Origin: a virus
DNA: 43,605 bases
Virus record (IMG/VR): IMGVR_UViG_3300025162_000081
Location: 1 to 43,605 of that record
Direction: 5' to 3' (one strand)
Shown here: one piece after another, positions 1-43,605 of the stretch
How the letters are laid out: each line of letters starts with the position of its first letter
How positions within the stretch are numbered: position 1 is the first letter of the stretch
Translations under genes and position numbers: made by a program
The notes under the pieces: generated by a model
Seen by the model: only the letters and a program-made list of their open reading frames with translations
Database searches by the model: none
Told to the model about the DNA's origin: nothing

Positions 1-597
1 TGATAAATAATTATTTTTATTTAATTCTATTTTTTTATTTTCGTTTTCTTCATAAACTATATACATTATGAAATATTTTCCATTATATTTTGGCTGAAAT
101 AATATTTGCTTTATTTTACCATTAATTTTATACGTGAAATCTATTTCTAAATTTATACCATTGTTTAATGCTTTATATTCTTTACCTCTATGAAAAGTTA
201 ATTTGCCTTCTTTTATTTTACTATTTTGATTCGTAAATATTACATTAAAGCAGTCACCTTTCTTTTTATATTTTGGGATCTGTATTTTATCATCATATTG
301 TCCATTATTTTTCTTTTTTAATAAAGCAAAAAATGATCTATAATTTTGATCAACCAATTTAACTATTTGTTGTGATGATTGAACTGGTAGTAAATTATAA
401 TTTTCGTTTGATTTAACTTCTTTTTCTAAAACGCCATAACCAATATATTTTCCAGTTTGTTTAAAATAATTATTAGCAATATATAATGAATAATTATAAA
501 GATTATTTGAATAGTGAGAATAATCCTTCAAAATTTTATATTGAGTTTTATTAAGTCTGATATGTTGTTTTAGTGTTCTAATAATAAATATAATTTT
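1..597 (-). CDS. TnpB-like protein, N-terminal ~190 aa only. ORF is open to the window edge and has no in-frame ATG, so it is a possible pseudogene or non-ATG start.
   Basis: Reverse-strand translation of 1..597 is stop-free: ..IIRTLKQHIRLNKTQYKILKDYSHYSNNLYNYSLYIANNYFKQTGKYIGYGVLEKEVKSNENYNLLPVQSSQQIVKLVDQNYRSFFALLKKKNNGQYDDKIQIPKYKKKGDCFNV... This has the TnpB N-terminal pattern (YxSFF..LKKK, PKYKKKG) also seen in the complete TnpB at 17034..18242. Not in the supplied ORF track because it runs off the edge. Confidence 0.4.
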
Positions 598-649
598 TTA
601 TATCTTATATATAAATAAAATAAAGTCAAAAAAGTATATTTTTTAGTAA

Positions 650-1300
650 TTATTCATATTTCTTAATTATTTCTTTACATTTTTTTATAAATTGATAAGC
701 ATATATCTGTTCCTGACTTTTAAGATCATAAAATCTTATTTCAAATTGATGATACAGCCAATCATCATATATAGTTCCATTACCATACCTCTTATCTAAA
801 CATTTCCATTTTTTATTTAATGATGACATTATGTAAAACAATTTAACATTGACGTCATATTGTGGTGCAACCCAACTAAATTCACCACCACAATCATATT
901 CATCTTTCAATCTAAAAGATGGTTTATTCATTTTTTCAAACACTTCTCTTGTTATACCAAAACAGGCTGGTGCTGCATAAACAAAATTTGGACTTCTCGT
1001 TTGATTTACTTGTTCAACACCTATTATAGAGTTGTTGTCTTCTATTTTGGATACTATATGCTCATATAAACCTGGTTTTAATGGTATACAGTCAATGTCA
1101 AAAAAGATTAATATATCAAAGTCTAATGAGTTTATTTTAGAATCTAACCAATAGTCATGAAATGGTAAATTAGTTAGTTCTTGAGTTAACTCCATACCAA
1201 AAGTATCAAAAACTGCTTTCTGATACTGTGGTACTTTATCTGGTATATTCTTCATATAACAAGAAAATGCTTCTACTTTTCTCCCATTTATTAGCTGCAT
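650..1300 (-). CDS. putative nucleotide-sugar glycosyltransferase-like protein (DxD motif 'FFDIDC')
   Basis: 216-aa ORF; DxD-like motif; lies at the 3' end of a co-directional glycosyltransferase block (1300..3754). Confidence 0.3.
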   Translation of the reverse strand: MQLINGRKVEAFSCYMKNIPDKVPQYQKAVFDTFGMELTQELTNLPFHDYWLDSKINSLDFDILIFFDIDCIPLKPGLYEHIVSKIEDNNSIIGVEQVNQTRSPNFVYAAPACFGITREVFEKMNKPSFRLKDEYDCGGEFSWVAPQYDVNVKLFYIMSSLNKKWKCLDKRYGNGTIYDDWLYHQFEIRFYDLKSQEQIYAYQFIKKCKEIIKKYE

Positions 1301-2175
1301 TATCTATTCAATACTACCAAGTAGTCTGTTCCTTTTTTTGTGACATACATTTTTTCACCATCATCTATAATTTCTAAAATATCTGGCACAATATTCCAAT
1401 CTTTCAATTTCTTAACAAAAAATAATTCATTCTTTCTAACATGATCCTGTGACCATTGCCTATTTCCAGACTTATGATCATAATATAAATGATATATTTT
1501 TGCTTGTGGAATAATCAGCAAATCATATCCTTTCCTAAATATTTCATACGTAAAAATAGTTTCTTCTCTAATTGATGATGGTTGCAATTCTAATGGATAA
1601 TCATTTGCTAACTCTCTATTAAAGAAATAGTTAGAATAAATATGTTGAACTTTTTTAATATCATCAGATTGTTCATGAACCATCTGTATATTAAATTCTG
1701 AATAAACATTCTCTATTTTATTATAATAGCCATCTTCTTCAACTGGAATCTTACTTGAATCTTTCTTATAAAATTCTGCTAGATATTTATCTATAATAAC
1801 ACCACTCATTGCGCCAACTGTAGGTTTAATATTATTAACAAATAATTCTAAAACATTACAGGATAGTATATTATCATCATCAGTCTTAAAAACCCAGCCA
1901 TCTTCTATTTCATCTAATCCCATCTGAAGTGCTGGTACAGCGCCTTTGCTCTGACCATAAAAATAATCAAATTGTATTCCTTTTTCTTTGAAAAGAACTA
2001 ATATGTTTTTTAGTGTTGGATAATCGTAAAAGTGTTTTTCCTTACTATCATCAACTAAAACTACCCGATCTGGCGGGTAGCTTTGGTTGAAAATAGACAT
2101 TAGGCAAAGTGGCAAAGTAGTGTCGTATCTATTACAAGTTGCAAGTAATACTGTTATTTTATTTTTCTTCTTCAT
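1300..2175 (-). CDS. family 2 glycosyltransferase (GT-A fold)
   Basis: N-terminus ITVLLATCNR..LPLCLMSIFNQSYPPDRVVLVDDSK matches the GT2 signature (Rossmann start, DD after beta4). Start overlaps the upstream gene end. Confidence 0.7.
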   Translation of the reverse strand: MKKKNKITVLLATCNRYDTTLPLCLMSIFNQSYPPDRVVLVDDSKEKHFYDYPTLKNILVLFKEKGIQFDYFYGQSKGAVPALQMGLDEIEDGWVFKTDDDNILSCNVLELFVNNIKPTVGAMSGVIIDKYLAEFYKKDSSKIPVEEDGYYNKIENVYSEFNIQMVHEQSDDIKKVQHIYSNYFFNRELANDYPLELQPSSIREETIFTYEIFRKGYDLLIIPQAKIYHLYYDHKSGNRQWSQDHVRKNELFFVKKLKDWNIVPDILEIIDDGEKMYVTKKGTDYLVVLNR

Positions 2176-3754
2176 AAATTCGGAAAACTTCTTTTATAAC
2201 CTCTTCTGGATCAGGTAGGTAATCATAAAGTGTTTTTCCTTGTGGAATCATATCAATTGTATCTGTTTTAAATTCTGTGTGTCTTATTTCAAGATCATCA
2301 AGAAGTAATTTTTTATATAATGCTTTTGTTTTATATGATTGTGTACCATTTCTAAAAGGTAAAATGTGATCTTCATGTTTACATGTTGGCATAACAACAA
2401 TCCAATTATCAAATGCGCCTGCAATGTGCAATGGTGATGAATCATTTGTTACCAATACTTTAGATAATGAAATTAATGCCATTAGTTCACCTAATGATGT
2501 AATATCTCTAAAATCATATCCATTTGCTGGACATTTTACTGGTAAATATCCTTGTTTGTCATCAATTGTTTTTCCAACAATTCCAACACATAATTTTTCA
2601 GATAGTCCATCAATAACTTTTTGCCACCAATCAACTGGGAATGTTTTACTTGGCCACCATTTTCCAGGATGAATTAAAACCAATTTCTTATCGTGTGGTT
2701 TATCTTTCAACATATCAATAACTGTAGCAACATCGTCAACATCAAGTTTTAATTTAATAGTTTTGTCTTTATTTGGAATAGTTCTTTTAATCATACTCAT
2801 TGTTGCAAAATCTGTTGGATGAAAAAGTACGTGAGATAATTTGTGCTCAGCTTGTTCATCATCAGGGCAAGTATATAAAGTAAGAACTGCATCTTGCATA
2901 CCTTTCCATTGGTCATAATCAAAAACTGGCATATCTAAATGCTCAAATAATCTAGTGAAGTGAGATACAACAAATATATTTGCATCTGGATATACTTTTT
3001 CTGTATACCTAATTGCTGGCTCAGCACATAATTGATCACCCATACCAGCAGTCACTGAAATAAGAATGTTTCTAGTGTATTTATATTCTGGACCATCATT
3101 TTTCCATTGTTCAATATCTTTTTGTAGTACACCCAATAAAATTTCTTTTGGTGCACCAGCATAATGTACTATATATGAATCAAGTCTGGATATACCAATA
3201 AATTTATCAAGTAAGTCCATTCTATTGTATCTATAATCAAGATCAAACATTGATACATCATCATTAAGAATTCTTAAATTAATATATGGTTGATCTGTTT
3301 CAACAAAATTAATACCTTTTGGCATTTTGAATATTTGTTTATGCATTCTTGAAATAACCATTACTCCTGAATTGTAGAATTTGCCTTTCCATTTTTTCAA
3401 TGGTTCACCATAATAAGACGAAGCCTGTTCAAGATATTCAAAACGTGGAGCATAAGCACCTTCATTAAACATACCTAATTTGTTTTCTGGTACAACTTCA
3501 AAAAGATTTGGTGTATCTTCTCTAACAATAAGATCAATATCTAAATAAATTATTCTTTTATACTTGTTTAAGAGTTCGTGTATATGAAATTTGTTCCATT
3601 TTTGAGTGATGTAATTAGGATCTGTTTCTGTAATATTAATAAAATCTGCGCCTATTCTTTTTGCATATTTTTTAATTGAAGGTAATGTGTACAGGCTTAG
3701 ATTTTCATGAAAATCCCCTATTGAGATAGTTAAAACTAAATTTTCTTTATTCAT
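2159..3754 (-). CDS. two-domain glycosyltransferase: N-terminal DxD GT (GT8-like, 'YLDIDLIV') fused to C-terminal GT9 heptosyltransferase-like domain
   Basis: C-terminal ...KLVLIHPGKWWPSKTFPVDWWQKVIDGL...VLVTNDSSPLHIAGAFDNWIVVM resembles the ADP-heptose:LPS heptosyltransferase C-terminus (GNDSGPMHLAAALG..). 531 aa. Confidence 0.55.
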   Translation of the reverse strand: MNKENLVLTISIGDFHENLSLYTLPSIKKYAKRIGADFINITETDPNYITQKWNKFHIHELLNKYKRIIYLDIDLIVREDTPNLFEVVPENKLGMFNEGAYAPRFEYLEQASSYYGEPLKKWKGKFYNSGVMVISRMHKQIFKMPKGINFVETDQPYINLRILNDDVSMFDLDYRYNRMDLLDKFIGISRLDSYIVHYAGAPKEILLGVLQKDIEQWKNDGPEYKYTRNILISVTAGMGDQLCAEPAIRYTEKVYPDANIFVVSHFTRLFEHLDMPVFDYDQWKGMQDAVLTLYTCPDDEQAEHKLSHVLFHPTDFATMSMIKRTIPNKDKTIKLKLDVDDVATVIDMLKDKPHDKKLVLIHPGKWWPSKTFPVDWWQKVIDGLSEKLCVGIVGKTIDDKQGYLPVKCPANGYDFRDITSLGELMALISLSKVLVTNDSSPLHIAGAFDNWIVVMPTCKHEDHILPFRNGTQSYKTKALYKKLLLDDLEIRHTEFKTDTIDMIPQGKTLYDYLPDPEEVIKEVFRIYEEEK

Positions 3755-3766
3755 ATAAATGCATTT

Positions 3767-4495
3767 TTATTTTTTATAGTTTACTGTGATGTAATTGTTT
3801 ATTTTATCTTCTAAATCTTTATTAATCCATTCAATATAACCGTTTATAATACCTTTTCCAGGATTAAAATTTGGAAATCTTGTGTCATTTACTTTTGGTA
3901 ATTCGTCTCCAATCTTACGACCAATATAATTTTCAATTATTGCTTTTTGATTATTAAAATCTAGTAAAATATCTTCATAGTTTAATACAAGTAAATTATC
4001 TTGATATTTTAACCAACCATCAATATGCATTTTCCATCTATGTATATAATTGTCTGGTTCTATTATAATGTGAGGGTCTGGTGAATATGGTGGCAAAAAT
4101 TGTCGTCCAACATCATCTGGCTTCATAAATATCCAATCTTCAAATTTTGGAAATTTACCTAAATCTTCTGGAAATGGTATAAATTTATAATAACTAACAA
4201 GAACATCTTTTAGATTTCTTTTAAGATAAATAACTTTATATTTATCAAAAACAATATCTAAATATGGTTCCATAAATTCTACTTGATGATGTGATTTACA
4301 TACAATATCTTCTATATAAGAATTAACTACAATATCTTTATAAACTTGATGTTCATAATTAGATAAAGTATAAGGTATAGTATTTATTGGAATAAATCCA
4401 ATGGTACGAAATTGACCAAAATTGTATTGGTTTATAATGTTGATTAGTAGATGTGTACCTGAGCGTTCGTGAGTGATTACTAATATTGGTTTCAT
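3767..4495 (-). CDS. sulfotransferase-family protein
   Basis: 5'-PSB-like P-loop 'THERSGTHLL' near the N-terminus and a 3'-PB-like 'YLKRNLKDVLVSYY' (R-x-x-K-D-x-x-V-S). 242 aa. Confidence 0.5.
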   Translation of the reverse strand: MKPILVITHERSGTHLLINIINQYNFGQFRTIGFIPINTIPYTLSNYEHQVYKDIVVNSYIEDIVCKSHHQVEFMEPYLDIVFDKYKVIYLKRNLKDVLVSYYKFIPFPEDLGKFPKFEDWIFMKPDDVGRQFLPPYSPDPHIIIEPDNYIHRWKMHIDGWLKYQDNLLVLNYEDILLDFNNQKAIIENYIGRKIGDELPKVNDTRFPNFNPGKGIINGYIEWINKDLEDKINNYITVNYKK

Positions 4496-4528
4496 TCTTA
4501 ATATATAAAAATGAAAGATGTTTGTTTA

Positions 4529-5776
4529 TTAAAAATTACAAACTCTAACAGGAGTTAATCTTTGTAATGTAGTATTATCACCCAATTGTCCATAATTATT
4601 AACTCCCCAAGTCCAAACATGTCCATTATAATCTATTGCAGATGCATTATAAACACCTGCTGACAAATAACAAAATGTCTTTTTTGCACCTTGTATTGAC
4701 ACTGGTGTACAAATTGATGATGTAGAATTATTACCCAAATATCCATTAACATTAGAACCCCAGCCCCATATTTGTCCATTATTATCTAAACCAAGAGTAT
4801 AATGAAATTTTCCTGTTGAAATTTGACAAAATGTTTTTTTTGCACCTTTTATTGATACTGGTGTATATCTTGATACCGTTGAGTTGTCTCCCAATTCACC
4901 ATATCCATTAAGACCCCAACACCATATTTGTCCATTTTTATCTATTGCCGATACATTATCATTACCCACTGATATTTGACAAAATGTCTTTTTAGCACCT
5001 TGAATTGATACTGGCGTACATGTACATATTATTGAATTATTACCTAATTGACCATATTTGTTATATCCCCAACCCCAAGCTTGTCCTTTATAATCTATAC
5101 CACTTGAATGATAATGAGTACCAATTGAAATTTGGCAAAATGTTTTTTTGTTACCTTGTATTGATATTGGCGTGCGTTTTGATGTTGTGGAATTATCACC
5201 TAAACAACCAAAATTATTATACCCCCAACCCCATAATATTCCATTTTTATCTATTCCAAATCCCAAATAACTACCTGCTGATATTTGGCAAAATGTTTTT
5301 TTGTTACCTTGTATTGATACAGGTGTACATTTTGATGTTGTGGAATTATTACCTAACATTCCATAATAATTATACCCCCAACCCCATATTTGCCCATTTT
5401 TATCTATTCCAAAAGAATATTGTTCCGAAGAACTTGTGTATACCTTACAAAAAGTTTTTTTAGCACCCTGTATTGATACTGGTATACAAGTTGATACAGT
5501 AGAATTATTACCTAATTGACCTTTTGTATTATACCCCCAAGCCCAAGTTTGTCCACTCTTCAATAATATATTGCCAAATCCAGAACTAATCATCATAGCG
5601 ACCCCCCAAGGTGCTGGTGCTGTATAGACCCAATTACTATAATATCCCATACTTGTGAGCCAAGTTTGAGCAGATAAAGCATTAGGTAAATTGGTATGAA
5701 ATGCTCTATTAACAACAGTTAAAAAAGCAGCATCAGATTTACCAATAGAACGCCAGAAAGAAGGTTGAATTGACAT
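4529..5776 (-). CDS. RCC1 / alpha-tubulin-suppressor-like repeat protein (about 7 repeats)
   Basis: Repeated 'WGWGYN.(Y/K)GQLGNNST.S.CTPVSIQG.KKTFC' units (RCC1 signature G.N..GQLG). The underlying ~150-bp DNA units are near-identical tandem repeats across about 4560..5560. Confidence 0.7.
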   Translation of the reverse strand: MSIQPSFWRSIGKSDAAFLTVVNRAFHTNLPNALSAQTWLTSMGYYSNWVYTAPAPWGVAMMISSGFGNILLKSGQTWAWGYNTKGQLGNNSTVSTCIPVSIQGAKKTFCKVYTSSSEQYSFGIDKNGQIWGWGYNYYGMLGNNSTTSKCTPVSIQGNKKTFCQISAGSYLGFGIDKNGILWGWGYNNFGCLGDNSTTSKRTPISIQGNKKTFCQISIGTHYHSSGIDYKGQAWGWGYNKYGQLGNNSIICTCTPVSIQGAKKTFCQISVGNDNVSAIDKNGQIWCWGLNGYGELGDNSTVSRYTPVSIKGAKKTFCQISTGKFHYTLGLDNNGQIWGWGSNVNGYLGNNSTSSICTPVSIQGAKKTFCYLSAGVYNASAIDYNGHVWTWGVNNYGQLGDNTTLQRLTPVRVCNF

Positions 5777-5845
5777 TTATAAAAATTTTAGTTTTAATAT
5801 ATATAAAAAATAGAGTGCATATTTTTTTATTTCAGATATTGTTCT

Positions 5846-5853
5846 TATATTTG
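5846..5853 (+). promoter_or_regulatory. Bacteroidota-type -7 promoter box TATATTTG immediately upstream of the tRNA
   Basis: TAnnTTTG match ends 5 nt before the tRNA 5' end at 5858. Same extended box recurs upstream of many ORFs in the window. Confidence 0.35.
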
Positions 5854-5857
5854 TTGT

Positions 5858-6052
5858 GCCGATGTAGCTCAGTTGGAATAAGAGCGCCACCTTCGAAGGT
5901 GGAACATTGAAGTAGATGAATATCAGTTGCAAATGATATAAAATTTATGAATATGTAGAGGTTGAGATCGAAAGTTTGTGTAAGATGCATATAAGCAAAC
6001 ATATAGGTTAATACTGAAGGGTCACAGGTTCGAGTCCTGTCATTGGAGCAAT
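5858..6052 (+). tRNA. interrupted tRNA gene: 5' part (acceptor, D-arm, anticodon arm; about 5858..5905) and 3' part (T-arm, acceptor; about 6019..6052) separated by a ~113-nt insertion. Anticodon loop is TTCGAA, so Arg(UCG) or Ser(CGA); identity uncertain.
   Basis: 5' part: GCCGATG-TA-GCTC-AGTTGGAATAA-GAGC-G-CCACC-TTCGAA-GGTGG. 3' part: ACAGG-TTCGAGT-CCTGT (canonical T-arm) then CATTGGA-G, which pairs with the 5' acceptor GCCGATG at 6 of 7 positions (1-72 G.A). The anticodon loop is only 6 nt between two perfect 5-bp stems. The intervening 113 nt has no tRNA-like fold I can see. Confidence 0.5.
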
Positions 6053-6665
6053 TTTAAGTTCTTTGAAAATATTAAAATGTTGTGAATTATAACCAGTAGA
6101 TAAGGGCGCAATCGGACTCTTTAAACATCGTGGGAATGCGTCTCTCCCAATGAGGCTGGAGTAATTCACAGTAAATGGGCTAAACATTGAGCCTTTGTGA
6201 AAAAATTGTGTAGTGAAAACGGAGGGGATGGCAATCCCACAAGATAGGAGTATAAATTTGTCCCTGCTCAGGTCCGCAAGACAATTCTTTGAGTAGAATC
6301 GGCAGAAAACCGAGAACCATGCGCCGTGCCTATCACGCAAAAATTTCACATAAAGATGATAATCCAGTAAATGGATGTTGGATATCAAGACGTCTTGATT
6401 TGAAAAGTAAACGCACCTAACGATTCAGAAATGAACCGAGGACAAAATTCTTAGGTCACCAACGGAGAAATCCTATACGTATCGTTACCATTGAGCAAGG
6501 TAAAACGGAACAGATGCTATGTCTGAAACAAGTACAATAAAAGTACAGTGATTTGATTTATCAAATCTAGGAAAACCGTCCAGACGATACGAATGAGTGC
6601 TCAGCCAAACCCTACTTACTATGTGGGAGTTTTCCGTCAGGGTAATTTCCAATCAGGTTAGAAGA
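6053..6665. ncRNA. unclassified structured-RNA candidate: ~600-nt G+C-enriched ORF-free segment next to the tRNA
   Basis: No ORF of 60 aa or more on the + strand. The only minus-strand ORF (6008..6388) is antisense to the tRNA and has atypical composition. G+C is visibly about 40-45% against about 25% background. Many local hairpins: GGGAT-GGCA-ATCCC at about 6225, GGGCT..AGCCT at about 6176, perfect palindrome ATCAAGACGTCTTGAT at about 6384. Strand and class undetermined. Confidence 0.3.
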
Positions 6666-6691
6666 GGGTGCTAAAATTAAAAATTAAAGAA

Positions 6692-6877
6692 ATGGTAACA
6701 TTATTTTGGATAATTTGGTATATTTTGGGTATATTAGGCGCATTAATTTATAATTCGTTTATGAAATATGAGAACACATTTCTAAAATATATTTGGAATG
6801 CTATTGTAGCATGTAGTGGTGGATTTGGATTTCTTATTTCAATTCTACATTGGATAGGTGTTAAATTTATAAAATAA
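6692..6877 (+). CDS. small membrane protein (2 TM)
   Basis: ORF-track 6668..6877 starts at GTG. First ATG is at 6692 (MVTLFWIIWYILGILGALIYN...). Hydrophobic. Confidence 0.35.
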   Translation: MVTLFWIIWYILGILGALIYNSFMKYENTFLKYIWNAIVACSGGFGFLISILHWIGVKFIK

Positions 6878-7000
6878 ATATTTTTTATTATCAAAAAAAA
6901 TGCACTATTATCAGTCAAATGATATCCTAGATATAATACAAAAGAAACAAAAGAAACAAAAGAAAAAAGAAAATCGACATTTTTAGAAAATGGATTTCCT

Positions 7001-7255
7001 ATGAAAAATAAAAAACATAGTGAAGAAACCAAACATAAGATAAGTGAAAGTAAAATTGGTCGCAAAGTATCAGAAGAAACTAAAAAGAAAATGAGTGATA
7101 CGAAACAGAACGTATCAGAAGAAACTAGAAATAAATTAAGAAAAGCGAAAAAAGGAATATCTATGAGAAAAATAAATTGTCCATATTGTAATAAAATTGG
7201 TGGTATATCACAAATGAGGCAATGGCATTTTGAAAATTGTAAAGATAAAAAATAA
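7001..7255 (+). CDS. free-standing NUMOD3-repeat protein with C-terminal Cys/His zinc finger (homing-endonuclease DNA-binding-domain-like)
   Basis: SEETKHKISESKIG / SEETKKKMSD / SEETRNKLRKAKKG NUMOD3-type repeats, then CPYCNK..HFENC. No catalytic GIY-YIG or HNH part. Confidence 0.5.
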   Translation: MKNKKHSEETKHKISESKIGRKVSEETKKKMSDTKQNVSEETRNKLRKAKKGISMRKINCPYCNKIGGISQMRQWHFENCKDKK

Positions 7256-7928
7256 TATGAATATCACATTTTTGTCGGATACACACAGCAAACATAAACA
7301 ATTGCTCAATCATCTTCCTGGAGGTGATTTAATTGTCCACGCGGGAGACTTAACCTCAGTTGGTTTCAAACATGAAATTGAAGATTTTTGTAAATGGTTT
7401 GAAAAATTAAAATATTCCAATAAAGTATTTATTGCTGGTAATCATGATCACGGATTTGAAAGAGATCATAATAGTGCATATGAAATTGTTAAAAAATATA
7501 AAATAAACTATCTTCAAGATAGTATGATTGAAATTGATGGAATTAATATATGGGGGTCACCTTGGCAACCAGAATTTTGTAATTGGGCATTCAATTTACC
7601 AAGAAACGGTTGGCAACTTGCAGAAAAATGGAACTATATACCAGAAGATACTGACATTTTAATTACTCACGGTCCACCATTTGGATGTTTAGATATTGTA
7701 AATGGTAGAAAAGAAAATATAGGATGTGAGTTATTAACTGAACGTCTTAAAATAGTTAAACCTAAAATTCATGTTTATGGACATATACATTCTGGATATG
7801 GTTATAAGTTCGATGGTAATACACATTATTTTAATGCTTCTGTATTAAATGAAAAATATGAATATACTAATAAGCCATTGACAATTGATTGGAATAAAGA
7901 AACAAATGAAATAACATTTTTAAAATGA
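7230..7928 (+). CDS. calcineurin-like metallophosphoesterase
   Basis: Motifs LSDTH, HAGDL (GD), FIAGNHD (GNHD), ITHGPP, YGHIH. Alternative ATG at 7257 avoids the overlap with 7001..7255. Confidence 0.75.
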   Translation: MKIVKIKNNMNITFLSDTHSKHKQLLNHLPGGDLIVHAGDLTSVGFKHEIEDFCKWFEKLKYSNKVFIAGNHDHGFERDHNSAYEIVKKYKINYLQDSMIEIDGINIWGSPWQPEFCNWAFNLPRNGWQLAEKWNYIPEDTDILITHGPPFGCLDIVNGRKENIGCELLTERLKIVKPKIHVYGHIHSGYGYKFDGNTHYFNASVLNEKYEYTNKPLTIDWNKETNEITFLK

Positions 7929-8197
7929 ATGAAGAATATAAAAAAGTTTGGAAAGAATATTTGACTGAATATTTAAAAGACTACACAGTAAAAGATAATA
8001 AAAGTATTTATAGTCATTATAATGGTTATAATGATGATTACAAATTAAAGATTGTGGATTACACTCAAATGTTGAAAGAGAAAAAAGAAGATCCTAAAGT
8101 AGCAAATGAAAAAATTTTAGAAAAAATACCTATTGCTGAAATTGAAAAATTCTTACGTAAAAAGAAATTAGAAAATTTAAAAAATAAAGAAGAATGA
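7925..8197 (+). CDS. small hypothetical protein ending in the shared C-terminal tail ..KFLRKKKLENLKNKEE
   Basis: ATGA start/stop coupling with neighbours. Tail is shared with at least 9 other small ORFs (see findings). Confidence 0.5.
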   Translation: MNEEYKKVWKEYLTEYLKDYTVKDNKSIYSHYNGYNDDYKLKIVDYTQMLKEKKEDPKVANEKILEKIPIAEIEKFLRKKKLENLKNKEE

Positions 8198-8412
8198 ATT
8201 ATTCATTAGAAGATATTATGAAAGATATCTCAATTATAAAATATAGAAATCAATTTGAATGTGACTTTAATGACCATGAATATGAATATCAAAGGGAGTA
8301 TCGTAGAATGGAAGTTGAATGGAAAGAAAAATTGGATAATATTGATATTAAGTACATTGAAAAGTATTTGAGAAAAAAGAAATTAGAAAAATTAGAAAAA
8401 ATAAATCAATAA
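8194..8412 (+). CDS. small hypothetical protein ending ..KYLRKKKLEKLEKINQ (shared tail)
   Basis: 72-aa ORF, overlapping start/stop with neighbours. Confidence 0.5.
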   Translation: MNYSLEDIMKDISIIKYRNQFECDFNDHEYEYQREYRRMEVEWKEKLDNIDIKYIEKYLRKKKLEKLEKINQ

Positions 8413-8634
8413 ATGAGCAAAACAACAAAAAATGGAAGTAGTTTATCAGTAACTATATTTCTTATATTTTTAATCTTAAAACTTACTGGTACAATAACTT
8501 GGTCATGGTTGTGGGTGACTAGTCCATTATGGTTAGGCGTTGCACTATTTTTTGTAGGTGCATTTTTAATGTTACTATTTACTACTATAATAGTAGTATT
8601 AGGCACAATATTTGGAAGTAAAAATAATTTTTAA
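8413..8634 (+). CDS. small membrane protein (2 TM)
   Basis: Hydrophobic segments LSVTIFLIFLILKL and LGVALFFVGAFLMLLFTTIIVVLG. Confidence 0.45.
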   Translation: MSKTTKNGSSLSVTIFLIFLILKLTGTITWSWLWVTSPLWLGVALFFVGAFLMLLFTTIIVVLGTIFGSKNNF

Positions 8635-8636
8635 TT

Positions 8637-8894
8637 ATGAAACAAGACGTTTATCCTGAGATTAACCTTTCTCAAAGAATCATTTATGCTCTTAATGAAA
8701 CTTATCAACAAGGTGAAAAAGTTTATTATGATAATGGCTCAATTAGTGGATTTGGCACTGTATGTGGGCAATCATCTAATCCAGTTATATTTGTTGGTGC
8801 AACATATATTATTAGACCTGATGTTCCATTTGATCCTGCTGTGTATAATTTTACACATTTTGCCATACAACAACTTTATATGAAAAAACTTTAA
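8637..8894 (+). CDS. hypothetical protein
   Basis: 85-aa ORF following in the same operon-like block. Confidence 0.4.
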   Translation: MKQDVYPEINLSQRIIYALNETYQQGEKVYYDNGSISGFGTVCGQSSNPVIFVGATYIIRPDVPFDPAVYNFTHFAIQQLYMKKL

Positions 8895-8924
8895 AATTAA
8901 TTTGTTTATTCAAAAATTTAGTTT

Positions 8925-8932
8925 TACTTTTG
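8925..8932 (+). promoter_or_regulatory. -7 promoter box TACTTTTG (extended ..TTTGTAC)
   Basis: 25 nt upstream of a 36-aa ORF (ATG 8958). Confidence 0.3.
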
Positions 8933-9101
8933 TACAGTAAACTTAAAACAAACAATTATGAAACGCATTGGTAATAAATTAGTAGTTTTTGACGCAGGAG
9001 AATACACAGTAATTGGTACTTTCAAAAAGGACTCTAATGGACAAGAATACGTAGAGTATTCTATCTAAGATTTTCCGTTGACTTACGAAATCAACACCTC
9101 C

Positions 9102-9141
9102 AGACCCTTTCACAATTTGCAGAGTGAAAGGGTCTTTTCTT
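9102..9141. terminator. intrinsic terminator (12-bp stem AGACCCTTTCAC / GTGAAAGGGTCT + T-tract), bidirectional position
   Basis: Perfect 12-bp inverted repeat followed by TTTTCTT. Sits between the + block ending about 9068 and the minus gene ending 9143. Confidence 0.6.
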
Positions 9142-9142
9142 G

Positions 9143-9430
9143 TTATAAACTATTATGAATTGTATTTAACATTTCAATAGCGTCTTCAATATTATCAGAT
9201 TGATACAGAATATTTGGTTTATATAAACTATCAGTCATATCATCGTCACCAATTATAAGGGTATTGTTAAAGTAATATCTAATTACGATAGTGTTTATAT
9301 AATCAACTTCAGTATTAATGACTTTGTGTAATTCGATATACTTAAAATTATTACAATTTCTAACTATATTTTTAACAATAATATAATCATCAACTTCATT
9401 GATAACTGTTTGTTCAAATTTATGTTTCAT
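9143..9430 (-). CDS. hypothetical protein
   Basis: 95-aa ORF. Start abuts the upstream gene stop. Confidence 0.4.
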   Translation of the reverse strand: MKHKFEQTVINEVDDYIIVKNIVRNCNNFKYIELHKVINTEVDYINTIVIRYYFNNTLIIGDDDMTDSLYKPNILYQSDNIEDAIEMLNTIHNSL

Positions 9431-9678
9431 TAAATTTTTAGTGAATTATATGTTTGAATCTCTTCTATTGTCAATAATCTAATTATTTCATTTTCACTTA
9501 TCCACAAGGATCTAAGACCAATTGTTGAACACAAATATTGATTTGTTACATCTATATCTACTATTTTACAATAATACGACTCAATTGTTGTATAATCTTG
9601 TGGATAATAAATTAAAACATAATCATTTACAACATATAAAAGGCTGGGGTTAAAATAGTCTTCATGAATTTTTTCCAT
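9430..9678 (-). CDS. hypothetical protein
   Basis: 82-aa ORF. Confidence 0.4.
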   Translation of the reverse strand: MEKIHEDYFNPSLLYVVNDYVLIYYPQDYTTIESYYCKIVDIDVTNQYLCSTIGLRSLWISENEIIRLLTIEEIQTYNSLKI

Positions 9679-9715
9679 ATATTATATATTATTTTTTTAA
9701 TTGAAGTATTTTTCA

Positions 9716-9723
9716 TATCTTTG
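9716..9723 (+). promoter_or_regulatory. -7 promoter box TATCTTTG
   Basis: 23 nt upstream of ATG 9746. Same 'TATCTTTGT' as at 42032 and 42795. Confidence 0.35.
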
Positions 9724-9745
9724 TTCCTTATTAAATAAAAAGGCA

Positions 9746-10006
9746 ATGGACAATACAACTAAATGGTATAATTCAAATTATGATTGTTACGGTAATCCAC
9801 TAGGATATATTCAAGATGATATTCAAATAGGGGACACAGTTGAATATGCTTATGCAGATAACCATATGTCTGATGAAAGTGGTAGACCAAAAAGTAAAAG
9901 AGTAACTGTTAAAGTACAAGGTGTATGGGATGGTGAAAAGGCTTGTTTTAATGACAAAAAAAACGTTGTAGTAAGAGCTAAAGCCTGGTTAAAACTTGTT
10001 AAATAA
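9746..10006 (+). CDS. hypothetical protein
   Basis: ORF-track 9701 start is TTG. First ATG 9746 (MDNTTKWYNS..). Confidence 0.4.
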   Translation: MDNTTKWYNSNYDCYGNPLGYIQDDIQIGDTVEYAYADNHMSDESGRPKSKRVTVKVQGVWDGEKACFNDKKNVVVRAKAWLKLVK

Positions 10007-10455
10007 TGGAAAAGGAAATTAAAAGGCTTGAGGAACAGATTGCTAAATGTGATGTTAAATTATCAAATAGTTCTTTTGTTGATAAAGCACCAAAAGATAT
10101 TATTTTAAAAGAACAACAAAAAAAGAAAGACTTTACAGCACAATTAGAAATTATAAGAAAACAATTAGAAAATTCTAAATCAGTTAGTAAAGATTACTAT
10201 GACGATGAAATTTGTCAATTCACAGTTGGCACAACTGTTTCCTATTTTAAGATACCAAGAACAGAAAGAAAAAAAGAATTTCTAATTTCTAAATTAGATA
10301 GTGTAGAAAAAATAAATTGGCATATTCAATATTTACGTGAACAAAAGACTAATATTGAAATATACAGTGAAGAATGGTATAACTTTATTTATAATGAGGA
10401 AATCACATCTAATGAAATAAATGAATTATTTGAAATTTTTAGGAAATTTGTATGA
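10006..10455 (+). CDS. hypothetical coiled-coil protein
   Basis: 149 aa. ATGG/TAATG-type coupling to neighbours. Confidence 0.45.
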   Translation: MEKEIKRLEEQIAKCDVKLSNSSFVDKAPKDIILKEQQKKKDFTAQLEIIRKQLENSKSVSKDYYDDEICQFTVGTTVSYFKIPRTERKKEFLISKLDSVEKINWHIQYLREQKTNIEIYSEEWYNFIYNEEITSNEINELFEIFRKFV

Positions 10456-10853
10456 AAGATATTCTGAGAAAAATAATATATGGTGCAGAAATAACAATTG
10501 TAAATGACACTGATGCATATTTGAATAAATATAGAAATGCTTCTCAAAAAATTGATATTTCTTATGCTAATATTCTACTATTCTTAAAAATAATAGGCTT
10601 TGATAGTGGAAATTTTGAAACTGGTGAAAGACATTATAGATTAGAAGAACCATTTTATTCTGTTAAAGATAAAATTAAAACTATTCATCTTGGAAAAATT
10701 GGAGAATGTATTGAAAGTCATAAACCAGCATACTATGTTACATATCCAGTATTTAAAGAATTAGAAAAAGCATATAATGATTTGAGAAATCAATTATTAC
10801 GAAAAGAAAAATTAAAAAAAATAGAAAATTATGGGAGTAATGAGTTGCTATAG
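10452..10853 (+). CDS. hypothetical protein ending ..LLRKEKLKKIENYGSNELL (variant of the shared tail)
   Basis: 133 aa. Confidence 0.45.
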   Translation: MKDILRKIIYGAEITIVNDTDAYLNKYRNASQKIDISYANILLFLKIIGFDSGNFETGERHYRLEEPFYSVKDKIKTIHLGKIGECIESHKPAYYVTYPVFKELEKAYNDLRNQLLRKEKLKKIENYGSNELL

Positions 10854-11088
10854 AAATAATTGTGAAAATATAATGTGTGATATATATGTTAATGGTATTG
10901 GTTATGTTTGTTACGAATGTCAGAGTGAGTTTAAAGAATATTTAGCATCAAACGGAATTGTAGTAGAAACAGAAGGAGAAATAAAAAGAGAGTTACAAAA
11001 ATTTATGGAGTCTGAAAAAGATGCATACACAAAAGGAAAAAATATGAGTGTTGACGAATTTTTTAATGAATATAGAAAAGATTATTGA
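10831..11088 (+). CDS. small Cys-rich (probable zinc-binding) protein
   Basis: CYRNNCENIMC .. CYECQ pattern in the first 40 aa. Confidence 0.4.
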   Translation: MGVMSCYRNNCENIMCDIYVNGIGYVCYECQSEFKEYLASNGIVVETEGEIKRELQKFMESEKDAYTKGKNMSVDEFFNEYRKDY

Positions 11089-11240
11089 TATGATATTAGT
11101 AATTTTAATTATAATAGTATTTATTGATATGAATATCATTAATATGATAAGATTTTTTGTTTCAAAAAAATACTTTGATACATTTTTTATCACTCAAAAA
11201 CAATTAAGAAAACTTAAATTAATTAAAATACAAAAAAATA

Positions 11241-11474
11241 GTGAAAACTTGTAAAAAGATTTCAACTGGAGAGATATTTGAATATGAACAATGTGTTTCT
11301 TATCCTGTATTTGATAGAACTCGAAATAACGGCACAATATATTTTGAATTAATTTCAAAAGGTAAGTTTGTTCTGGGTAAGTATATTGGTGAGGACGAAT
11401 TTTATGATGAATATATTGATATTAAAAAAGAAAGAAGACTTAAATTAGAAAAATTAAATCAAATTCTCCAATAA
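11241..11474 (+). CDS. hypothetical protein (GTG start) ending ..KKERRLKLEKLNQILQ (tail variant)
   Basis: No ATG start; weak. Confidence 0.25.
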   Translation: MKTCKKISTGEIFEYEQCVSYPVFDRTRNNGTIYFELISKGKFVLGKYIGEDEFYDEYIDIKKERRLKLEKLNQILQ

Positions 11475-12397
11475 AACCCTTTATATTTAGTATTTTTTGC
11501 TATCGCCTTTCTTAAGTTTTGAATACATATTTCATTATAATTTTTTATTTCCTTAATATTATTCCAAATCCTAACTATACTTCCTTTTTCGTCTATTTGT
11601 TTAATGTTAGTATATTCTCTCGTATTTAAATTTAATTTTTTAATATTATTCTCAATTTCGGCTTTTTCTAAAAAGTTTAATGAATAATAATAATTTTTAG
11701 CATGCCTACATCTATCTTGTAAAACGAAACTTATAGAACGTGGATTAACATTCATTTCTCTTGAGCATTCTTTTATACTGTTAAATTTTTTTATATAATT
11801 TCCAAACATATCATATTGATATATCTCTATGTTTGTACATTTATTTTTATTATCTCTTATTGGTATATTATTTTCTTTTAATATTTTAGTAATAGTTTCT
11901 CTATCAATTTTTAATTCTATTGATATTTTTTTAATTGATAATTTATTAAAATATAATTCTTTAACTACATCAAGATATTTGCTCCTTTTTAATTTGTATG
12001 CTTTTGATACATTATTTCTATGTTCGTTTGTCCATTTCAATTCTAAATTTGTTGCCGCAAATGCTCTAGAATTATATCCATTTTTATAAGAGTTATATTC
12101 ATCAATATAATACTGTTCTCTTTTTATGCAACTATCACGATCACACTCTTCAATTATTTCAAATATTATATTATCAATTCCATACTTATTGACCGCATTT
12201 TGTAAAGAAGGTGAGTTAGATATATTTTTTGATAGTTTTAAAATATGACTGAGCCATCTTTTATGAAACCCATTTTTATTAGAAGTACTACCAATATAAA
12301 CTTTACCATTATTGTTAATAAAACTTATCTTATATACACCAATACTTTTAGGGAATATTTTTTTATCATTTATCGTATATTTCATTTTATATTTCAT
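11459..12397 (-). CDS. GIY-YIG homing endonuclease with NUMOD1-type C-terminal DNA-binding modules
   Basis: N-terminus IGVYKISFINNNGKVYIGSTSN....R...H is the GIY-YIG motif. C-terminal ..KGFYWRI helix module. Confidence 0.8.
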   Translation of the reverse strand: MKYKMKYTINDKKIFPKSIGVYKISFINNNGKVYIGSTSNKNGFHKRWLSHILKLSKNISNSPSLQNAVNKYGIDNIIFEIIEECDRDSCIKREQYYIDEYNSYKNGYNSRAFAATNLELKWTNEHRNNVSKAYKLKRSKYLDVVKELYFNKLSIKKISIELKIDRETITKILKENNIPIRDNKNKCTNIEIYQYDMFGNYIKKFNSIKECSREMNVNPRSISFVLQDRCRHAKNYYYSLNFLEKAEIENNIKKLNLNTREYTNIKQIDEKGSIVRIWNNIKEIKNYNEICIQNLRKAIAKNTKYKGFYWRI

Positions 12398-12399
12398 TT

Positions 12400-12570
12400 T
12401 TATAAAATAACATTATCTGTATTTATATTATTGTTATGAAGATATTCTAATATTATATATTCTATCAATCGGCTTTTATTTGTAGATAATTCATCAATTC
12501 TTTTTAAAATTTCACGATTTATAGTGATATTTATTTTTCTTTTCAGTTTTTTATTTGTAATATTGTCCAT
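12400..12570 (-). CDS. ribbon-helix-helix (CopG/Arc-like) small protein, 56 aa, directly upstream of the GIY-YIG gene
   Basis: Own translation: MDNITNKKLKRKINITINREILKRIDELSTNKSRLIEYIILEYLHNNNINTDNVIL. Beta-strand INITINREIL then two helices, the typical RHH layout. Stop is 2 nt before the endonuclease ATG. Below the ORF-track size cut-off. Confidence 0.45.
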   Translation of the reverse strand: MDNITNKKLKRKINITINREILKRIDELSTNKSRLIEYIILEYLHNNNINTDNVIL

Positions 12571-12640
12571 AATTAAAATGTTTTTATTTATATATAAATA
12601 TTTAAAAATGAAAAAGTGTGATTTCTATACACATTTTATA

Positions 12641-12670
12641 AAATTAACATAAATTAACATAAATTAACAA
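12641..12670 (+). repeat. 3 perfect tandem 10-bp repeats AAATTAACAT / AAATTAACAT / AAATTAACAA ending 8 nt before the ATG of the RHH gene (candidate operator)
   Basis: Exact 10-bp phasing (one helical turn). A related TTAACATTA x3 set is at 18315..18344. Confidence 0.6.
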
Positions 12671-12677
12671 TAAGAAT

Positions 12678-12848
12678 ATGCCTAGAAAAAAAATGCCAGA
12701 CGAAGAAAAAAAAACAAGATTAACATTAAAAATAAATGATAATCTACTTCATAAATTTGATAGCCTATTAAAATTAGATGATAAAAAAAGATCAACTAAA
12801 ATTGAAGAATTATTACAAGAATATATTAATAAAAGAAATAATGACTGA
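12678..12848 (+). CDS. ribbon-helix-helix small protein, 56 aa (candidate antitoxin or repressor)
   Basis: Own translation: MPRKKMPDEEKKTRLTLKINDNLLHKFDSLLKLDDKKRSTKIEELLQEYINKRNND. Stop TGA overlaps the ATG of the next gene (ATGACTGA). Confidence 0.5.
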   Translation: MPRKKMPDEEKKTRLTLKINDNLLHKFDSLLKLDDKKRSTKIEELLQEYINKRNND

Positions 12849-13452
12849 AGCAGAGAAAATATGTGATGAATTAAATATAGATTACTCTAAAGTTTTGAAC
12901 ATCTACATGTATGGTTCGAAAATTTACGGTACTAATGATGAGTTTTCTGATAGTGATTATATCATTGTTTTTAAATCGTCGTTGCTTCCAAGCGGCGCAT
13001 TTAGAGATAATGCTATTTCATCTGTGGATTATAGCACGCAAGCCGTTTGTTATTCAAGATCAGGCTTCATTGATGCAATAAACAACTACGAAATTGGTGC
13101 TTTAGAATGTATTTTCTTACCAGAAGATAAGATAGTTCAGAAGAAAATGAACTTTGGTATTACAAAATACAACGACAAAGAATTATCAAAAAAAATTATT
13201 CAAAAGGCATCTGCAAGTTGGCACTTTGCAACTTTAGCACACAAAGATGATAATATGGAATCTTGTGCTAAGAATGTTTTTCATGCTTTGAGAATTTTAG
13301 ATTTTGGTATTCAAGTTAAAAGAAACAAAACAATTGTCGATTATTCAAGTATGAATAAAATACAGGCTGAAATAATGAACAACTTTAATTATTTTAATCC
13401 ATATGATTATTATGATATGTTTATAAATTTAAGTGAGGAAATTAAGAAATGA
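12841..13452 (+). CDS. minimal nucleotidyltransferase (Pol-beta superfamily) with helical C-terminal domain
   Basis: hG[GS]x9-13DxD motif: YMYGSKIYGTNDEFSDSDYIIVF. I prefer the 12841 start (MTEAEK..), coupled to the RHH stop, over the track's 12778 start, which would overlap the RHH ORF. Confidence 0.55.
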   Translation: MTEAEKICDELNIDYSKVLNIYMYGSKIYGTNDEFSDSDYIIVFKSSLLPSGAFRDNAISSVDYSTQAVCYSRSGFIDAINNYEIGALECIFLPEDKIVQKKMNFGITKYNDKELSKKIIQKASASWHFATLAHKDDNMESCAKNVFHALRILDFGIQVKRNKTIVDYSSMNKIQAEIMNNFNYFNPYDYYDMFINLSEEIKK

Positions 13453-13649
13453 TAACACTATTTATTAATATTAAAAATATATTTAAGTATGCTAAAAAAG
13501 AATTAGTGTACACTTGGATATTCTTTTTATTTTTGGGATTAGCAAGTAAATCACCACACAATTTTTTTGAAAATGTAATACTAAGTGGACTAATGACAAT
13601 TTGTATGGTGATAATAGCAGGAATAATGAAAACTCTTAAATTATTATGA
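13449..13649 (+). CDS. small membrane protein
   Basis: Hydrophobic WIFFLFLGL.. and LSGLMTICMVIIAGIM. Confidence 0.35.
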   Translation: MITLFINIKNIFKYAKKELVYTWIFFLFLGLASKSPHNFFENVILSGLMTICMVIIAGIMKTLKLL

Positions 13650-14257
13650 AACCAATAATTTCACCAGTAATTCATATGTTAAATATGAATCAAGTCAGAG
13701 ATAATATTAATACTTGTTTAAGTGTTGGTATTGATCATGTTTTTATTATTAATCATGTTACAGGAGTCCCAGAATTGATTACTTGTACATTAAAAATGAG
13801 GGAAGAATTTCCTGATCTTTGGATAGGAATGAATGCGCTTGGTTATTATCCTTGGCAAGCACTTAATTTTGATTTAGATATTAATGCGCTTTGGATTGAT
13901 GAAACAATAACTACGGAAGAAAGAAATTTCAAAGGACTTGTTTTTGGTGGGCTTGCATTCAAATATCAAAAACAACCAAGTGATATAGAATTAGCTTGTA
14001 AAGATGCAATTAAATTTACTAATGTGGCTTGTACAAGTGGGCCTGGCACTGGAAAAGCACCAGCTATTGAAAAAATAAAAACATTAAGACATTATCTTGG
14101 TGATCACCCATTAGCTATTGCTTCAGGTGTTTCAGTTGATAATGTTCATTTGTATTCAGAATATGTTGATTATTTGATGGTTGCATCTAGCATAACAGAT
14201 AAAAATGAAATGATTAATAAAGATAAATTATATCACTTGTATGAAAGAATTATGTGA
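13646..14257 (+). CDS. predicted TIM-barrel protein, BtpA/SgcQ-family-like
   Basis: N-terminus KPIISPVIHML resembles BtpA KPIIGMLHL. G-rich phosphate-binding-like TSGPGTGKAP and ASGVSVDNV near the C-terminus. Assignment tentative. Confidence 0.35.
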   Translation: MKPIISPVIHMLNMNQVRDNINTCLSVGIDHVFIINHVTGVPELITCTLKMREEFPDLWIGMNALGYYPWQALNFDLDINALWIDETITTEERNFKGLVFGGLAFKYQKQPSDIELACKDAIKFTNVACTSGPGTGKAPAIEKIKTLRHYLGDHPLAIASGVSVDNVHLYSEYVDYLMVASSITDKNEMINKDKLYHLYERIM

Positions 14258-14501
14258 TTGTGGTAAAATTGCAATTTGGTTTTATGCGCCAGTAACTGAT
14301 ATTAAGAGAAATCCTTACTATTGTGATGGTTGTGTGCCAAGAGGTTGCTCTTGTAATCATTATCATGTAGATGAAAATGTACATTCTGAAGAAGATCAAC
14401 CTATAAAATGGATAGAAGAAGATAAAGTTTGGTGTAGTGTTGATGAACAAGGTAGAGAATATCCTTGTTGTGAATATTGGTATGATGAATATGGATGGTA
14501 A
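14241..14501 (+). CDS. Cys-rich small protein (CDCG .. CDGC .. CSC .. CC)
   Basis: 86 aa with at least 9 Cys in paired motifs. Confidence 0.4.
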   Translation: MKELCDCGKIAIWFYAPVTDIKRNPYYCDGCVPRGCSCNHYHVDENVHSEEDQPIKWIEEDKVWCSVDEQGREYPCCEYWYDEYGW

Positions 14502-14549
14502 GTTGAAGAATAAAAAAAGCCTCAAAGATGGATGGGAAGTTGAAGAATA

Positions 14550-14584
14550 AAAAAAGCCTCAAATTTTGAGGCTTTTTTTATTTG
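14550..14584. terminator. bidirectional intrinsic terminator AAAAAAGCCTCAAA-TT-TTGAGGCTTTTTTTA between convergent genes
   Basis: Perfect stem with A-tract and T-tract. The 26-bp unit AGTTGAAGAATAAAAAAAGCCTCAAA is duplicated directly upstream (about 14497..14522). Confidence 0.65.
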
Positions 14585-15003
14585 TTATCTCTATTTTTAC
14601 CTAGATGATATCCATCACAGTAAATACATTTATACACTGAAAAATGTTTATCCATTTTTTTCGCCATACTATCTGCAGCTTTCTTTGCTGTTTCCTTAGT
14701 ATTATACATCACCTTTAGTTTACCATCCTCTCTCTGGTGACTTCTAATACTAAATAGACCCATTGCGTTGCCTGTAATAAAAAAGTTCTTAAAGGCTCTC
14801 TTTAATGGTAATTGTTCTTTAAGTCCAAGAAACAAATTTTCAACTTTAATTTTCTTATATTTTAATAATAAGTCAATTGCAATCCACAAAATTGCTAATA
14901 TACTACAAATAGCGCCAAACCACAAATAAAATTGGTGTATATGGTAAATAACTAACCATACACTAAGTAACAATATAAATAACGGATATTTTAATGTTTT
15001 CAT
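14578..15003 (-). CDS. membrane protein with C-terminal Cys motif (..YKCIYCDGYH)
   Basis: Two N-terminal TM segments. Confidence 0.45.
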   Translation of the reverse strand: MKTLKYPLFILLLSVWLVIYHIHQFYLWFGAICSILAILWIAIDLLLKYKKIKVENLFLGLKEQLPLKRAFKNFFITGNAMGLFSIRSHQREDGKLKVMYNTKETAKKAADSMAKKMDKHFSVYKCIYCDGYHLGKNRDNK

Positions 15004-15287
15004 TTTAATAATCTTAATTTTTCTAGTTTTTGTTTTCTGATATTTTGAATTTTTTTCATTTCAAATAATTTGATATCATATTCTGTAAATATGTCTTTAA
15101 TTGATTGTGTTGAGTCTATGTAAGTATATAATAATTTATTTTTTAAAAATATTTGTTTTTTATTTGTGCCTAATTTTTTTAAAATATTTTTAAAGAAATT
15201 GAACCCAAGTAAAAGGTAAAAAATCATAAATATAGAACATATAAATGATATAAAAAATAGTATTATTAATATTAAAACATCTAGCAT
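15000..15287 (-). CDS. small membrane protein ending ..IRKQKLEKLRLLK (tail variant)
   Basis: N-terminal TM. 95 aa. Confidence 0.4.
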   Translation of the reverse strand: MLDVLILIILFFISFICSIFMIFYLLLGFNFFKNILKKLGTNKKQIFLKNKLLYTYIDSTQSIKDIFTEYDIKLFEMKKIQNIRKQKLEKLRLLK

Positions 15288-15326
15288 TGTAATTTAGAAT
15301 TTAATTTTCACAAAGATAATAAAAAA

Positions 15327-15340
15327 TATCATAAGTGATA
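15327..15340. promoter_or_regulatory. operator-like inverted repeat TATCAtaagTGATA (copy 1)
   Basis: In the divergent intergenic region between 15287(-) and 15550(+). Second copy TATCAtaggTGATA at 15388..15401. Both followed by CTTT. Confidence 0.4.
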
Positions 15341-15387
15341 CTTTTTTTAAGTAATTATATAAAAATATTTCACCTAGATAGTAAAAG

Positions 15388-15401
15388 TATCATAGGTGAT
15401 A
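15388..15401. promoter_or_regulatory. operator-like inverted repeat TATCAtaggTGATA (copy 2)
   Basis: 61 bp from copy 1. Confidence 0.4.
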
Positions 15402-15518
15402 CTTTATATTTTGTTTATATATAACTAATTAATATACATATTTGTCCAGTTATTTTTGTTAAAAAGATGACATTTTTATTTTTTTACATCATTCCTTGTT
15501 TATATGAAGTTTTTTTTG

Positions 15519-15526
15519 TACTTTTG
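15519..15526 (+). promoter_or_regulatory. -7 promoter box TACTTTTG(TAC)
   Basis: 24 nt upstream of ATG 15550. Confidence 0.35.
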
Positions 15527-15549
15527 TACCATTAAATAAAAACTATTTT

Positions 15550-15807
15550 ATGGAACTGAAATATCAATTAGACAAAGAGACATTAGATATGTTCTCAGCA
15601 AAAGTAAACAGAAGTAAAAACCAGACTCAATTTTTATTTAACCTAGTTGATGGTGATTTTGAAAAATTGAAACAACTTGAAATGCAATTGTACAATTGCT
15701 TTGTTTGTTCTTGTCCAGGTGATAAAGAAGAAGTTGAAGAAGTTATGAAATTGGTTCCTAAAAAACAACATTTGGTTTTAGAAGAACCAGATTTTTTGAA
15801 TCAGTAA
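15550..15807 (+). CDS. hypothetical protein
   Basis: 85 aa. Confidence 0.45.
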   Translation: MELKYQLDKETLDMFSAKVNRSKNQTQFLFNLVDGDFEKLKQLEMQLYNCFVCSCPGDKEEVEEVMKLVPKKQHLVLEEPDFLNQ

Positions 15808-15823
15808 ATTTATAAAAAGTATA

Positions 15824-16078
15824 ATGAAAGAAAAAATATTATGTGCTGCAGTTAATTTCAATGGAGTTATAATTCCTGGTTTTAGGCATGTGGATTGTTA
15901 TGATGTACTAATAAAATTGGGTATTAAGTATGTTGATGAAGAACAAGGATTTCTAACTTCATATAATAGATTTGTTAGTAGGAGAGAAGCATGGATAATT
16001 GCCAAGAAAAATAACCAAATCAGTCCTGAAATATTGAAACAAGATTATTTAGAATTAATTAGTGAAGATTTATATTAA
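15824..16078 (+). CDS. hypothetical protein
   Basis: 84 aa. Confidence 0.45.
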   Translation: MKEKILCAAVNFNGVIIPGFRHVDCYDVLIKLGIKYVDEEQGFLTSYNRFVSRREAWIIAKKNNQISPEILKQDYLELISEDLY

Positions 16079-16358
16079 AATTATGAAATATTTAACTTTA
16101 GAACATTTAGGTACATTACCTACACCAAGATTACTTACTTACTATAAAATAGTTAGAAGGAAAATTAGAAGGCATCAGAATTCATTATATTGTGAGTGTT
16201 GTGGCACACCTGTTTATCAATTATATGGTAAATTAAATACAAAAGAAGAAAATGAAAAATTGAAACTAGAATTTGAAACTGATCTTCATGATAGTGAAAA
16301 CTATCTTGAATCAATAAAAACATTATTAAACACAAGAGAACACGTAAAACGAAAATGA
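16062..16358 (+). CDS. hypothetical protein (CxxC pair)
   Basis: 98 aa. CECCGTP motif. Confidence 0.4.
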   Translation: MKIYIKIMKYLTLEHLGTLPTPRLLTYYKIVRRKIRRHQNSLYCECCGTPVYQLYGKLNTKEENEKLKLEFETDLHDSENYLESIKTLLNTREHVKRK

Positions 16359-17029
16359 AACATTACGATAGTTTTGAGAATATTAAGTACGACCAACTTT
16401 TGTTGGGTGAAGAAATCTGGGCATCAAATAAAATTGATGGTCAGAATTTTTGTGCTAAATATTCACCGAGACAAAAAGAATTTACTATGTTTGGATCTAA
16501 AAATCAAAATGTAGATGAAACAAGTGAGCAATTTGGTAAAGCAGTTTTGTATTTCAAACAAAATATGGCTGATACTCTAAAACAAATCATCATAAACAAT
16601 TCAAAAAAAGGTGGAGTATTTACTGGCGTTGAAGAAATTACAGTATTTTGTGAGTGGTACGGTGAGAACACTTTTAGTGGATTTCATGTGCCTGGCGAAG
16701 AATTAAAATTATGTCTAATAGATGTGTTCTTGAAAAAGAAAGGCTACATTGAACCAAAAATATTCTATAAACTCTTTGATGGCTACAGTAATATTGAAGT
16801 ACCAGAACTCATATATAGTGGCAAACTAACAAAGGATTTCATCAATTCTATTGTGAATAATGATTGGACTAAGCCTGGTTGTTTATATCCAACTGTTAAA
16901 GAAGGTGTAGTTTGTAAACGATCAACTTTAATGAAAGGTCAAAGAATGCCAAAGGCAAAAATAAAAACTGGATGGTGGTTAAATAAATTGACAGAATTAT
17001 ATCCTGATAGATGGAAAGAATTAGAATGA
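16355..17029 (+). CDS. Rnl2-family RNA ligase, nucleotidyltransferase domain only
   Basis: N-terminus aligns with T4 RNA ligase 2 as I recall it: HYDSFENIKYDQL...IWASNKIDGQNFC vs KYSSLENHYNSKF...EWVAREKIHGTNFS (motif I KxxG lysine). Later EEITVFCEWYGE and EGVVCKR (motifs IV/V). 224 aa, so it lacks the Rnl2 C-terminal domain. Confidence 0.65.
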   Translation: MKHYDSFENIKYDQLLLGEEIWASNKIDGQNFCAKYSPRQKEFTMFGSKNQNVDETSEQFGKAVLYFKQNMADTLKQIIINNSKKGGVFTGVEEITVFCEWYGENTFSGFHVPGEELKLCLIDVFLKKKGYIEPKIFYKLFDGYSNIEVPELIYSGKLTKDFINSIVNNDWTKPGCLYPTVKEGVVCKRSTLMKGQRMPKAKIKTGWWLNKLTELYPDRWKELE

Positions 17030-18242
17030 ACTACTAAGTAGTTTCCTTACAAAGATTATACTTTATAAGAACTTTAGATAAATCTAAAGGCTCGTTCATA
17101 GAAGCAAAGTGATTTCCGAACCACCTATTCAATATATTTATGGCTGAATTTAAATCACGGTCTATAATTATGGTGTCTGATAACTGAACTTCCCTATTAC
17201 CAAGACTTATTTTATCTTTAAATAGTTTTCCAGTTAGACAGTTAATTTGTGTTGTCCATTTTTCATCAATTTTCACCAAGTTGGTATTTTTTGCTTGACA
17301 CTTATATGTAAGGAATTGTAGAAACATATTGATATTAGATTGACTAAATGACTTTCTAATACCTTTTTTATTCTCATTCACTCCTTCTGTTGACATTAGC
17401 CTCTTAACTGTTAGATCACCAACTACAATTGTATTGTAGTTCATATTCGATAACTTTTTACTCTGAATATGAAGAGTTTGTTTTATTTGTTCGTTCTTTT
17501 TATGATAACATTTATTTAATGTTTTTTTCAATAATAAGTTTCTATTTGATCCTTTTGTTGTTTTACTCCTTTTGTTTTGTATTTTTGCTATTTGTTTCTG
17601 ATAATAATCATTAATTTTTTTAGATTTATTTTTTAATACAATCATACCACCTTTATTATCTATTCCTGTTCCTAATTTACTTAACCCCAAATCAATAGCA
17701 AGAACTTTAGTTTTAACATTAACATCATTAAAATATTCTATTTTATCGTCAATCACCAAATCACACAACCATTTATGTCTAATAAATTTAATTCTTATTT
17801 CTTTTATTTTTAAATCTTTAATATTTAAATTTGATTTATATTCAAATGGAATTTGATTTAGAAAGAACAATCCTTTTTTTATCATCCATCCTGATTGATT
17901 AAAAGAAATAGTATGAAAATAATTATTTTCTATTTTTCTTGGTGGTTTAGCATTTTTATCTTTTTTTATCAAATTAAAAAATGACCTATAAGATCCATAT
18001 AATTCTGTTGCTATTGTTTGAATTGCCTTTGAATTTAATTTCTTCCAATCTGGATATTCTTCTTTTAATAATGGTAATAAATTATTTAACTTGAATTTAT
18101 CTAAAATTATTTTATCTGTTTCATATTTATCTTGTTGTATATCAAGCAATTTATTCCATATATCTTTACGAATATCAGATAATTCTTGTAATTCAAGAAT
18201 TTGTTCTTTTGATGGAAATAATCTTATTTGATACGTCTTCAT
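17030..18242 (-). mobile_element. IS200/IS605-family tnpB-only (IS1341-like) element; ends not determined
   Basis: TnpB ORF with no adjacent tnpA. Its stop is only 5 nt from the convergent RNA-ligase stop, so any right-end/omega-RNA scaffold must overlap 3' sequence there. Confidence 0.3.
17034..18242 (-). CDS. tnpB: TnpB (IS605 OrfB) RuvC-like RNA-guided-nuclease family protein
   Basis: N-terminus MKTYQIRLFPSKEQ. RuvC-I VLAIDLGLSKLGTG. C-terminal CLTGK...IIDRDLNSAINIL (RuvC-III DRDxNAAxNI). 402 aa. Confidence 0.8.
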   Translation of the reverse strand: MKTYQIRLFPSKEQILELQELSDIRKDIWNKLLDIQQDKYETDKIILDKFKLNNLLPLLKEEYPDWKKLNSKAIQTIATELYGSYRSFFNLIKKDKNAKPPRKIENNYFHTISFNQSGWMIKKGLFFLNQIPFEYKSNLNIKDLKIKEIRIKFIRHKWLCDLVIDDKIEYFNDVNVKTKVLAIDLGLSKLGTGIDNKGGMIVLKNKSKKINDYYQKQIAKIQNKRSKTTKGSNRNLLLKKTLNKCYHKKNEQIKQTLHIQSKKLSNMNYNTIVVGDLTVKRLMSTEGVNENKKGIRKSFSQSNINMFLQFLTYKCQAKNTNLVKIDEKWTTQINCLTGKLFKDKISLGNREVQLSDTIIIDRDLNSAINILNRWFGNHFASMNEPLDLSKVLIKYNLCKETT

Positions 18243-18314
18243 TTTACTTATACAACATTTTTTATACTATTATATATAAATATAATAAAATCAAAAAGGC
18301 TATTTTAGTGTCTT

Positions 18315-18344
18315 TTAACATTATTTAACATTAAATTAACATTA
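18315..18344 (+). repeat. three phased copies of TTAACATTA (spacing 10/11 bp) in the tnpB/NADAR divergent region
   Basis: Same core as the AAATTAACAT x3 array at 12641..12670. Confidence 0.5.
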
Positions 18345-18361
18345 AATATAAACAAATATTA

Positions 18362-18369
18362 TATATTTG
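18362..18369 (+). promoter_or_regulatory. -7 promoter box TATATTTG(TA)
   Basis: 35 nt upstream of ATG 18404. Confidence 0.35.
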
Positions 18370-18403
18370 TATAAATCTTGTAAGCAAACGAATAAAAATA
18401 AAT

Positions 18404-18862
18404 ATGGAAAAGAAATATACATTTTTTTGGAATGGAGTTTTTAGTAACTGGCATAGAGCGATATTCAAAGTGGATGGTGTTACATTTAGTTCTGGGGAAC
18501 AGTACTTCATGTACAAAAAGGCTATTGTGTTTCACGATTTTGACTCTGCAGAAAAGATTATGAATGAAGAACATCCAAGAAGGCAAAAGGCTTTAGGAAA
18601 ATTAGTAAAGAATTTTAACAAAAAAACTTGGGATGATCTTTGTTATGATATAGTTAAGGATGGATTACGTGAAAAGTTTAAGCAAAATCCTGATATGAAA
18701 GAATATCTAATTAGTTGTAAAGACACTATTATTGTTGAAGCATCACCAGAGGATAGAATTTGGGGAATTGGATACGGAGAATGGGAAGCACTTGAAAATA
18801 TTGATGATTGGGGTCAAAATCTGTTAGGTAAAATATGTACTGAATTGGCTAATGAACTATGA
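18404..18862 (+). CDS. NADAR (YbiA/DUF1768) family protein
   Basis: FFWNGVFSNWHRAIFKVDGVTFSSGEQYFMYKKA...HPRRQKALGK...KFKQNPD...IVEASPEDRIWGIGYG is the family signature end to end. Confidence 0.7.
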   Translation: MEKKYTFFWNGVFSNWHRAIFKVDGVTFSSGEQYFMYKKAIVFHDFDSAEKIMNEEHPRRQKALGKLVKNFNKKTWDDLCYDIVKDGLREKFKQNPDMKEYLISCKDTIIVEASPEDRIWGIGYGEWEALENIDDWGQNLLGKICTELANEL

Positions 18863-19077
18863 AAAAATATTTTGTAATTAAAAACCGTGGTTGGGGTGCA
18901 TTAAAAGAAGGAGACGTGGTTGGTATAACCACTAATGAAGAATATGCAAAATCAAGAGTGGAATGGGCAACTTATTACGAAGAAGTTAAAATGCTTGATT
19001 TTCCAGATTCAATTAAAAAGATTAGAAAAAAGAAATTAAAAAAAATAAATAAAAATGGAAAAGAAATTACCAATTGA
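18859..19077 (+). CDS. small hypothetical protein ending ..IKKIRKKKLKKINKNGKEITN (tail variant)
   Basis: 72 aa. Confidence 0.4.
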   Translation: MKKYFVIKNRGWGALKEGDVVGITTNEEYAKSRVEWATYYEEVKMLDFPDSIKKIRKKKLKKINKNGKEITN

Positions 19078-19405
19078 ACTTTTAATCTGTGCTTGTCATA
19101 ACACAGAACATCAACTTATTCTATCACATGAATATGATGAAGATATAAAATTAGATGCTGATGGTAATGAAATGAAGGATGCAAATGGCAAATTTATCTA
19201 CGATAAAAAGTATCCTATTTGTTATGCTCATGTTCATCTTAAAAAACATTATTTTTGGAGTAGACTTAAATATGCTATTAAACATATTTTTGGCTATCAG
19301 TGTAGATATGGAGCTTTTGATGAATTTATTTTTAAGCCAGAAGATGCTCCAAGATTACAGCAGTTAGTTGATCATCTAAATGAACAAATAAAATCAGAAG
19401 AATAA
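19055..19405 (+). CDS. hypothetical protein
   Basis: 116 aa. Confidence 0.4.
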   Translation: MEKKLPIELLICACHNTEHQLILSHEYDEDIKLDADGNEMKDANGKFIYDKKYPICYAHVHLKKHYFWSRLKYAIKHIFGYQCRYGAFDEFIFKPEDAPRLQQLVDHLNEQIKSEE

Positions 19406-19467
19406 ATAATAAATTTGGTGGTCTCATATAAAAGCAGTATCTTTGTTCTACACTTAAAAACAATAAT

Positions 19468-19818
19468 ATGAACTACTCAGAGATCAAAATGTTAGAAGGT
19501 TCAATCAAAAATGAACTTCAGAAAAGGTTTCCTTATTCATCTACAAAGGTTTCCACATTAGGAGGTGAAAGTAAAGCAACAATCTTTTTCACTTTTAGTC
19601 TTGACAAATCAAGCACTTGGGAAAATGGCATCATGCAGAACAGTCGTTATTTTATCTTCAGTGTAACATACAAAGGTGAAGTAGAATGTATCAGTAAGTC
19701 AGTTAAAGAAGTGAACGTAAGAAAATTCACAATTGAAAATACTGAAAAGTTATTGATCAAGATTTCTAAAGTATTGGATGAAGTTAAAACTAAGGCAAAT
19801 AAAAAAGTTACTGCATAA
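19468..19818 (+). CDS. hypothetical protein
   Basis: 116 aa. Confidence 0.4.
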   Translation: MNYSEIKMLEGSIKNELQKRFPYSSTKVSTLGGESKATIFFTFSLDKSSTWENGIMQNSRYFIFSVTYKGEVECISKSVKEVNVRKFTIENTEKLLIKISKVLDEVKTKANKKVTA

Positions 19819-19823
19819 TGAAA

Positions 19824-20279
19824 TTAAAATTTAGAGAGCAATTTTTGTTCTCTAAATTTTTTCATAGAATTTGAGATTTTATTTTTTTGTTCCTCACTAA
19901 GTTTAGTATAAACTCTTCCATTTCTTGCAGATTGTATATGTTCAACTGACTTCTTTTTACCCTTTGATGCCTTAGACATTTTTTCTCTTGTCTCTACTGA
20001 AAATATCCTACCAGTGCAACCTTTTCTTATTTTTTCTTTTCTATCATTTGATAACTTGGTACCTGTTAATGTTTTTGATATTTTTTCTTTAGTTTCATCA
20101 CTTAATGGTCCTTTTAGTACACCCTTTAATCTTTTTGACATTTTTTCTTTTGATTCTTCACTCATTTTTTGACCCTTATGTGACTCTGAATTTTTTAATG
20201 TGTGTTCAATTGATTTTTTCTTACCCTTTAATGCAGCAGACATCTTCAATTTTGTTTCTTCAGTATGATGATATCCCAT
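19824..20279 (-). CDS. free-standing NUMOD3-repeat protein (about 5 repeats)
   Basis: EETKLKMSAALKGKKKS / SEESKEKMSKRLKG / SDETKEKISKTLTG / SVETREKMSKASKGKKKS / SEEQKNKISNSMKK. Confidence 0.5.
   Translation of the reverse strand: MGYHHTEETKLKMSAALKGKKKSIEHTLKNSESHKGQKMSEESKEKMSKRLKGVLKGPLSDETKEKISKTLTGTKLSNDRKEKIRKGCTGRIFSVETREKMSKASKGKKKSVEHIQSARNGRVYTKLSEEQKNKISNSMKKFREQKLLSKF
19829..19866 (+). terminator. candidate intrinsic terminator TTAGAGA-gcaatttttgt-TCTCTAA + T-tract
   Basis: Follows stop 19818. Overlaps the last codons of the convergent minus gene. Confidence 0.3.
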
Positions 20280-20355
20280 TATTGTATCGCCACCAATAGT
20301 TAAATTATAACTTGCATACTTATTAAAAATATTTTTTTATTTGCTAAATTTTTTG

Positions 20356-20363
20356 TATATTTG
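20356..20363 (+). promoter_or_regulatory. -7 promoter box TATATTTG
   Basis: 24 nt upstream of ATG 20387. Confidence 0.35.
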
Positions 20364-20386
20364 CACTAACAATAAAAAAATAAATT

Positions 20387-20860
20387 ATGGATATAGGATC
20401 AGGGAAAGAGTACCCATCAAATGCTCTTAGTAATTTCGCACCACATCCATTTATATTTGATGGTGTAGATGTTTCTTCAATGGAAGGACTCCTACAGTCG
20501 TTTAAATATAAGAATTTTGATATGCAGAAAGAAATATGTAAACTCGTGGGGAAAGCAGCAAAATTCAAAGGTAAAAAGAAAAACTGGTACACAGATCAGA
20601 AGCTATATTGGAATGGTGCTGTATATGAAAGAGAATCAAAGGAATATCAATCTTTGTTAGATAGAGCCTTCGATGCTTTGGCTGAGAACACAGGATTTCA
20701 AAAAGCATTAATTGCATCTGGAAAATCAGTATTAACACACGAAATTGGAAAATCAAAAGAAAGTGAAACTGTTTTAACAAAAAGAGAATTCATTTCAAGG
20801 CTAAACAAAATTCGTGAGAGACTATTCAAAGAAAAAACTGGATTTAAATTTTCAGAATAA
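20387..20860 (+). CDS. divergent NADAR-like protein (tentative)
   Basis: N-terminus ALSNFAPHPFIFDGVDVSSMEGLLQSFKY fits the NADAR N-terminal block (LSNF.P.PF..DG..Y.S.EH.FQA.KF). C-terminal half is not clearly alignable. Confidence 0.35.
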   Translation: MDIGSGKEYPSNALSNFAPHPFIFDGVDVSSMEGLLQSFKYKNFDMQKEICKLVGKAAKFKGKKKNWYTDQKLYWNGAVYERESKEYQSLLDRAFDALAENTGFQKALIASGKSVLTHEIGKSKESETVLTKREFISRLNKIRERLFKEKTGFKFSE

Positions 20861-20863
20861 AAT

Positions 20864-20896
20864 AAAAAAAGAGGACTTTTCAGTCCTCTTTTTTTA
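20864..20896. terminator. bidirectional intrinsic terminator AAAAAAAGAGGACT-tttc-AGTCCTCTTTTTTTAT
   Basis: Perfect 7-bp GC-containing stem with flanking A and T tracts, between convergent genes. Confidence 0.6.
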
Positions 20897-21359
20897 TATT
20901 TGCCTTTGTCCATTCTTCTGAAATCTTTCTTAAAGATGTACCTTTTACTAATTTATGATCAAAAAATCTAAACCTTAAAGGTATATGTTTTAATACTTTA
21001 ATAACCTTATATGGTAGGTTGACATTTTCTTTTATCCATTCAAATATTTCTTCATGTTCTTTTGGTATAATAAAAATTCTTTCACCTTCTGCATCTGATT
21101 GTAATATACCAAATCTTTCTTCTAACTCTTCATAGGCACAGGACAAACCGTCTCCAAAATATTTTAATCTCCAGTCACGTTGTGTAATACCTATAAATTT
21201 TTCAAATAATTGCCAAAAGAAAACATGGTATTGCATTGCTCTTTCACTGTGTTGTTCAGGTAAAGGCAGATTATTTTTATCTGATTTATCTAATAGATAT
21301 TTACTTGCATAAACTCTAATTTTTATTATGTAATAATCTTTACAATTAAATTTTTTCAT
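20880..21359 (-). CDS. hypothetical protein
   Basis: 159 aa. Confidence 0.4.
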   Translation of the reverse strand: MKKFNCKDYYIIKIRVYASKYLLDKSDKNNLPLPEQHSERAMQYHVFFWQLFEKFIGITQRDWRLKYFGDGLSCAYEELEERFGILQSDAEGERIFIIPKEHEEIFEWIKENVNLPYKVIKVLKHIPLRFRFFDHKLVKGTSLRKISEEWTKANIKKED

Positions 21360-22081
21360 TCTACTAATTTTTTAAGAACTGAATATTCATTTTTTTTCTT
21401 ATCAAGCATTTCAATCATTAACTGTAGATGATCATTATTTTTAGTACTGAACAAATGCCTATTGTTTTCTGTATGTTCTATAAATTTCCAAGCATCTTCT
21501 ATTAAATCATTTCTAAATTTTGAAAATTGCTCAACTTTATGTTTTGGTATATAAACATCTTTTGAAGATAGAAATCTAAGTCTATCAGGAAGAAAACCAT
21601 CTCTCCCACCATGATCACAAATAACTCTCATAATTTCTAGAACATCTGCATCTTGTACAATTTGTTTATTTATACTCCAATCACCATGTTTTTCAATAAA
21701 TCTGGAAACATGATATGAATATTCTTCATTTAATCCATTAGATCCCAAATAACTATAACACAAATCTGCGCTATCACTTTCCCAAAGATCAATACCATTT
21801 CCTTGTCTGCCAGAATCGTGAAATGCAATTGCGTGTCTTATTCCGTTAAAATCAACATCTAATCCAAGATCATTGTAGAACCTTGCCATAAGTTCTGAAA
21901 ACAACACAGCTCTTGTAATATGTCTTCTACCGTGAATACCATAAGGGTCGAATGTAGCTTCGTGATTCTGGTAATGTGGTAATATATGTATTTCTAAATC
22001 TTTTGTAAAATTATTCCAACCTTCAATATTTCTAATCATTCTTTTTATTATTTTTATCTTCTGCTCTATATTTTTCTGCAA
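21356..22081 (-). CDS. HD-domain phosphohydrolase-like protein
   Basis: HGRRH...AFHDSGR (H...HD) metal-binding pattern. 241 aa. Confidence 0.5.
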   Translation of the reverse strand: MQKNIEQKIKIIKRMIRNIEGWNNFTKDLEIHILPHYQNHEATFDPYGIHGRRHITRAVLFSELMARFYNDLGLDVDFNGIRHAIAFHDSGRQGNGIDLWESDSADLCYSYLGSNGLNEEYSYHVSRFIEKHGDWSINKQIVQDADVLEIMRVICDHGGRDGFLPDRLRFLSSKDVYIPKHKVEQFSKFRNDLIEDAWKFIEHTENNRHLFSTKNNDHLQLMIEMLDKKKNEYSVLKKLVE

Positions 22082-22415
22082 GAAGTTCTATGAAAATTTT
22101 TCTTTCTCTTAATTCTTCTGGAGTTAATGTGCATAATTCCTTATTAATGAATTCTTTAACCTTATTAATATTTTCTTCATTCCAAATAGTACCAGGTAAA
22201 TATTCAGCATTATCAATATACCAAGCGCCAAATTTATCTCTCCAAAGTGTATCAGACATACCACATTCATAAGCTTCATGCTTTAATTCTGATGGTAATT
22301 GCTTAAATATTTCTTTAAGTTCTTTTTTTGAACAATTTAGTTTTGTAGTATCCCAAGTTATATCGAGTATGCAATCGTGCATATGATCCCAATCATTCTT
22401 TGTAAATTTTTTCAA
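22032..22415 (-). CDS. hypothetical protein
   Basis: 127 aa. Confidence 0.4.
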   Translation of the reverse strand: MKKFTKNDWDHMHDCILDITWDTTKLNCSKKELKEIFKQLPSELKHEAYECGMSDTLWRDKFGAWYIDNAEYLPGTIWNEENINKVKEFINKELCTLTPEELRERKIFIELLAEKYRAEDKNNKKND

Positions 22416-22699
22416 TTTTCTTCTTTTTGTTTATAAACTATATATCTTTCTTCTATTGGAATGTTTTTATCAGTTATAAAATATATCCATTCTTCTTTAA
22501 CAATAGACCAATAAGGATCGTACTGAATTTCACCCATCCATAAATATTTATCATGAATGCATACTATATCTCCTTGATCATATTTTGGCTGTTTCGATAA
22601 AAATTCTTCAAATAATAATTTATAGTATCTGCTATCACCATTTTTTAAATGATTATTATTTATTAACCATCTACCAAATCTTATTGAGGCATTTTCCAT
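22412..22699 (-). CDS. hypothetical protein
   Basis: 95 aa. Confidence 0.4.
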   Translation of the reverse strand: MENASIRFGRWLINNNHLKNGDSRYYKLLFEEFLSKQPKYDQGDIVCIHDKYLWMGEIQYDPYWSIVKEEWIYFITDKNIPIEERYIVYKQKEEN

Positions 22700-22700
22700 T

Positions 22701-22907
22701 TTATATACAGTTATTCATTATTTCAATAATTTTATCTTTATCTATTATTGTACATTTTTCAATTTGTTTATAAATTCTAGATGAGAATTTATCAGTTAAA
22801 ATAACAGCATCTGGTGATTTGAAATATCTATAAAAATTTTCAAAATCACCAGATGTTGCTATTAATCTAATTGAATCTTCAGATATGTATCTTTTATTGA
22901 ATCCCAT
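22701..22907 (-). CDS. hypothetical protein
   Basis: 68 aa. Confidence 0.3.
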   Translation of the reverse strand: MGFNKRYISEDSIRLIATSGDFENFYRYFKSPDAVILTDKFSSRIYKQIEKCTIIDKDKIIEIMNNCI

Positions 22908-23121
22908 TTATTCTATCTTGTATTTGTTCTAAAACATGCTCAGACGCTTCACCATAATCATATGGTTCTTTATTCATATGATCAATATCATATGAGATAC
23001 CTTTGATACATTTTTTTAATGTATTCAATTCAGTTCTTAATTCCTGTATTTCTCTTTTGTATTCTAATTCTTTTTCTTTATTCATTTCCATTTGTTTGAC
23101 CCAATCTATTTTTAAGTTCAA
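22894..23121 (-). CDS. hypothetical coiled-coil protein
   Basis: 75 aa. Confidence 0.35.
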   Translation of the reverse strand: MNLKIDWVKQMEMNKEKELEYKREIQELRTELNTLKKCIKGISYDIDHMNKEPYDYGEASEHVLEQIQDRINGIQ

Positions 23122-23563
23122 TGAGCTGATTTTTTATACTATCAATACTCATTGAATTAATATTTTCAATCATATAATCAATATCTTCACATGCTATTCT
23201 TTTTAGTTTAGCTTTCCTTTCAAGTTTCAACTTTCTAGCACTATTTAGAACAATTGGTGCTGAATTTCCACTTACACTTGCATATGGCTTAATATAACCT
23301 CCACCACCCCAAGTATAAAATCCACTCATTTCATTTGCAGCATATTCAAGAACATCTTTAAATGTACCTTCAACATTACCTAAAAATGGATTAGAGTGAG
23401 ATCCACCCATATCACAATTATGGTCTTCTCCATAAACAGAATAAACAGTATAGCCAGCATCAACAGATGAATAGGCACTATACCTTAGATCATCAAATTT
23501 CTTTTTAGTTTTCATTTCTTTCAATATATGGTTTAACAATATTCCAAGCAAGAATCCAACCAC
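23078..23563 (-). CDS. hypothetical protein (N-terminal hydrophobic segment, Gly-rich centre)
   Basis: 161 aa. Confidence 0.4.
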   Translation of the reverse strand: MVGFLLGILLNHILKEMKTKKKFDDLRYSAYSSVDAGYTVYSVYGEDHNCDMGGSHSNPFLGNVEGTFKDVLEYAANEMSGFYTWGGGGYIKPYASVSGNSAPIVLNSARKLKLERKAKLKRIACEDIDYMIENINSMSIDSIKNQLIELKNRLGQTNGNE

Positions 23564-23648
23564 CTATAACGCATAACATCATTGATAATGTACCATTAGC
23601 TAAAACACCAAAAATTAATATTTATTTTTTTATGTTAATATTTTTTAA

Positions 23649-23656
23649 TACTTTTG
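23649..23656 (+). promoter_or_regulatory. -7 promoter box TACTTTTG
   Basis: Upstream of the HNH remnant and the radical-SAM operon. Confidence 0.35.
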
Positions 23657-23715
23657 ATTAAAATATTATATAAGTAATATGGCAACAAAATTTTATGGTG
23701 ATTTGTGGGAAATAG

Positions 23716-23862
23716 AAGATAGTGGCGTTTGATAAGACTAAGGCATTGGATTTAAATAATGGAATAACATTATGTGAAAAGTGTCACAAATTATTTCATA
23801 AAAATTATGGTAAAAAAGAAAATAATATAGAACAATTAAATGAATTTTTAAATGAAAAATAA
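23716..23862 (+). pseudogene. C-terminal remnant of an HNH endonuclease (..ALDLNNGITLCEKCHKLFHKNYG..)
   Basis: Frame contains D..N...LC..CH...H, the second half of the HNH motif. The N-terminal H/GG half is missing, and the upstream ATG at 23689 is out of frame and terminates after 17 codons. Confidence 0.4.
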
Positions 23863-24865
23863 ATTAGAAGAAATAGGTTTTTATACATTAAGTGACAAAA
23901 GAGCAGAAAATGTTTCTATGGAATCACAAATGAAAAGATGTGAAATGATCATAACAGAGTACTGCAATTTTTCTTGCGGTTATTGTAGAGGGTTAAAACC
24001 TGAAATATACGGCAATAGAAAGATAAAAGAATTATCTTTTGATGAAGTATGTAGGAATATTGATCTTTGGTGTGAAAACCAGCCATTAGAAAATATTAGG
24101 TTTTCTGGTGGTGAGCCAACATTACATAAAAATATTGTTGAGATAATATCTTATGCTAAAAGTAAAGGTATTAAAAGAATTGCAATTTCAACAAATGGTA
24201 GCAATAAAATGGAGTTATATACAGCATTAATTAACGCTGGATGTAATGACTTTTCTATATCATTAGATGCTTGTTGTTCTGATGATGGTGATAAAATGGC
24301 AGGTAATATTAATGGTTCTTGGAATGTTGTTGTAAAAAATATAGAAGAAATATCAAAATTAACTTACGTTACTGTTGGTGTTGTTTTAACACCAGATAAT
24401 ATTGATAAAACTATTGATACTATTAGATTTGCGCATAAGTTAGGTGTTGCAGATATTAGAATTATCAGCGCAGCACAATGGAACCAGCCAATACCAAGAT
24501 TAAATGAGGTTGAAGATTATATTAAAGATTCTCATCCAATCTTAAAATATAGAATTAACCACTTCTCAGAAGGAATTAATGTGAGAGGTCTTGTTGATAG
24601 CGACAGTAAAAAGTGCGCTATTGTGTTGGATGATAGCATAATAGGAGGAGAATATTTCTTTCCTTGCGTAATTTACATGAGAGAACAAGGTGAATCTATC
24701 GGAAAAGTTGGTCCAAATATGAGAAAAGAAAGATTTGAATGGTTTAAAACTCATAACACTCACACAGATGATATTTGCAAAAATAATTGTCTTGATGTTT
24801 GTCGGGATATAAATAATAAGATAAGAGATACAAATAAAAAATTAGCAGAATTTTACAATGATTAG
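23852..24865 (+). CDS. radical SAM enzyme (MoaA/viperin-like core, Cys-rich C-terminal extension)
   Basis: CNFSCGYC (CxxxCxxC) at residues about 38-45. GGEPTL SAM-binding motif. ISTNGS..ISLD barrel strands. C-terminal CxnC..CxxxC. Confidence 0.75.
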   Translation: MKNKLEEIGFYTLSDKRAENVSMESQMKRCEMIITEYCNFSCGYCRGLKPEIYGNRKIKELSFDEVCRNIDLWCENQPLENIRFSGGEPTLHKNIVEIISYAKSKGIKRIAISTNGSNKMELYTALINAGCNDFSISLDACCSDDGDKMAGNINGSWNVVVKNIEEISKLTYVTVGVVLTPDNIDKTIDTIRFAHKLGVADIRIISAAQWNQPIPRLNEVEDYIKDSHPILKYRINHFSEGINVRGLVDSDSKKCAIVLDDSIIGGEYFFPCVIYMREQGESIGKVGPNMRKERFEWFKTHNTHTDDICKNNCLDVCRDINNKIRDTNKKLAEFYND

Positions 24866-25133
24866 AAGAATACCAGCAGTCCAATTTACTTATGATCTAT
24901 GGAGAGCAGGTTCACTCAATGAATTAGGAATAAGGCATAGAGAATGGGCAATAACTGAAAGAAGTAGATTCATAAGGAAAATGGCTATTGGTTTTACTGA
25001 AGGTGAAAAACTACTGCTTAGAAGAAAAGAAAATCATATTGCAGTAATGTTTTATGATACAAATTTGAAACACTTTTGGACACACTTAACACTTAGAGAA
25101 TTTTACATATGTTTTCCAGAGTTACAAAAATAA
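24858..25133 (+). CDS. hypothetical protein (middle gene of radical-SAM/GGDEF operon)
   Basis: Start overlaps radical-SAM stop by 8 nt. Its stop overlaps the GGDEF start. Confidence 0.4.
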   Translation: MIRRIPAVQFTYDLWRAGSLNELGIRHREWAITERSRFIRKMAIGFTEGEKLLLRRKENHIAVMFYDTNLKHFWTHLTLREFYICFPELQK

Positions 25134-25534
25134 TAAGAGAATTTAAGGAATGGAAGTATCTTGCTTATCACGACTCATTAACTGGGTTATTAAACAGGAA
25201 CTGGCTTAATGCTTATAAAATGAGCATTAAGAATCCTTACGTTTATTTTATTGATATAAATAACTTGACTAAAATTAACAAAATGGGTCATACTGTTGGT
25301 GATATGCACATTATAAATGTTGTTAAGCACATTCCACAAGTTGATGGAGACTATTTAGTTCGTTATGCTGGAGATGAATTTATTTTATTCTCTAATTCTG
25401 AAAATTTAATTAGTACCAACAAATTATATTCTGTTGGTATGTCAATAAATATAGGTGATTTATCAAACTCTATTATGGAAGCTGACATTAAAATGATAGA
25501 ATCTAAAAAAAGATTTAAGAATGAGAACATTTAA
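25109..25534 (+). CDS. stand-alone minimal GGDEF-domain protein (signature AGDEF)
   Basis: YHDSLTGLLNR (DxLTGLxNR). YFIDINNLTKINKMGHTVGD (substrate and metal site). RYAGDEF in place of RYGGEEF. C-terminal EADIKMIESKKRFKN. No sensor or I-site region. 141 aa. Confidence 0.6.
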   Translation: MFSRVTKIIREFKEWKYLAYHDSLTGLLNRNWLNAYKMSIKNPYVYFIDINNLTKINKMGHTVGDMHIINVVKHIPQVDGDYLVRYAGDEFILFSNSENLISTNKLYSVGMSINIGDLSNSIMEADIKMIESKKRFKNENI

Positions 25535-25766
25535 AGAAGGTGACAAATTGCTATGTTGTAAAAAATTTGATCATTTAAAAATTGGAAAATATTATGAAAT
25601 TATTTTATGCGGTTCATACCGACCATCTAATTGTTTTAATATAAGCGGATTTTGGTTTTCATTAAATAAAACATCATCAGTATACCCATATGTTTATGAA
25701 TATTTCTTTACTGAAAAAGAAGAAAGAAAATTAAAATTACAAATACTTAAATTAAAATCTATATGA
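25521..25766 (+). CDS. hypothetical protein ending ..EKEERKLKLQILKLKSI (tail variant)
   Basis: 81 aa. Confidence 0.4.
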   Translation: MRTFKEGDKLLCCKKFDHLKIGKYYEIILCGSYRPSNCFNISGFWFSLNKTSSVYPYVYEYFFTEKEERKLKLQILKLKSI

Positions 25767-26053
25767 AAAATAAATGGCTCTGGTCAATGGTCATAGTAAA
25801 TATGTCAATTGTTATAGGTAGTGTTATACTAAATATTTTCACTAAAAATTATGTTGCTCTAACAGCTTGGGTCAACACTGGATTGTGGATATTTATTACA
25901 TTTATGACTCAAAAAAAAATGTACAAACAACAGGAAGAAATAGGTGATATGTGGACTGAAAATATTGAGTTTATTTTAGGTAGATTTAAAATCGATGAAA
26001 TTCAAAAATGGTTACGTAAAAAGAAATTAGAAAATTTAAAAAACAAAGAATAA
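25763..26053 (+). CDS. small membrane protein ending ..EIQKWLRKKKLENLKNKE (shared tail)
   Basis: Two TM segments. The tail DNA is near-identical to 8150..8194. Confidence 0.45.
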   Translation: MKNKWLWSMVIVNMSIVIGSVILNIFTKNYVALTAWVNTGLWIFITFMTQKKMYKQQEEIGDMWTENIEFILGRFKIDEIQKWLRKKKLENLKNKE

Positions 26054-26056
26054 AAA

Positions 26057-26530
26057 ATGAAGGTACTACTTATTGACATGGATGGTGTTGTAGTTGATTT
26101 ACAACAAAATATAACTGATTGGTTTGAAAAACATCCACATTTACATTCTAAATATGAACATTGTCCAGATCATATACCTGGAATATTTAGAAATCCTAAA
26201 CCTTATCCTGGAGCAATAGAAGCAATTAATAAGCTCTATGAATCAGGCAAATATGATATGTATATTGCAACTGCCGCACCTTGGGGTAATCCTGATGCAG
26301 CAACAGATAAAAGATATTGGATAGAAACTTACTTTGAAAATATGTTTCACAAAAGATTAATTCTTACACATAGAAAAGATATGTTAAAAGGAGACATATT
26401 AATTGATGATAGAGAAAAGAATGGAGCTGCTGAATTTGAAGGTGAACTAATAAGGTTTGGTTATAATCATATGACAGATAGTATGAATGAATATGAAGAT
26501 TGGAATGCAGTATTAGAACATTTATTATGA
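26057..26530 (+). CDS. HAD-superfamily 5'(3')-deoxyribonucleotidase-like
   Basis: LLIDMDGVVVD (DxDGV motif I). ..ILIDDR.. motif. 157 aa. Confidence 0.6.
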   Translation: MKVLLIDMDGVVVDLQQNITDWFEKHPHLHSKYEHCPDHIPGIFRNPKPYPGAIEAINKLYESGKYDMYIATAAPWGNPDAATDKRYWIETYFENMFHKRLILTHRKDMLKGDILIDDREKNGAAEFEGELIRFGYNHMTDSMNEYEDWNAVLEHLL

Positions 26531-26688
26531 TAGAAGAGAAAGATATAACAGAAAAACTTAGAGAAAGTATAGTTCTGTCACTAGATTTTGTGTGGGACTA
26601 TAAAATAGATCCATCACTTATTAAAATCGAAAGAACTAAAGGTATTGGGATATTGCAGTTATATTATATCCTCTTGCCAAATTATTAA
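26500..26688 (+). CDS. hypothetical protein
   Basis: 62 aa. Confidence 0.3.
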   Translation: MECSIRTFIMIEEKDITEKLRESIVLSLDFVWDYKIDPSLIKIERTKGIGILQLYYILLPNY

Positions 26689-26690
26689 AA

Positions 26691-26906
26691 ATGCCTTTAG
26701 ATGATTTTAGTTATATTTTAGGTGATTGTATTCTTTTTTATATGCCAGAAATATCTAAATATGAAATTATTAAAGGCTTCTTAAATTTAAAAATAAGTGA
26801 TGCTTATTTAATTTCAAGATTATTTTATGTTCAAAAATATTGTGAAGAATTAGAAAGAAGGTCGAAAGAAAATATATATACTCCAAAAAAAGAAGATGAA
26901 GCATAG
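26691..26906 (+). CDS. hypothetical protein
   Basis: 71 aa. Confidence 0.35.
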   Translation: MPLDDFSYILGDCILFYMPEISKYEIIKGFLNLKISDAYLISRLFYVQKYCEELERRSKENIYTPKKEDEA

Positions 26907-27063
26907 AAATATAAATTCAGAACTTGAGGAATTAAAAGATCAAATAAAATTATTAGAAGAAGAAAACGAAAAATTAAAAAACGAAATAAGAGGTTATTTA
27001 ATAAGTGAAAATGAATTGAAAGCTCAAATAACCACAGAAAGATGTATGAAAAGGAATTATTAA
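26894..27063 (+). CDS. small coiled-coil protein (56 aa; below track cut-off)
   Basis: Own translation: MKHRNINSELEELKDQIKLLEEENEKLKNEIRGYLISENELKAQITTERCMKRNY. Stop TAA directly precedes ATG 27064. Confidence 0.25.
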
Positions 27064-27621
27064 ATGAAGATATATACAAAAACTGGTGATAAAGGCACAA
27101 CATCTTTAATAGGAGGAACTAGAGTATCTAAATATGATGAAAGAGTTGAAGCATATGGAACTTTAGATGAATTGAATTCTTTTTTAGGTTTAATAAGAGA
27201 TTATGATATTGATCAAAAAACTAAAAATCTAATTATTGAAATTCAAGATAGAATATTTACAGCAGAATCTTTGCTTGCGGTAGATCCAGAAAAAATAGTA
27301 AGAAATCTACCAGTGTTATTAGAATATGATATTGAGCTTTTAGAAATTGAAATTGATAAGATGAATGTTGAATTGCCAGAAATATCAAATTTCATCCTAC
27401 CTGGAGGACATAAGGTCGTATCAATTTGTCACATAGCAAGAACTATATGTAGAAGGGGTGAGAGATGTGTCATAAAACTAGTAGAGCATCAACCAAAAAC
27501 AATACAGTCAGAAATGATACTTAAATACTTAAATAGACTATCTGACTTTTTATTTGTGTTATCAAGAAAACTTTCAAAGGATTTTAATGCTACTGAGACT
27601 CCTTGGTCTCCGAAGTATTAA
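27064..27621 (+). CDS. ATP:cob(I)alamin adenosyltransferase, PduO/MMAB type
   Basis: MKIYTKTGDKGTTSL.., ..FILPGG.., ..LNRLSDFLF.. all match the PduO-type family (compare human MMAB KIYTKTGDKG, FILPSGG, LNRLSDYLF as I recall them). Confidence 0.85.
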   Translation: MKIYTKTGDKGTTSLIGGTRVSKYDERVEAYGTLDELNSFLGLIRDYDIDQKTKNLIIEIQDRIFTAESLLAVDPEKIVRNLPVLLEYDIELLEIEIDKMNVELPEISNFILPGGHKVVSICHIARTICRRGERCVIKLVEHQPKTIQSEMILKYLNRLSDFLFVLSRKLSKDFNATETPWSPKY

Positions 27622-27754
27622 TTTCTTTTTCCTCTTTTTCTTCCTCTTTCGTTATTTTAATTCCTTTACCACCACAATCATTACATCTAGCTTTAGTTTC
27701 ACGAATATAACCACTGGCATCACACGTGAGACAAATTTTATAGGTATATCCCAT
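27590..27754 (-). CDS. small zinc-ribbon protein (CxxC..CxxCGGKG), 54 aa
   Basis: Own translation: MGYTYKICLTCDASGYIRETKARCNDCGGKGIKITKEEEKEEKEINTSETKESQ. ATG overlaps upstream stop (TAATG). 3' end overlaps the convergent cobalamin-ATR gene by about 30 nt. Confidence 0.3.
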   Translation of the reverse strand: MGYTYKICLTCDASGYIRETKARCNDCGGKGIKITKEEEKEEKEINTSETKESQ

Positions 27755-28221
27755 TAGATATTATATTTTTCTCTATTTTTTATCACTTCTAACTTTTGAG
27801 CTAATAAACCTTCAACATAATTATATACTCTAACTTTAAATTTAGGTGAAGCATTCTCATTTTTATATTCAATAAACAATGAGTGCCATTTATCATCAGC
27901 ATCTATTTTTACTAAAATGTCAGAATCATGATATTTAGGATTTTCAAATGTAATATCTTTACACACTCCTATAATATTATGTTTTTTGTTTTTCTCATTA
28001 GAAAAATCAGACAAATAACACCAATAGCATTGAAATGCTATTTTTTTATCTAATACAATTTCTTTAACCAAATCATAAAAGCTAATATCATATTTTCTAC
28101 AATCTGACTTTAAATCCTTCAAAATAAATGATTTATAATTTACATCCTTCATTTTTGAAAATTCATCTCTAACTGGTTGATCTCTATGAACAAATATTTC
28201 ATATAATTGTAGATGTATCAT
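27754..28221 (-). CDS. paralogue-family protein (N-terminus MIHLQLYEIF.., C-terminus ..EKYNI)
   Basis: Shares internal block IIGVCKDITFEN with 29700..30167 (TGICKDVIFNG) and the family C-terminal KYNI. Confidence 0.45.
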   Translation of the reverse strand: MIHLQLYEIFVHRDQPVRDEFSKMKDVNYKSFILKDLKSDCRKYDISFYDLVKEIVLDKKIAFQCYWCYLSDFSNEKNKKHNIIGVCKDITFENPKYHDSDILVKIDADDKWHSLFIEYKNENASPKFKVRVYNYVEGLLAQKLEVIKNREKYNI

Positions 28222-28697
28222 ATATTATATTTTTCTGTTTCTTTCTTTAATTTTACCATTTTATGTAATGGTTTAGTATCAGCATCATAACCATCAATTA
28301 ATATTGCTGTGTTATTTTTAATTAAAAACCATTCGTCATTTGTATTATCATAATCAATAAATTCTTTATTTTTTTGAATTTTTGGATTTTCTAATTTTAC
28401 TTTAACAAAAAATTCATCTTTATATGAAAAATAGTCAACTTCTGTAATTTTACCTTTAACTGTTGGGTGTTTAAAAATCTTATTTTCACTCTGAAATATA
28501 ATACTTTTATTCATAAGTACTTCATCAAAAAATTCCATAATATTATCAATATACGGACTTTCTGGTATAGATTGATCCATAATATCAGAATCTGCTTTCA
28601 GATATTTCATAATATCGTTTATAAAGAACATATTATTTCCAGGAAACATATACCAGTTATTCGTATATTTTTCGAATATTTTAAAATTTGTTATCAT
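28218..28697 (-). CDS. paralogue-family protein (N-terminus MITNFKIFEKY.., C-terminus ..EKYNI)
   Basis: 159 aa. ATGA overlap with downstream gene. Confidence 0.45.
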   Translation of the reverse strand: MITNFKIFEKYTNNWYMFPGNNMFFINDIMKYLKADSDIMDQSIPESPYIDNIMEFFDEVLMNKSIIFQSENKIFKHPTVKGKITEVDYFSYKDEFFVKVKLENPKIQKNKEFIDYDNTNDEWFLIKNNTAILIDGYDADTKPLHKMVKLKKETEKYNI

Positions 28698-28925
28698 TTA
28701 TTTCTCTTTTTTGTATCTTTAACAGCATCTCTTTTAACATACAATAGATACTCACCTTTAGTCGTTGTTAGATTATAAACAAACTGACCCTCATTAATAG
28801 CACTTATTATTTCAAGATACTCATCAATTTCATCTTTAGATAATTGACTGCACTTTGATAGTTCTTGTAATGCCATTTCTTTGGTAATTTCTTCAGATTT
28901 TATTATCTCTGTCTTTTTCATAGTT
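28694..28925 (-). CDS. small hypothetical protein (MKKTEIIKSEE.., 77 aa)
   Basis: I prefer the internal ATG at 28925. The track's longer 28694..29065 form would overlap the ankyrin gene by about 100 nt. Confidence 0.35.
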
Positions 28926-28967
28926 GGTAAACTTATATTTTGTATAATAAACCTTATTAGTTTATTA

Positions 28968-29699
28968 TCATAAATTGTATTTATCATTCTCTTTTTTAAG
29001 ATTATATCTCTCAAATTGTTTAGGATATTTTTCTTGTAACTCTTTAACTTTATCTTCGTCTCCATTATTTATCAAATAATCTATGAAATCATCCCCATTT
29101 TCATCTTTAAAATTCCAATCTGCTCCCAACTCTATTAATTTATCTACAACACTATAATAATTATAAACTTTATATCTAATATGTGTAGCAAACATTAAAG
29201 CTGTTCTTTTAGTATAGGATTGCGCATCTAAATCCGCACCATATTTTAATAATAATTCAATGACTTTAGTTACTTTTGATGGTGTAAATTTCAAATTAGT
29301 AATGGCATTCATTATTGGAGTTTTATTTACACCATTTCTTACATTTGGATCTGCGCCTTGATTCAATAAGTCTTCTATCTTATCCAAATTTAAATTTCTT
29401 ATAGCTCCAAATAATTCTTTACTATTAACTGTATTTGACTCAGATATGTTATTTTTTTTTATAAAATTCTTATGAACTAAATATTTCAAATAATTATACA
29501 TCTCTTTAGAATTTGTTAAATCTACACCATAGTTATTAAATAAATAATGATTTATAAATTCTAAAACATGATCCTCAGTCACTGATTCATGTAAATCTTT
29601 AATATTTTTAATGGATTTTTTATATAGCGCGGGAAATAAACTTGTTATAAGTTTAAGATTAACGTTAATTCCCTCATATACTTTAAATTTAGTTATCAT
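28968..29699 (-). CDS. ankyrin-repeat protein with family termini (MITKFKVYEGI.. / ..KYNL)
   Basis: About 4 ankyrin repeats (..GADPNVRNGVNKTPIMNAI.., ..LLKYGADLDAQSYTKRTALMFAT.., ..LIELGADWNFKDENGDDFIDYLI..). Confidence 0.65.
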   Translation of the reverse strand: MITKFKVYEGINVNLKLITSLFPALYKKSIKNIKDLHESVTEDHVLEFINHYLFNNYGVDLTNSKEMYNYLKYLVHKNFIKKNNISESNTVNSKELFGAIRNLNLDKIEDLLNQGADPNVRNGVNKTPIMNAITNLKFTPSKVTKVIELLLKYGADLDAQSYTKRTALMFATHIRYKVYNYYSVVDKLIELGADWNFKDENGDDFIDYLINNGDEDKVKELQEKYPKQFERYNLKKENDKYNL

Positions 29700-30167
29700 T
29701 CATAAATTAAATTTAGTTCTAAGTTTATATTGTTCAGTATCTTCATCTGAATGCACTATTACTTCATCATCTATTGAAGCATCATCTTCTAAACTATCCA
29801 ATGAAATATGAATATGTTCTATATTAAAAGTATTTTCTGGTTTAGCTTCAAATCCACCATTAAAAATAACATCTTTACATATTCCAGTTAGATTTTTACC
29901 ATAATCCTCACTATCAAATGTTATAAGTTTGCCAACTAATAATTTTTTAACAAATCTAATATATTCTTCTTCTTTATCTTTTACTATGTTTTTATCATCA
30001 GGTATATAATATCCACCTCTTACAAATTTTTTAGTTTCTCTTTCATTATTAGCAGATTCTTCCATTTCATTAGCAAGTTTATACAAACTAATATATAGAT
30101 TCCCATCTTTTTCAACTATGCCATTCCACTTAAACCTATATTCTTCATATGTTTTTAGATATTTCAT
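29700..30167 (-). CDS. paralogue-family protein (MKYLKTYEEY.. / ..TKFNL)
   Basis: 155 aa. Paralogue of 27754..28221. Confidence 0.45.
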   Translation of the reverse strand: MKYLKTYEEYRFKWNGIVEKDGNLYISLYKLANEMEESANNERETKKFVRGGYYIPDDKNIVKDKEEEYIRFVKKLLVGKLITFDSEDYGKNLTGICKDVIFNGGFEAKPENTFNIEHIHISLDSLEDDASIDDEVIVHSDEDTEQYKLRTKFNL

Positions 30168-30492
30168 AGATTATATTTTTTAATTCTTCTACTTGCTTGT
30201 CAAATTCTTCTTCATTTTCAATAAGATTACCATTACCATCACATAGTTCATATTGATAATGATTAGCACCCTCACCTGATTCATTAAGCCACTCTTCTAT
30301 TCCATAAGTAATACACTCTGATCTGTTCCTTTCGGAAGATGCAGATCCTGTGTTATAATACTTATTAAAATATTCAGTATCTTCTATTTTTTTTAATGGA
30401 ACATCAAGACTACCACTGAAAGTAACTTTCAAAATTTTTTCAGTAGGATCATATTTTTTATTTAAGGATTCGTTAAATCTTTTAATTTTCAT
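30145..30492 (-). CDS. paralogue-family-like small acidic protein (MKIKRFNESL..)
   Basis: 115 aa. 23-nt overlap with next gene. Confidence 0.4.
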   Translation of the reverse strand: MKIKRFNESLNKKYDPTEKILKVTFSGSLDVPLKKIEDTEYFNKYYNTGSASSERNRSECITYGIEEWLNESGEGANHYQYELCDGNGNLIENEEEFDKQVEELKNIIYEISKNI

Positions 30493-30514
30493 ATTCTATA
30501 TATTATTTTTTAAA

Positions 30515-30538
30515 ATAAAAAAACCTCAGAGGTTTTCA
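30515..30538. terminator. weak hairpin AAACC-tcaga-GGTTT with T-tract on the minus strand
   Basis: A/T tracts on both sides. Function uncertain. Confidence 0.25.
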
Positions 30539-30595
30539 CTTTGAAAATGTTAAAATACGACTTATTTATATTTATATATACATATAAAACTTTGT

Positions 30596-30739
30596 ATGAA
30601 AATTCAAAAAACATTCACAATTGAAGAAGATATTTCTAAGGAATTTGATAAAATATCAAAAGAGAAATCAATTAATAAATCTTTATTTTTAGAAAATGCA
30701 ATGAAAGATTTTATTGAAAAAAATAAGAAAGAAAAATGA
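30596..30739 (+). CDS. ribbon-helix-helix small protein, 47 aa, directly upstream of a GIY-YIG gene
   Basis: Own translation: MKIQKTFTIEEDISKEFDKISKEKSINKSLFLENAMKDFIEKNKKEK. Stop TGA overlaps endonuclease ATG (ATGA). Confidence 0.45.
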   Translation: MKIQKTFTIEEDISKEFDKISKEKSINKSLFLENAMKDFIEKNKKEK

Positions 30740-31386
30740 TAGGTATATACAAAATTACAAATATTATAAATAATAAATGTTATATAGGTTCATCAGTAGA
30801 TATTGTAGGTAGATGGTATCATCATAAAACAACATTAAAATTTAATAAACATCATTCAATAAAATTACAAAGATCCTATAATAAATACGGTTCAGATAAT
30901 TTTAAGTATGAAATTGTAGAAGAATGTGAAACAGAATTATTATTAATTAGAGAAGAATACTATATCAACTTATTTGATTGTTATAATAATGGATATAATT
31001 TTTCAATACCATCGAATTGTGTTATGCTTGGCAGACATCATAGTGAAGAAACAAAAGAAATACTTAGAGAAAAAAGTAAGGGTAATAAAAATAGATTAAA
31101 TATGACATTTAGTGATGAATCTAAAAAGAAAATAAGTGACAAATTAAAAGGACGGAAATTGTCAGATGAAACTAAACTAAATATGAGCAAAGGACAGAAG
31201 AATAGAATTTATTCAGACGAAGACTTGAAAAAAATTACTGAAATAAATAAATCTAGAATAGGAATACCGTTATCAGATGAGCATAAACTTAAATTAAGTT
31301 TAGCAAAAGTAGGAAAGAAACAAAGTCCAGAAACTATTGCAAAAAGAGTACAAAAAAACACTGGTCAAAAAAGAAAAAAAACTTAA
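30736..31386 (+). CDS. GIY-YIG homing endonuclease with NUMOD3 repeats
   Basis: MIGIYKITNIINNKCYIGSSVDIVGRWYHH (GIY..YIG..R..H). Several SEETK/SDESKKKIS/SDETK NUMOD3 repeats in the C-terminal half. Confidence 0.8.
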   Translation: MIGIYKITNIINNKCYIGSSVDIVGRWYHHKTTLKFNKHHSIKLQRSYNKYGSDNFKYEIVEECETELLLIREEYYINLFDCYNNGYNFSIPSNCVMLGRHHSEETKEILREKSKGNKNRLNMTFSDESKKKISDKLKGRKLSDETKLNMSKGQKNRIYSDEDLKKITEINKSRIGIPLSDEHKLKLSLAKVGKKQSPETIAKRVQKNTGQKRKKT

Positions 31387-31449
31387 TTATTTTTATTACT
31401 ATATAGTATGTGGAATTTTCCGCAAATAAAAATAAATAATAAATTAAAA

Positions 31450-31647
31450 ATGAGTAAATTGAATGGAAAAGTCAAATTTTTTTCTGATAAAGGATTTGGC
31501 TTCATCGTTGAAAATCAAACAGGTGTAGAAGTATTCGTACACGCTACAGGTTTGCTTGATGAAATCAGAGAGAATGACGAAGTTGAGTATGAAGTTGTGC
31601 CAGGTAAAAAAGGCAACAATGCAGTGAATGTTAGAGTTTTAAACTAA
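31450..31647 (+). CDS. cold-shock protein (CspA family)
   Basis: MSKLNGKVKFFSDKGFGFI..VFVHAT. RNP1 KGFGFI and RNP2-like VFVH. 65 aa. Track start 31408 is an upstream in-frame ATG. Confidence 0.8.
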   Translation: MSKLNGKVKFFSDKGFGFIVENQTGVEVFVHATGLLDEIRENDEVEYEVVPGKKGNNAVNVRVLN

Positions 31648-31671
31648 GATATTTTAATCATATTGTCTAAT

Positions 31672-31706
31672 AAAAGAGCCTCAAAAATGAGGCTCTTTTT
31701 ATTTAA
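31672..31706. terminator. bidirectional intrinsic terminator AAAAGAGCCTCA-aaaat-TGAGGCTCTTTTTATTT
   Basis: Perfect 9-bp stem with A and T tracts. Follows csp stop. Confidence 0.65.
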
Positions 31707-31890
31707 CAAACATCCAGCCATCAACTATCGTCACATAACATTTACAGTTCATACCTCTAACACCCGTGCTTACTTCAATTGGCATTGATTTAGCTCCAAC
31801 GATGAAGAATTTCAAAATCAGCATCCTCTAATTTTTCTGCAAATATTGCATGTAACTGATTCGTAAAAACACAATTTCTTGATACAGAAA

Positions 31891-32298
31891 TCATTTCTGG
31901 TAATATAGTTCTTTGATTTGCCATTGTCTAATAATTATTTTTTGGTTTTGATTAATAAATAAAGCGTCACATAACCTATCTTTACTCTTTATATCTCTTT
32001 TAATATTCCATTCAACAAACTTTCTTTTTGTTAAAAACTTAATGTTGTGTATTTCTTCTATTTTAGTGATGTCTTTGAAATATTCATCATTTAGATAATA
32101 AACATCTTGAAAATCAGTATTATCAAATACAAAAATTAGCTTACTATCTAAGTGATTTCTTAGAATGTCAGCTAATTTCCAGTTTTTATTTTGTCTTGTA
32201 AGTTTCCTAATTTCTAGGACTTCATCAACACATAATTTACATAATACATCATCAGTATCTGTACGTTCAAAACAAGAATATATAAATTCTAAATTCAT
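31891..32298 (-). CDS. hypothetical protein
   Basis: 135 aa. Confidence 0.4.
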   Translation of the reverse strand: MNLEFIYSCFERTDTDDVLCKLCVDEVLEIRKLTRQNKNWKLADILRNHLDSKLIFVFDNTDFQDVYYLNDEYFKDITKIEEIHNIKFLTKRKFVEWNIKRDIKSKDRLCDALFINQNQKIIIRQWQIKELYYQK

Positions 32299-32525
32299 TT
32301 TAAAGATTCTTTAATATAAGGTCTCAATTTTTTCATAACATAACCTTCCATTGCAAATTGCTTAGATGATGTCCATTCTAATTTAGATTCATCCCAATAT
32401 AAAGTTACGTCTTCAACTTCACCGCAAGAACTACCATGATTTGGTGCACGAAAACTTTCAACTTTACTTTTTAAAACACCACTTGCAGTAAGTTCTTTAA
32501 TCAAGTCTAAAAATTCTGGTTTCAT
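32295..32525 (-). CDS. hypothetical protein
   Basis: 76 aa. Confidence 0.4.
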   Translation of the reverse strand: MKPEFLDLIKELTASGVLKSKVESFRAPNHGSSCGEVEDVTLYWDESKLEWTSSKQFAMEGYVMKKLRPYIKESLK

Positions 32526-32574
32526 ATCTGATAGTTTTTAATTTGATATACAAAGATACAAAAAGTAATTGATA

Positions 32575-32949
32575 TTACCTAATTCCAATACCAATATTTA
32601 CATTATTATTAAAATACCTAGATTCTTCTATTCTCGAAATTTCTTTTCCTTTAACTTTTAAGGTGGCTCTATTTAACCTATTTTCTGGCATACCAATATC
32701 TGAATGCATTACTTGATATGAAACTTCTCCAGTTGATTTAATAATTTTTTTACCATAGTAAACTATTCCATATCTCATTTGAAATCCAATGCTAGTAATA
32801 ACATAATAAGAATCAATGGATGTACCTAAGTTACAAGTAACAACATCACCAATTTTAAGATTTGCATTTTCAGAAACATATTTTTCAATGTTAGATTTCA
32901 ACTCTAAAAATGATGTGTTAATTTTTTGTTCTAATTCTTGAAAGTTCAT
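32575..32949 (-). CDS. hypothetical protein
   Basis: 124 aa. Confidence 0.4.
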   Translation of the reverse strand: MNFQELEQKINTSFLELKSNIEKYVSENANLKIGDVVTCNLGTSIDSYYVITSIGFQMRYGIVYYGKKIIKSTGEVSYQVMHSDIGMPENRLNRATLKVKGKEISRIEESRYFNNNVNIGIGIR

Positions 32950-32951
32950 AT

Positions 32952-33137
32952 TTATTTTTTTAAATGTAAATCATATTCAGCATTATAATCTTCTTCCTCA
33001 ACATCACCAACAATGTTTTGTTCCCATATTTGACTAATTTCACCAAATATATTTTCTGCAACACTAATATCACTTGATTTACGAAGTATTTCTACTATTT
33101 CAAGTGTTAATTTTCTAACTTCATCAGGCTTTACCAT
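32952..33137 (-). CDS. small acidic hypothetical protein
   Basis: 61 aa. Confidence 0.3.
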   Translation of the reverse strand: MVKPDEVRKLTLEIVEILRKSSDISVAENIFGEISQIWEQNIVGDVEEEDYNAEYDLHLKK

Positions 33138-33157
33138 TTATCACATTTTTAATTAGA

Positions 33158-33370
33158 CTACAAAGATACAAAAAATAAATTAAAAAAACAAGAAAGGAAG
33201 TAACATTTTTTAATATATAACATCCAGTTATATGACACTTCATATAATTCTAAATAGTCTTTGATATAGAAAATTTTATTAATAATATTTTTTAATCTTC
33301 TTGCTACTTTATTGCCTTCCTTTTCTTCTGGCTTTAATTTTATATCTTCAAATGCCTTAATATGTTTCAT
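33158..33370 (-). CDS. paralogue-family small protein (MKHIKAFEDI..)
   Basis: First about 30 nt are near-identical in DNA to the start of 33367..33969. Confidence 0.4.
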   Translation of the reverse strand: MKHIKAFEDIKLKPEEKEGNKVARRLKNIINKIFYIKDYLELYEVSYNWMLYIKKCYFLSCFFNLFFVSL

Positions 33371-42802: not shown

Positions 42803-42823
42803 TACTATTAAAATAGAGATATT

Positions 42824-43582
42824 ATGAAAGTTTCACAAGAAGTTATTGAAAAACTTAAGCCACTTAAAGGTATTAACCTTGACGTGGCTTTTCGTATTTT
42901 TAAGTCAAAGAAGCTTGATGTTAAAGCCGCAGGGTTTGTAGAAAATCTTATCGCTCTCTTACTTGATAGGGAATTACCTAAAAATGAGCGTGGTATGGAC
43001 TTCAAAGGTCTTTTTGAAGTTAAAGAAATCAAAGTACATTTTACAAAAAGTGGACAAATGAGAACTGGTGGTGACACAAATATTAGTTCTTATTTGAATT
43101 CTGAGCCAAACTTTTTTGAATCAAATATTTGGGACAAAACAAGCAAAATCCTAATTGTTTGTGTTGATGAAAATAGGGTCATTGTTGATGTTAGATTCTT
43201 TGATGGTGAGCCTTTTGCAGAACAAATGAAACAAGATTATGAAGCAATCAAAACAGCCAGAAATCTTTGTCGTCAGAATAATAAAATCCTAGTTTTTAAG
43301 ACTGGTTTCAATTCAATTATGCTTAAAGGTAATTGTGCTATTGATATGAGCGAAAGTATCATTGAAGATGAAAACGAAATTGAAAACCAAGATTCTTACA
43401 TTCGTGGTCTTTTTGATCATAAGTTTCAATCTTATCAGGAAAAATTAAAAACTATTGTTGATAGTATTTTAGCACTTATGAACAGTGCATCTCTGAAAGA
43501 TTTGCAATTGATTATGAAAATGGCTGAAGCTAGAATGAAAGAAAGTGTTGGATTTGATGCAAATGTTGAAATGCCTTTTTAA
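42824..43582 (+). CDS. hypothetical protein, possible PD-(D/E)xK nuclease fold (DFKGLFEVK)
   Basis: 252 aa. D-x6-E-x-K arrangement near residue 60-70. Tentative. Confidence 0.4.
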   Translation: MKVSQEVIEKLKPLKGINLDVAFRIFKSKKLDVKAAGFVENLIALLLDRELPKNERGMDFKGLFEVKEIKVHFTKSGQMRTGGDTNISSYLNSEPNFFESNIWDKTSKILIVCVDENRVIVDVRFFDGEPFAEQMKQDYEAIKTARNLCRQNNKILVFKTGFNSIMLKGNCAIDMSESIIEDENEIENQDSYIRGLFDHKFQSYQEKLKTIVDSILALMNSASLKDLQLIMKMAEARMKESVGFDANVEMPF

Positions 43583-43605
43583 TTAAAAAAAATATATGAA
43601 AACAG

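What the first reader, a model, noticed from the sequence alone, without database searches (positions are those of the whole stretch)
650..4495. Surface-glycan style module: GT2, DxD-GT::GT9 heptosyltransferase fusion, sulfotransferase, plus distant GmhA (41424..42008)
Four co-directional genes encode a putative GT, a GT2, a two-domain GT whose C-terminal half resembles ADP-heptose heptosyltransferases, and a sulfotransferase-family protein. A sedoheptulose-7-phosphate isomerase (the first step of ADP-heptose synthesis) is encoded 37 kb away. A virus carrying heptose-pathway and sulfation enzymes could remodel host LPS or capsule (superinfection exclusion) or glycosylate its own particle. The adjacent RCC1 beta-propeller could be the glycosylated or adhesin component.
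Basis: partly seen in the sequence, partly recalled or inferred. Interest (0 to 1): 0.5.

Follow-up and report, generated by a model that had tools for sequence, protein, structure and literature searches.

The report
Phage glycan cassette tied to RCC1
A large freshwater bacteriophage carries a tight operon of sugar-adding and sulfating enzymes, and its core two-in-one glycosyltransferase sits directly after a propeller-shaped, fibre-region protein in nearly all related phages, so the phage probably decorates its own particle with sugars; this has not been tested experimentally.

Summary
On the minus strand, 650-5776 holds a five-gene operon: an RCC1 propeller, a sulfotransferase, a GT8::GT9 fusion, a GT2, and a 216-aa protein that I show has a GT-A fold with a DxD motif. 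The gene at 41424-42008 is a real GmhA, not DiaA.

The window comes from a large tailed phage. Related contigs reach 451-531 kb, and the host is probably a Bacteroidota.

The main new result concerns the fusion. It is a phage-restricted family, not found in cultured phages or GTDB representative genomes. In 32 of 34 informative related loci it lies within two genes downstream of an RCC1-repeat gene. The same holds in three distant members (44-48% identity) on contigs of 32-59% GC. These loci usually sit beside collagen-like tail-fibre genes and near a T4-type portal and terminase.

None of the enzymes has a membrane segment, and no lipid-carrier machinery is present. The most likely function is cytoplasmic glycosylation of the RCC1/fibre protein, with sulfation here and methylation in relatives. 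Host LPS remodelling remains possible.

The link to heptose is only partly supported. The GT9 residues that bind ADP-heptose are invariant, but no other heptose gene was found. The closest cellular GmhA lies beside an HddA-type (GDP-heptose) kinase.

Novelty: a new variant of a known kind.

The parts
4529..5776 (-). First gene of the operon. A 415-aa protein with a ~55-aa N-terminal extension and a seven-bladed RCC1 beta-propeller. It is the candidate acceptor, a fibre-region protein.
   Evidence: PF00415 205.9 bits with 7 repeats, PF25390 228 bits. Seven WxWG blades listed. It clusters with the ~680-760-aa RCC1 proteins found directly upstream of the fusion in relatives, at 45-58% identity.
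3767..4495 (-). PAPS-type sulfotransferase, 242 aa.
   Evidence: PF00685 52.4 bits. PDB cytosolic sulfotransferases at E=2e-6, with the RNxxDvvvS 3'-phosphate-binding motif aligned. The N-terminal 'ERSGTH' loop can be read in the sequence. No membrane segment.
3089..3754 (-). GT8-type GT-A domain of the fusion, about residues 1-222. D72-x-D74 and H197 ('HYAGAPK') are present.
   Evidence: PF01501 35.1 bits. Family profile against LgtC E=1e-3, with the DxD motif aligned. Foldseek matches to Mimivirus R699, PBCV-1 A64R, LH3, GlyE and glycogenin. D72, D74 and H197 are invariant in 37 sequences.
2159..3079 (-). GT9-type GT-B domain of the fusion, about residues 226-531, plus the stop codon. It carries G-M-G-D240, P-S-K370-T-F-P and T-N-D438-S-S-P-L-H443.
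   Evidence: PF01075 35.9 bits. Family profile against WaaF 1psw E=1e-4. Foldseek: 3tov 2e-11, 1psw 4.5e-9, TibC 2.4e-8, WaaC 5e-7. These residues are invariant.
1300..2175 (-). GT2-family glycosyltransferase, 291 aa.
   Evidence: PF00535 33.2 bits against a cut-off of 23.3. It travels with the 216-aa protein and the sulfotransferase in the closest relatives.
650..1300 (-). 216-aa GT-A-fold protein with an invariant D68-I-D70 motif. Probably a third glycosyltransferase, from a family without a profile.
   Evidence: No Pfam, NCBIfam or PHROG hit. 61 metagenomic homologues. AlphaFold pLDDT 96. Foldseek matches to R699, WrtF, LH3, STIV A197 and ppGalNAc-T at E about 2e-5 and TM about 0.5.
1..590 (-). 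5' part of a TnpB/IS605-type gene, cut by the window start, immediately downstream of the operon. It probably interrupts or ends the cassette here.
   Evidence: The translation of the homologous contig end, which is 100% identical, reads as a TnpB-like protein. In another contig that carries the identical fusion protein, the same position holds Methyltransf_24, GT2, Methyltransf_24 and BNR genes.
41424..42008 (+). GmhA, sedoheptulose-7-phosphate isomerase, 194 aa. It is solitary and only a possible precursor supplier for the cassette.
   Evidence: TIGR00441 211.2 bits against 209.45; DiaA model far below its cut-off. PDB GmhA at E=1e-56 with the 'AQH..E' and 'IQE.H...GH' motifs conserved. It is syntenic with the MVP-like and endolysin genes in relatives.

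Best explanation
This is a phage-encoded, cytoplasmic protein-glycosylation cassette that is functionally coupled to the RCC1 beta-propeller gene at its head.

Proposed mechanism:
1. The 531-aa bifunctional enzyme acts first. Its inverting GT9-type GT-B domain adds a first sugar, most likely a heptose from a nucleotide-heptose, to Ser/Thr of the RCC1 or fibre protein. Its retaining GT8-type GT-A domain then adds a hexose.
2. The GT2 and the 216-aa GT-A protein extend or branch the glycan.
3. The sulfotransferase sulfates it using PAPS. In relatives, one or two methyltransferases methylate it.
4. The decorated protein is assembled into the tail-fibre region of the virion.

The solitary GmhA would raise the supply of D-glycero-D-manno-heptose-7-phosphate, with host enzymes completing nucleotide activation.

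Shown: the gene identities, folds, catalytic motifs, operon structure, conserved RCC1-to-fusion gene order, fibre context in relatives, and absence of membrane or lipid-carrier components. Inferred: the acceptor, the donor sugars, the order of steps, virion incorporation, and the role of GmhA.
For: 1. Conserved gene order. In 41 IMG/VR loci plus 4 metagenome loci, 28 of the 34 loci with more than 1.5 kb upstream have an RCC1-repeat gene directly upstream of the fusion, and 32 of 34 have one within two genes. Directly downstream lies a methyltransferase-like 183-aa gene in 25 loci and the GT2 in 12.
2. The pairing survives deep divergence. Members at 44-48% identity, on contigs of 32%, 43% and 59% GC, again have an RCC1 gene directly upstream. 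One of them also has collagen-like genes.
3. Virion context. Upstream neighbours are collagen-like proteins and proteins matching tail-fibre PHROGs. A T4-type portal (PF07230, 247 bits) and TerL lie about 7 kb downstream.
4. The fusion is phage-restricted. There is no relative in 185,579 GTDB representative genomes beyond weak GT8-only hits, and none in 50,697 cultured or deposited phages. In metagenomes it is a large family (742 hits; 232 clusters at E<1e-30).
5. Fold neighbours include protein-glycosylating enzymes: TibC, LH3, Mimivirus R699, PBCV-1 A64R, GlyE and glycogenin.
6. The catalytic machinery is intact and invariant.
7. No hydrophobic segment occurs in any of the five proteins, and the genes overlap tightly.
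8. RCC1 diverges faster (45-58% identity) than the fusion (73-84%), as expected for an exposed, host-interacting protein.
Against: - There is no direct evidence that the RCC1 protein is a virion component or a glycoprotein.
- In this window the cassette is not next to fibre genes. tblastn with the fibre-region proteins of relatives found nothing in the window, and the RCC1 protein is a shortened single-propeller version.
- GT8 and GT9 are the classic LPS-core families, and LPS-core transferases are also soluble or peripheral enzymes. The lack of membrane segments therefore does not exclude LPS as the acceptor.
- The TibC-specific features are absent, so the analogy rests on fold only.
- A 33%-identity family member lacks the RCC1 neighbour.
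- The donor sugar is unknown, and the rest of a heptose pathway was not found. Only about 54 kb of a genome that may be several hundred kb could be inspected.
Confidence: 0.45

Rival explanations
1. Host envelope remodelling. The enzymes act on the host's LPS/LOS core or another cell-surface glycan during infection, adding heptose, hexose and sulfate. This masks the receptor, giving superinfection exclusion and preventing progeny from re-adsorbing to lysing cells. GmhA supplies the heptose.
For: GT8 and GT9 are the families of the LPS-core transferases WaaJ/LgtC and WaaC/WaaF. The best sequence-level PDB matches are WaaF and LgtC, and NCBIfam's best hits are heptosyltransferases I-III. A GT9 gene in a huge phage has been read this way in the literature (PMC10747093). 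GmhA is present.
Against: All NCBIfam heptosyltransferase scores are far below their cut-offs, for example 27.7 against 134.6. The fusion is absent from bacterial representative genomes, so it is not a recently captured host LPS gene. This model does not explain why the gene stays glued to an RCC1 gene and to tail-fibre genes across contigs of 27-59% GC. No Gtr-type, Wzx/Wzy or initiating-transferase genes are present, and no membrane segments were found.
Confidence: 0.2
2. The cassette glycosylates other virion proteins, such as collagen-like fibres, capsid or tail tube. The RCC1 propeller is not the acceptor but a co-assembled receptor-binding or lectin module, or an adaptor that presents substrates to the enzyme.
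For: Collagen-like fibre genes lie next to the RCC1 gene in most relatives, some extremely Ser/Thr-rich. The GT-A half resembles the collagen glycosyltransferases LH3 and R699. Virion glycosylation of capsid and tail tube is known in mycobacteriophages (cited in PMC12619734).
Against: Collagen-like genes are not adjacent in this window, and their sequences are not consistently Ser/Thr-rich across lineages. RCC1 is the invariant neighbour.
Confidence: 0.15
3. GmhA is unrelated to the cassette. It is a separate auxiliary metabolic gene, for example feeding host GDP-heptose capsule or O-antigen synthesis or draining sedoheptulose-7-phosphate. The GT9-like domain uses a donor that needs no phage help, or a non-heptose donor.
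For: GmhA is solitary, and it keeps its own conserved neighbourhood (MVP-like protein, endolysin) in relatives. It is 37 kb away on the other strand here. Its closest cellular homologue (69% identity) lies beside an HddA-type kinase (NF049969, E=4e-123) in a polysaccharide cluster, which is the GDP-heptose route. No kinase, phosphatase or nucleotidyltransferase of either heptose route was found in the window.
Against: Both genes occur on the same contigs of this lineage. In a 99%-identical variant they are about 7.5 kb apart and co-oriented. GmhA is rare in phages, with 12 of 50,697 records matching, so finding it together with a GT9 domain that retains the heptose-contacting Asp, His and Lys is suggestive.
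Confidence: 0.4
4. DNA hypermodification. The transferases glycosylate modified bases in phage DNA to evade restriction.
For: Phage GT-A and GT-B enzymes do glycosylate DNA, as reviewed in PMC12619734.
Against: No hydroxymethylase or base-modification genes lie next to the cassette. A sulfotransferase, sugar-type methyltransferases and a conserved RCC1/tail-fibre neighbourhood do not fit this model.
Confidence: 0.04

Closest known systems
LPS-core heptosyltransferases WaaC/WaaF (CAZy GT9; PDB 2h1h, 1psw) and the GT9 protein of Veillonella (3tov)
   Same: GT-B fold. The best structural and sequence matches to the C-terminal half come from this group. The catalytic Asp in the first beta-alpha loop, the phosphate-binding Lys, and the D-S/T-x-x-x-H heptose-contacting motif are all present and invariant.
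   Different: Identity is only about 12-15%. All NCBIfam equivalog scores are far below their cut-offs. The domain is fused to a GT8 domain, is phage-restricted, sits in a fibre-gene context, and its acceptor is unknown.
Autotransporter heptosyltransferases TibC/Aah (BAHT family; PDB 4rap, 4rb4)
   Same: A GT9-like GT-B enzyme that heptosylates many Ser residues of a repetitive beta-structured surface protein encoded next to it (PMC4358343). Fold match E=2.4e-8. The gene arrangement is analogous: a repeat protein next to its transferase.
   Different: There is no four-cysteine iron-finger, as only two Cys are invariant. No N-terminal beta-barrel or thumb was identified. The acceptor would be a beta-propeller rather than a beta-helix. 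No heptosylation has been shown.
GT8 retaining transferases (LgtC; glycogenin; GlyE) and viral GT-A protein glycosyltransferases (PBCV-1 A64R, Mimivirus R699, human LH3)
   Same: The N-terminal half has the GT-A fold, DxD and a downstream His. Pfam GT8 scores above its cut-off, and the profile match to LgtC is E=1e-3.
   Different: Identity is low (12-16%). The domain is fused to a GT-B domain. The donor and acceptor are unknown.
Virion glycosylation in mycobacteriophages and glycan cassettes of chloroviruses and mimiviruses
   Same: The concept is the same: virus-encoded transferases, with methyltransferases in chloroviruses, decorate structural proteins in the cytoplasm (for the phage case; the rest is my own knowledge).
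   Different: The enzyme families and acceptor are different. A sulfotransferase and a possible heptose have not, to my knowledge, been reported for phage virions.
Sedoheptulose-7-phosphate isomerase GmhA (PDB 2x3y, 2i22, 1x92)
   Same: About 55% identity to B. pseudomallei GmhA over the full length. The equivalog model scores above its cut-off and the active-site motifs are conserved.
   Different: It is encoded by a phage, it is solitary, and the rest of either heptose pathway has not been seen.

Membership tests
CAZy GT9 / Pfam PF01075 (heptosyltransferase family) | Profile match above the curated threshold | tested here: met
   PF01075 scores 35.9 bits against a cut-off of 22, residues 334-450. 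The family profile matches WaaF at E=1e-4.
CAZy GT9 / Pfam PF01075 (heptosyltransferase family) | GT-B fold of two Rossmann-like lobes | tested here: met
   AlphaFold pLDDT 87, pTM 0.80. Foldseek matches: 3tov 2e-11, 1psw 4.5e-9, 2h1h 5e-7.
CAZy GT9 / Pfam PF01075 (heptosyltransferase family) | Catalytic Asp in the first beta-alpha loop of the N-lobe (HepI Asp13) | tested here: inconclusive
   G237-M-G239-D240 is invariant and follows strand 229-233 of the model, as 'SMGD13' does in HepI. The role of the residue is taken from bioRxiv 10.1101/2021.06.16.448588. The equivalence rests on motif and position, not on a residue-level superposition.
CAZy GT9 / Pfam PF01075 (heptosyltransferase family) | Phosphate-binding Lys (HepI Lys192) and heptose-contacting Asp261/His266 | tested here: met
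   HMMER aligns 'PSK370TLP' with WaaF 'PAKRWP', and 'TND438SSPLH443' with WaaF 'TNDSGLMH'. All are invariant.
CAZy GT9 / Pfam PF01075 (heptosyltransferase family) | Uses ADP-heptose as donor | not testable with these tools
   This needs an enzyme assay. No heptose-activating genes were found in the window.
LPS heptosyltransferase I/II/III equivalogs (TIGR02193/02195/02201) | Score above the equivalog cut-off | tested here: not met
   Scores are 19.0 against 185.3, 27.7 against 134.6, and 19.5 against 170.2.
BAHT (TibC/Aah) protein heptosyltransferases | Four-cysteine iron-finger required for dodecamer assembly and activity | tested here: not met
   Only C243 and C296 are invariant cysteines in 37 sequences. 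The feature is defined in PMC4358343.
BAHT (TibC/Aah) protein heptosyltransferases | Catalytic-domain fold similarity | tested here: met
   Foldseek matches 4rap and 4rb4 at E=2.4e-8 to 1e-6, with TM about 0.5 on the target.
CAZy GT8 / Pfam PF01501 | Profile above threshold, with the DxD metal and nucleotide-sugar motif | tested here: met
   35.1 bits against 24.3. 'YLDID' aligns with the DxD of LgtC. D72 and D74 are invariant.
GmhA (sedoheptulose-7-phosphate isomerase) | Equivalog score above cut-off, and better than DiaA | tested here: met
   TIGR00441 scores 211.2 against 209.45, a narrow margin. DiaA NF008138 scores 135.8 against 352. The PDB ranking places GmhAs (1e-56 to 1e-36) above DiaA (1e-35).
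GmhA (sedoheptulose-7-phosphate isomerase) | Active-site and Zn ligands (His, Glu, Gln, His of B. pseudomallei GmhA) | tested here: met
   'AQHLAAE' and 'IQECHIMIGH' align with 'AQHIAGE' and 'IQEGHLVLGH' of 2x3y. The residue roles come from my knowledge of the published structures.
Complete nucleotide-heptose pathway (HldE/GmhB/HldD or HddA/GmhB/HddC) | Kinase, phosphatase and nucleotidyltransferase genes present | tested here: not met
   None was found among about 87 ORFs of the window or in the 10 kb beyond GmhA. The rest of the genome could not be read.
PAPS-dependent sulfotransferase (PF00685) | Profile above threshold, with PAPS-binding motifs | tested here: met
   52.4 bits against 22. 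The 3'-phosphate-binding motif 'RNLKDVLVS' aligns with SULT2B1 'RNPRDVVVS'.
Gtr-type or Wzx/Wzy-dependent serotype-conversion modules | Integral-membrane flippase, polymerase or GtrA/B/V proteins | tested here: not met
   No 19-residue window exceeds a Kyte-Doolittle score of 1.5 in any of the five proteins. No such Pfam families were found.

The most novel reading that the evidence does not exclude
The RCC1 beta-propeller is a tail-fibre-region virion protein that is multiply O-heptosylated by the phage-specific GT8::GT9 enzyme. It is then hexosylated, sulfated and, in relatives, methylated. This would be a phage counterpart of TibC/AIDA-I autotransporter heptosylation and the first heptose-containing, sulfated glycoprotein on a bacteriophage particle. 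It would be widespread in uncultured large freshwater phages, with a phage GmhA boosting the heptose supply.
Probability: 0.2. Interest if true: 0.75.

Novelty: new variant of a known kind. Interest (0 to 1): 0.55.

Why it matters
Virion glycosylation is well documented in giant viruses of eukaryotes, but among bacteriophages I know it only for a few mycobacteriophages. This cassette points to a large, uncultured group of big freshwater phages that keep a dedicated bifunctional transferase next to a propeller and fibre gene over very deep divergence. That implies a conserved glycoprotein at the host-recognition end of the particle.

If confirmed, it would add a new acceptor class (RCC1 propellers) and possibly new chemistry (heptose, sulfate, O-methyl) to phage surfaces. 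This bears on host range, on evasion of host or grazer recognition, and on how 'LPS genes' in viral metagenomes are annotated. Such genes are routinely called auxiliary metabolic genes for host LPS.

It also yields a simple testable pair, RCC1 plus the fusion enzyme, for heterologous expression.

Tried and rejected
- **Cultured or deposited phages.** tblastn of the fusion and of the sulfotransferase found nothing. blastn of the first 8 kb matched only a phosphoesterase region of Flavobacterium phages.
- **GTDB representative genomes.** Only weak GT8-domain hits.
- **IMG/VR pattern scan with GmhA.** No relative found; this method detects close relatives only.
- **Fibre-region genes inside the window.** tblastn with the fibre-region proteins of relatives found none.
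- **HAD 'Hydrolase' hit.** I considered it as a possible GmhB. Judging by its DMDGV motif, it is probably the same ORF as the NT5C 5'-nucleotidase hit. This was not verified separately.
- **ORF 12778-13452.** It matches a PHROG called 'nucleotidyltransferase' but has no Pfam or NCBIfam support as a sugar nucleotidyltransferase.
- **The 760-aa neighbour in relatives.** It has a weak 'cytidyltransferase' PHROG hit at E=6e-7, which could hint at an adenylyltransferase. Neither Pfam nor NCBIfam supports this, so I left it open.
- **Promoter and terminator scan.** Matches were at chance level for promoters, and no terminator-like site lies inside the operon.
- **Rfam searches.** Nothing found on the window or on the 5.7-7.1 kb gap.
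- **AFDB fold search.** The library was unavailable.
- **'Moraphage' paper (PMC12619734).** It describes large aquatic Bacteroidota phages with several core glycosyltransferases. I could not test whether this is the same lineage.
- **Giant virus of eukaryotes.** I considered this early because of the low GC, ankyrin, RCC1 and MVP. I rejected it because of T4 gp30.3, a peptidoglycan endolysin, dense overlapping small genes, and the T4-type portal and terminase in relatives.

Full report
**1. The observation**

- RCC1: 4529-5776
- sulfotransferase: 3767-4495
- 531-aa two-domain protein: 2159-3754
- GT2: 1300-2175
- 216-aa ORF: 650-1300

The junctions are 33, 12, -17 and -1 nt, so this is one tight operon headed by the RCC1 gene.

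Every family assignment passes Pfam's curated threshold: GT2 33.2 bits (cut-off 23.3), GT8 35.1 (24.3), GT9 35.9 (22), Sulfotransfer_1 52.4 (22), and RCC1 205.9 with seven repeats.

The 216-aa ORF matches no Pfam, NCBIfam or PHROG profile. It has 61 metagenomic homologues, and D68-I-D70 is invariant. Its AlphaFold model (pLDDT 96) has a GT-A fold whose nearest solved structures are glycosyltransferases: Mimivirus R699, WrtF, LH3, STIV A197 and ppGalNAc-transferases (E about 2e-5, TM about 0.5).

The gene at 41424-42008 passes the GmhA equivalog model narrowly (211.2 against 209.45). It falls far short of the DiaA model (135.8 against 352). It aligns end to end with Burkholderia pseudomallei GmhA (E=1e-56), with the His/Glu and Gln/His motifs conserved.

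**2. What the genome is**

The window is 27% GC and about 90% coding, with some 87 mostly small, often overlapping ORFs. It encodes:
- a T4 gp30.3 homologue (E=3e-55), a glucosaminidase endolysin, and a cold-shock protein;
- GIY-YIG/NUMOD homing endonucleases and TnpB-type transposases.

This is a tailed phage, not a giant virus of eukaryotes.

The window is identical to part of the 74.7-kb JGI contig Ga0212088_10000722. Syntenic relatives at 70-80% nucleotide identity lie on contigs of 451,924 and 531,023 bp that look phage-like throughout the stretches I could read. The lineage probably consists of very large phages.

A Bacteroidota host is likely but not shown. The only DNA-level match to a cultured phage is to Flavobacterium phages. 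The nearest cellular GmhA homologues (65-70% identity) include a Flavobacteriales MAG and a contig encoding a CHU_C-domain protein.

**3. The fusion protein**

An alignment of 37 family members (61-88% identity to the window protein) gave a confident two-domain model (pLDDT 87, pTM 0.80).

*C-terminal half.* It is a GT-B domain. Its best solved neighbours are GT9 proteins:
- Veillonella 3tov, 2e-11
- WaaF 1psw, 4.5e-9
- the protein heptosyltransferase TibC, 2.4e-8
- WaaC, 5e-7

A family profile finds WaaF by sequence (E=1e-4). The residues that define GT9 chemistry in HepI are the catalytic Asp13, Lys192 on the phosphate, and Asp261/His266 on the heptose hydroxyls. Their counterparts here are invariant in the family: G-M-G-D240, P-S-K370-T, and T-N-D438-S-S-P-L-H443. 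The Asp13 equivalence rests on motif and position only.

The domain is nevertheless not an orthologue of the LPS enzymes, since all equivalog scores are far below their cut-offs. It also lacks TibC's four-cysteine iron finger.

*N-terminal half.* It is a GT-A domain of GT8 type. It has D72-x-D74 and H197 in 'HYAGAPK', and the profile matches LgtC at E=1e-3. Its structural neighbours are largely protein-glycosylating enzymes: R699, PBCV-1 A64R, LH3, GlyE and glycogenin.

Predicted viral structures contain stand-alone GT9-like and GT8-like proteins from uncultured phages, but the same fusion does not appear among the top hits.

**4. Gene-order evidence, the main new result**

The fusion is abundant in metagenomes. 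There are 742 hits, and the best 120 are at least 61% identical. It has no relative in 50,697 phage records. In 185,579 GTDB representative genomes there are only weak GT8-only matches.

I fetched 41 IMG/VR loci, added four metagenome loci, and clustered their ORFs. The results:
- Of 34 loci with more than 1.5 kb upstream, 28 have an RCC1-repeat gene directly upstream of the fusion, and 32 have one within two genes.
- Directly downstream lies a 183-aa protein in 25 loci and the GT2 in 12.

The 183-aa protein is methyltransferase-like (PDB 3cvo, E=4e-6).

The genes further upstream are collagen-like proteins of up to 1,986 aa and proteins matching tail-fibre PHROGs. A T4-type portal (247 bits) and a large terminase lie about 7 kb downstream in several loci.

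In the closest relatives (84% identity, for example L012) the order is: three tail-fibre genes, RCC1, fusion, GT2, the 216-aa GT-A protein, sulfotransferase, methyltransferase-like gene, and then two proteins of more than 1,000 aa. This is the same enzyme set as in the window, embedded in a fibre module.

An exhaustive search showed that the GT8::GT9 architecture is a broad family. It has 232 clusters at E<1e-30, full-length matches extend down to about 30% identity, and some members carry an extra N-terminal GT domain. I sampled four distant members:
- Three members at 44-48% identity, on contigs of 32%, 43% and 59% GC, again have an RCC1 gene directly upstream. The 59% GC contig also has collagen-like genes.
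- A member at 33% identity does not. It is followed by two methyltransferases.

Such persistence across base composition and sequence divergence indicates functional coupling between the RCC1 protein and the enzyme.

The fusion is also more conserved (73-84%) than RCC1 (45-58%) between the same loci. That fits a conserved enzyme acting on a fast-evolving exposed protein.

**5. Features peculiar to this window**

- The RCC1 protein is a single seven-bladed propeller of 415 aa, with a 55-aa N-terminal extension, rather than the ~680-760-aa proteins seen elsewhere.
- No fibre genes are adjacent.
- A 0.9-kb non-coding stretch lies upstream of the operon.
- A TnpB gene lies immediately downstream of it.
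- In another contig carrying the identical fusion protein, the operon instead continues with Methyltransf_24, GT2, Methyltransf_24 and a BNR-repeat gene.

The window's copy therefore looks like a rearranged or truncated version of the cassette.

**6. GmhA and heptose**

GmhA is rare in phage records, with 12 matching records of 50,697. In this lineage it is conserved (76-82% identity) in a fixed neighbourhood with an MVP-like protein and the endolysin, and it is always solitary.

No kinase, phosphatase, nucleotidyltransferase or epimerase of either heptose route is present in the window or in the 10 kb beyond it. The remainder of the genome could not be read.

A close cellular homologue I inspected (69% identity) lies beside a GHMP kinase. 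That kinase matches the HddA model over its full length (E=4e-123, below the model's cut-off) and sits in a polysaccharide cluster. This is the GDP-D-glycero-alpha-D-manno-heptose route, whereas characterised GT9 enzymes use ADP-heptose.

In favour of a link:
- Both genes share contigs.
- In a 99%-identical variant contig, the GmhA region joins window 10425..8075 in inverted orientation. That puts GmhA about 7.5 kb from the cassette on the same strand.

I rate the link as plausible, at about even odds.

**7. Mechanism**

None of the five proteins has a hydrophobic segment, and no flippase, polymerase, initiating transferase or Gtr component is present. The chemistry must therefore happen in the cytoplasm on a soluble or peripheral acceptor.

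The best-supported reading is stepwise glycosylation of the RCC1 or fibre protein before virion assembly:
1. The GT9 domain, inverting and probably using heptose, acts on the protein.
2. The GT8 domain, retaining and using a hexose, extends the glycan.
3. The GT2 and the 216-aa GT-A protein extend or branch it.
4. It is sulfated, and in relatives O-methylated.

The acceptor, donors, order of steps and virion location are inferred.

The main rival is remodelling of the host LPS/LOS core. It rests on the family names and cannot be excluded, because LPS-core transferases are also soluble. However, it does not explain the RCC1 and fibre linkage or the absence of the enzyme from bacterial genomes. 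DNA glycosylation is unlikely.

**8. Comparison with what is known, and novelty**

Already known:
- phage-encoded glycosyltransferases;
- GT9-like genes in huge phages, read there as LPS auxiliary genes (PMC10747093);
- virion glycosylation in mycobacteriophages (cited).

In my literature searches I found no description of:
- a conserved RCC1-propeller/GT8::GT9 gene pair in tail-fibre modules;
- a phage cassette combining such an enzyme with a sulfotransferase and a GmhA.

I class this as a new variant of a known kind, of moderate interest. It offers a clear and cheap experimental test.

Noticed in passing
window 34998-37409 (+): An 803-aa protein with a Major Vault Protein shoulder domain (PF11978, 93 bits) and a vault repeat (PF17795, 39 bits). 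It is conserved next to the endolysin and GmhA in relatives, including a 531-kb contig. Vault-protein homologues in phages are unusual and deserve a separate look.
   Followed up: partly
window 5780-6660: About 0.9 kb without a credible ORF, with GC near 33% against 27% overall. It contains tRNA-like halves at about 5858-5905 and 6017-6049 (+). ARAGORN finds nothing by default, but calls a tRNA with a 105-nt insert when introns are allowed. There is no Rfam match even at E<=1. It could be an interrupted tRNA or an undescribed structured RNA.
   Followed up: partly
window 8075-10425, compared with locus L007 7394-9745: A 99%-identical metagenomic variant joins the GmhA/CYTH region to window 10425..8075 in inverted orientation. 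This implies a strain-level inversion or rearrangement of roughly 30 kb or more. GmhA then lies about 7.5 kb from the RCC1-GT cassette on the same strand.
   Followed up: partly
window 1-590 (-), 17034-18242 (-); 11459-12397 (-), 30736-31386 (+), 37972-38742 (+): Two TnpB/IS605-type genes, one cut by the window start and lying directly downstream of the cassette, and three GIY-YIG/NUMOD homing endonuclease genes that cluster together. Mobile elements may explain the rearrangements and the contig breaks.
   Followed up: no
loci L067 8001-10253 and L070 1138-4119: Distant members of the fusion family carry a third N-terminal transferase domain: a second GT8-like domain in P0308 and a GT25-like domain in P0315. 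They are followed by further small GT8-like or methyltransferase genes.
   Followed up: partly
window 27064-27621 (+), 23852-24865 (+), 38727-39095 (+): A PduO-type cob(I)alamin adenosyltransferase (TIGR00636, 168.6 bits against a cut-off of 108.45), a radical SAM protein of unclear type, and a cREC_REC cyclic-phosphate receiver-domain protein. Somewhere in the window there are also GGDEF and NADAR domain proteins.
   Followed up: no
loci L004 (451,924-bp contig) and L050 (531,023-bp contig): Syntenic relatives of both ends of the window lie on contigs of about half a megabase with phage-like gene content. The window's lineage may therefore belong to the very largest phages.
   Followed up: partly

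What the first reader, a model, noticed from the sequence alone, without database searches (positions are those of the whole stretch)
5858..6052. tRNA gene split by a ~113-nt insertion between the anticodon arm and the T-arm; 6-nt anticodon loop
The 5' part (acceptor, D-arm, anticodon arm) and the 3' part (perfect ACAGG-TTCGAGT-CCTGT T-arm plus acceptor strand complementary to the 5' end at 6 of 7 positions) clearly belong to one tRNA. They are separated by 113 nt with no obvious tRNA structure. The insertion is too short for a group I or II intron and not at the canonical 37/38 intron site. The anticodon loop between two perfect 5-bp stems has only 6 nt (TTCGAA). Options are a non-canonical intron, a disrupted pseudogene, or an unusual tRNA-derived RNA. 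A -7 promoter box ends 5 nt upstream, suggesting it is transcribed.
Basis: seen in the sequence. Interest (0 to 1): 0.6.

Follow-up and report, generated by a model that had tools for sequence, protein, structure and literature searches.

The report
Phage tRNA-like RNA without an anticodon
What looked like a tRNA gene split by an intron is a conserved, threonine-tRNA-derived RNA in an uncultured phage that keeps the tRNA shape but has no anticodon, carries two extra hairpins, and lies directly upstream of a widespread large structured phage RNA that is not in Rfam.

Summary
Window 5858-6047 holds an acceptor stem, D arm, a hairpin with a 6-nt loop, a 113-nt insert and a canonical T arm.

It is not an intron-split tRNA:
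- With the insert removed in silico, ARAGORN finds only a 2-nt "anticodon".
- The loop is 4-6 nt long and differs in the three homologous genomes.
- With its intron option, ARAGORN assigns a different isotype to each homologue.
- Rfam finds no intron, tmRNA or other family.

The body descends from tRNA-Thr(CGU): U36 is lost and the 1:72 pair is broken.

The fold is maintained. 97.6% of the cells in 42 proposed pairs are standard pairs. Four pairs changed on both sides and stayed paired. The insert forms two hairpins.

The element lies 125 nt upstream of a ~500-nt RNA (6178-6675). This RNA belongs to a large family found in phage tRNA/tmRNA islands, including Cellulophaga phage phi14:2, and it is absent from Rfam 15.

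Best reading: a non-decoding tRNA-like module that host tRNA-processing enzymes probably recognise. They would release a stable RNA and set the 5' end of the downstream RNA. Phage T4 species 1 RNA (rnaC) is the closest known analogue. The function itself is inferred, not shown.

The parts
5846..5853 (+). TATATTTG, a Bacteroidota-type -7 promoter box (TAnnTTTG); putative start of the transcription unit
   Evidence: Invariant in window, L046 and L047. The wider motif TTCTTATATTTG (up to 2 mismatches) occurs 59 times against 29 expected. In L047 six extra nt lie between the box and the element, so at least there a 5' leader must be removed. Promoter activity was not tested.
5858..6048 (+). tRNA-like element as a whole: tRNA-Thr-derived, no anticodon, giant variable region, discriminator at 6048
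5858..5864 (+). Acceptor stem, 5' strand (GCCGATG); U at -1 in all three genomes
   Evidence: Pairs with 6041-6047. In L047, G4.U69 becomes G-C and G1xA72 becomes G.U.
5867..5885 (+). D arm (GCTC / AGTTGGAATAA / GAGC) with A14 and G18G19
   Evidence: Four invariant pairs. Loop length varies by 1-2 nt.
5887..5902 (+). Former anticodon arm: CCACC-TTCGAA-GGTGG. Loop is 6 nt, or a UCGA tetraloop on a 6-bp stem. No anticodon.
   Evidence: Pair 34:41 is C-G in window and L046 and U-A in L047. Loop is UUCGAA / CACGAA / UCGA. It equals the tRNA-Thr(CGU) loop TTCGTAA minus U36.
5904..5956 (+). Insert hairpin H1: three stacked helices of 4, 6 and 6 bp, loop GUUGCAAA
   Evidence: 16 pairs, all cells paired. 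Five pairs change on one side, switching between G.U and A-U. This only works on the + strand.
5974..6000 (+). Insert hairpin H2: GUUUG/CAAAC stem. The loop carries the invariant palindrome AUGCAU.
   Evidence: Two pairs change on both sides and stay paired: G-C to C-G and U-A to A-U.
6024..6040 (+). T arm ACAGG-TTCGAGT-CCTGT, with G53-C61 and T54 T55 C56 R57 A58
   Evidence: C-G becomes U-A in L047. It is the only such T arm in the window.
6041..6047 (+). Acceptor stem, 3' strand (CATTGGA). Followed by G-CAA in the window, A-CCA in L046 and A-CTA in L047.
6056..6066 (+). AAGTTCTTTGA, a motif that follows tRNAs and tRNA-like elements in related phage loci; role unknown
   Evidence: Seen after tRNA-like elements in L024, L031, L053, L088 and L098. 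Not enriched within the window.
6082..6170 (+). Extra 5' domain of the downstream RNA, closed by GTGAATTA/TAATTCAC. It holds a 39-nt stretch that is invariant in three genomes.
   Evidence: In L053 the closing helix keeps pairing through two G.U changes.
6178..6675 (+). Large structured RNA, member of a family associated with phage tRNA/tmRNA islands
   Evidence: A profile of 21 IMG/VR members matches end to end, E 4e-6. A covariance model of the core matches 6477-6610, 28.4 bits, E 0.023. No ORF; 40-46% G+C against about 25% in the flanks; A-rich on the + strand. No gene is called here on any copy.

Best explanation
Window 5858-6048 encodes a non-decoding tRNA-like RNA. It descends from a tRNA-Thr(CGU) gene. 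That gene lost U36 of the anticodon and the G1-C72 pair, and gained a two-hairpin expansion of 113 nt at the variable-arm position.

The acceptor/T-arm minihelix and the D-loop/T-loop elbow remain intact. These are the parts that RNase P, RNase Z and the CCA-adding enzyme read.

Proposed mechanism:
1. The unit is transcribed from the TAnnTTTG promoter together with the large structured RNA that follows.
2. Host tRNA-processing enzymes cut at G1 and after the discriminator.
3. This releases a stable ~190-nt tRNA-like RNA and, in the same step, creates the 5' end of the downstream RNA (tRNA punctuation).

Shown here: the anatomy, conservation, compensatory changes, tRNA-Thr ancestry, the absence of any anticodon, and the physical linkage to a conserved RNA family.

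Inferred: transcription, processing, stability, and any role of the two insert hairpins.
For: - All eight helices hold in three genomes. Of the cells in 42 pairs, 97.6% are standard pairs. Four pairs changed on both sides and seven on one side. With the 3' partners slid by 1-3 columns, only 24-44% of cells pair.
- The tertiary core is intact: U8, A14, G18G19, G15:C48, G26, G53-C61 and T54-A58.
- U(-1)/G(+1) is present in all three genomes. CCA is encoded only in L046.
- No anticodon is possible. ARAGORN's intron-mode isotype calls disagree between homologues.
- The 5' 21-mer is identical to bacterial tRNA-Thr genes. Restoring one U gives tRNA-Thr(CGU).
- No intrinsic terminator is predicted on the + strand between the element and the large RNA.
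- The large RNA belongs to a family that sits beside tRNAs or tmRNAs on the same strand: median distance 408 nt, same strand as the nearest tRNA/tmRNA in 83 of 86 motif occurrences. In L114 the RNA ends 0-3 nt before a tmRNA 5' end.
- Related phage tRNA arrays hold 171 distinct acceptor-plus-T-arm elements that ARAGORN does not call, so this design is common.
- T4 rnaC has the same layout: an acceptor-like stem, two long hairpins and a T arm.
Against: - There are only three homologues, at 86-88% identity. Overall conservation is no higher than in neighbouring coding sequence.
- In the shuffle control, 5 of 500 shuffles reached the observed values. By the tool's own caveat, related sequences can produce such a result without any structure.
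- The more distant relative L053 has a different, degenerate tRNA-like element at this position. Cellulophaga phage phi14:2 has none. So this element is not required by the large RNA.
- There are no expression data.
- The discriminator and the 1:72 pair vary.
- A sigma-70-like match (9 of 12) lies between the two RNAs, so they could be transcribed separately.
Confidence: 0.55

Rival explanations
1. It is an intron-containing tRNA gene. The 113 nt are spliced out, by a non-canonical or BHB-type mechanism, and a working tRNA results.
For: With introns allowed, ARAGORN builds a cloverleaf spanning the two halves. The two halves clearly belong to one tRNA body.
Against: - The exact excision product has a 6-nt loop and a 2-nt anticodon.
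- The loop is 4-6 nt and not conserved.
- Intron-mode calls disagree: Ile with a 105-nt intron, Leu with 101 nt, Phe with 103 nt.
- No group I or group II model matches at E<=10.
- 113 nt is too short for a self-splicing intron, and the site is not 37/38.
- The flanks of the insert show no complementarity that could form a bulge-helix-bulge motif (inspection).
- The insert itself is under pairing constraint.
Confidence: 0.04
2. It is a dead tRNA-Thr pseudogene that picked up an insertion. It only looks conserved because the three genomes are close relatives.
For: - Both main ThrRS identity sets are damaged: U36 is lost and G1-C72 is broken.
- Its nt identity of 86-88% is similar to the flanking genes at 74-92%.
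- Distant relatives lack it.
Against: - Substitutions in stems almost always keep pairing. Four pairs changed on both sides, and only 3 of 126 cells are unpaired.
- The tertiary-core nucleotides are all intact.
- The promoter box and U(-1) are conserved.
- Similar anticodon-less elements are abundant and conserved in phage tRNA arrays.
Confidence: 0.13
3. It is a tRNA mimic whose main job is to bind a protein or enzyme, with processing as a side effect. Examples would be a sponge for a tRNA-targeting defence toxin, a Y-RNA-like partner, or a substrate of the phage's RNA-repair or tRNA-binding proteins.
For: - The intact elbow and minihelix are what tRNA-binding proteins read.
- Nearby genes include a protein with the ValRS tRNA-binding arm (10006-10455), an RNA ligase (16355-17029), a nucleotidyltransferase (12778-13452) and a metallophosphoesterase (7257-7925). 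Homologues of the metallophosphoesterase sit beside tRNA arrays in other phages.
- The Rfam YrlA model gives a weak match on the T-arm region.
Against: - The YrlA score is 16 bits against a 69-bit threshold.
- None of the six ORFs longer than 300 aa in the window (the size expected for a Ro/TROVE protein) has a TROVE domain in Pfam.
- No partner has been identified.
- The acceptor end is not conserved in sequence.
Confidence: 0.2
4. It is a miniature tmRNA. The insert would encode a tag: CAGUU|GCA AAU GAU AUA AAA UUU AUG AAU AUG UAG, which reads ANDIKFMNM*.
For: The context of the resume codon resembles E. coli tmRNA (UAGUC|GCA AAC GAC...), a comparison made from my own knowledge. Relatives of the downstream large RNA lie next to genuine tmRNAs.
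Against: - L047 has a 1-nt deletion in the frame and L046 loses the stop codon (TAG to TGG). The three peptides would be ANDIKFMNM, ASDIKFMNMWRLKLKNCG and ANDINL.
- The supposed ORF lies in the loop and 3' strand of H1, which evolves as a helix.
- ARAGORN in tmRNA mode finds nothing, and no Rfam tmRNA model matches.
- There is no G3.U70.
- D and anticodon-type arms are present, unlike in tmRNA.
Confidence: 0.02

Closest known systems
Phage T4 species 1 RNA (rnaC), with its neighbour species 2 RNA (rnaD): small stable RNAs at the end of the T4 tRNA cluster, function still unknown (PMC9697503)
   Same: - Phage-encoded and located in a tRNA/RNA-processing neighbourhood.
- rnaC has an acceptor-like stem, two long internal hairpins and a canonical T arm (CCGGG-TTCGAAT-CCCGG), with no anticodon.
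- rnaD carries the hairpin GGUUCCCUGAGUAAGGAAUU inside a UGAUG/CAUCA helix. This is the signature of the core of the window's downstream RNA.
- rnaD is adjacent to rnaC, just as the core element is adjacent to tRNA-like elements in many loci.
   Different: - No sequence homology to rnaC was shown.
- The window element keeps a full D arm and a former anticodon arm, which rnaC lacks.
- The order is reversed: tRNA-like then large RNA here, rnaD then rnaC in T4.
- The core model scores rnaD at only 13.9 bits, E 0.23 in 10 kb. It is the top hit but not significant.
- The profile of the large RNA does not hit T4.
GOLLD and ROOL RNAs: large ornate phage/prophage RNAs in tRNA arrays. GOLLD sometimes has a tRNA embedded or adjacent (PMC12286853, PMC12990946).
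   Same: A large, highly structured phage RNA of unknown function that lies next to tRNA-type elements. GOLLD env-38 was found downstream of a tRNA-Met.
   Different: Neither Rfam model matches the window or its relatives, even at permissive thresholds. The conserved motifs and helices differ. Multimer formation was not tested.
tRNA-punctuated processing and tRNA-like processing handles (mitochondrial punctuation, MALAT1 mascRNA, MHV68 tRNA-miRNA units) and engineered tRNA scaffolds
   Same: A tRNA-shaped module without a decoding role. Recognition of this module by RNase P and RNase Z defines the ends of a neighbouring RNA and stabilises the cargo.
   Different: Those are eukaryotic, organellar or artificial systems. 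Here the processing is only inferred.
Bacterial Y RNA-like YrlA (Rfam RF02553)
   Same: A tRNA-like module (T arm, D arm, acceptor-like stem) fused to other helices, associated with RNA-repair genes.
   Different: 16 bits against a 69-bit threshold. There is no Ro-binding stem, and no Ro/TROVE homologue among the six window ORFs longer than 300 aa.

Membership tests
Canonical decoding tRNA | A 7-nt anticodon loop (U33, 3-nt anticodon, R37), conserved among orthologues | tested here: not met
   The loop is UUCGAA, CACGAA or UCGA. ARAGORN reads a 2-nt anticodon after the insert is removed.
Canonical decoding tRNA | Detected by standard tools at their thresholds | tested here: not met
   Default ARAGORN finds 0 genes. 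Rfam tRNA gives 16.9 bits against 29, for the 5' part only.
Canonical decoding tRNA | Acceptor stem, D arm, T arm and the tertiary-core nucleotides | tested here: met
Intron-containing tRNA gene (bacterial group I type) | Intron in the anticodon loop with a group I catalytic core | tested here: not met
   The insert lies after the anticodon-arm stem, is 113 nt long, and matches no Rfam intron model at E<=10.
Intron-containing tRNA gene (any type) | Excision yields a functional tRNA of one consistent isotype | tested here: not met
Intron-containing tRNA gene (archaeal BHB type) | Bulge-helix-bulge motif at the two junctions | tested here: not met
   By inspection only: the sequences around 5903/5904 and 6016/6017 are not complementary. 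No dedicated BHB search was run.
tmRNA | A conserved tag reading frame that ends in a stop codon | tested here: not met
   Frameshift in L047, stop codon lost in L046.
tmRNA | tRNA-Ala-like domain with G3.U70; detected by ARAGORN or Rfam | tested here: not met
   C3-G70. ARAGORN -m finds none. Rfam finds none.
T4 rnaC-type tRNA-like stable RNA | Acceptor-like stem plus canonical T arm enclosing long hairpins, with no anticodon | tested here: met
T4 rnaC-type tRNA-like stable RNA | Sequence or profile homology to rnaC | not tested
   No rnaC model was built. Only the architecture was compared.
T4 rnaC-type tRNA-like stable RNA | Matured by host tRNA-processing enzymes into an abundant stable RNA | not testable with these tools
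   Needs RNA data or enzymology.
Large RNA family of phage tRNA/tmRNA islands (defined here, alignment A4) - applies to 6178-6675, not to the tRNA-like element | End-to-end profile match containing the motifs GGYTAAACATTGA, CATAAAGA plus hairpin, the core three-way junction, AATGAGTNCTCAGC, ACCCTACT and AGAGGGTGCTA | tested here: met
   nhmmer E 4e-6 over 6178-6675. Core covariance model E 0.023. The proposed loop-tail pairing UGAGCA/UGCUCA in the window replaces UGAGAA/UUCUCA elsewhere.
GOLLD / ROOL | Match to the Rfam covariance models | tested here: not met
   No match at E<=10 in the window, none at gathering thresholds on 11 related loci and none at E<=1 in phi14:2.
YrlA (Y RNA-like) | Rfam model at threshold; Ro-binding helix; Ro gene nearby | tested here: not met
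   16.1 bits against 69. None of the six window ORFs longer than 300 aa has a TROVE domain. Smaller ORFs were not all scanned.

The most novel reading that the evidence does not exclude
The tRNA-like element and the RNA behind it form one unit of a previously undescribed class of modular phage RNAs that live in tRNA/tmRNA islands. In this class, anticodon-less tRNA bodies act as processing and stability handles, or as docking elbows, for a conserved ornate RNA. T4's 50-year-old orphan RNAs species 1 and 2 (rnaC and rnaD) would be reduced members of the same system. The class reaches crAss-like phages of Bacteroidota, where Cellulophaga phage phi14:2 offers a cultured model.
Probability: 0.3. 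Interest if true: 0.85.

Novelty: new variant of a known kind. Interest (0 to 1): 0.6.

Why it matters
Phages carry tRNA arrays, and the non-tRNA content of these arrays has been little studied. This case shows that gene finders silently skip a whole layer of RNA there.

Three kinds of RNA are involved:
- tRNA bodies that have given up decoding but keep the parts read by RNase P, RNase Z and the CCA-adding enzyme.
- A conserved core element built on a three-way junction.
- A 200-500-nt structured RNA that is absent from Rfam.

The third RNA is present in more than 120 IMG/VR contigs and in a cultured crAss-like phage. There it is annotated as three tiny hypothetical proteins.

If the link to T4 rnaC/rnaD holds, a question open since the 1970s becomes testable by comparative analysis and in a tractable host. 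The case also adds a third example, beside GOLLD and ROOL, of large RNAs tied to phage tRNA islands.

For annotation, it is a warning that tRNA calls made in intron mode can be artefacts.

Tried and rejected
- **tmRNA reading of the insert.** Attractive at first because of the GCA AAU GAU start. Rejected when L046 and L047 broke the frame.
- **Exact-word scans of IMG/VR.** CTGCTCAGGTCCGCAAGAC and CCCAATGAGGCTGGAGTA gave only chance hits in GC-rich coding DNA. The T-arm/acceptor 31-mer gave none.
- **blastn of 5780-6700 against 50,697 phage records.** No match.
- **nhmmer and blastn against 40 loci anchored on the metallophosphoesterase.** Only generic tRNA similarity.
- **Coding reading of 5777-6700.** Stop codons of all three kinds occur in all six frames, so neither a gene nor a recoded gene is present.
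- **RCC1 neighbour as an anchor for relatives.** Swamped by repeat proteins and yielded no new locus.
- **Initiator-tRNA ancestry.** Suggested by the 1:72 mismatch and a shared T arm with a phage tRNA-fMet. Dropped because position 11:24 is Y:R, there is no GGG/CCC stem, and the 5' 21-mer is tRNA-Thr.
- **AAGTTCTTTGA as a repeated promoter of the window.** Not enriched: 6 matches against 3.1 expected.
- **Single-sequence folding.** z-scores of -1.4 and -1.9 were uninformative.
- **Membership of T4 rnaD in the core family.** Remains unproven.
Full report
**The observation**

In order along the + strand:
- Acceptor 5' strand GCCGATG.
- U8 and A9.
- D arm GCTC-AGTTGGAATAA-GAGC.
- G26.
- A perfect 5-bp hairpin, CCACC-TTCGAA-GGTGG.
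- 113 nt of insert.
- GAAGGGTC.
- T arm ACAGG-TTCGAGT-CCTGT.
- Acceptor 3' strand CATTGGA.
- G, then CAA.

Six of the seven acceptor pairs form; G1xA72 does not. The nucleotides that build the tRNA elbow are all present: U8, A14, G18G19, G15 with C48, G53-C61 and T54-T55-C56-R57-A58. A T arm of this type occurs once in the window.

Standard detectors see nothing. ARAGORN finds 0 genes in the window. Rfam gathering thresholds give 0 matches. The Rfam tRNA model gives 16.9 bits against a threshold of 29, and only for the 5' part.

**The setting**

The window is AT-rich, about 27% G+C. It looks like part of a large uncultured phage:
- A major-vault-protein homologue is about 50% identical to ORFs of 462-735-kb uncultured phage records.
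- It also carries GIY-YIG homing endonucleases, a TnpB, an RNA ligase, a nucleotidyltransferase, a NADAR protein and a protein with the ValRS tRNA-binding arm.

Identical copies of the window sequence exist on several metagenome contigs.

The element lies in an 890-nt gap, 5777-6667. The gap has these properties:
- No gene is called there on any copy.
- All six frames are full of stop codons of all three kinds.
- G+C is 40-46%, against about 25% in the flanks, with an excess of A on the + strand.

**Homologues and structure**

I used the neighbouring metallophosphoesterase as an anchor. This recovered two diverged syntenic contigs, L046 and L047.

The tRNA-like element, insert included, is present in both. 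Identity to the window is 87.8% and 85.9%.

I wrote down a structure of 42 pairs in eight helices and counted pairs on the three-way alignment:
- 97.6% of cells are standard pairs.
- Four pairs changed on both sides and stayed paired. These are one in the former anticodon stem (C-G to U-A), one in the T stem (C-G to U-A) and two in an insert hairpin (G-C to C-G, U-A to A-U).
- Seven more pairs changed on one side between G.U and A-U or G-C.
- With the 3' partners slid by 1-3 columns, only 24-44% of cells pair and none has a two-sided change.

The insert is therefore not a featureless spacer. It forms two hairpins:
- H1, 5904-5956, made of three stacked helices.
- H2, 5974-6000, whose loop carries the invariant palindrome AUGCAU.

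The one-sided G.U changes only make sense for an RNA read from the + strand.

With three sequences this is supportive rather than conclusive. Five of 500 column shuffles reached the observed values. Overall nt identity is no higher than in neighbouring genes, which range from 74% to 92%.

**Why it is not a split tRNA gene**

- The hairpin loop is never 7 nt. It is UUCGAA in the window, CACGAA in L046 and UCGA on a 5-bp stem in L047.
- ARAGORN with introns allowed does call a gene in each genome, but the calls disagree: Ile(gat) with a 105-nt intron, Leu(aag) with 101 nt and Phe(gaa) with 103 nt. The program is simply absorbing the insert.
- When I removed the insert exactly, ARAGORN reported a cloverleaf with a 2-nt anticodon.
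- No group I, group II or other intron model of Rfam matches at E<=10.
- The junctions show no complementarity that could form a bulge-helix-bulge motif (inspection only).

**Why it is not a tmRNA**

The insert contains CAGUU|GCA AAU GAU AUA AAA UUU AUG AAU AUG UAG. This recalls the resume region of E. coli tmRNA (from my own knowledge).

The frame is not conserved, however. L047 has a 1-nt deletion in it and L046 changes the stop codon to TGG. The stretch is part of H1 and evolves as a helix. ARAGORN in tmRNA mode and the Rfam tmRNA models find nothing.

**Ancestry**

The 5' 21-mer GCCGATGTAGCTCAGTTGGAA is identical to the start of bacterial tRNA-Thr genes. One example is in the Bacteroidota symbiont Karelsulcia, whose acceptor 3' strand is CATTGGC.

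tRNA-Thr(CGU) genes have the loop TTCGTAA. The window has TTCGAA, which is the same loop without U36. Putting one T back makes ARAGORN call tRNA-Thr(CGU). Position 72 has changed from C to A, or to U in L047.

So the two determinant sets that E. coli ThrRS uses are both damaged. These are the anticodon and the first acceptor pairs (established knowledge). The parts read by processing enzymes are intact. All three lineages share these lesions and the insert, so the lesions predate the split, and the fold has been kept since.

**What lies behind the element**

From 6178 to 6675 runs a conserved RNA. A more distant relative, L053, was found with an 18-mer in metagenome contigs. It aligns over the whole length and carries a second, tandem partial copy.

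The RNA's core is a hairpin, GUUCCCYUGAGAAAGGAAU, enclosed by a GUGUU/AACAC helix and followed by AAUGAGUUCUCAGC. The six loop bases UGAGAA are complementary to the UUCUCA in that tail. In the window clade both sides have changed, to UGAGCA and UGCUCA, which suggests a pseudoknot.

About 5 would be expected by chance (my estimate). In these loci:
- The 5-nt helix upstream has its exact complement downstream in 117 of 124 occurrences, including the GTATT/AATAC variants.
- 83 of the 120 loci hold a tRNA or tmRNA in the stored stretch.
- The median distance from the motif to the nearest tRNA or tmRNA is 408 nt.
- The motif is on the same strand as the nearest tRNA or tmRNA in 83 of 86 occurrences.

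A covariance model built from 47 of these sequences, without the window, gave these hits:

| Locus | Coordinates | Result |
|---|---|---|
| L031 | 6476-6572 | E 4e-11 |
| L053 | 483-584 | E 1.5e-8 |
| window | 6477-6610 | 28.4 bits, E 0.023 |

Twenty-one full-length members of 214-420 nt align with several covarying helices. RNAalifold predicts 27 pairs, 8 of them with two-sided changes. A profile of that alignment gave these matches:

| Target | E-value |
|---|---|
| window 6178-6675, end to end | 4e-6 |
| L047 | 3e-11 |
| L053 | 3e-26 |
| Cellulophaga phage phi14:2 | 8e-43 |

Phage phi14:2 is a cultured crAss-like phage of a Bacteroidota host. In its record the RNA is covered by three tiny hypothetical ORFs of about 35 aa, and a tmRNA follows 670 nt downstream.

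Rfam 15 has no family for this RNA. In L114 the RNA ends 0-3 nt before the 5' end of a tmRNA, and in L097 about 50 nt before one.

**Anticodon-less tRNA bodies are common in these arrays**

The fetched loci total 1.78 Mb. In them ARAGORN tRNAs. A simple search finds a further 171 distinct elements with a canonical T arm and a perfectly paired acceptor stem that ARAGORN does not call.

At least 68 of these share three features:
- A tRNA-Leu-type D arm, GGTGGCGGAATTGGTAGACGC.
- The acceptor AGTCAGG/CCTGACT.
- A region of 10 to more than 100 nt, with no common sequence, in place of the anticodon arm.

In intron mode, ARAGORN gives them arbitrary isotypes. They often alternate with the core element described above.

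The window element is a different subtype, with a tRNA-Thr body and the expansion at the variable arm. The design principle is the same.

**How it most likely works**

What has been kept is the acceptor/T-arm minihelix, the elbow, U(-1)/G(+1), and a discriminator without a fixed CCA. Bacterial RNase P, RNase Z and the CCA-adding enzyme need exactly these features (established knowledge).

What has been lost is what the ribosome and ThrRS need.

A Bacteroidota-type -7 box lies 4 nt upstream and is conserved. Its wider motif is twice as frequent in the window as in shuffles. In L047 six extra nt separate the box from G1, so a leader has to be removed there.

No terminator is predicted between the element and the large RNA.

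I therefore propose co-transcription followed by tRNA-type processing. This would yield a stable tRNA-like RNA and the 5' end of the large RNA. In other phages, a tmRNA or tRNA downstream would set the large RNA's 3' end in the same way.

All of this is inference. The two conserved insert hairpins point to an additional role that I cannot name. The palindromic loop of H2 could mediate dimerisation.

**Comparison with known systems**

The closest described objects are the T4 small stable RNAs. rnaC folds into an acceptor-like stem, two long hairpins and a canonical T arm. rnaD carries the family's hairpin inside a UGAUG/CAUCA helix. Both are still described as being of unknown function (PMC9697503).

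The homology is not established:
- The core model scores rnaD at 13.9 bits, E 0.23 in a 10-kb search. It is the top hit but not significant.
- The large-RNA profile does not hit T4.

GOLLD and ROOL share the habitat. They lie in phage tRNA arrays, and GOLLD sometimes has tRNAs embedded (PMC12286853, PMC12990946). Their models do not match here.

**Verdict**

The intron interpretation is not supported.

The element is a new variant of a known kind, the phage tRNA-like stable RNA. The more surprising result lies outside the given coordinates: the element is attached to a member of a widespread, apparently uncurated family of large structured RNAs found in phage tRNA/tmRNA islands.

Noticed in passing
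window 6178-6675; also L097 546-805(-), L114 6676-7004(-), L180 2792-3241 (= KC821624 2910-3359): A family of 214-500-nt structured RNAs in phage tRNA/tmRNA islands that is not in Rfam 15. Conserved motifs: GGYTAAACATTGA, CATAAAGA plus a covarying hairpin, a three-way-junction core, AATGAGTTCTCAGC, GACCCTACTCTTATA and TATAAGAAAGAGGGTGCTA. In Cellulophaga phage phi14:2 (crAss-like) it is annotated as three ~35-aa hypothetical proteins. It often lies directly upstream of a tmRNA.
   Followed up: partly
L060-L179 (IMG/VR), e.g. L071 4580-4665, L073, L116 1960-2440; window 6477-6610: Core element GUGUU-GUUCCCYUGAGAAAGGAAU-[variable hairpin]-AACAC. It is followed either by AAAUGAGUUCUCAGC or by a hairpin GAGGN-CUUCUCA-NCCUC. 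The loop UGAGAA is complementary to the downstream UUCUCA, and the window clade has UGAGCA/UGCUCA, which suggests a pseudoknot or kissing loop. The element sits right after tRNAs and tRNA-like elements.
   Followed up: partly
e.g. L024 2537-2640, L031 6575-6700 and 13815-13885, L029 1185-1335, L110 76-147, L154, L172: At least 68 distinct tRNA-Leu-derived elements. They share a nearly constant acceptor AGTCAGG/CCTGACT, a Leu-type D arm and a canonical T arm. A hypervariable region of 10 to more than 100 nt replaces the anticodon arm. ARAGORN skips them, or in intron mode gives them arbitrary isotypes.
   Followed up: partly
L106 2066-2218, L084 ~6475-6626, L121 ~1417-1569, L079 ~9620-9774, L166 ~9833-10010: Another conserved tRNA-like family of about 152 nt. 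It has an acceptor plus T arm, and an insert containing the invariant CACTCCTTAATACTAGGATCGGAG.
   Followed up: no
window 6082-6170; L053 1031-930(-): An extra 5' domain of the large RNA, closed by GTGAATTA/TAATTCAC. It holds a 39-nt stretch that is invariant in window, L046 and L047 (GCGTCTCTCCCAATGAGGCTGGAGTAATTCACAGTAAAT). It was found only in this clade and in L053, and not in IMG/VR.
   Followed up: partly
window 6204-6340; L047 1035-1150 and ~1700-1885: The large RNA is modular. The 137 nt at 6204-6340, with GGCA and GCAA loops, are absent in L046 and replaced in L047. L047 also has a 115-nt long-stem hairpin inserted between the tRNA-like element and the large RNA, and a ~190-nt insertion before ACCCTACT.
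   Followed up: partly
L053 1600-1 (minus strand): At least 1.6 kb without a convincing ORF, running off the contig end. It holds tandem copies of large-RNA modules, a twice-repeated hairpin CAGACTGGTTATCCATTARGTTGGATATGAAAGTAYATTCGCCAGTC, and a degenerate tRNA-like element (AATCAGG ... GTAGG-TTAT-CCTAC-CCG-CCTGATT).
   Followed up: partly
window 6056-6066; L180 ~3430-3470: The motif AAGTTCTTTGA follows tRNAs and tRNA-like elements in several phages. Its reverse complement, AAAGAACTT, is repeated three times in tandem downstream of the large RNA in phage phi14:2. It is not enriched inside the window. Its role is unknown.
   Followed up: partly
window 7001-7255: An 84-aa ORF made only of NUMOD3 repeats. 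It overlaps the start of the metallophosphoesterase gene and is absent in L046. It is probably the remnant of a homing endonuclease next to the RNA locus.
   Followed up: partly
window 7257-7925 and loci L015, L029, L034, L042: Homologues of the calcineurin-type metallophosphoesterase sit directly beside tRNA arrays in other phages; L015 has 27 tRNAs in 9 kb. The window also has an RNA ligase (16355-17029), a nucleotidyltransferase (12778-13452) and a stand-alone ValRS tRNA-binding-arm protein (10006-10455). Together these suggest an RNA-repair or tRNA-handling island.
   Followed up: partly
window 34998-37409: An 803-aa homologue of the eukaryotic major vault protein (shoulder and vault-repeat domains). 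It is about 50% identical to ORFs of 462-735-kb uncultured phage records (LR756500, LR756501, LR756503).
   Followed up: no
window 17034-18242: A TnpB/IS605 OrfB-type ORF of 402 aa on the minus strand. Its guide RNA region was not examined.
   Followed up: no
L181 ~1420-1230 (minus strand), Candidatus Paceibacterota MAG JBAYME010000039: A tRNA-Thr gene whose D loop is interrupted by about 115 nt. The interruption itself contains a complete tRNA-like sequence (GCCACCATAGTTCAATGGTAGAAC...GGTTCAAATCCGATTGGTGGCT), so the arrangement is nested.
   Followed up: no
L059 1549-1672 (T4 rnaD): T4 species 2 RNA carries the family's hairpin, GGUUCCCUGAGUAAGGAAUU, within a UGAUG/CAUCA helix. It is the top hit of the core model in the T4 tRNA region, but at only 13.9 bits (E 0.23).
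   Followed up: partly

What the first reader, a model, noticed from the sequence alone, without database searches (positions are those of the whole stretch)
6053..6665. ~600-nt G+C-enriched, ORF-free, hairpin-rich segment adjacent to the tRNA: candidate large structured ncRNA
In a ~25% GC genome this block is visibly about 40-45% GC and has no ORF of 60 aa or more on the + strand. It contains many short GC-cored hairpins and a perfect 16-bp palindrome. That composition skew is what rRNA, tRNA and other structured RNAs show in AT-rich genomes. Large phage-associated ncRNAs often sit next to tRNA genes. I could not match RNase P, tmRNA, group I/II intron cores or riboswitch boxes by eye. A 13-nt identity to a conserved 23S rRNA segment (AACATTGAGCCTT at about 6183) does not extend.
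Basis: partly seen in the sequence, partly recalled or inferred. Interest (0 to 1): 0.65.

Follow-up and report, generated by a model that had tools for sequence, protein, structure and literature searches.

The report
New structured RNA family in phages
The G+C-rich, gene-free block is a real gene for a large folded non-coding RNA. It belongs to a previously unnamed RNA family found in well over a hundred environmental phage contigs, often packed between tRNA and tmRNA genes, and its function is still unknown.

Summary
Window 6053-6665 has 39.8% GC against 27% overall, the highest in the window. It has stop codons in all frames and contains the 16-bp palindrome and the 23S-like 13-mer.

The interpretation also holds. 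A syntenic relative (L008) is about 90% identical in this region, while the neighbouring protein is only 57% identical. Pattern scans recovered 114 distinct full-length homologues of 155-624 nt from metagenomes and IMG/VR, plus Cellulophaga phage phi14:2.

The homologues share a roughly 155-nt core:
- a hairpin with a near-invariant loop, UAAACAUUGA
- a GNRA hairpin
- a long-range helix enclosing a second hairpin
- a pseudoknot
- a 3' hairpin ending in GCUAA

Covariation is strong: 95.5% of cells are paired against 80.7% when shuffled, and 18 of 28 pairs show double changes. No Rfam 15 family matches.

Nearby tRNA and tmRNA genes are always on the same strand and sometimes abut the RNA within 1-5 nt. 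This suggests the RNA is cut out by tRNA-processing enzymes. In phi14:2 the matching intergenic region was reported as a very abundant, early and stable non-coding transcript.

The window copy is an expanded version of about 600 nt, spanning roughly 6082-6677. It follows an odd tRNA-like gene. Function is unknown. I favour a stable trans-acting RNA that binds a host partner.

The parts
5846..5853 (+). TATATTTG, a possible -7 promoter box of Bacteroidota type (TAnnTTTG), ending 4 nt before the tRNA-like gene
   Evidence: Read directly from the sequence. The region is conserved in L008, L009 and L011. The promoter consensus is recalled from memory, so this assignment is an inference.
5858..6052 (+). 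tRNA-like gene: acceptor, D, anticodon and T arms plus a ~120-nt two-helix insert at the variable-arm position. The anticodon loop is reduced to the 6-nt palindrome UUCGAA.
   Evidence: Weak Rfam tRNA match of 16.9 bits. ARAGORN -i gives an unconvincing 'intron' model. Consensus cloverleaf over 5 loci; L011 and L012 keep a canonical CUGAUAA loop with Ile GAU.
6056..6067 (+). AAGTTCTTTGAA motif in the leader between the tRNA-like gene and the RNA
   Evidence: Conserved in L008 and L009. The same motif occurs three times in L013: once right after a tRNA, once before its RNA copy and once before its tmRNA. Its role as promoter or processing site is unknown.
6082..6169 (+). E1: optional 5' domain closed by the helix GTGAATTA/TAATTCAC, with an internal loop UUUAAACAUCG
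   Evidence: Also present directly upstream of H1 in the distant members L130 and L083. There the outer helix is fully compensated (ATAAAACA/TGTTTTAT) and an inner helix changes GCGC/GCGU to CCGC/GCGG.
6177..6194 (+). H1 hairpin: stem GGCU/AGCC with loop AAACAUUG. This is the family's most conserved loop and contains the 23S-like 13-mer.
   Evidence: Loop is near-invariant across the family. At least 12 different Watson-Crick stems occur. Mean best stem length is 5.33 against 4.69 +/- 0.08 with shuffled partners, and 0 of 300 shuffles reach the observed value. CM hit at 6174-6220.
6197..6349 (+). H2: helix GTGAAA/TTTCAC closing a variable domain. In the window it holds a ~135-nt insert (6206-6343) that is the most G+C-rich part.
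   Evidence: In L008 the whole insert is replaced by a ~20-nt loop while the closing helix is kept. Other members carry unrelated inserts at the same place.
6350..6358 (+). Conserved single-stranded joiner AUAAAGAUG
   Evidence: Consensus (C)AUAAAGAU in most members.
6359..6463 (+). Block of extra hairpins found only in long-form members: AUCCA-GUAAA-UGGAU (6362-6376), the 16-bp palindrome (6384-6399), and ACCUAA/UUAGGU (6415-6456) enclosing a small hairpin
   Evidence: Alignment with L008 shows that the inner hairpin keeps pairing with a different sequence. The block is absent from short-form members.
6464..6473 (+). H3: GNRA hairpin GGA-GAAA-UCC
   Evidence: L008 has GGG-GAAA-CCC, a compensatory change. 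Six of six H3 pairs show double changes across the family.
6478..6591 (+). H4: long-range helix CGUAUCGU (6478-6485) with ACGAUACG (6584-6591). It encloses H5 and the variable H6 region (6502-6583).
   Evidence: Seven of seven pairs show double changes and 98.8% of cells are paired. See also the raw strand listing.
6487..6501 (+). H5: stem ACC/GGU with loop AUUGAGCAA. Loop bases UGAGCA (6492-6497) form the 5' strand of the pseudoknot.
   Evidence: H5 stem: four of four pairs with double changes. Pseudoknot: A/U in 109 sequences, C/G in 5, and no discordant combination among 114, although the search pattern allowed all four.
6592..6606 (+). Conserved joiner AAUGAGUGCUCAGCC. Bases UGCUCA (6598-6603) form the 3' strand of the pseudoknot.
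   Evidence: Invariant in members found by independent routes (synteny, another motif, BLAST). Pseudoknot counts.
6609..6669 (+). H8: 3' hairpin with base ACCCU (6609-6613) / AGGGU (6665-6669) and a variable distal part
   Evidence: 98% of cells are paired, but the base pairs are almost invariant, so they give little covariation. CM hit at 6518-6677, 32.5 bits, E 2.6e-4. This hairpin alone survives in Cellulophaga phages phi4:1 and phi17:2.
6670..6677 (+). 3' tail GCUAAAAU, the likely 3' end of the RNA
   Evidence: In other members a tRNA or tmRNA gene starts 1-11 nt after this tail (L048, L133, L016).

Best explanation
Window ~6082-6677 (+ strand) encodes an expanded, ~600-nt member of a previously unnamed family of phage structured RNAs. 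The hosts are probably Bacteroidota.

Shown: the family shares a ~155-nt core. It consists of the H1 hairpin with the invariant loop UAAACAUUGA, a GNRA hairpin (H3), a long-range helix (H4) enclosing hairpin H5 and a variable arm, a pseudoknot between the H5 loop and the invariant joiner AAUGAGUKCUCAGC, and a 3' hairpin (H8) ending in GCUAA. Optional domains (E1, H2, H6, H7) are inserted at fixed points.

Shown: the gene lies on the same strand as every nearby tRNA or tmRNA gene and can abut them within 1-5 nt.

Inferred: the RNA is transcribed with those genes, here from a promoter in front of the tRNA-like gene at 5858. Host tRNA-processing enzymes then release it: RNase Z or another 3'-end enzyme at its 5' side, and RNase P at its 3' side when a tRNA follows.

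Inferred, roughly 0.3-0.4 likely: the mature RNA is a stable trans-acting molecule. Its rigid pseudoknotted core presents the invariant H1 loop, and the similar E1 loop, to a partner conserved across hosts. Because of the company it keeps with tRNA, tmRNA and an RNA ligase in this phage, that partner is most plausibly part of the translation or tRNA machinery. The RNA would act as a decoy, sponge or scaffold early in infection.
For: 1. Conservation. The non-coding block is ~90% identical to L008 over 384 + 422 aligned nt, while the adjacent RCC1 protein is 57% identical.
2. Family size.
3. Covariation on 60 representatives less than 86% identical to each other. 95.5% of cells are paired, against 80.7% shuffled and ~42% slid. 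18 of 28 pairs have double changes, with 218 compensatory cells. None of 500 shuffles reaches any measure.
4. Pseudoknot. 109 A/U, 5 C/G and 0 discordant combinations.
5. H1 and E1 helices are also compensated.
6. G-U pairs occur on the + strand (for example UG:13 and GU:6 at one pair). They would be A-C mismatches on the other strand.
7. All 32 tRNA or tmRNA genes within 500 nt are on the same strand, and some junctions are only 1-5 nt.
8. Cellulophaga phage phi14:2 carries a full copy at about 2911-3362, followed by one gene and a tmRNA. Drobysheva et al. (bioRxiv 10.1101/2020.03.07.982082) report that two long intergenic regions at that end of the genome are transcribed rightward above most genes, from the earliest time point and without later decline.
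9. No protein gene is consistently linked to the RNA, and downstream genes vary. Both points fit a stand-alone RNA.
Against: Nothing here tests function directly.
- The mapping of the published phi14:2 'long non-coding RNAs' onto this RNA rests on gene order and gap sizes.
- Most metagenome-derived members were retrieved with two of the conserved motifs, so the invariance of those motifs in them is partly by construction.
- The core alignment was spliced from anchored segments.
- Only 20 of 114 loci show a tRNA or tmRNA within 500 nt (many contigs are short), so tRNA-linked processing cannot be the only route to maturation.
- The RNA is dispensable in some relatives. L012 lacks it, and phi4:1 and phi17:2 keep only H8.
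- No intramolecular or identified external partner for the H1 loop was found. H1-loop variants (CAUC) are not compensated in the AAUG of the joiner.
Confidence: 0.85

Rival explanations
1. A self-assembling 'ornate' RNA. Like GOLLD and ROOL, which are phage-associated, tRNA-adjacent RNAs reported to form RNA-only multimers, it would oligomerise into a scaffold or cage, and that architecture would itself be the function.
For: The genomic setting is the same: phages, next to tRNAs, with modular variable peripheral arms. GNRA tetraloops are available for docking. The window copy has a perfect 16-bp palindrome (6384-6399) and a palindromic UUCGAA loop in the adjoining tRNA-like gene, either of which could pair between molecules. 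The paper on ornate RNA-only complexes appears, but only its abstract was seen.
Against: The core is only ~155 nt, far smaller than GOLLD or ROOL. The palindromes lie in lineage-specific parts, not in the core. The conserved H1 loop is not self-complementary. There is no Rfam match to GOLLD or ROOL, even at E up to 10.
Confidence: 0.12
2. A ribozyme, self-cleaving or acting on another RNA such as tRNA or tmRNA precursors. The invariant unpaired bases (AAUGAG, CAGC, GUGA, GCUAA) and the pseudoknot would form the active site.
For: Joiner strands around a pseudoknotted junction are extremely conserved, while helices vary freely. The RNA sits tightly between RNAs that need processing.
Against: Nothing matches any Rfam ribozyme family, including RNase P, group I/II introns and the small self-cleavers. 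By-eye comparison with the RNase P P4 helix and the group I P3-P8 core did not fit. This rests on my own recall of those cores, so the exclusion is weak. No cleavage-site signature was identified.
Confidence: 0.1
3. A cis-acting leader, such as a riboswitch or protein-binding 5' UTR, that controls the gene immediately downstream. In the window that gene is the 61-aa membrane protein at 6692-6877.
For: The tail AGAGGGUGCUAA lies 15 nt before the downstream start codon in the window, and neighbouring genes are nearly always on the same strand.
Against: What follows the RNA is not conserved. It can be a tRNA, a tmRNA or unrelated ORFs, and the best protein cluster is present in only 12 of 114 loci. 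L012 has the same small gene without the RNA. The phi14:2 transcript is reported as a separate abundant RNA.
Confidence: 0.05
4. A mimic or captured fragment of ribosomal RNA. This would account for the 23S-like 13-mer and other short identities, and the RNA would titrate an rRNA-binding factor.
For: AACATTGAGCCTT equals E. coli 23S 2094-2106. The family motifs ATGAGTTCTC and (T)CCTTGAGA both occur within 23S 2778-2802, and GGGTGCTAA occurs at 952-960.
Against: Roughly one exact 9-10-mer match is expected by chance for this many conserved bases. The minus-strand control also yields a match shared by 71 members. The matching 23S segments are scattered, in a different order, and by my reading fold differently. 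The Rfam LSU models give nothing at E up to 10. Only E. coli rRNA was compared, not rRNA from the likely Bacteroidota hosts.
Confidence: 0.05
5. A mobile element or intron: a group I or II intron, an IS200/605-type remnant with guide RNA, or a homing-endonuclease cassette.
For: The element is present in some close relatives and absent in others (L012 lacks it, L011 has a short form). HNH endonuclease ORFs sit beside the RNA in 4 loci and split or duplicate it in L016. A TnpB gene lies elsewhere in the window.
Against: The RNA is not inserted in any gene, so there are no exons to rejoin. Rfam intron and omega-RNA families do not match. It has no similarity to the flanks of the window's TnpB or to any other part of the window. 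No terminal repeats or target duplications were seen at the L012/L011 junctions. Endonuclease genes beside conserved phage genes are common and do not make the target mobile.
Confidence: 0.03
6. A decayed protein-coding gene, or a DNA-level element such as an origin or packaging site, rather than an RNA.
For: There is a 126-aa minus-strand ORF at 6008-6388. The block has a G+C content foreign to the genome.
Against: There are 12-14 stops per + frame. Indels between relatives are large, not multiples of three, and are bounded by helices. Compensatory changes and + strand G-U pairs point to a folded transcript. Expression is reported for the phi14:2 copy.
Confidence: 0.02

Closest known systems
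ROOL RNA (rumen-originating, ornate, large)
   Same: A large structured RNA of unknown function, frequent in phages and prophages and often next to tRNA genes. It is about 580 nt, like the window copy. These ROOL properties come from my own knowledge.
   Different: There is no sequence or structure match, with Rfam cmscan silent at E up to 10. The conserved core here is only ~155 nt, and the 600-nt size of the window copy comes from optional inserts. The hosts here appear to be Bacteroidota rather than Firmicutes.
GOLLD RNA
   Same: Phage-borne, adjacent to tRNAs, with a variable half and a conserved half. It is reported to be made during lytic growth (from my own knowledge).
   Different: No Rfam match. 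GOLLD is about 800 nt with a different conserved 3' domain. The present family has a compact pseudoknotted core and a signature loop UAAACAUUGA.
Stable RNAs C and D (species 1 and 2) of the phage T4 tRNA gene cluster
   Same: Small stable RNAs of unknown function, encoded among phage tRNA genes and cut out of the same precursors (from my own knowledge). This is the closest analogy for the mode of biogenesis proposed here.
   Different: The T4 RNAs are about 120-140 nt and restricted to T4 relatives. BLAST of family members against 50,697 phage records returned only Cellulophaga phages and no T4-like phage. This is a sequence-level test of limited sensitivity.
tmRNA (standard and permuted)
   Same: A phage-encoded structured RNA with pseudoknots that sits in the same clusters. 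A tmRNA lies within 0-1 kb of the new RNA in L013, L031, L035, L074, L133 and phi14:2.
   Different: The new RNA has no tRNA-like acceptor/T-arm domain and no tag reading frame. ARAGORN and Rfam call the neighbouring tmRNAs but never this RNA.
Bacterial Y RNA (YrlA)
   Same: Rfam's second-best weak hit (16.1 bits, E 2.8) spans the tRNA-like 3' end and the leader. YrlA also joins a tRNA-like module to a further domain.
   Different: The score is far below the gathering score of 69 and rests on the T arm alone. No Ro/Rsr protein gene was seen among the neighbours.

Membership tests
Any Rfam 15 family (4227 models, including GOLLD, ROOL, HEARO/omega RNA, OLE, raiA, RNase P, tmRNA, group I and II introns, riboswitches, 6S, SRP) | Covariance-model score at or above the curated gathering score | tested here: not met
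   There were 0 hits in the whole window. In 11 loci with family members, only the flanking tRNAs and tmRNAs were hit.
Any Rfam 15 family, permissive search | Any match at E up to 10 on the element itself | tested here: not met
   Window 5780-6720 gave only a weak tRNA match (16.9 bits) and YrlA (16.1 bits), both on the tRNA-like gene. L022 7700-8100 gave three chance-level hits.
Group I intron | Inserted in a host gene, with flanking exons that rejoin | tested here: not met
   Copies lie between genes. Upstream and downstream neighbours are unrelated ORFs, tRNAs or tmRNAs.
Group I intron | P3-P8 core order with the P3/P7 pseudoknot and a guanosine-binding P7 | tested here: inconclusive
   The helix order derived here (H4 enclosing H5 and H6, then the joiner, H7 and H8) does not map onto P4-P6/P3-P8 by eye. 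This uses my recollection of the intron core, and the only formal test is the negative Rfam result.
RNase P RNA | Conserved regions CR-I and CR-V forming the P4 helix | tested here: not met
   No Rfam RNase P model matches. The pseudoknot strands here are UGAGAA/UUCUCA, not the P4 sequences as I recall them.
tmRNA | tRNA-like acceptor/T-arm domain plus a tag-peptide reading frame | tested here: not met
   ARAGORN -m finds nothing in 5701-6800. Rfam tmRNA models hit the neighbouring genes in L013, L014 and L035 but not this RNA.
Canonical tRNA (for the adjacent 5858-6052 gene) | A 7-nt anticodon loop and a cloverleaf of normal size, detected by ARAGORN or the Rfam tRNA model | tested here: not met
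   ARAGORN at default settings finds no gene. Rfam gives 16.9 bits against a gathering score of 29. The loop is 6 nt (UUCGAA) and a ~120-nt insert sits at the variable-arm position.
TnpB/IscB guide RNA (omega RNA) or IS200/605 end | Lies at the end of, or shares sequence with, the transposon that encodes the nuclease | tested here: not met
   The window's TnpB is 10 kb away at 17034-18242. BLAST of the region against the window finds nothing beyond 16-35-nt chance matches.
The new family described here | H1 loop, GNRA H3, H4, H5 with pseudoknot, joiner AAUGAGUKCUCAGC, and H8 with the GCUAA tail, in that order | tested here: met
   All elements were located in the window at the coordinates given under parts. 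The CM built from 60 representatives hits 6518-6677 (32.5 bits, E 2.6e-4) and 6174-6220. The split into two hits reflects the large inserts.

The most novel reading that the evidence does not exclude
This would be a new class of catalytic or machine-like phage RNA. Its roughly 155-nt double-pseudoknotted core would act directly on the host translation or tRNA apparatus. For example, it could dock tRNA, tmRNA or a ribosomal site through the invariant UAAACAUUGA loop, to reprogramme the apparatus or protect it during infection. If so, it would be a widespread RNA-only host-takeover or anti-defence factor of Bacteroidota phages, including crAss-like phages.
Probability: 0.15. Interest if true: 0.9.

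Novelty: new variant of a known kind. Interest (0 to 1): 0.72.

Why it matters
Large conserved RNAs of unknown function are rare, and past examples have led to new biochemistry. This one is abundant in freshwater and marine viral metagenomes. It has a compact, well-supported fold and sits among tRNA and tmRNA genes.

It is also present in a cultivable model phage, the crAss-like Cellulophaga phage phi14:2. There, the corresponding region was already noted as one of the most abundant early transcripts, with no assigned function.

Linking that orphan transcript to a family with a defined structure makes its function directly testable by genetics, pull-downs and structural work.

The finding also corrects annotation. 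In GenBank the region is covered by spurious tiny ORFs, and phage contigs carrying the RNA sit in MAG bins assigned to unrelated phyla.

Tried and rejected
- Rfam at gathering and permissive thresholds on the window and on relatives gave nothing beyond flanking tRNA and tmRNA genes.
- BLAST of the region against 50,697 phage records gave no match at E 1e-3. Later searches with other members found only Cellulophaga phages.
- Exact-pattern scans of IMG/VR with the tRNA 3' end and with AGCAAGGTAAAACGGAACAG gave 0 hits.
- Synteny through the sulfotransferase gave loci without the RNA.
- The homologue search with the RCC1 protein was swamped by repeat proteins, although P0061 led to the key relative L008.
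- The ARAGORN intron model for the tRNA-like gene (Ile GAU, 105-nt intron) was rejected because its 3' anticodon-stem strand is not conserved in L008.
- Pairing of the H1 loop CAUU with AAUG of the joiner was rejected for lack of compensation in CAUC variants.
- Pairing of AGCA with the UGCU of the tail has no covariation. L033 and L025 break it without compensation.
- The rRNA-mimic idea did not hold: short identities are at chance level, and the minus-strand control also gives one.
- A search for a conserved partner protein among neighbours found none. Pfam on the commonest neighbour found no domain.
- My first two scripts for H1 stems were flawed and were replaced.
- Literature searches found no named description of this family.
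Full report
**1. The observation.**

Window 6053-6665 has a GC fraction of 0.398, against 0.270 for the whole 43.6-kb window. Non-overlapping windows of the same length have mean 0.27 and sd 0.042. No sliding window outside this neighbourhood reaches the region's value.

All three + frames carry 12-14 stop codons. The only sizeable ORF is a TTG-start 126-codon ORF on the minus strand that runs into the tRNA-like gene.

The 16-bp palindrome is at 6384-6399. The 13-mer AACATTGAGCCTT is at 6183-6195 and matches E. coli 23S rRNA 2094-2106 exactly. Single-sequence folding is only mildly better than shuffles, with z = -2.1, so the case rests on comparative data.

The neighbouring 'tRNA' is abnormal. 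ARAGORN and Rfam at gathering score miss it. It is a cloverleaf at 5858-6052 with a 6-nt anticodon loop and a ~120-nt insert where the variable arm should be.

**2. Finding relatives.**

The contig recurs unchanged in several metagenomes.

A syntenic relative, L008 (NCBI CAZFOC010000042.1), was reached through a 57%-identical RCC1 protein. Across the whole non-coding block it is about 88-90% identical at the DNA level. The exception is a ~130-nt stretch (window ~6206-6343) that L008 replaces with a short loop while keeping the closing helix GTGAAA/TTTCAC.

Homologues of the small downstream membrane protein gave three further kinds of locus:
- L009 and L010 carry the element with two extra hairpin-like inserts.
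- L011 carries a ~350-nt version.
- L012 lacks the element entirely.

Motifs shared by these copies were then used for exact-pattern scans:
- IMG/VR gave about 15 real members among 27 hits.
- The GTDB genome collection gave 8 hits. Seven are MAG contigs of unrelated phyla; the eighth is an 80-kb contig of an isolate assembly, Chitinimonas sp. BJB300.

After removing duplicates there are 114 distinct full-length sequences of 155-624 nt.

**3. Anatomy.**

The smallest members (155 nt, for example L076) define the core:
- H1: a 4-6-bp stem with the near-invariant loop UAAACAUUGA.
- A joiner, AUAAAGAU.
- H3: a GNRA hairpin, usually with loop GUAA.
- H4: a 7-8-bp long-range helix.
- H5: enclosed by H4, a short stem with loop CUUGAGAAA.
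- H6: a variable arm, also enclosed by H4.
- The invariant joiner AAUGAGUKCUCAGC.
- H7: an optional hairpin followed by GUGA.
- H8: base ACCCU/AGGGU with a variable tip.
- The tail GCUAA.

Larger members add domains at fixed points. H2 sits between H1 and the first joiner. Extra hairpins sit before H3. An optional 5' domain, E1, sits before H1.

In the window all of these are present:
- E1 at 6082-6169
- H1 at 6177-6194
- H2 at 6197-6349, including the G+C-rich insert
- extra hairpins at 6359-6463
- H3 at 6464-6473
- H4 at 6478-6485 paired with 6584-6591
- H5 at 6487-6501
- the invariant joiner at 6592-6606
- H8 at 6609-6669
- the tail at 6670-6677

**4. Is the structure real?**

I took 60 representatives less than 86% identical to each other in the core. 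The variable arms were cut out and five anchored segments joined to give alignment A4. I counted pairs for H3, H4, H5, the pseudoknot and H8:
- 95.5% of cells form standard pairs, against 80.7% after shuffling partners and about 42% when partners are slid by 1-3 columns.
- 18 of 28 pairs show changes on both sides, and 218 cells carry such compensatory changes, against 48 expected.
- None of 500 shuffles reaches any of the five measures.
- Every pair of H3, H4 and H5 shows double changes.
- H8 pairs are almost invariant and so carry no information.

The pseudoknot between the H5 loop (UGAGMA) and the joiner (UKCUCA) rests on one variable pair. Among 114 sequences it is A/U in 109 and C/G in 5, and never discordant, although the search pattern admitted all four combinations. 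The five C/G sequences include three quite different architectures (the window lineage, L022/L146 and L038).

H1 stems take at least a dozen different Watson-Crick forms. They are longer than with shuffled partners: 5.33 against 4.69 +/- 0.08, with 0 of 300 shuffles reaching the observed value.

E1 recurs directly upstream of H1 in the distant members L130 and L083, with its outer helix completely exchanged (GUGAAUUA/UAAUUCAC against AUAAAACA/UGUUUUAU).

G-U pairs are frequent on the + strand, which fixes the sense of the RNA.

Three caveats apply:
- Most metagenome-derived members were retrieved with two of the conserved motifs.
- The alignment is spliced.
- The shuffle control does not remove phylogenetic signal, although the slide control does.

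A covariance model built from A4 finds only this one locus in the window: 6518-6677 at 32.5 bits, plus 6174-6220. It finds nothing in L012.

**5. What it is not.**

No Rfam 15 family matches the window or the relatives, at curated or permissive thresholds. Only the flanking tRNA and tmRNA genes are called.

It is not an intron, because copies lie between genes with unrelated neighbours.

It is unrelated to the window's TnpB element.

It is not a coding relic, because indels are large, out of frame and bounded by helices.

The 23S identity is real but short. Other 9-10-mer identities to E. coli rRNA are no more frequent than on the control strand.

**6. Context and expression.**

Of 114 loci, 20 have at least one tRNA or tmRNA gene within 500 nt. 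All 32 such genes are on the same strand as the RNA. In L152 and L107 a tRNA ends 1-5 nt before H1. In L048 and L133 a tRNA or tmRNA starts 1-2 nt after the tail. Several members lie in arrays of 9-29 tRNA genes, and some of those contigs are very large (L022 310 kb, L043 266 kb).

A tmRNA is nearby in at least six loci.

No protein gene is consistently linked to the RNA. The commonest neighbour occurs in 12 loci and has no Pfam domain. HNH endonuclease genes sit beside the RNA in four loci, and in L016 one separates a truncated copy from a complete one.

Among cultured phages, only Cellulophaga phages matched. The crAss-like phage phi14:2 has a full copy at about 2911-3362, where GenBank annotates three tiny minus-strand ORFs that RefSeq has removed. 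One gene and then a tmRNA follow it. Phages phi4:1 and phi17:2 keep only the H8 hairpin at the homologous spot.

Drobysheva et al. reported that two long intergenic regions near the left end of phi14:2 (the g004-g005 and g005-g006 junctions) are transcribed rightward at higher levels than most genes, from the earliest time point and without later decline. They left these 'long non-coding RNAs' unexplained. By gene order and gap size these are the new RNA and the tmRNA. I could not check the coordinates.

Three things point to Bacteroidota hosts: the Cellulophaga hosts, a TAnnTTTG-like box before the tRNA-like gene, and two Bacteroidota MAG bins. This is an inference.

**7. How it probably works.**

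Shown: a conserved, pseudoknotted RNA gene on the + strand that is co-oriented with tRNA-type genes and sometimes contiguous with them.

Inferred: it is co-transcribed with them and released by the host's tRNA end-processing enzymes, as is known for the stable RNAs of the T4 tRNA cluster (my own knowledge).

Inferred with low confidence: the helices vary freely, while the H1 loop and the joiners are almost invariant across phages whose proteins have diverged beyond recognition. The conserved surface therefore most likely contacts something conserved in the hosts. No intramolecular partner for the H1 loop was found. A similar loop (UUUAAACAUCG) recurs in E1.

I therefore favour a stable trans-acting decoy, sponge or scaffold directed at the translation or tRNA machinery. 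Ribozyme and self-assembling 'ornate RNA' models remain open. The RNA is dispensable in some relatives (L012, phi4:1), as expected for an accessory host-interaction factor.

**8. Novelty.**

The closest known things are ROOL and GOLLD, which share the setting and are also of unknown function, and the T4 RNAs C and D, which share the likely biogenesis. The new family shares neither sequence nor fold with them.

I found no named description in Rfam 15 or in the searchable literature. The RNA may be hidden among the 10,006 unnamed candidates of Fremin et al.. One member was seen as an anonymous abundant transcript.

I rate it as a new class within the known kind 'phage-borne structured RNAs associated with tRNA genes'. 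There is a real chance that its function is of a new type.

Noticed in passing
window 5858-6052: A tRNA-Ile-like gene carries a ~120-nt two-helix insert at the variable-arm position. The insert is conserved in five related loci. The anticodon loop is canonical (CUGAUAA, GAU) in L011 and L012 but shortened to 6, 6 and 4-6 nt in the window, L008 and L009, so those copies can hardly decode. In the window and L009 the loop is the palindrome UUCGAA.
   Followed up: partly
window 5846-5853: TATATTTG fits the Bacteroidota -7 promoter box TAnnTTTG (consensus from memory). It ends 4 nt before the tRNA-like gene, which hints at a Bacteroidota host and a transcription start near the tRNA 5' end.
   Followed up: no
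window 6056-6067; L013 2960-4015: The motif AAGTTCTTTGAA precedes the RNA in the window. In L013 it occurs three times: once right after a tRNA, once before the RNA and once before the permuted tmRNA. It could be a promoter or a processing signal for RNA genes.
   Followed up: no
L012 1-230 and L174 2440-2610 (Cellulophaga phage phi4:1): There are natural presence/absence variants. L012 has the tRNA-like gene followed directly by the small membrane-protein gene, with no RNA. Phages phi4:1 and phi17:2 retain only the H8 hairpin and tail after a gene whose 3'-terminal ~25 nt match those of phi14:2 gp006.
   Followed up: partly
L016 12300-13720: An HNH endonuclease ORF on the opposite strand lies between a 5' fragment of a long-form RNA and a complete short-form RNA. 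This looks like a homing-endonuclease insertion with partial duplication of the RNA gene.
   Followed up: partly
L021 1236-1557 and L037 1901-2198: Two family members lack H1. They start right after a tRNA-like T-arm hairpin, as if a tRNA module replaced the H1 hairpin.
   Followed up: no
window 16355-18242: An RNA ligase gene (PF09414) at 16355-17029 lies tail-to-tail with a TnpB/OrfB_IS605 gene at 17034-18242. An RNA ligase alongside tRNA-like genes suggests tRNA repair.
   Followed up: no
window 34998-37409: An 803-aa protein has major-vault-protein shoulder and repeat domains plus an SPFH/Band 7 domain. This is unusual for a phage-like contig, and there is no PHROG match.
   Followed up: no
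window 7001-7255, 11459-12397, 37972-38742: Two GIY-YIG/NUMOD homing-endonuclease genes are present. An 84-aa ORF 320 nt downstream of the RNA has only a faint precomputed NUMOD3 hit, seen on its identical copy in L001.
   Followed up: no
L044-L051 (GTDB genome contigs): Contigs carrying this phage RNA are binned into MAGs labelled Nitrososphaerota, Peribacteria, Caldilineaceae, Clostridium, SAR92 and others. They are most likely phage contigs mis-binned into those genomes.
   Followed up: no
L172 2426-2751 (KC821624.1 3106-3431): GenBank annotates three 34-39-aa 'hypothetical proteins' (gp007-gp009) on the minus strand across the RNA gene of phi14:2. RefSeq has removed them. They are almost certainly spurious.
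   Followed up: yes

Follow-up and report, generated by a model that had tools for sequence, protein, structure and literature searches.

Why should ten small proteins encoded by one phage fragment end in the same peptide? This question is raised by the window analysed here, a stretch of viral DNA of 43,605 nucleotides taken at its full length, in which small ORFs finish with variants of a common motif (hereafter the tail). Whether the tail is a selected peptide, how far it extends, where else it occurs and what it may do were addressed by sequence analysis and structure prediction.

Results and discussion

The pattern R-[KE]-x-[KR]-L-x-x-[LI] has exactly ten matches in the six frames of the 43.6-kb window, counted with the regular expression R[KRE][KEQRL][KR]L[KEQ][KNQIL][LI], which was fitted after the hits were known. 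All ten lie in frame, at a distance of 3–9 residues from the stop codon that ends a small ORF, and the six-frame scan gave no internal matches and none in other frames. Shuffling within proteins gave a mean expectation of 0.005 matches against the ten observed, and a hidden Markov model (HMM) of the tail scored the ten ORFs at 13–34 bits and all other window ORFs of at least 30 aa at 6.4 bits or less. The ten ORFs named in the original prediction do all end in the motif (Table 1). The span to which that prediction was assigned, 7925–8412, covers just two of the ten genes. Its minus-strand member does have a tail, although not at the coordinate of 15003 that it was given: the correct ORF is 15000..15287, with its C-terminus at 15000, and 14578..15003 is without a tail.

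Table 1 The ten tail genes of the window. Each C-terminal sequence runs to the stop codon; core is the position of the motif and HMM the score of the tail model
ORF	Position	Strand	Tail	Core	HMM (bits)	Body and remarks
90 aa	7925..8197	+	class 1, ..IPIAEIEKFLRKKKLENLKNKEE	8156-8179 (RKKKLENL)	32.0	
72 aa	8194..8412	+	class 1, ..LDNIDIKYIEKYLRKKKLEKLEKINQ	8371-8394	34.3	
133 aa	10452..10853	+	divergent, ..LRNQLLRKEKLKKIENYGSNELL	10800-10823	14.3	
77 aa	11241..11474	+	class 2, ..EFYDEYIDIKKERRLKLEKLNQILQ	11433-11456	21.8	aligns with class-2 set
95 aa	15000..15287	-	..KKIQNIRKQKLEKLRLLK	15015-15038	13.3	N-terminal hydrophobic (membrane-like) segment
72 aa	18859..19077	+	..DSIKKIRKKKLKKINKNGKEITN	19024-19047	27.4	
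81 aa	25521..25766	+	class 2, ..YEYFFTEKEERKLKLQILKLKSI	25725-25748		predicted SH3-like beta-barrel, then C-terminal helix
96 aa	25763..26053	+	class 1, ..IDEIQKWLRKKKLENLKNKE	26015-26038	28.0	two N-terminal hydrophobic segments
127 aa	34480..34863	+	class 3, ..EIEWLESEDNIKRIRKEKLEQIAKL	34828-34851	22.5	N-terminal hydrophobic segment
167 aa	40800..41303	+	divergent, ..FDLDDIREERLKKLKRLNKIWKN	41250-41273	14.8	hydrophobic N-terminal segments

The complete 462-kb genome of a related phage, LR756500 (GC 24.3%, about 4800 ORFs of at least 30 aa), served as the composition control. The regular expression has no match in it and the best HMM score is 7.7 bits. As this genome has an equal GC content (24%) and no tail, low-GC composition does not explain the tail. 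Of 120 matches in cellular genomes to a 23-nt DNA pattern of the tail, only 8 fell at the C-terminus of an ORF and none had the extended module. In a prophage and host search the strict class-1 DNA pattern had no match in 185,579 species genomes, and matches to a looser pattern were mostly out of frame and chance-like. These results support the view that the tail is a selected peptide and not an artefact of low GC content. On the two points by which the original prediction was to be judged, the motif is above the composition expectation and is present in other phage contigs (see below).

The motif is the core of a module of about 30 residues, ..TDEEILDxIDIxxIEKYLRKKKLENInKK followed by the stop codon, of which TDEEILDRIDIKVIEKYLRKKKLENINKK is an example. 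In 114 newly found sequences with the strict core, columns L-13, R0 and K+3 are invariant (114 of 114), I-8, I-5, E-4, K+2 and L+4 are each at least 92% conserved, +1 holds only K or R, and only Y or F occurs at -2. Part of this constancy (invariant R0 and K+3, K/R at +1, L/I/M at +4) is built into the regular expression used for selection, and 10 more matches varying at +1 (e.g. LREKKL, LRNKKL) are excluded from the 114. Charge is segregated along the module, conserved E-16, E-15, D-12, D-9 and E-4 being followed by R0, K1, K2, K3 and trailing lysines.

Among 18 distinct DNA versions of the module the arginine codon is AGA in 15, CGT in two and AGG in one, and the leucine columns use TTA, CTT, TTG and CTA at background frequencies. 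Invariant arginine and leucine residues with background synonymous codon use imply selection on the peptide. The copies at 8150–8194 and 26005–26050 are nearly identical in DNA, as first described, and both have the rare CGT arginine codon; the remaining window copies diverge at synonymous sites, which bears out the proposal that selection acts on the peptide. When orthologues are compared, the tail is the best-conserved part of the protein. Between the product of 40800..41303 and its L156 orthologue, for example, the last ~28 aa are nearly identical and the body is only ~30% identical.

The opposite reading, that no peptide is selected and that the tail is a by-product of Lys/Glu/Leu-rich codons in an AT-rich genome or a translated DNA element (a recombination linker, promoter or translation enhancer), can draw on the two nearly identical DNA copies and on the very A-rich coding DNA just 5' of the next start codon, in keeping with the preference for A-rich leaders in translation initiation of the Bacteroidota type. 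It is largely refuted, and hardly credible, given the tail-free 462-kb control genome, the restriction of all matches to one frame at ORF ends, the residues that stay invariant while their synonymous codons vary, and the mostly out-of-frame matches to the DNA pattern in cellular genomes. A scan of Rfam 15 gave no match, and promoter-like sites exceed those in shuffles only modestly (58 against 44 ± 6), with none picked out at the tails. A separate idea, -1 frameshifting at A_AAA_AAG in the tail, was dropped, as the heptamer is present in some copies only and the -1 frame of 7925–8197 stops at 8185–8187, before the next gene.

Eight of the ten carriers overlap or abut a downstream ORF on the same strand, which would suit a ribosome-arrest or leader peptide of the SecM, MifM or VemP type, acting in the exit tunnel to tune a coupled downstream gene. 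As in those systems, a small ORF with a variable N-terminus ends, a few codons before its stop and just 5' of another gene, in a conserved peptide of ~20–30 residues, approximately the length of the exit tunnel. Some carriers also have N-terminal membrane segments, as MifM does, and these would supply the release force. The middle lysine codon of the core is AAG in 13 of the 18 DNA versions against a background of 16%, a bias that could be taken as further support but is explained more simply by avoidance of a run of 11 A. Unlike arrest peptides, however, the tails have no common downstream RNA switch: nine of the ten junctions fold no better than shuffles (z -0.9 to +2.1), the exception being a terminator-like hairpin. 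The distance from motif to stop varies from 3 to 14 residues, and the module can also be N-terminal (P0029) or occur twice (P0006). Ten such regulators in 43 kb would be implausible, and a role in arrest is judged very improbable. Close gene packing is the norm across this genome.

The module is predicted to fold as helix-break-helix with pLDDT above 90. In the AlphaFold model of the 8194..8412 product the helices span residues 5–48 and 52–71, and residues 31–70 have pLDDT above 90; in class 2 the tail is modelled as a separate C-terminal helix after an SH3-like barrel. The bodies in front of the tail include segments likely to be disordered, membrane helices, cysteine patterns like those of Zn ribbons, and the SH3-like barrel. 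They had been described as unrelated, which is only partly right: window carriers have just the tail in common, with some exceptions. These are 7925–8197 and 8194–8412, which are tandem paralogues (33% identity, 75 aa, E 5e-6); 25521–25766 and 11241–11474, which fall into one alignment with a group of small proteins (class 2) having the barrel as N-terminal part in the model of 25521–25766; and 25763–26053, which shares its last 28 aa with 7925–8197. Elsewhere the module is found once at the N-terminus, in P0029, where its fusion partner is a UVR domain, and one protein (P0006) has it in duplicate, so it is not tied to one kind of body. The window tails are themselves heterogeneous, with three sub-classes and some weak members (13–15 bits), and one function common to all ten is assumed here.

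A membrane-binding amphipathic helix, one of the roles first proposed, finds little encouragement: on a hand-drawn helical wheel the hydrophobic residues are scattered and not on one face, which argues against it. The acidic front half and basic rear half of the module might instead point to a basic helix that binds DNA or RNA non-specifically through RKKK and the trailing lysines, or to self-association by antiparallel pairing of acidic fronts with basic rears, by which all tail proteins would co-assemble, and some bodies are of kinds typical of nucleic-acid binders (Zn-ribbon-like, SH3/KOW/Tudor-like barrels). The hydrophobic register L1, I4, I6, I9, L13, L18, followed by basic residues, also agrees with the SAP consensus, LxxLxVxxLRxxLxxRGL, over its first half. 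Unlike SAP/HeH domains, the tail proteins end where the second SAP helix would start, and at E ≤ 10 neither SAP nor any other nucleic-acid-binding Pfam family appears among the matches of 42 members. Plain electrostatics would not need the near-invariant L-13, I-8, I-5, Y/F-2, L-1, L+4 and I+7, and the heptad register, on our own reading of the sequence, is irregular. This pair of roles is considered unlikely. The four consecutive invariant basic residues (RKKK) would, however, also suit plain nucleic-acid binding, a point against the docking reading given below.

Outside the window, a profile search with the module found at least 519 protein clusters at E ≤ 1e-3 among 1.84 billion. The best 150 of the 519 are all 33–123 aa long with a C-terminal module and hypervariable N-terminal parts, and an earlier profile search had given 77 matches, all of 31–84 aa. 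The strict core ends 4–14 residues from the C-terminus in 112 of the 114 newly found sequences. Window proteins were themselves recovered: P0153 is identical to the product of 7925..8197, P0013, present on 28 contigs, is that of 8194..8412, and P0007 is a shorter gene call of the minus-strand 15000..15287 protein. Low-GC IMG/VR contigs carry 2–3 neighbouring tail genes apiece, relatives of the window have 6–8 per 15–22 kb, and in the window itself the tail is on 10 of ~88 genes. Conservation of the tail across related and unrelated phage contigs is thus supported. 'Module-only' mini-proteins such as P0040 (33 aa) were rejected, since a run of N in the scaffold truncates the call and the ORF extends upstream.

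Scans of Pfam and PHROGs v4 with the ten window proteins and 42 family members gave nothing significant, a PDB sequence search with the module profile gave no match at E ≤ 10, and a cluster look-up of family members returned no informative names. A tblastn search of 50,697 deposited phage records with a typical member, P0063, gave none at E ≤ 1, with sensitivity limited by the low-complexity filter. A literature search with motif strings (LRKKKLE and similar) and keywords found no relevant paper.

The original prediction had linked the tail to a shell protein encoded in the same genome. The shell protein is there: an 803-aa protein (34998–37409) matches MVP_shoulder (PF11978) and, weakly, Vault_3. 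The tail could then be a cargo tag for a vault-like shell of this MVP homologue. One tail gene, 34480..34863, lies immediately 5' of the MVP gene with a terminator-like hairpin between them (z -2.6), and has an orthologue in L156 and a paralogue at L034 10716–11216. Relatives with a 72%-identical MVP have 3–4 tail genes within 6 kb upstream of it, and L162, a 222-kb contig with MVP, also encodes a tail protein, P0075. On the other hand, the complete genome LR756500 (GC 24%) has an MVP, 53% identical, and no tails, and seven further MVP loci (L157 and L158, with an 80%-identical MVP, L163, L164, L166, L168 and L169) lack tails up to 10 kb from the MVP gene. Tails were seen beside MVP only in L156, whose MVP is 91% identical, and in the relatives at 72%, a pattern that shared ancestry alone would give, and with 10 tail genes among 88 the chance of adjoining any given gene is, by our own estimate, ~20%. 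Predicted N-terminal membrane helices in four of the ten carriers also fit packaging poorly. The known vault cargo signal is the INT domain of ~160 aa, not a short peptide. The vault link therefore seems very unlikely. A preprint on phage MVPs reports no cargo.

The tail had also been compared with encapsulin cargo-loading peptides, with which it shares the principle of a short C-terminal tag common to unrelated cargo. The resemblance ends there. Encapsulin peptides are extended, conform to a short Gly/Ser/Leu-rich consensus of ~10 residues and are encoded with, usually next to, an encapsulin shell gene of HK97 fold, whereas the tail is ~30 aa long, predicted to be helical and Lys/Glu/Ile/Leu-rich. 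The precomputed Pfam annotations, which cover most of the genes in the window and its flanks, contain no encapsulin family.

A third destination would be the capsid interior, with the tail binding the procapsid or scaffold so that the small proteins are packaged and injected with the DNA. Hypervariable small proteins with a common terminal peptide parallel the internal-protein locus of T4, where polymorphic, small and unrelated proteins encoded in hyperplastic regions of a large phage share one short conserved terminal peptide, the capsid-targeting sequence (CTS); some genes of T4 type, T4_Y16D and an RNA ligase, are present in the window. The CTS differs in being N-terminal, ~10 residues long and cut off by the prohead protease; the tail is C-terminal in the ten window genes and the top 150 clusters, has ~30 residues, is predicted to be helical and occurs on membrane proteins as well. 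A C-terminal parallel is offered by 80alpha scaffold and SaPI1 CpmB, different proteins with the same C-terminal binding peptide, and another by the P22 scaffolding protein gp8, whose coat-binding domain is a basic, helix-turn-helix-like stretch at the very C-terminus (..YRKLKAKLKGIR) and binds through its basic residues. The gp8 end (..GDVETYRKLKAKLKGIR) resembles class-2 tails such as ..EERKLKLQIL, and the predicted helix-break-helix would be compatible with a P22-like architecture. Homology to gp8 was nevertheless rejected because hhalign gave a probability of 0.08%, in line with the PDB search. The Leu register differs too, and the tail carriers are tiny, numerous and not scaffold-like: the largest are ~170 aa, the top profile matches do not exceed 123 aa, and none of scaffold size was seen. 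The four carriers with N-terminal membrane-like segments would be unlikely cargo. The window is without structural genes, so there is nothing to compare the tail with. A capsid-interior tag is quite unlikely. Hardly better placed is the broader proposal that the tail is an address tag with which a clade of large low-GC phages would deliver rapidly diversifying mini-proteins into a phage-built compartment or particle, be it the procapsid interior (for co-injection) or a vault-like MVP shell, which we also regard as quite unlikely. If it is true, tailed phages would have their first described cargo-tag system of the C-terminal kind, and with it a ready-made handle for loading foreign proteins.

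The best explanation, to which about an even chance is given, is that the tail acts as a portable interaction domain by which small accessory proteins of diverse kinds dock onto a putative common partner. The analysis shows that the module exists, how far it extends and that it is terminal, that selection acts on the peptide, that it is widely distributed and predicted to be helical, and that it does not depend on the type of body; a single partner, implied by the presence of one peptide on so many otherwise unrelated small proteins, is inferred, and so is the nature of that partner. The tail would be an autonomous domain of ~30 residues in which a short, acidic helix is followed, after a break at D/P-I, by a longer one with I-E-(K/R)-(Y/F)-L-R-K-K-K-L-E-x-(I/L) and a few terminal Lys/Asn. 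It forms the C-terminus of a large set of fast-evolving small accessory proteins in low-GC large phages, a family that seems to have grown through tandem duplication as well as recombination that puts the tail on new bodies. Divergence is free in the N-terminal parts, with the tail under strong purifying selection at the peptide level. The invariant RKKK patch and flanking Leu/Ile would make contact with a single conserved partner, probably nucleic acid or an acidic surface on a protein, and docking would gather different bodies (acidic, Tyr-rich and probably disordered; membrane; Zn-ribbon-like; SH3-like) in one place.

The poxvirus ankyrin/PRANC proteins provide a precedent for docking of this kind. 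They too have many paralogues per viral genome with a variable N-terminus and a short conserved C-terminal helical domain (F-box-like), through which one host machine is recruited; both the viruses and their hosts are entirely different, and there is no sequence relationship to the tail. Three further likenesses carry no weight in the argument. The FtsZ C-terminal peptide has I-P-A-F-L-R-K where the tail has I-E-K-Y-L-R-K, the conserved Pro being absent in the tail. Class-2 tails resemble the C-terminus of bS21, for which no Pfam match was found, and the basic helices of ParA/MinD partner proteins are a possible likeness.

Conclusions

More than one tenth of the genes of this fragment, and at least 519 protein clusters from public metagenomes, carry a sharply conserved module undescribed in the databases and literature searched. 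A single common partner would give one experimental handle on dozens of 'hypothetical' genes. At minimum the module is a new domain family for the annotation of large-phage genomes. Should the partner be a host hub, a new strategy of host takeover would be indicated; binding to the capsid or an MVP shell would make the tail a natural cargo tag with engineering value.

Results and discussion

The ten small ORFs that had been predicted to share a C-terminal peptide do so, all of them finishing in variants of phi-R-K-x-K-L-x-x-(L/I), and the near-identity in DNA of two copies, at 8150-8194 and 26005-26050, was also borne out. One correction is needed: the minus-strand carrier is the ORF at 15000-15287 and not the adjoining one at 14578-15003. 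A regular expression for the motif, written around its own matches and so after the fact, gave 10 matches over the six frames of the window, where 0.005 were expected (mean, each protein shuffled). All ten were in the ORF frame and 3-9 residues before the stop; nothing matched internally or out of frame, whether in the predicted proteins (13,024 residues) or in the other frames.

As the genome is rich in Lys, Ile, Leu and Glu, independent controls were sought. A hidden Markov model (HMM) of the tail scored the ten carriers at 13.3-34.3 bits and all other ORFs of the window of at least 30 aa at 6.4 bits or less. The whole 462-kb genome of a relative, LR756500, whose GC content (24.3%) is lower than that of the window, gave no match to the regular expression, and the top HMM score among its approximately 4800 ORFs was just 7.7 bits. 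Finally, a 23-nt DNA pattern was found at 120 sites in cellular genomes, most of them out of frame; 8 of the 120 were close to the C-terminal end of an ORF (at least 30 aa long) and none carried the extended module. The motif is therefore not a product of low-GC codon composition.

The eight-residue core proved to be the terminal part of a longer module. A scan of IMG/VR with a degenerate DNA pattern gave phage contigs of 19-235 kb and 20-24% GC, each with two or three neighbouring small ORFs ending in (L/I)RK(K/Q/L/E)KLEK(L/I) plus 2-7 residues. A profile built from the C-terminal 48 residues, scored against 8,000 word-sharing candidates drawn from a database of 5.8 billion proteins, recovered 77 proteins of 31-84 aa. 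An exhaustive search of 1.84 billion cluster representatives with a profile of the dominant subfamily yielded 519 clusters at E ≤ 1e-3, of which 24 reach E ≤ 1e-10. In the best 150 of the 519, all of them 33-123 aa long, the match is C-terminal; the consensus of these 150 reads (K/E)(K)T(D/N)EEIL(D/E)x(I/M)(D/P)Ixx-IE(K/R)(Y/F)-LRKKKLE(N/K)(I/L)(N/K)K, followed by 0-10 residues. Conservation was counted, numbering from the core arginine (R0), on 114 newly found sequences matching the strict core, leaving out 10 further matches variant at +1 (e.g. LREKKL, LRNKKL). L-13, R0 and K+3 are invariant, R0 and K+3 being partly fixed by the selecting expression; conservation is 92% or more at I-8, I-5, E-4, K+2 and L+4, +1 is Lys or Arg throughout and -2 is Tyr or Phe in 114/114. 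The N-terminal parts of the family (median 34 aa) are unalignable, mildly acidic and rich in Tyr, Asp and Asn.

No match to the module was found in Pfam, PHROG, the PDB, Rfam or the literature searched, nor in deposited phage genomes by tblastn, and the strict DNA pattern had no match in 185,579 species-representative cellular genomes. Terminal peptides common to polymorphic viral proteins are already known as a general kind; the present module, with this size, distribution and set of carriers, is not a known one.

Codon usage in the class 1 module was compared between 18 different DNA versions. The invariant Arg is encoded by AGA in 15, CGT in 2 and AGG in 1 (background 68/16/10%), TTA, CTT, TTG and CTA occur in the conserved Leu columns roughly at background proportions, and on one contig of 31% GC the core reads AGG AAG AAG AAA CTT GAA AAA TTG. 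As silent sites drift while the residues are fixed, selection acts on the peptide, as originally proposed. The sole codon bias, AAG for the middle Lys in 13 of the 18 versions against a background of 16%, is most simply explained as breaking up a run of 11 A. No common RNA structure was found at the gene junctions of the carriers and no promoter-like sites were seen systematically at the tails, the total for the window being only modestly above that of shuffles. When orthologues are paired between the window and L156, a related contig locus, the tail is the most conserved segment of the protein; 40800-41303 and its orthologue agree at about 30% in the body but almost completely over the final ~28 residues.

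Ten of about 88 genes in the window carry a tail, and an eleventh tail gene lies just past its right end (10716-11216 of the locus L034). Three sub-classes are present (see table). The tails of 15000-15287, 10452-10853 and 40800-41303 count as weak members; the first (..KKIQNIRKQKLEKL, 13.3 bits) has only its I-R-K-x-K-L end in common with the class 3 pattern. The ORFs 7925-8197 and 8194-8412 are tandem paralogues. A homologue of the latter occurs in a 21%-GC stretch of an ENA scaffold (GROS21-1..scaffold_3667, L180, 1-8410), its gene call cut short by a distinct stretch of N immediately before it. Farther along, this scaffold has 34-37% GC and bacterial-looking genes (hemerythrin/ScdA, a Crp-family regulator, cytochrome c, a NosZ-like propeller), a mixture that could reflect mis-scaffolding or hint at the host.

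Features of the window and their coordinates
Feature	Position (nt)	Strand	Basis or remark
Glycan-modification-type cluster (2 glycosyltransferases, sulfotransferase, RCC1-repeat protein)	650-5776	-	Precomputed Pfam
Class 1 tail (IEKYLRKKKLE)	7925-8197, 8194-8412, 25763-26053		18859-19077 close to class 1
Class 2 tail (YF-x-x-x-E-x-RK-L/K-KL)	25521-25766, 11241-11474		Behind SH3-like barrel
Class 3 tail (EIEWLESEDxIKxIRKxKLxxI)	34480-34863		Reads like class 1 less six residues
GIY-YIG/NUMOD homing-endonuclease gene	11459-12397	-	Paralogue of the next two
GIY-YIG/NUMOD homing-endonuclease gene	30736-31386	+	Paralogue of the other two
GIY-YIG/NUMOD homing-endonuclease gene	37972-38742	+	Paralogue of the previous two
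TnpB/IS605 OrfB-type gene within phage genome	17034-18242	-	OrfB_IS605 and Cas12f1-like_TNB domains
Gene with repeated matches to NUMOD-like region of 30736-31386	19824-20279	-	
Terminator-like hairpin GCCACUAUCUAGUGGC, then U-run	34852-34920	+	z -2.6; between 34480-34863 and MVP gene
Homologue of eukaryotic major vault protein (MVP), 803 aa	34998-37409	+	PF11978 MVP_shoulder; weak Vault_3
K-(Y/F)-N-(I/L)* gene ends	27754-27768, 28218-28232, 28968-28982, 29700-29714, 33367-33381, 39324-39338	-	

The bodies that precede the module are of four types: acidic, Tyr-rich, unalignable and probably disordered segments; one or two hydrophobic, membrane-like segments (25763, 34480, 15000(-) and 40800); Zn-ribbon-like cysteine motifs (family proteins P0058, P0076 and P0190); and an SH3-like barrel. 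Two family proteins are atypical in placement: P0029 has the module N-terminal, followed by a UVR domain (PF02151), and P0006 has two copies within 74 aa. Given these varied bodies and the N-terminal and duplicated cases, the module behaves as a portable domain. The same two proteins argue against a minor rival, that the tail is a SecM/MifM-like arrest peptide; besides occurring N-terminally and in duplicate, the module stands at a variable distance from the stop and is without an RNA switch at gene junctions.

The window (43.6 kb, about 26% GC) is a piece of a large uncultured phage genome, with small ORFs tightly packed on both strands; 88 genes, from a greedy non-overlapping ORF set, make up 89% of it. 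Flavobacterium phages match its phosphoesterase gene at the DNA level. Precomputed Pfam results on identical contigs include glycosyltransferases, a sulfotransferase, an RCC1-repeat protein, GIY-YIG endonucleases (mutual E of the three paralogues 1e-22 to 1e-31), T4_Y16D, an RNA ligase and a TnpB-like gene. No tRNA genes or Rfam families were found in the window. The stretch 5777-7065, likewise without either, has a somewhat raised GC (about 31%) and holds only short, odd-looking minus-strand ORFs. Signalling-type or eukaryote-like domains (GGDEF, ankyrin repeats, cold-shock, cREC_REC receiver-like) occur at 25109-25534, 28968-29699, 31408-31647 and 38727-39095.

The MVP homologue has relatives (42-91% identity) at 14 loci in IMG/VR, the longest of whose contigs is 501 kb, and in LR756500-03, both entered as 'uncultured phage' (53% identity in the 462-kb LR756500, 49% in the 735-kb LR756501/3). 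Phage MVPs span 24-60% GC, including phages of 59-60%; they are mentioned in one preprint, which reports no cargo. The original suggestion that the tail directs proteins to this shell protein was not supported. The only loci with tails close to MVP are L156, whose MVP is 91% identical, and the relatives at 72% MVP identity, which have 6-8 tail genes per 15-22 kb, often as tandem arrays. No tail lies within 10 kb of MVP in L157 and L158 (80% identical MVP), L163, L164, L166, L168 or L169, and LR756500, a complete genome, encodes MVP without any tail. That 34480-34863 adjoins the MVP gene is unsurprising, as one gene in nine has a tail, and the terminator-like hairpin stands between these two genes. 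Membrane-anchored carriers are unlikely as cargo.

A second recurrent gene end was observed: six minus-strand genes have K-(Y/F)-N-(I/L)* as their last residues, whereas shuffling of C-termini predicts 0.18. Its spelling, AAA TWY AAY WTM TRA, a pattern fitted to these same matches, is found 6 times (0.35 expected). Four of the six finish in TATGA, which would be an ATGA start/stop overlap if the downstream gene starts there. This end may be a nucleotide-level signal of its transcription units rather than a peptide.

For the tail, the invariant basic patch and the flanking Leu/Ile positions suggest a single conserved binding partner. This might be an acidic protein surface or nucleic acid, or the module itself, if its acidic half pairs antiparallel with the basic half. 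The procapsid interior is another candidate, suggested by comparison with the T4 capsid-targeting sequence and with P22 gp8, which ends in a basic helix-turn-helix but shows no homology to the module. The best-supported explanation is that the tail is an autonomous C-terminal interaction domain common to rapidly diversifying small accessory proteins.

Follow-up and report, generated by a model that had tools for sequence, protein, structure and literature searches.

Small ribbon-helix-helix genes precede exchangeable homing endonuclease genes in large uncultured phages

Homing endonuclease genes rank with the most common selfish genes of phages, and how a carrier is spared the harm of a free-standing homing endonuclease gene (HEG) is only partly understood. 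In positions 1 to 43,605 of the IMG/VR virus record IMGVR_UViG_3300025162_000081, a stretch referred to here as the window, two of three GIY-YIG HEGs lie directly behind a very small gene for a putative ribbon-helix-helix (RHH) protein. The question that this raises is whether the small genes are real and, if so, what they might do for the nucleases that follow them. An ORF check agreed with the layout of both pairs given in an earlier note on this DNA: the 56-aa gene at 12400..12570 (-), which we have designated RHH-a, ends 2 nt before the GIY-YIG gene 11459..12397, and the 47-aa gene at 30596..30739 (+), designated RHH-c, shares an ATGA overlap with the GIY-YIG gene 30736..31386. Pfam analysis bore out that the third GIY-YIG gene, 37972..38742, has no upstream RHH gene. 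A third RHH gene, RHH-b, was absent from that note. The features concerned are as follows.

11459..12397, minus strand: free-standing HEG of 312 aa with GIY-YIG (6e-8) and NUMOD1 (1.9e-7) domains (Pfam)
12400..12570, minus strand: RHH-a, 56-aa RHH gene heading the RHH-a/GIY-YIG pair
12571..12677, no strand: divergent control region of RHH-a and RHH-b, 107 bp
12678..12848, plus strand: RHH-b, 56 aa, divergent from RHH-a (Pfam RHH_1, E=0.02)
12841..13452, plus strand: nucleotidyltransferase-like gene of 203 aa (NTP_transf_2, 0.0024; phrog_388, 1.3e-11)
30545..30595, plus strand: RHH-c promoter/leader, candidate promoter and operator, conserved across loci
30596..30739, plus strand: RHH-c, 47-aa CopG/Arc-like RHH gene (Pfam RHH_3, 3.5e-5)
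30736..31386, plus strand: I-TevI-like HEG of 216 aa with GIY-YIG (1.8e-8) and NUMOD3 (9e-7) domains (Pfam)
31408..31647, plus strand: cold-shock-domain (CSD) gene 3′ of the RHH-c/GIY-YIG module (Pfam CSD, 5e-15)
37972..38742, plus strand: third GIY-YIG HEG, with a TTATATATA box 5 nt upstream (from 37959) and no RHH gene

All three GIY-YIG HEGs of the window were free-standing and joined a catalytic domain to NUMOD/HTH modules (Pfam, PHROG), and their products are presumably active nucleases. The gene 11459..12397 matched PHROG homing endonuclease families and 30736..31386 matched phrog_314 (6e-38). A search of the 347 window ORFs with family HMMs revealed no RHH paralogues beyond RHH-a, RHH-b and RHH-c. 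A gene for a cyclic-phosphate-processing receiver domain (38727-39095; cREC_REC, 2e-22) overlaps the third GIY-YIG gene at its 3′-end. Elsewhere in the window, a 151-aa ORF at 19824-20279 (-) consists of NUMOD3 repeats only and resembles the C-terminal half of the 30736 GIY-YIG protein (tblastn, 3e-9); it has neither a catalytic domain nor an upstream RHH gene and is either a HEG remnant or a domesticated DNA-binding protein.

RHH-a and RHH-c are conserved genes under purifying selection, and not the chance AT-rich ORFs for which the earlier note had allowed. Homologues of RHH-a fell into 14 clusters (67-100% identity) with a median pairwise dN/dS of 0.154, and those of RHH-c into 42 clusters (62-98% identity) with a median of 0.18 (369 pairs). 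These relatives were found on contigs of up to 711 kb, and blastn of both RHH regions against phages gave weak matches only, to huge uncultured phages and HEG fragments. Used as a single protein, RHH-a found no match in the viral-contig scan, for which alignment queries were needed, and the RHH-a alignment found none in the genome-contig scan. A tblastn search of 50,697 GenBank phages did not find RHH-a; the sole RHH-c-like match (40% identity) was a domain of a larger protein encoded by LR756501, a 735-kb uncultured phage, with no HEG adjoining, and no cultured or annotated phage among the 50,697 carried an RHH-HEG module. This domain (L095:2495-2899) and a second distant relative of RHH-c (L042:3001-4335) share 35-40% identity with it and form the N-terminal domains of larger proteins. 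Neither is adjoined by a homing endonuclease, and the tight HEG association described below is confined to the closer RHH-c clade.

The RHH fold that had been proposed for both small proteins was recovered for RHH-c by profile and by model; for RHH-a it is probable from sequence profiles, the AF2 model being poor. RHH-c matched Pfam RHH_3 above the gathering score (E=3.5e-5), and its AF2 monomer model (pLDDT 82.8) showed an extended N-terminus followed by helices at residues 11-23 and 28-46, so that the protein is predicted to have the beta-strand, helix, helix order of an RHH of about 45 residues. A Foldseek search of the PDB with this model returned nearly all ribbon-helix-helix DNA binders, with CopG on top and CopA-SO (TM 0.74), Arc, ParD and NikR also listed, at E-values that were all weak (≥0.25) for so short a protein. 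A PDB profile search likewise placed CopG best (E=0.019, 24-26% identity). The case for RHH-a as an RHH protein is indirect and comes from family profiles. Its AF2 model was a single helix of low confidence (pLDDT 66), and 16 of the 17 family members matched Pfam CcdA below the cut-off. The RHH-a and RHH-b family profiles aligned with an hhalign probability of 96.5%, and RHH-b itself matched Pfam RHH_1 at E=0.02, a family whose cut-off is exceeded by RHH-b relatives.

The best Pfam matches of RHH-a were the CcdA and HicB-like antitoxins, which bears on one alternative, namely that the RHH protein binds the nuclease protein, either neutralising it in the manner of a type II antitoxin or acting as an accessory subunit that targets it to DNA. 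The gene order and the 4-nt overlap resemble those of RHH-antitoxin/toxin operons, and the C-terminal tail of RHH-a, ..TDDIIL, is invariant, which would suit such a role. RHH-c, however, consists of a 45-residue DNA-binding fold only; in the AF2 model helix 2 ends at residue 46 of 47 and there is no toxin-binding extension. RHH-a, for its part, has no more than some 10 residues beyond the RHH domain. In addition, a single RHH, up to 93% identical between loci, would need to bind structurally unrelated nucleases, and the HEGs bring DNA-binding modules of their own (NUMOD1/3 and HTH). We regard this alternative as very improbable.

The association with homing endonucleases was examined by searches of public contigs in which the RHH sequences were the only queries and the neighbouring gene was thus not a selection criterion. 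The RHH-c family comprised 71 loci, of which 42 were non-redundant, and a putative HEG was the next gene at 40 of these 42. The co-occurrence that the earlier note had asked about was strongly borne out. The nuclease classes behind RHH-c, named from Pfam/PHROG profiles only, were distributed as follows.

DUF7487/phrog_3339-type: 18 loci
I-TevI-like GIY-YIG: 10 loci
Vsr-like (motif ELDIYLPE..EYDG..WH): 4 loci
DUF723/treble-clef type: 3 loci
HNH: 2 loci
LEM-3-like GIY-YIG: 1 locus
SegE-like GIY-YIG: 1 locus
another GIY-YIG: 1 locus

At 36 of the 40 loci the start of the HEG overlapped the stop of RHH-c, most commonly by 4, 14 or 23 nt and over a range of 4-53 nt. One of the two exceptions, L078, retained the 3′ part of a DUF7487 HEG, namely its final ~90 codons (tblastn, 2.8e-16); at the other, L079, the next gene was not a putative HEG. 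RHH-a homologues precede six nuclease classes, among which the call at L008 is weak and the gene at L009 has no class name:

GIY-YIG+NUMOD1 enzyme
Vsr-like HEG (L007)
HNH-like gene (L008; weak, E=0.012)
GIY-YIG with N-terminal repeats (L010, L090/L091)
DUF723-type gene (L093/L094)
177-aa gene plus methyltransferase (L009)

Thus the dedicated HEG partner suggested by the earlier note was upheld, and its restriction to GIY-YIG enzymes was not, at least eight HEG classes being exchanged behind a constant RHH. At every locus with upstream DNA, RHH-a was also paired with a divergent RHH-b; the pairing was seen in 4/4 IMG/VR contigs and was found independently with either protein. RHH-a and RHH-b form an obligate pair of divergent RHH genes. 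In the window, RHH-b overlaps the 203-aa nucleotidyltransferase-like gene (NTP_transf_2/Polbeta, phrog_388) by 8 nt. What lies behind RHH-b in relatives is a different gene or no gene at all, and the nucleotidyltransferase-like gene 12841..13452 is a neighbour that lies outside the HEG module.

Alignment of the window with loci carrying unrelated HEGs showed nucleotide similarity confined to a stretch that begins 25-50 bp before the RHH-c ATG, at 30544-30573, and runs to the RHH stop. The constant part consists of about 45 bp of promoter/leader together with the RHH gene, and the nuclease behind it is exchanged. Unrelated nucleases were found behind RHHs up to 93% identical, and the nearest RHH relative agreed in HEG class in just 26 of 40 cases; the possibility that each RHH is bound to one nuclease family was rejected on these two counts. 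The genes flanking the promoter+RHH+HEG unit vary between loci. Loci L012-L018 retain the trio of RHH, GIY-YIG and CSD genes with differing upstream flanks, and the CSD gene 31408..31647 is possibly the target-side flank of the RHH-c module. The 135-aa flank gene 31891..32298 found no relatives when used as a query. At L088 the p115 and CSD flanks are present, RHH-c and the HEG are both gone, and a 134-aa membrane-protein gene is in their place. Since the flanks differ, the two genes are jointly absent at this syntenic site and nucleases are swapped, promoter, RHH and HEG behave as one accessory unit with exchangeable 3′ cargo, in line with the suggestion that the RHH gene is part of a mobile cassette. 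The HEGs are also polymorphic for presence and prone to decay among relatives (L010 vs L011, L078, L091, L088). In L011 the copy of the L010 HEG has suffered an internal deletion (4100-4330), in L078 a C-terminal HEG remnant is left (1250-1515) and in L091 the HEG ORF is split (462-1228); the RHH gene is intact in all three.

An RHH that persists beside a decayed HEG could also mean that the RHHs are resident phage regulators, behind which many HEG families have inserted independently. The conserved RHH gene or its flank would then serve as the cleavage or insertion target, or as homology for recombination, and the RHH would be of no use to the nuclease. Such an arrangement would accord with the RHH-a/RHH-b pair, which is kept across distant phages as the gene after RHH-a varies, and with L019/L078, where a conserved divergent methyltransferase (60% identity) is the partner of the RHH. 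Free-standing HEGs, moreover, typically adjoin and overlap conserved genes (PMC2988022). Against it, no clean empty site, in which the downstream neighbour came straight after the RHH, was present in 42+ loci, L088 lacks both the RHH and the HEG, and the contexts of the unit are unrelated. Convergence on one target would also be required of at least eight nuclease classes that differ in their DNA-binding domains. Insertion behind a resident regulator consequently seems unlikely to us.

The control regions provide the remaining evidence on function. Upstream of RHH-c lies the motif TATATATACATATAAAAC (30573-30590), which in its exact form is unique in the window and is conserved in about 40 loci. 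Its core, TTATATATA, had 13 matches in the window against 5 expected. The box was located at 8 sites, all upstream of gene starts and including those of the RHH-less third GIY-YIG gene and a TnpB-like gene. We read the TTATATATA box as a probable promoter element. A scan for sigma-70 promoters performed no better than shuffles, so a promoter is inferred only from the conserved and enriched box. The terminator scan was also at shuffle level and placed no terminator-like site between RHH and HEG. The whole RHH-c upstream motif was considered as an RHH-specific operator and rejected, since its core is a general box and only the extended motif is specific.

In the control region shared by RHH-a and RHH-b, a perfect 16-bp palindrome, TATTTATATATAAATA (12585-12600), is centred on the TTATATATA box, though A/T palindromes occur often in DNA of this kind. 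At 12616-12632 there follows a conserved GTGT..ACAC block. Both the palindrome and the block are kept in L005-L007. A tandem repeat array ends 9 nt upstream of the RHH-b ATG, and in RHH-c relatives direct repeats of ~10 bp lie between the box and the ATG, where the window RHH-c leader has a single ATATAAAAC copy. The repeats were:

12641..12669, no strand: AAATTAACAT, 10-bp tandem repeat, 2.9 copies, candidate operator (100% matches, TRF)
L064 leader: AACTATAAAT, 3.5 copies
L037-39 leaders: AACAATAAAT, 2 copies
L078 leader: AAATACAAAT, 2 copies

Perfect tandem duplications of 9-11 nt were present in 6 of 41 leaders compared with 0.32 expected from shuffles, counts that ignore shared ancestry. 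The window also encodes a lone TnpB/Cas12f-like gene of 402 aa with OrfB_IS605 and TNB domains (17034..18242, -), which neither tnpA nor arc adjoins in the window. Upstream of it, a TTATATATA box (18270-18279) is joined by three TGTTAA repeats of ~10 bp each (18314-18347), a layout shared with the RHH-a/RHH-b control region.

The leaders vary together with the N-terminal beta-strand of the RHH. ATAAAAC was present in the leaders of 20/22 [IVLT]Q-type RHHs and 0/8 KT-type RHHs, and all 8 KT-type leaders contained ATAAATAA[CA], with shared ancestry confounding both counts. Covariation of this kind would be expected of specificity groups and is compatible with immunity in trans, by which a resident RHH would silence HEGs with the same operator on co-infecting relatives and so spare its genome from cutting. 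This would be akin to repressor immunity against superinfection, with the RHH and operator shared among competing large phages. If true, the operator and beta-strand variants would be specificity groups in an arms race. It would also explain why RHH and leader are conserved far better than the nucleases, why one and the same RHH has repeatedly acquired unrelated nucleases behind it and why it stays intact after HEG loss, outlasting the decayed nuclease. The proposal is purely inferential, however; simple autorepression with recent decay fits the same facts, and the window has one member per RHH family. We hold immunity in trans to be decidedly unlikely.

In our judgement the RHH is rather likely, with considerable room for error, to act as a CopG/Arc-type autorepressor on an RHH-HEG operon whose two genes are translationally coupled. 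Each small RHH gene would be the leader cistron of a selfish module made up of promoter/operator, RHH repressor and homing endonuclease. Transcription would start from the AT-rich TTATATATA-type box, 5-30 nt upstream, and the RHH would be translated before the nuclease. The RHH stop and the HEG start overlap by 4-53 nt, and the nuclease would accordingly be produced by translational coupling. Dimers of the RHH are expected to bind the short repeats or palindromes at the promoter box and directly 3′ of it and to turn the operon off, so that the dosage and timing of the nuclease would be kept low and self-limiting. Promoter and RHH would form the portable conserved part, behind which different nuclease genes are recombined; in the 12400 module a second, divergent RHH (RHH-b) would operate on the same 107-bp control region. 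The 47-aa RHH-c is regulator-like in being a bare DNA-binding fold with CopG as its best solved match. Further regulator-like features are the exact upstream motif found once in the window, the covariation of leader and beta-strand, the tandem duplications in the leaders and the lack of a terminator-like site between RHH and HEG. The third GIY-YIG gene, which has the same TTATATATA box and no RHH, speaks against an autorepressor.

Autorepression by a small leader protein has several parallels, CopG limiting repB, C proteins limiting restriction genes and RHH antitoxins limiting toxin operons. CopG is a 45-aa RHH encoded by the first cistron of a two-gene operon of pMV158 (structures 1b01/2cpg); it represses its own promoter and limits RepB, the DNA-cleaving initiator. 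The likeness to RHH-c is that CopG is its best solved-structure match; the difference is that CopG-RepB controls plasmid copy number, whereas RHH-c fronts a homing endonuclease. C proteins and RHH antitoxins are small DNA-binding autoregulators whose genes directly precede, and frequently overlap, that of a toxic nuclease or a toxin. The resemblance to C proteins extends to methyltransferase genes sharing loci with the RHH in L009-L011 and L019/L078; C proteins, however, are helix-turn-helix and not RHH proteins. Type II antitoxins bind their toxin through a C-terminal extension, which RHH-c lacks. In immI of P22 (mnt, arc-ant), two divergent RHH repressors share a short control region and one of them leads an operon with harmful cargo. 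The order RHH-b, 107-bp control region, RHH-a, HEG is alike in architecture only, the cargo of immI being an antirepressor and that of RHH-a a nuclease.

Methyltransferase genes (Eco57I-type, N6_N4 and N6-like) were observed at several RHH loci, where they lie 3′ of the HEG or point away from the RHH in divergent orientation, which suggests a possible link of RHH loci with restriction-modification-like modules. Their positions were:

L009:4234-5562, DNA methyltransferase gene
L010:5080-6210, DNA methyltransferase gene
L019:2648-3415, DNA methyltransferase gene
L078:309-1136, DNA methyltransferase gene

HEG expression is known to be tightly limited; in T4 this involves autorepression by I-TevI, RNA hairpins and ORF overlap (Edgell, Gibb, Belfort, PMC2988022). 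I-TevI binds an operator at the HEG's own promoter, and 5 of the 12 free-standing HEGs of T4 overlap an upstream ORF (PMC2988022). The I-TevI, seg and mob genes of T4 are thus similar to the RHH-HEG modules in that the HEG is kept low and overlaps, or is coupled to, an upstream ORF. In T4, however, the nuclease represses itself and the upstream ORFs are unrelated host-phage genes, whereas in the RHH-HEG modules a separate, dedicated and conserved RHH gene takes the place of the upstream ORF.

The closest experimental precedent is the Arc of IS605 elements. Arc-type RHH proteins bind and repress IS605 promoters (Moon, Zedaveinyte, Wiegand, Sternberg, bioRxiv 10.64898/2026.09.24.754181). Some are ≤50 aa and often unannotated, and the promoter of the element is often bidirectional (10.64898/2026.09.24.754181). 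As compared by description, IS605 Arc is like RHH-a and RHH-c a tiny RHH encoded in a selfish element beside a nuclease, and an RHH adjoined the nuclease gene of the element at 40/42 RHH-c loci and all RHH-a loci. The partners of IS605 Arc are the TnpA/TnpB of a transposon in bacterial genomes, whereas RHH-a and RHH-c are partnered in large phages by free-standing, protein-only HEGs that belong to at least eight classes, the RHH always lying ahead of the HEG and generally overlapping it. Moon et al. (2026) remark in passing that close Arc homologues adjoin homing endonuclease genes, an association that they neither analysed nor tested (10.64898/2026.09.24.754181). The claim that the arrangement was not a described one therefore holds apart from this remark, and no analysis of RHH-HEG modules was found in the literature. 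The RHH-HEG arrangement is real and widespread in this phage group, with an earlier mention only in passing. If the repressor role is true, a dedicated and portable repressor common to at least eight unrelated nuclease families would represent a new general control layer. The restraint of nucleases by Arc-type RHH proteins, seen in IS605, would also reach a second large class of mobile nucleases, and with it the huge uncultured phages. For annotation, a 45-56-aa RHH ORF with the conserved leader would then mark a HEG module; RHH ORFs of this size escape standard ORF cut-offs.

Two further repeats were seen in the window. The 153-nt tandem repeat at 4574-5555 corresponds to RCC1 repeats within a 415-aa gene, 4529..5776 (-). 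At 14491-14563 a 37-nt unit, ATGGATGGGAAGTTGAAGAATAAAAAAAGCCTCAAAG, is present in two copies (97% identical). The ORFs 14241..14501 (+) and 14250..14525 (-) overlap, and the copies lie at their ends, just before 14578..15003 (-).

Follow-up and report, generated by a model that had tools for sequence, protein, structure and literature searches.

The window, the whole 43,605-nt stretch analysed here, carries a complete tnpB gene that converges on an RNA ligase-family gene, their stop codons lying 4 nt apart (17030-17033). The tnpB gene sits in a compact element that opens with a degenerate left end (LE), continues through a promoter-like region into tnpB and closes with an omega-RNA scaffold candidate that is embedded there and ends in GTAGTTCAT (Table 1). 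An earlier note on this DNA had described a complete TnpB with a RuvC-I aspartate and a C-terminal motif, no tnpA, and an IS605-type arrangement beside the ligase, all of which is borne out below; it also recognized the convergent orientation, with the gap miscounted as 5 nt.

Table 1. Coordinates of the features at and around the element (window positions)
Feature	Position	Strand	Basis or remark
Second TnpB, N-terminal 199 codons, cut by window edge	1..597	minus	open frame
Promoter-like motif of second TnpB gene	606-624		
RNA ligase-family gene, 224 aa, intact	16355..17029	plus	PF09414
Guide-equivalent flank TCTAATTCTTTCCATCTATC	17006..17025	minus	antisense to the 20 nt of ligase ORF that adjoin the element junction
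tnpB-only IS200/IS605-type element, 1322 bp	17026..18347	minus	borders from related loci and flank joining
Omega-RNA scaffold candidate	17026..17135	minus	covariation, covariance-model match, folding
tnpB CDS, 402 aa, ATG start, TAG stop	17034..18242	minus	ORF and profile matches
D363 of TnpB	17154-17156	minus	RuvC residue
E327 of TnpB	17262-17264	minus	alternative Glu
G275 of TnpB	17418-17420	minus	canonical RuvC-II Glu position
D184 of TnpB	17691-17693	minus	RuvC residue
Conserved AT-rich 5' region, TGAyTTTATT..ATTTATATATA..TATAAAA	18243..18300	minus	kept in all relatives
Three TAATGTTAA repeats (reverse complement of TTAACATTA)	18315-18323, 18325-18333, 18336-18344	minus	
TTTAT, target/transposon-adjacent motif (TAM) flanking the left end	18348..18352	minus	related loci, element-free alleles

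Genes at the locus and their setting

The TnpB contains the HTH_OrfB_IS605, OrfB_IS605 (RuvC) and Cas12f1-like TNB domains, all scoring above their curated cut-offs (PF12323, 29.2 versus 21; PF01385, 37.9 versus 30.5; PF07282, 35.7 versus 26.3), and it matches NCBIfam guided_TnpB NF040570 at 150.2 bits (cut-off 100) and phrog_506 at 3e-58. RuvC motifs are present as LAIDLGL (D184) and IIIDRDLNSAINIL (D361/D363). The earlier note had made its reading depend on the catalytic RuvC residues, and here the outcome was mixed: D184 and D363 are in place, but three independent alignments (9j09, 9yyg, 8bf8) put G275 where the canonical RuvC-II Glu should stand, with E327 as an alternative. G275 and E327 are invariant across this TnpB family, as are D184, E327 and D363 in comparisons of 41-118 homologues. 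The zinc finger is degenerate, its CxxC..CxxC cysteines being absent. In an AlphaFold (AF2) model with a pLDDT of 74.6, beta-4 spans residues 271-275 and beta-5 residues 321-325, placing E327 two residues past beta-5; Foldseek searches of the PDB returned the ISDra2 and ISFba1 TnpBs as best matches, and profile matches to PDB entries pointed to the same two proteins. Judged by alignment and predicted structure, the protein is thus assigned to the known RuvC-II "rearranged" type, with Gly at the Glu site and an alternative Glu after beta-5. Since the canonical Glu and the zinc finger are both absent, its predicted activity is an analogy with rearranged clades that are themselves predicted to be active. 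The family is AT-rich and comprises at least 700 proteins with a rearranged RuvC site and no zinc finger, and dN/dS values of 0.14-0.24 (about 0.2) against eight full-length relatives indicate purifying selection on tnpB.

The neighbouring ligase matches PF09414 (4.9e-9, 37 bits versus a cut-off of 27), with motif I, NKIDG (KxDG), at residues 25-29; a search against PDB sequences gave no match. The description of this gene as "Rnl2-like" is sound at the level of PF09414 and fails at the C terminus, where the Rnl2-specific domain is absent from the ligase and from all of its relatives. T4 Rnl2 is 334 aa long. The shortness of the window ligase is native and not a product of the insertion: over 60 homologues, 221-228 aa in length, finish with few exceptions in ...ELE at the same position, and the 120 homologues listed (165-243 aa) nearly all end at that same point.

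The source of the window is a huge bacteriophage and not a eukaryotic virus. Its phage-type genes include an endolysin (peptidoglycan hydrolase), a GT9 heptosyltransferase, SIS, a cobalamin adenosyltransferase and Lak-megaphage-like genes, together with three GIY-YIG homing endonucleases. Relatives of the ligase occur on contigs of 370-660 kb, one of them a Lak megaphage, and one related TnpB locus carries RecA, DnaB and RNR genes. The GC content is 27%, and MVP-like, RCC1, ankyrin and sulfotransferase ORFs are also present. The INPHARED phage database yielded nothing beyond a 132-nt match to Lak-B7/B8, with TnpB matches at ≤28% identity, and a tRNA scan of the window found none. Lak megaphages recode TAG, which is the tnpB stop, and stop-codon recoding was therefore considered and rejected for the window: with the standard code, ORFs of ≥100 aa already give ~81% coding, and reading TAG as sense adds little.

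At the window edge, the second TnpB-like N terminus had been correctly identified as an open frame without ATG; GTG and TTG are likewise lacking, and ATT-AGA stands where a homologue has Met-Lys. The frame matches the N-terminal 180 positions of phrog_506 (4.5e-17), and the stretch upstream of this gene (593-642) is 86% identical to the conserved AT-rich 5' region of the element. The two proteins share 34% identity over just 41 aa, and by sequence the second represents a separate, distantly related lineage, not the further copy that the earlier note had taken it for.

Borders, ends and target of the element

The right border was placed at 17026 from 88 related loci, in which similarity ends directly after GTAGTTCAT (GATGTCAT in one clade) and beyond which 66 distinct flanks were found. 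The BLAST alignment to one such locus (L013) spans 17025-18292. Joining the two flanks of the window copy rebuilds ...WKELE-TAA followed by a 53-nt spacer before NADAR, and the join is free of duplication (...GAA TAA A...), as for insertion 3' of TTTAT without target-site duplication. Among related loci, TTTAT also precedes the LE hairpin by 13-14 nt in all 23 from phages and in 106 of 117 from bacteria/archaea. Native ligase alleles end in GAA TAA or GAG TAG; where element-free relatives have GAA TAA, the opposite strand reads TTTAT|TCTAATTC, and two such alleles (L275/L276) read TTTAT|TCTAATTCTTTCCA on the element strand. The unoccupied ligase-NADAR junction would accordingly be expected to read ...GAATTAGAATAAACAAATATTATAT..., a reconstruction built on ligase alleles 80-81% identical; an exact search of IMG/VR for this empty site gave no match.

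The right end (RE) of the element supplies both the ligase stop codon, TGA at 17027-17029, and the final base of the Glu224 codon at 17026, and these 4 nt are the only part of the ligase ORF that belongs to the element. By comparison with native alleles, the insertion appears to have turned the stop from TAA into TGA. Because no target sequence was duplicated and the right end reads ...TTCAT, the ligase frame was restored and the gene remained intact. Of the two options that the earlier note had weighed, insertion or domestication, the first is upheld, at TTTAT over the ligase stop, and the second finds no ligase at ~90 other loci to build on.

Relatives carry two subterminal hairpins, GAAAAC-stem-TCTTTAG-stem-GATGAAT at the LE and GAAAC-stem-TCTTTAG-stem-GTAGTTCAT at the RE. 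The LE form was found in at least 120 bacterial and archaeal contigs, four of which have an ORF of 127-133 aa beside it; PF01797 TnpA was confirmed in two (L156 and L138), with tnpB downstream. The window copy lacks the LE hairpin and retains at the RE a 6-bp remnant, AACTAC-TTA-GTAGTT. It thus does not show the two-hairpin organization of IS200/IS605 and is a degenerate derivative of that family. Searches by tblastn with Y1 TnpA queries detected no tnpA in the window, and 100 related loci likewise yielded none; a TnpA acting in trans might be encoded elsewhere in the phage or by its host.

In place of the LE hairpin, the window copy has the short tandem repeat TAATGTTAA, which the earlier note had seen as three phased TTAACATTA copies upstream of tnpB; the copies are indeed there, spaced 10 and 11 nt apart within the degenerate left end. 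The whole window holds 7 copies of TAATGTTAA versus 2.9 expected, and among 220 loci the triple repeat occurs in one strain only (the window and L014). The repeat region gave no significant single-stranded DNA fold (z = -1.1). As a recurrent element the triple repeat was rejected, since its 53 IMG/VR matches proved to be low-complexity repeats (6 or 12 nt) of a generic kind with no TnpB close to any of them, and a functional role has no support. The conserved AT-rich 5' region next to it presumably comprises the promoter and leader of the element. A scan of 16300-18450 for sigma-70 promoters and terminators returned fewer promoter-like sites than shuffled sequence and no terminator. The possibility that a further GTAGTTCAT, at 19468-19476, marks a solo right end was rejected: this copy is the start (ATGAACTAC) of the ORF 19468..19818, with no adjacent hairpin and no covariance-model match.

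An omega-RNA scaffold candidate within tnpB

A structured segment was sought at the 3' end of the element, as the earlier note had proposed, and was found. From its 5' side, the candidate comprises hairpins at 17108-17125, 17090-17105, 17072-17089, 17044-17071 and 17029-17043, followed by a CAU tail (17026-17028). Across 36 relatives, four helices with 28 pairs are 96.7% paired, versus 36-49% when the alignment is slid; 16 pairs have changed on both sides, and none of 500 shuffles scored as high. A covariance model built without the window matches exactly this segment with 114.8 bits (E=1.2e-23), a score of which a large share is coding-sequence conservation. The minimum free energy is -25.2 kcal/mol (z = -3.4), and RNAalifold agrees. 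Furthermore, the structure ends exactly where the flanks diverge, so that, like a 3'-end structured omega/reRNA, it terminates at the RE border. The terminal helix could instead be a single-stranded DNA hairpin for TnpA. Rfam, searched over the whole window at gathering thresholds, returned no match; the omega-RNA of this TnpB family is absent from Rfam.

The scaffold lies almost wholly within the tnpB ORF, with only its last 8 nt beyond the TAG stop. In most of the 88 loci the ORF stops 5-11 nt short of the RE end, and in nine it passes beyond the RE; because the ORF reaches nearly to the end of the element, the scaffold is almost entirely coding. The claim that any scaffold must overlap the 3' end of the ligase is therefore wrong, since the scaffold lies inside tnpB and the element takes in no more of the ligase ORF than its final 4 nt. 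The flank directly 3' of the RE is taken as the guide equivalent according to the rule established for TnpB. This TCTAATTCTTTCCATCTATC matches element-free alleles at 20/20 positions in L097-99, where it follows ATTAT, and at 18/20 in L275/276, where it follows TTTAT.

Mobility, alternative readings and known systems

Overall, we assign a probability of about 0.8 to the reading that the locus is a non-autonomous, tnpB-only insertion of the IS200/IS605 family (IS1341-like) at TTTAT in a huge phage, with the ligase left intact. The data show to which family the element belongs, where its borders lie and which motif it targets, that the ligase is intact, that the RNA structure is conserved and that tnpB is under purifying selection; RNA expression, nuclease activity and homing are what we infer. 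The element would have entered on the minus strand, 3' of a TTTAT. Read on the opposite strand, this motif comprises the last base of the final ligase Glu codon, the TAA stop and one further A. Its guide-RNA scaffold would be formed by approximately the last 110 nt of the element, a series of hairpins finishing in GTAGTTCAU, and the guide would come from the next 16-20 nt, which lie in the flank and run antisense to the 3' end of the ligase gene. A TnpB-RNA complex of this kind would recognize TTTAT when TCTAATTCTTTCC... follows. Such a sequence marks the locus in its unoccupied state, an allele present in related phages. Cutting of the empty allele during co-infection, and recombinational repair from the occupied genome, would then copy the element in.

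Members of the family have moved recently, as two elements (L047 and L049) are 99.9% identical over 1330 nt with unrelated flanks; the left-flank value for L034/L040 in these comparisons is an indexing artefact and was set aside. The window copy lacks the LE hairpin that Y1 TnpA needs, which closes the classical transposon life cycle to it; this copy is probably no longer movable by TnpA and persists through its nuclease or through inertia. The same loss characterizes a subgroup at six different loci or more (the window, L001/L024, L003, L013, L018 and L020). We suggest, tentatively and with the odds against it, that this subgroup is a huge-phage TnpB lineage that survives only by acting as an RNA-guided homing endonuclease or as a weapon on other phages infecting the same cell. 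It would have given up TnpA-dependent transposition and deleted both TnpA-binding hairpins, with tnpB, the embedded scaffold and the TTCAT end still under purifying selection. If the weapon variant were true, the targets would be co-infecting phages with an empty allele.

A less likely alternative, which we consider improbable, is that the element is a decaying relic, an immobilized pseudo-element with a catalytically dead TnpB that deletion has so far spared. A Gly where the canonical Glu would be, the missing zinc-finger cysteines, the absent LE hairpin and the shortened RE hairpin would all fit such decay, as would the 93.7% identity of the closest short-type pair at different sites, which gives no sign of recent movement. 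However, the 402-aa ORF is intact and its dN/dS is low, E327, D184 and D363 do not vary, and compensatory changes maintain the RNA helices. The G275 pattern, moreover, is common to every family member, including the recently transposed L047/L049, and rearranged clades were predicted to be active by Altae-Tran et al. (PMC10691335).

Far weaker is the proposal that a domesticated TnpB works with the ligase, through guide/antisense control or in an RNA-repair/defence module. It draws on the convergent genes 4 nt apart with no terminator between them, on a predicted guide antisense to the ligase 3' end and on selection on tnpB despite the lost LE hairpin. Against it, the adjacency is confined to one strain (the window, L095 and L096), tblastn with the ligase gave no match in about 90 other loci of this TnpB family, so that the test of synteny went the other way, and in other phages the homologues of the ligase are followed by unrelated genes and lack a TnpB. 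Whatever sequence flanks a TnpB element becomes a "guide" automatically. Finally, a Fanzor or IS607-type element from a giant virus of eukaryotes is scarcely credible, and the term "Fanzor-type" that the earlier note had mentioned does not apply: the AT-rich window with its vault-protein (MVP-like), RCC1, ankyrin and sulfotransferase ORFs and the presence of ApmFanzor2 among the fold matches (rank 13) speak for it, but it is contradicted by the phage-type genes here, by ligase relatives in Lak megaphage, by the RecA, DnaB and RNR genes at a related TnpB locus and by ends that are IS200/IS605 hairpins tied to Y1 TnpA and not to a serine recombinase, with IS200_TnpB scoring above IS607_TnpB and bacterial TnpBs as top fold matches. 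Given the bacteriophage context, the gene is a TnpB and not a Fanzor.

The preferred reading makes the element an ordinary member of a known family with an unusually clearly readable anatomy, and it leaves the current understanding of TnpB unchanged. It offers a clean natural example of a TnpB element in a gene-dense phage genome at no cost to the neighbouring gene, which is spared because the target motif overlaps the stop codon and the element end supplies a new one. Its scaffold is a case of extreme compaction, the same DNA being under constraint at the protein and the RNA level at once, and this makes it well suited to testing covariation methods. Those mining for compact nucleases could find the family of interest, and the hairpin-less phage subgroup is a testable case of TnpB surviving without transposase.

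ISDra2 TnpB has a canonical D191/E278/D361 triad and a TTGAT TAM. The window protein resembles it (PDB 8EXA, 8H1J, 8BF8) in its length of ~400 aa and the same WED/REC, RuvC and TNB order; at ~20% sequence identity, ISDra2 TnpB is its top structural match (Foldseek E=7e-15; profile match E=1e-5). The ISDra2 reRNA derives from the tnpB 3' end and RE, as would the scaffold candidate here; in contrast to ISDra2, the window TnpB is without the canonical triad and its scaffold is almost entirely coding. In the RIIr clades, Gly takes the place of the RuvC-II Glu and an alternative conserved Glu lies further along, close to beta-5; some branches have lost the zinc finger, and among the rearranged branches there are ones specific to viruses (Altae-Tran et al. 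2023, PMC10691335). With Gly275, a conserved E327 past the modelled beta-5 and a degenerate zinc finger, the window TnpB appears to fit this description.

TnpB2 of ISGst2 from Geobacillus stearothermophilus has the TAM 5'-TTTAT-3', and its proposed role is guide-RNA-directed cutting of empty sites followed by recombinational re-copying (Meers et al. 2023, doi 10.1101/2023.03.14.532601). By description, ISGst2 elements are likewise mostly tnpB-only and non-autonomous, with an omega-RNA overlapping the tnpB 3' end and RE. The window element differs in its huge-phage replicon, in the Gly at the RuvC-II Glu site and missing zinc finger, and in being a copy without LE hairpin. Free-standing homing endonucleases of T4-like phages (Seg/Mob, GIY-YIG) provide another parallel, as selfish nuclease genes between conserved phage genes that would be expected to cut the element-free allele of a co-infecting phage and be copied in by repair; unlike these, the window element would home through putative recognition by RNA and TAM, not by protein. 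A 2026 OMEGA review lists homing into co-infecting phages as a category, under the name "transposon non-restorative homing". Fanzor2 of giant viruses (ApmFz2, PDB 9B0L) shares with the window gene a TnpB-superfamily nuclease in a large virus and a 3'-end omega-RNA, here a candidate; in contrast to that IS607-related gene of a eukaryotic virus, the present one is a bacteriophage gene with Y1-type ends for which bacterial TnpBs rank first in fold.

Insertion of the element at the ligase stop codon

The complete 402-aa TnpB described in the earlier note was borne out by profile searches: the product clears the curated cut-off of each of the three TnpB Pfam domains, reaches 150 bits against a threshold of 100 for NCBIfam guided_TnpB, and matches phrog_506 'transposase' at 3e-58. 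Its metagenomic relatives (399-415 aa) number more than 700 and share 67-86% identity with it, and comparison with eight full-length relatives gave dN/dS values of 0.14-0.24, a ninth comparison (related locus L020) that spanned only 280 aa being left out of this set. The other features described there, namely the PF09414 ligase, the threefold repeat and the open frame at the window edge, are likewise present. The tnpB and ligase ORFs are indeed convergent, with 4 nt between their stop codons instead of the 5 nt claimed.

Coordinates of the features in the window
Feature	Position	Strand	Remarks
tnpB ORF	17034..18242	-	402 aa; ORF map
RNA-ligase-family ORF	16355..17029	+	224 aa; PF09414, 4.9e-9; motif I NKIDG
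TTTAT, left flank of element	18348-18352		
NADAR-domain gene	18404-18862	+	PF08719, 4e-45; directly beyond left border of element
Second TnpB N-terminal fragment	1..597	-	open frame, 199 codons, no ATG/GTG/TTG
AT-rich motif TGACTTTATTTTATTTATATATA..TATAAAA	606-624 and 18271-18289	-	upstream of both TnpB genes
GIY-YIG/NUMOD homing-endonuclease genes	11459-12397; 30736-31386; 37972-38742	-; +; +	three within 27 kb

More than 60 ligase homologues (221-228 aa) nearly all finish ...ELE at one shared position, which indicates that the ligase of the window is full length. Element-free ligase alleles (L097-99, L275/276) end GAA TTA GAA TAA, and the window, like two contigs of its strain, reads GAA TTA GAA TGA|ACTAC.... 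On the tnpB strand, element-free L275 reads TTTAT|TCTAATTCTTTCCA, that is, the target-adjacent motif (TAM) followed directly by the right flank of the window, and joining 17025 to 18348 rebuilds ...WKELE-TAA, 53 nt of spacer and the beginning of NADAR, the order in which the pre-insertion locus would have run. Both observations place the 1322-bp element (17026-18347) in the ligase stop codon. Through its terminus ...TTCAT, the Glu224 codon regains its last base and the ligase obtains a TGA stop; the element's share of the ligase ORF is only 4 nt. To the question whether the element was inserted or domesticated, a TTTAT overlapping the stop codon of an intact ligase answers insertion. None of the other ~90 TnpB loci has a ligase neighbour and the adjacency is confined to the strain of the window, so a functional association is not supported.

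Element ends and guide-RNA scaffold

We compared 12 related loci from IMG/VR and 80 from metagenomes. In all fetched loci, 3' similarity extends as far as the word GTAGTTCAT, or GATGTCAT in a single clade, and then ceases, with 66 distinct flanks beyond this word among 87 loci; the right end (RE) of the window element is 17026. The family has transposed recently, as loci L047 and L049 show: their elements share 99.9% identity across 1330 nt, and neither flank is related. Full-length relatives carry a left-end (LE) hairpin, GAAAAC-stem-TCTTTAG-stem-GATGAAT enclosed by an outer stem and situated 110-170 nt ahead of the ATG, and TTTAT lies 13-14 nt upstream of this hairpin in 23/23 phage loci. 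This motif recurs in bacteria and archaea, on at least 120 contigs; of 117 distinct instances, 106 have TTTAT ahead of it. Four of these contigs have a 127-133-aa ORF adjoining the LE; the two tested are PF01797 Y1 TnpA (E ~1e-34) with tnpB downstream, which assigns the family to IS200/IS605 and not to IS607. Among the bacterial and archaeal contigs (L101-L220), the hairpin with TTTAT at 13-14 nt occurs in Lachnospiraceae, Chlamydiota, Marithrix, Colwellia, Thermodesulfobacteriota, Methanosarcinaceae and others. The hairpin represents a single IS200/IS605 end type with a very wide distribution across very diverse bacteria and archaea.

The earlier note held that any scaffold must overlap the 3' end of the ligase, which proved wrong. 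Across 88 loci the tnpB stop lies from 29 nt past to 23 nt before the RE, and the scaffold must therefore sit within coding sequence. The TAG of the conserved RE word G-TAG-TTCAT is the in-frame tnpB stop in 34 of the 88, and in 9 loci (L001-L094 set) the ORF reads beyond the element end into the flank, giving variable C-terminal tails. RNAalifold analysis of 64 sequences revealed consecutive stems with compensatory changes. For the four-helix, 28-pair structure tested on 36 full-type sequences, 96.7% of cells were paired versus 36-49% with partners slid 1-3 columns; 16 pairs showed changes on both sides. Cells changed on both sides numbered 161 versus 56 in shuffles, and 0/500 shuffles reached 161. 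The suggested covariance search for an omega-RNA, using a model built from these 36 sequences with the window excluded, yielded one strong match, 17026-17135 (-), with a score (114.8 bits, E=1.2e-23) to which coding conservation contributes; in DNA form, the last helix would also be the hairpin for TnpA. The last 100 nt of the window element fold into five hairpins (-25.2 kcal/mol, z = -3.4). Under the rule for TnpB, 17006-17025 (TCTAATTCTTTCCATCTATC) would act as guide, a segment that matches element-free alleles at 20/20 and 18/20 positions.

The window copy and a subgroup of relatives (L001/L024, L003, L013, L018, L020 and others) lack the LE hairpin, and their RE hairpin is trimmed to AACTAC-TTA-GTAGTT. 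Where relatives have the LE hairpin, the window has the TAATGTTAA x3 repeats of the earlier note (18315-18344, tnpB strand); these repeats are unique to its strain, matches elsewhere being generic low-complexity repeats only, and the region has no significant fold. Neither the window nor the related loci contain tnpA, in agreement with the earlier note. Given both hairpin changes and the absence of tnpA, the window copy is probably not mobilisable by TnpA. The hairpin-less subgroup occupies at least 6 different sites, the closest pair at different sites being 93.7% identical, and may be a TnpA-independent, homing-only lineage, a concept that a 2026 review already lists as 'transposon non-restorative homing'.

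At related loci L013 (6001-7220) and L016 (113-1330), and also L073, 200 nt of right flank are shared at 100% identity; the L013 and L016 elements are themselves just 89% identical and their left flanks differ, which may mean that, at a fixed site, one allele replaced another or TnpB paralogues underwent gene conversion. The TnpB genes, or their edges, are also where same-strain contigs L014 (1713 bp), L096 (1450 bp) and L100 (contig end) break, a pattern that multi-copy repeats would be expected to produce by interrupting assembly.

The second TnpB and the phage genome

A TnpB-like N-terminus without ATG does lie at the window edge, matching phrog_506 (4.5e-17) across its N-terminal half. The claim of at least two copies did not hold: with 34% identity to the 402-aa TnpB over just 41 aa, the fragment belongs to a separate lineage. 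Its start region reads ATT-AGA in place of the Met-Lys of homologue P0241, and several homologues (P0241-P0249) are called from internal Met codons only, pointing to initiation at a non-ATG codon or to continuing decay. A ~50-nt upstream stretch (TGACTTTATTTTATTTATATATA...) is 86% identical between the two TnpB genes. Its AT-rich motif, a possible promoter, precedes both despite proteins <35% identical and is retained before tnpB in every relative. At 15405-15423 (+) and 30562-30580 (+), other genes are preceded by weaker copies.

A giant-virus reading, prompted by a GC content of ~27% and by vault-protein-like, RCC1 and ankyrin ORFs, was rejected on phage-type genes and relatives. The window encodes a glucosaminidase-type endolysin, a heptosyltransferase, a SIS-domain protein and a cobalamin adenosyltransferase; close ligase homologues reside on contigs of 370-660 kb, one labelled Lak megaphage; and RecA-, DnaB- and RNR-type genes surround one related TnpB locus. 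We conclude that the window comes from a huge bacteriophage, which makes the gene a TnpB instead of a Fanzor. Lak-B7/B8 was the sole nucleotide-level match in the phage database, and coding fits the standard genetic code. The 803-aa vault-like ORF (34998-37409, +) combines a major-vault-protein shoulder domain (PF11978, 1.7e-26), unusual in bacteriophage, with a Vault_3 repeat, and has no PHROG match. Selfish nucleases are abundant, with three GIY-YIG/NUMOD genes on top of two TnpBs. A 151-aa ORF (19824-20279, -) has repeated K-x-S-x-x-x-K-G-K units resembling NUMOD3 DNA-binding repeats and no apparent nuclease domain.

TnpB residues and comparison with known systems

Of the expected RuvC residues, D184 and D363 are invariant across the family; the canonical RuvC-II Glu is not there, alignments to three solved relatives placing G275, also invariant, at that position. 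E327, equally invariant, lies two residues past strand beta-5 in an AlphaFold model (pLDDT 74.6), and the CxxC..CxxC zinc finger is absent. This pattern is the 'RuvC-II rearranged' type of Altae-Tran et al. (PMC10691335), who predicted an alternative Glu in rearranged TnpBs and noted virus-specific branches and zinc-finger loss. In the second lineage, too, RuvC-II is rearranged and the zinc finger missing (IVIGYNEGW, HEESYTSKCS, NADINGSGNI). In Foldseek searches with the model, ISDra2 and ISFba1 TnpB rank first and Cas12f next, with Mimivirus Fanzor2 at rank 13; the phage genes and the IS200/IS605 end type also point to a bacteriophage TnpB over the Fanzor type evoked earlier. Overall, the element is an ordinary tnpB-only IS200/IS605-type insertion of the known rearranged-RuvC type in a huge phage, and its TTTAT is the same as the experimentally determined TAM of ISGst2 TnpB2 (doi 10.1101/2023.03.14.532601).
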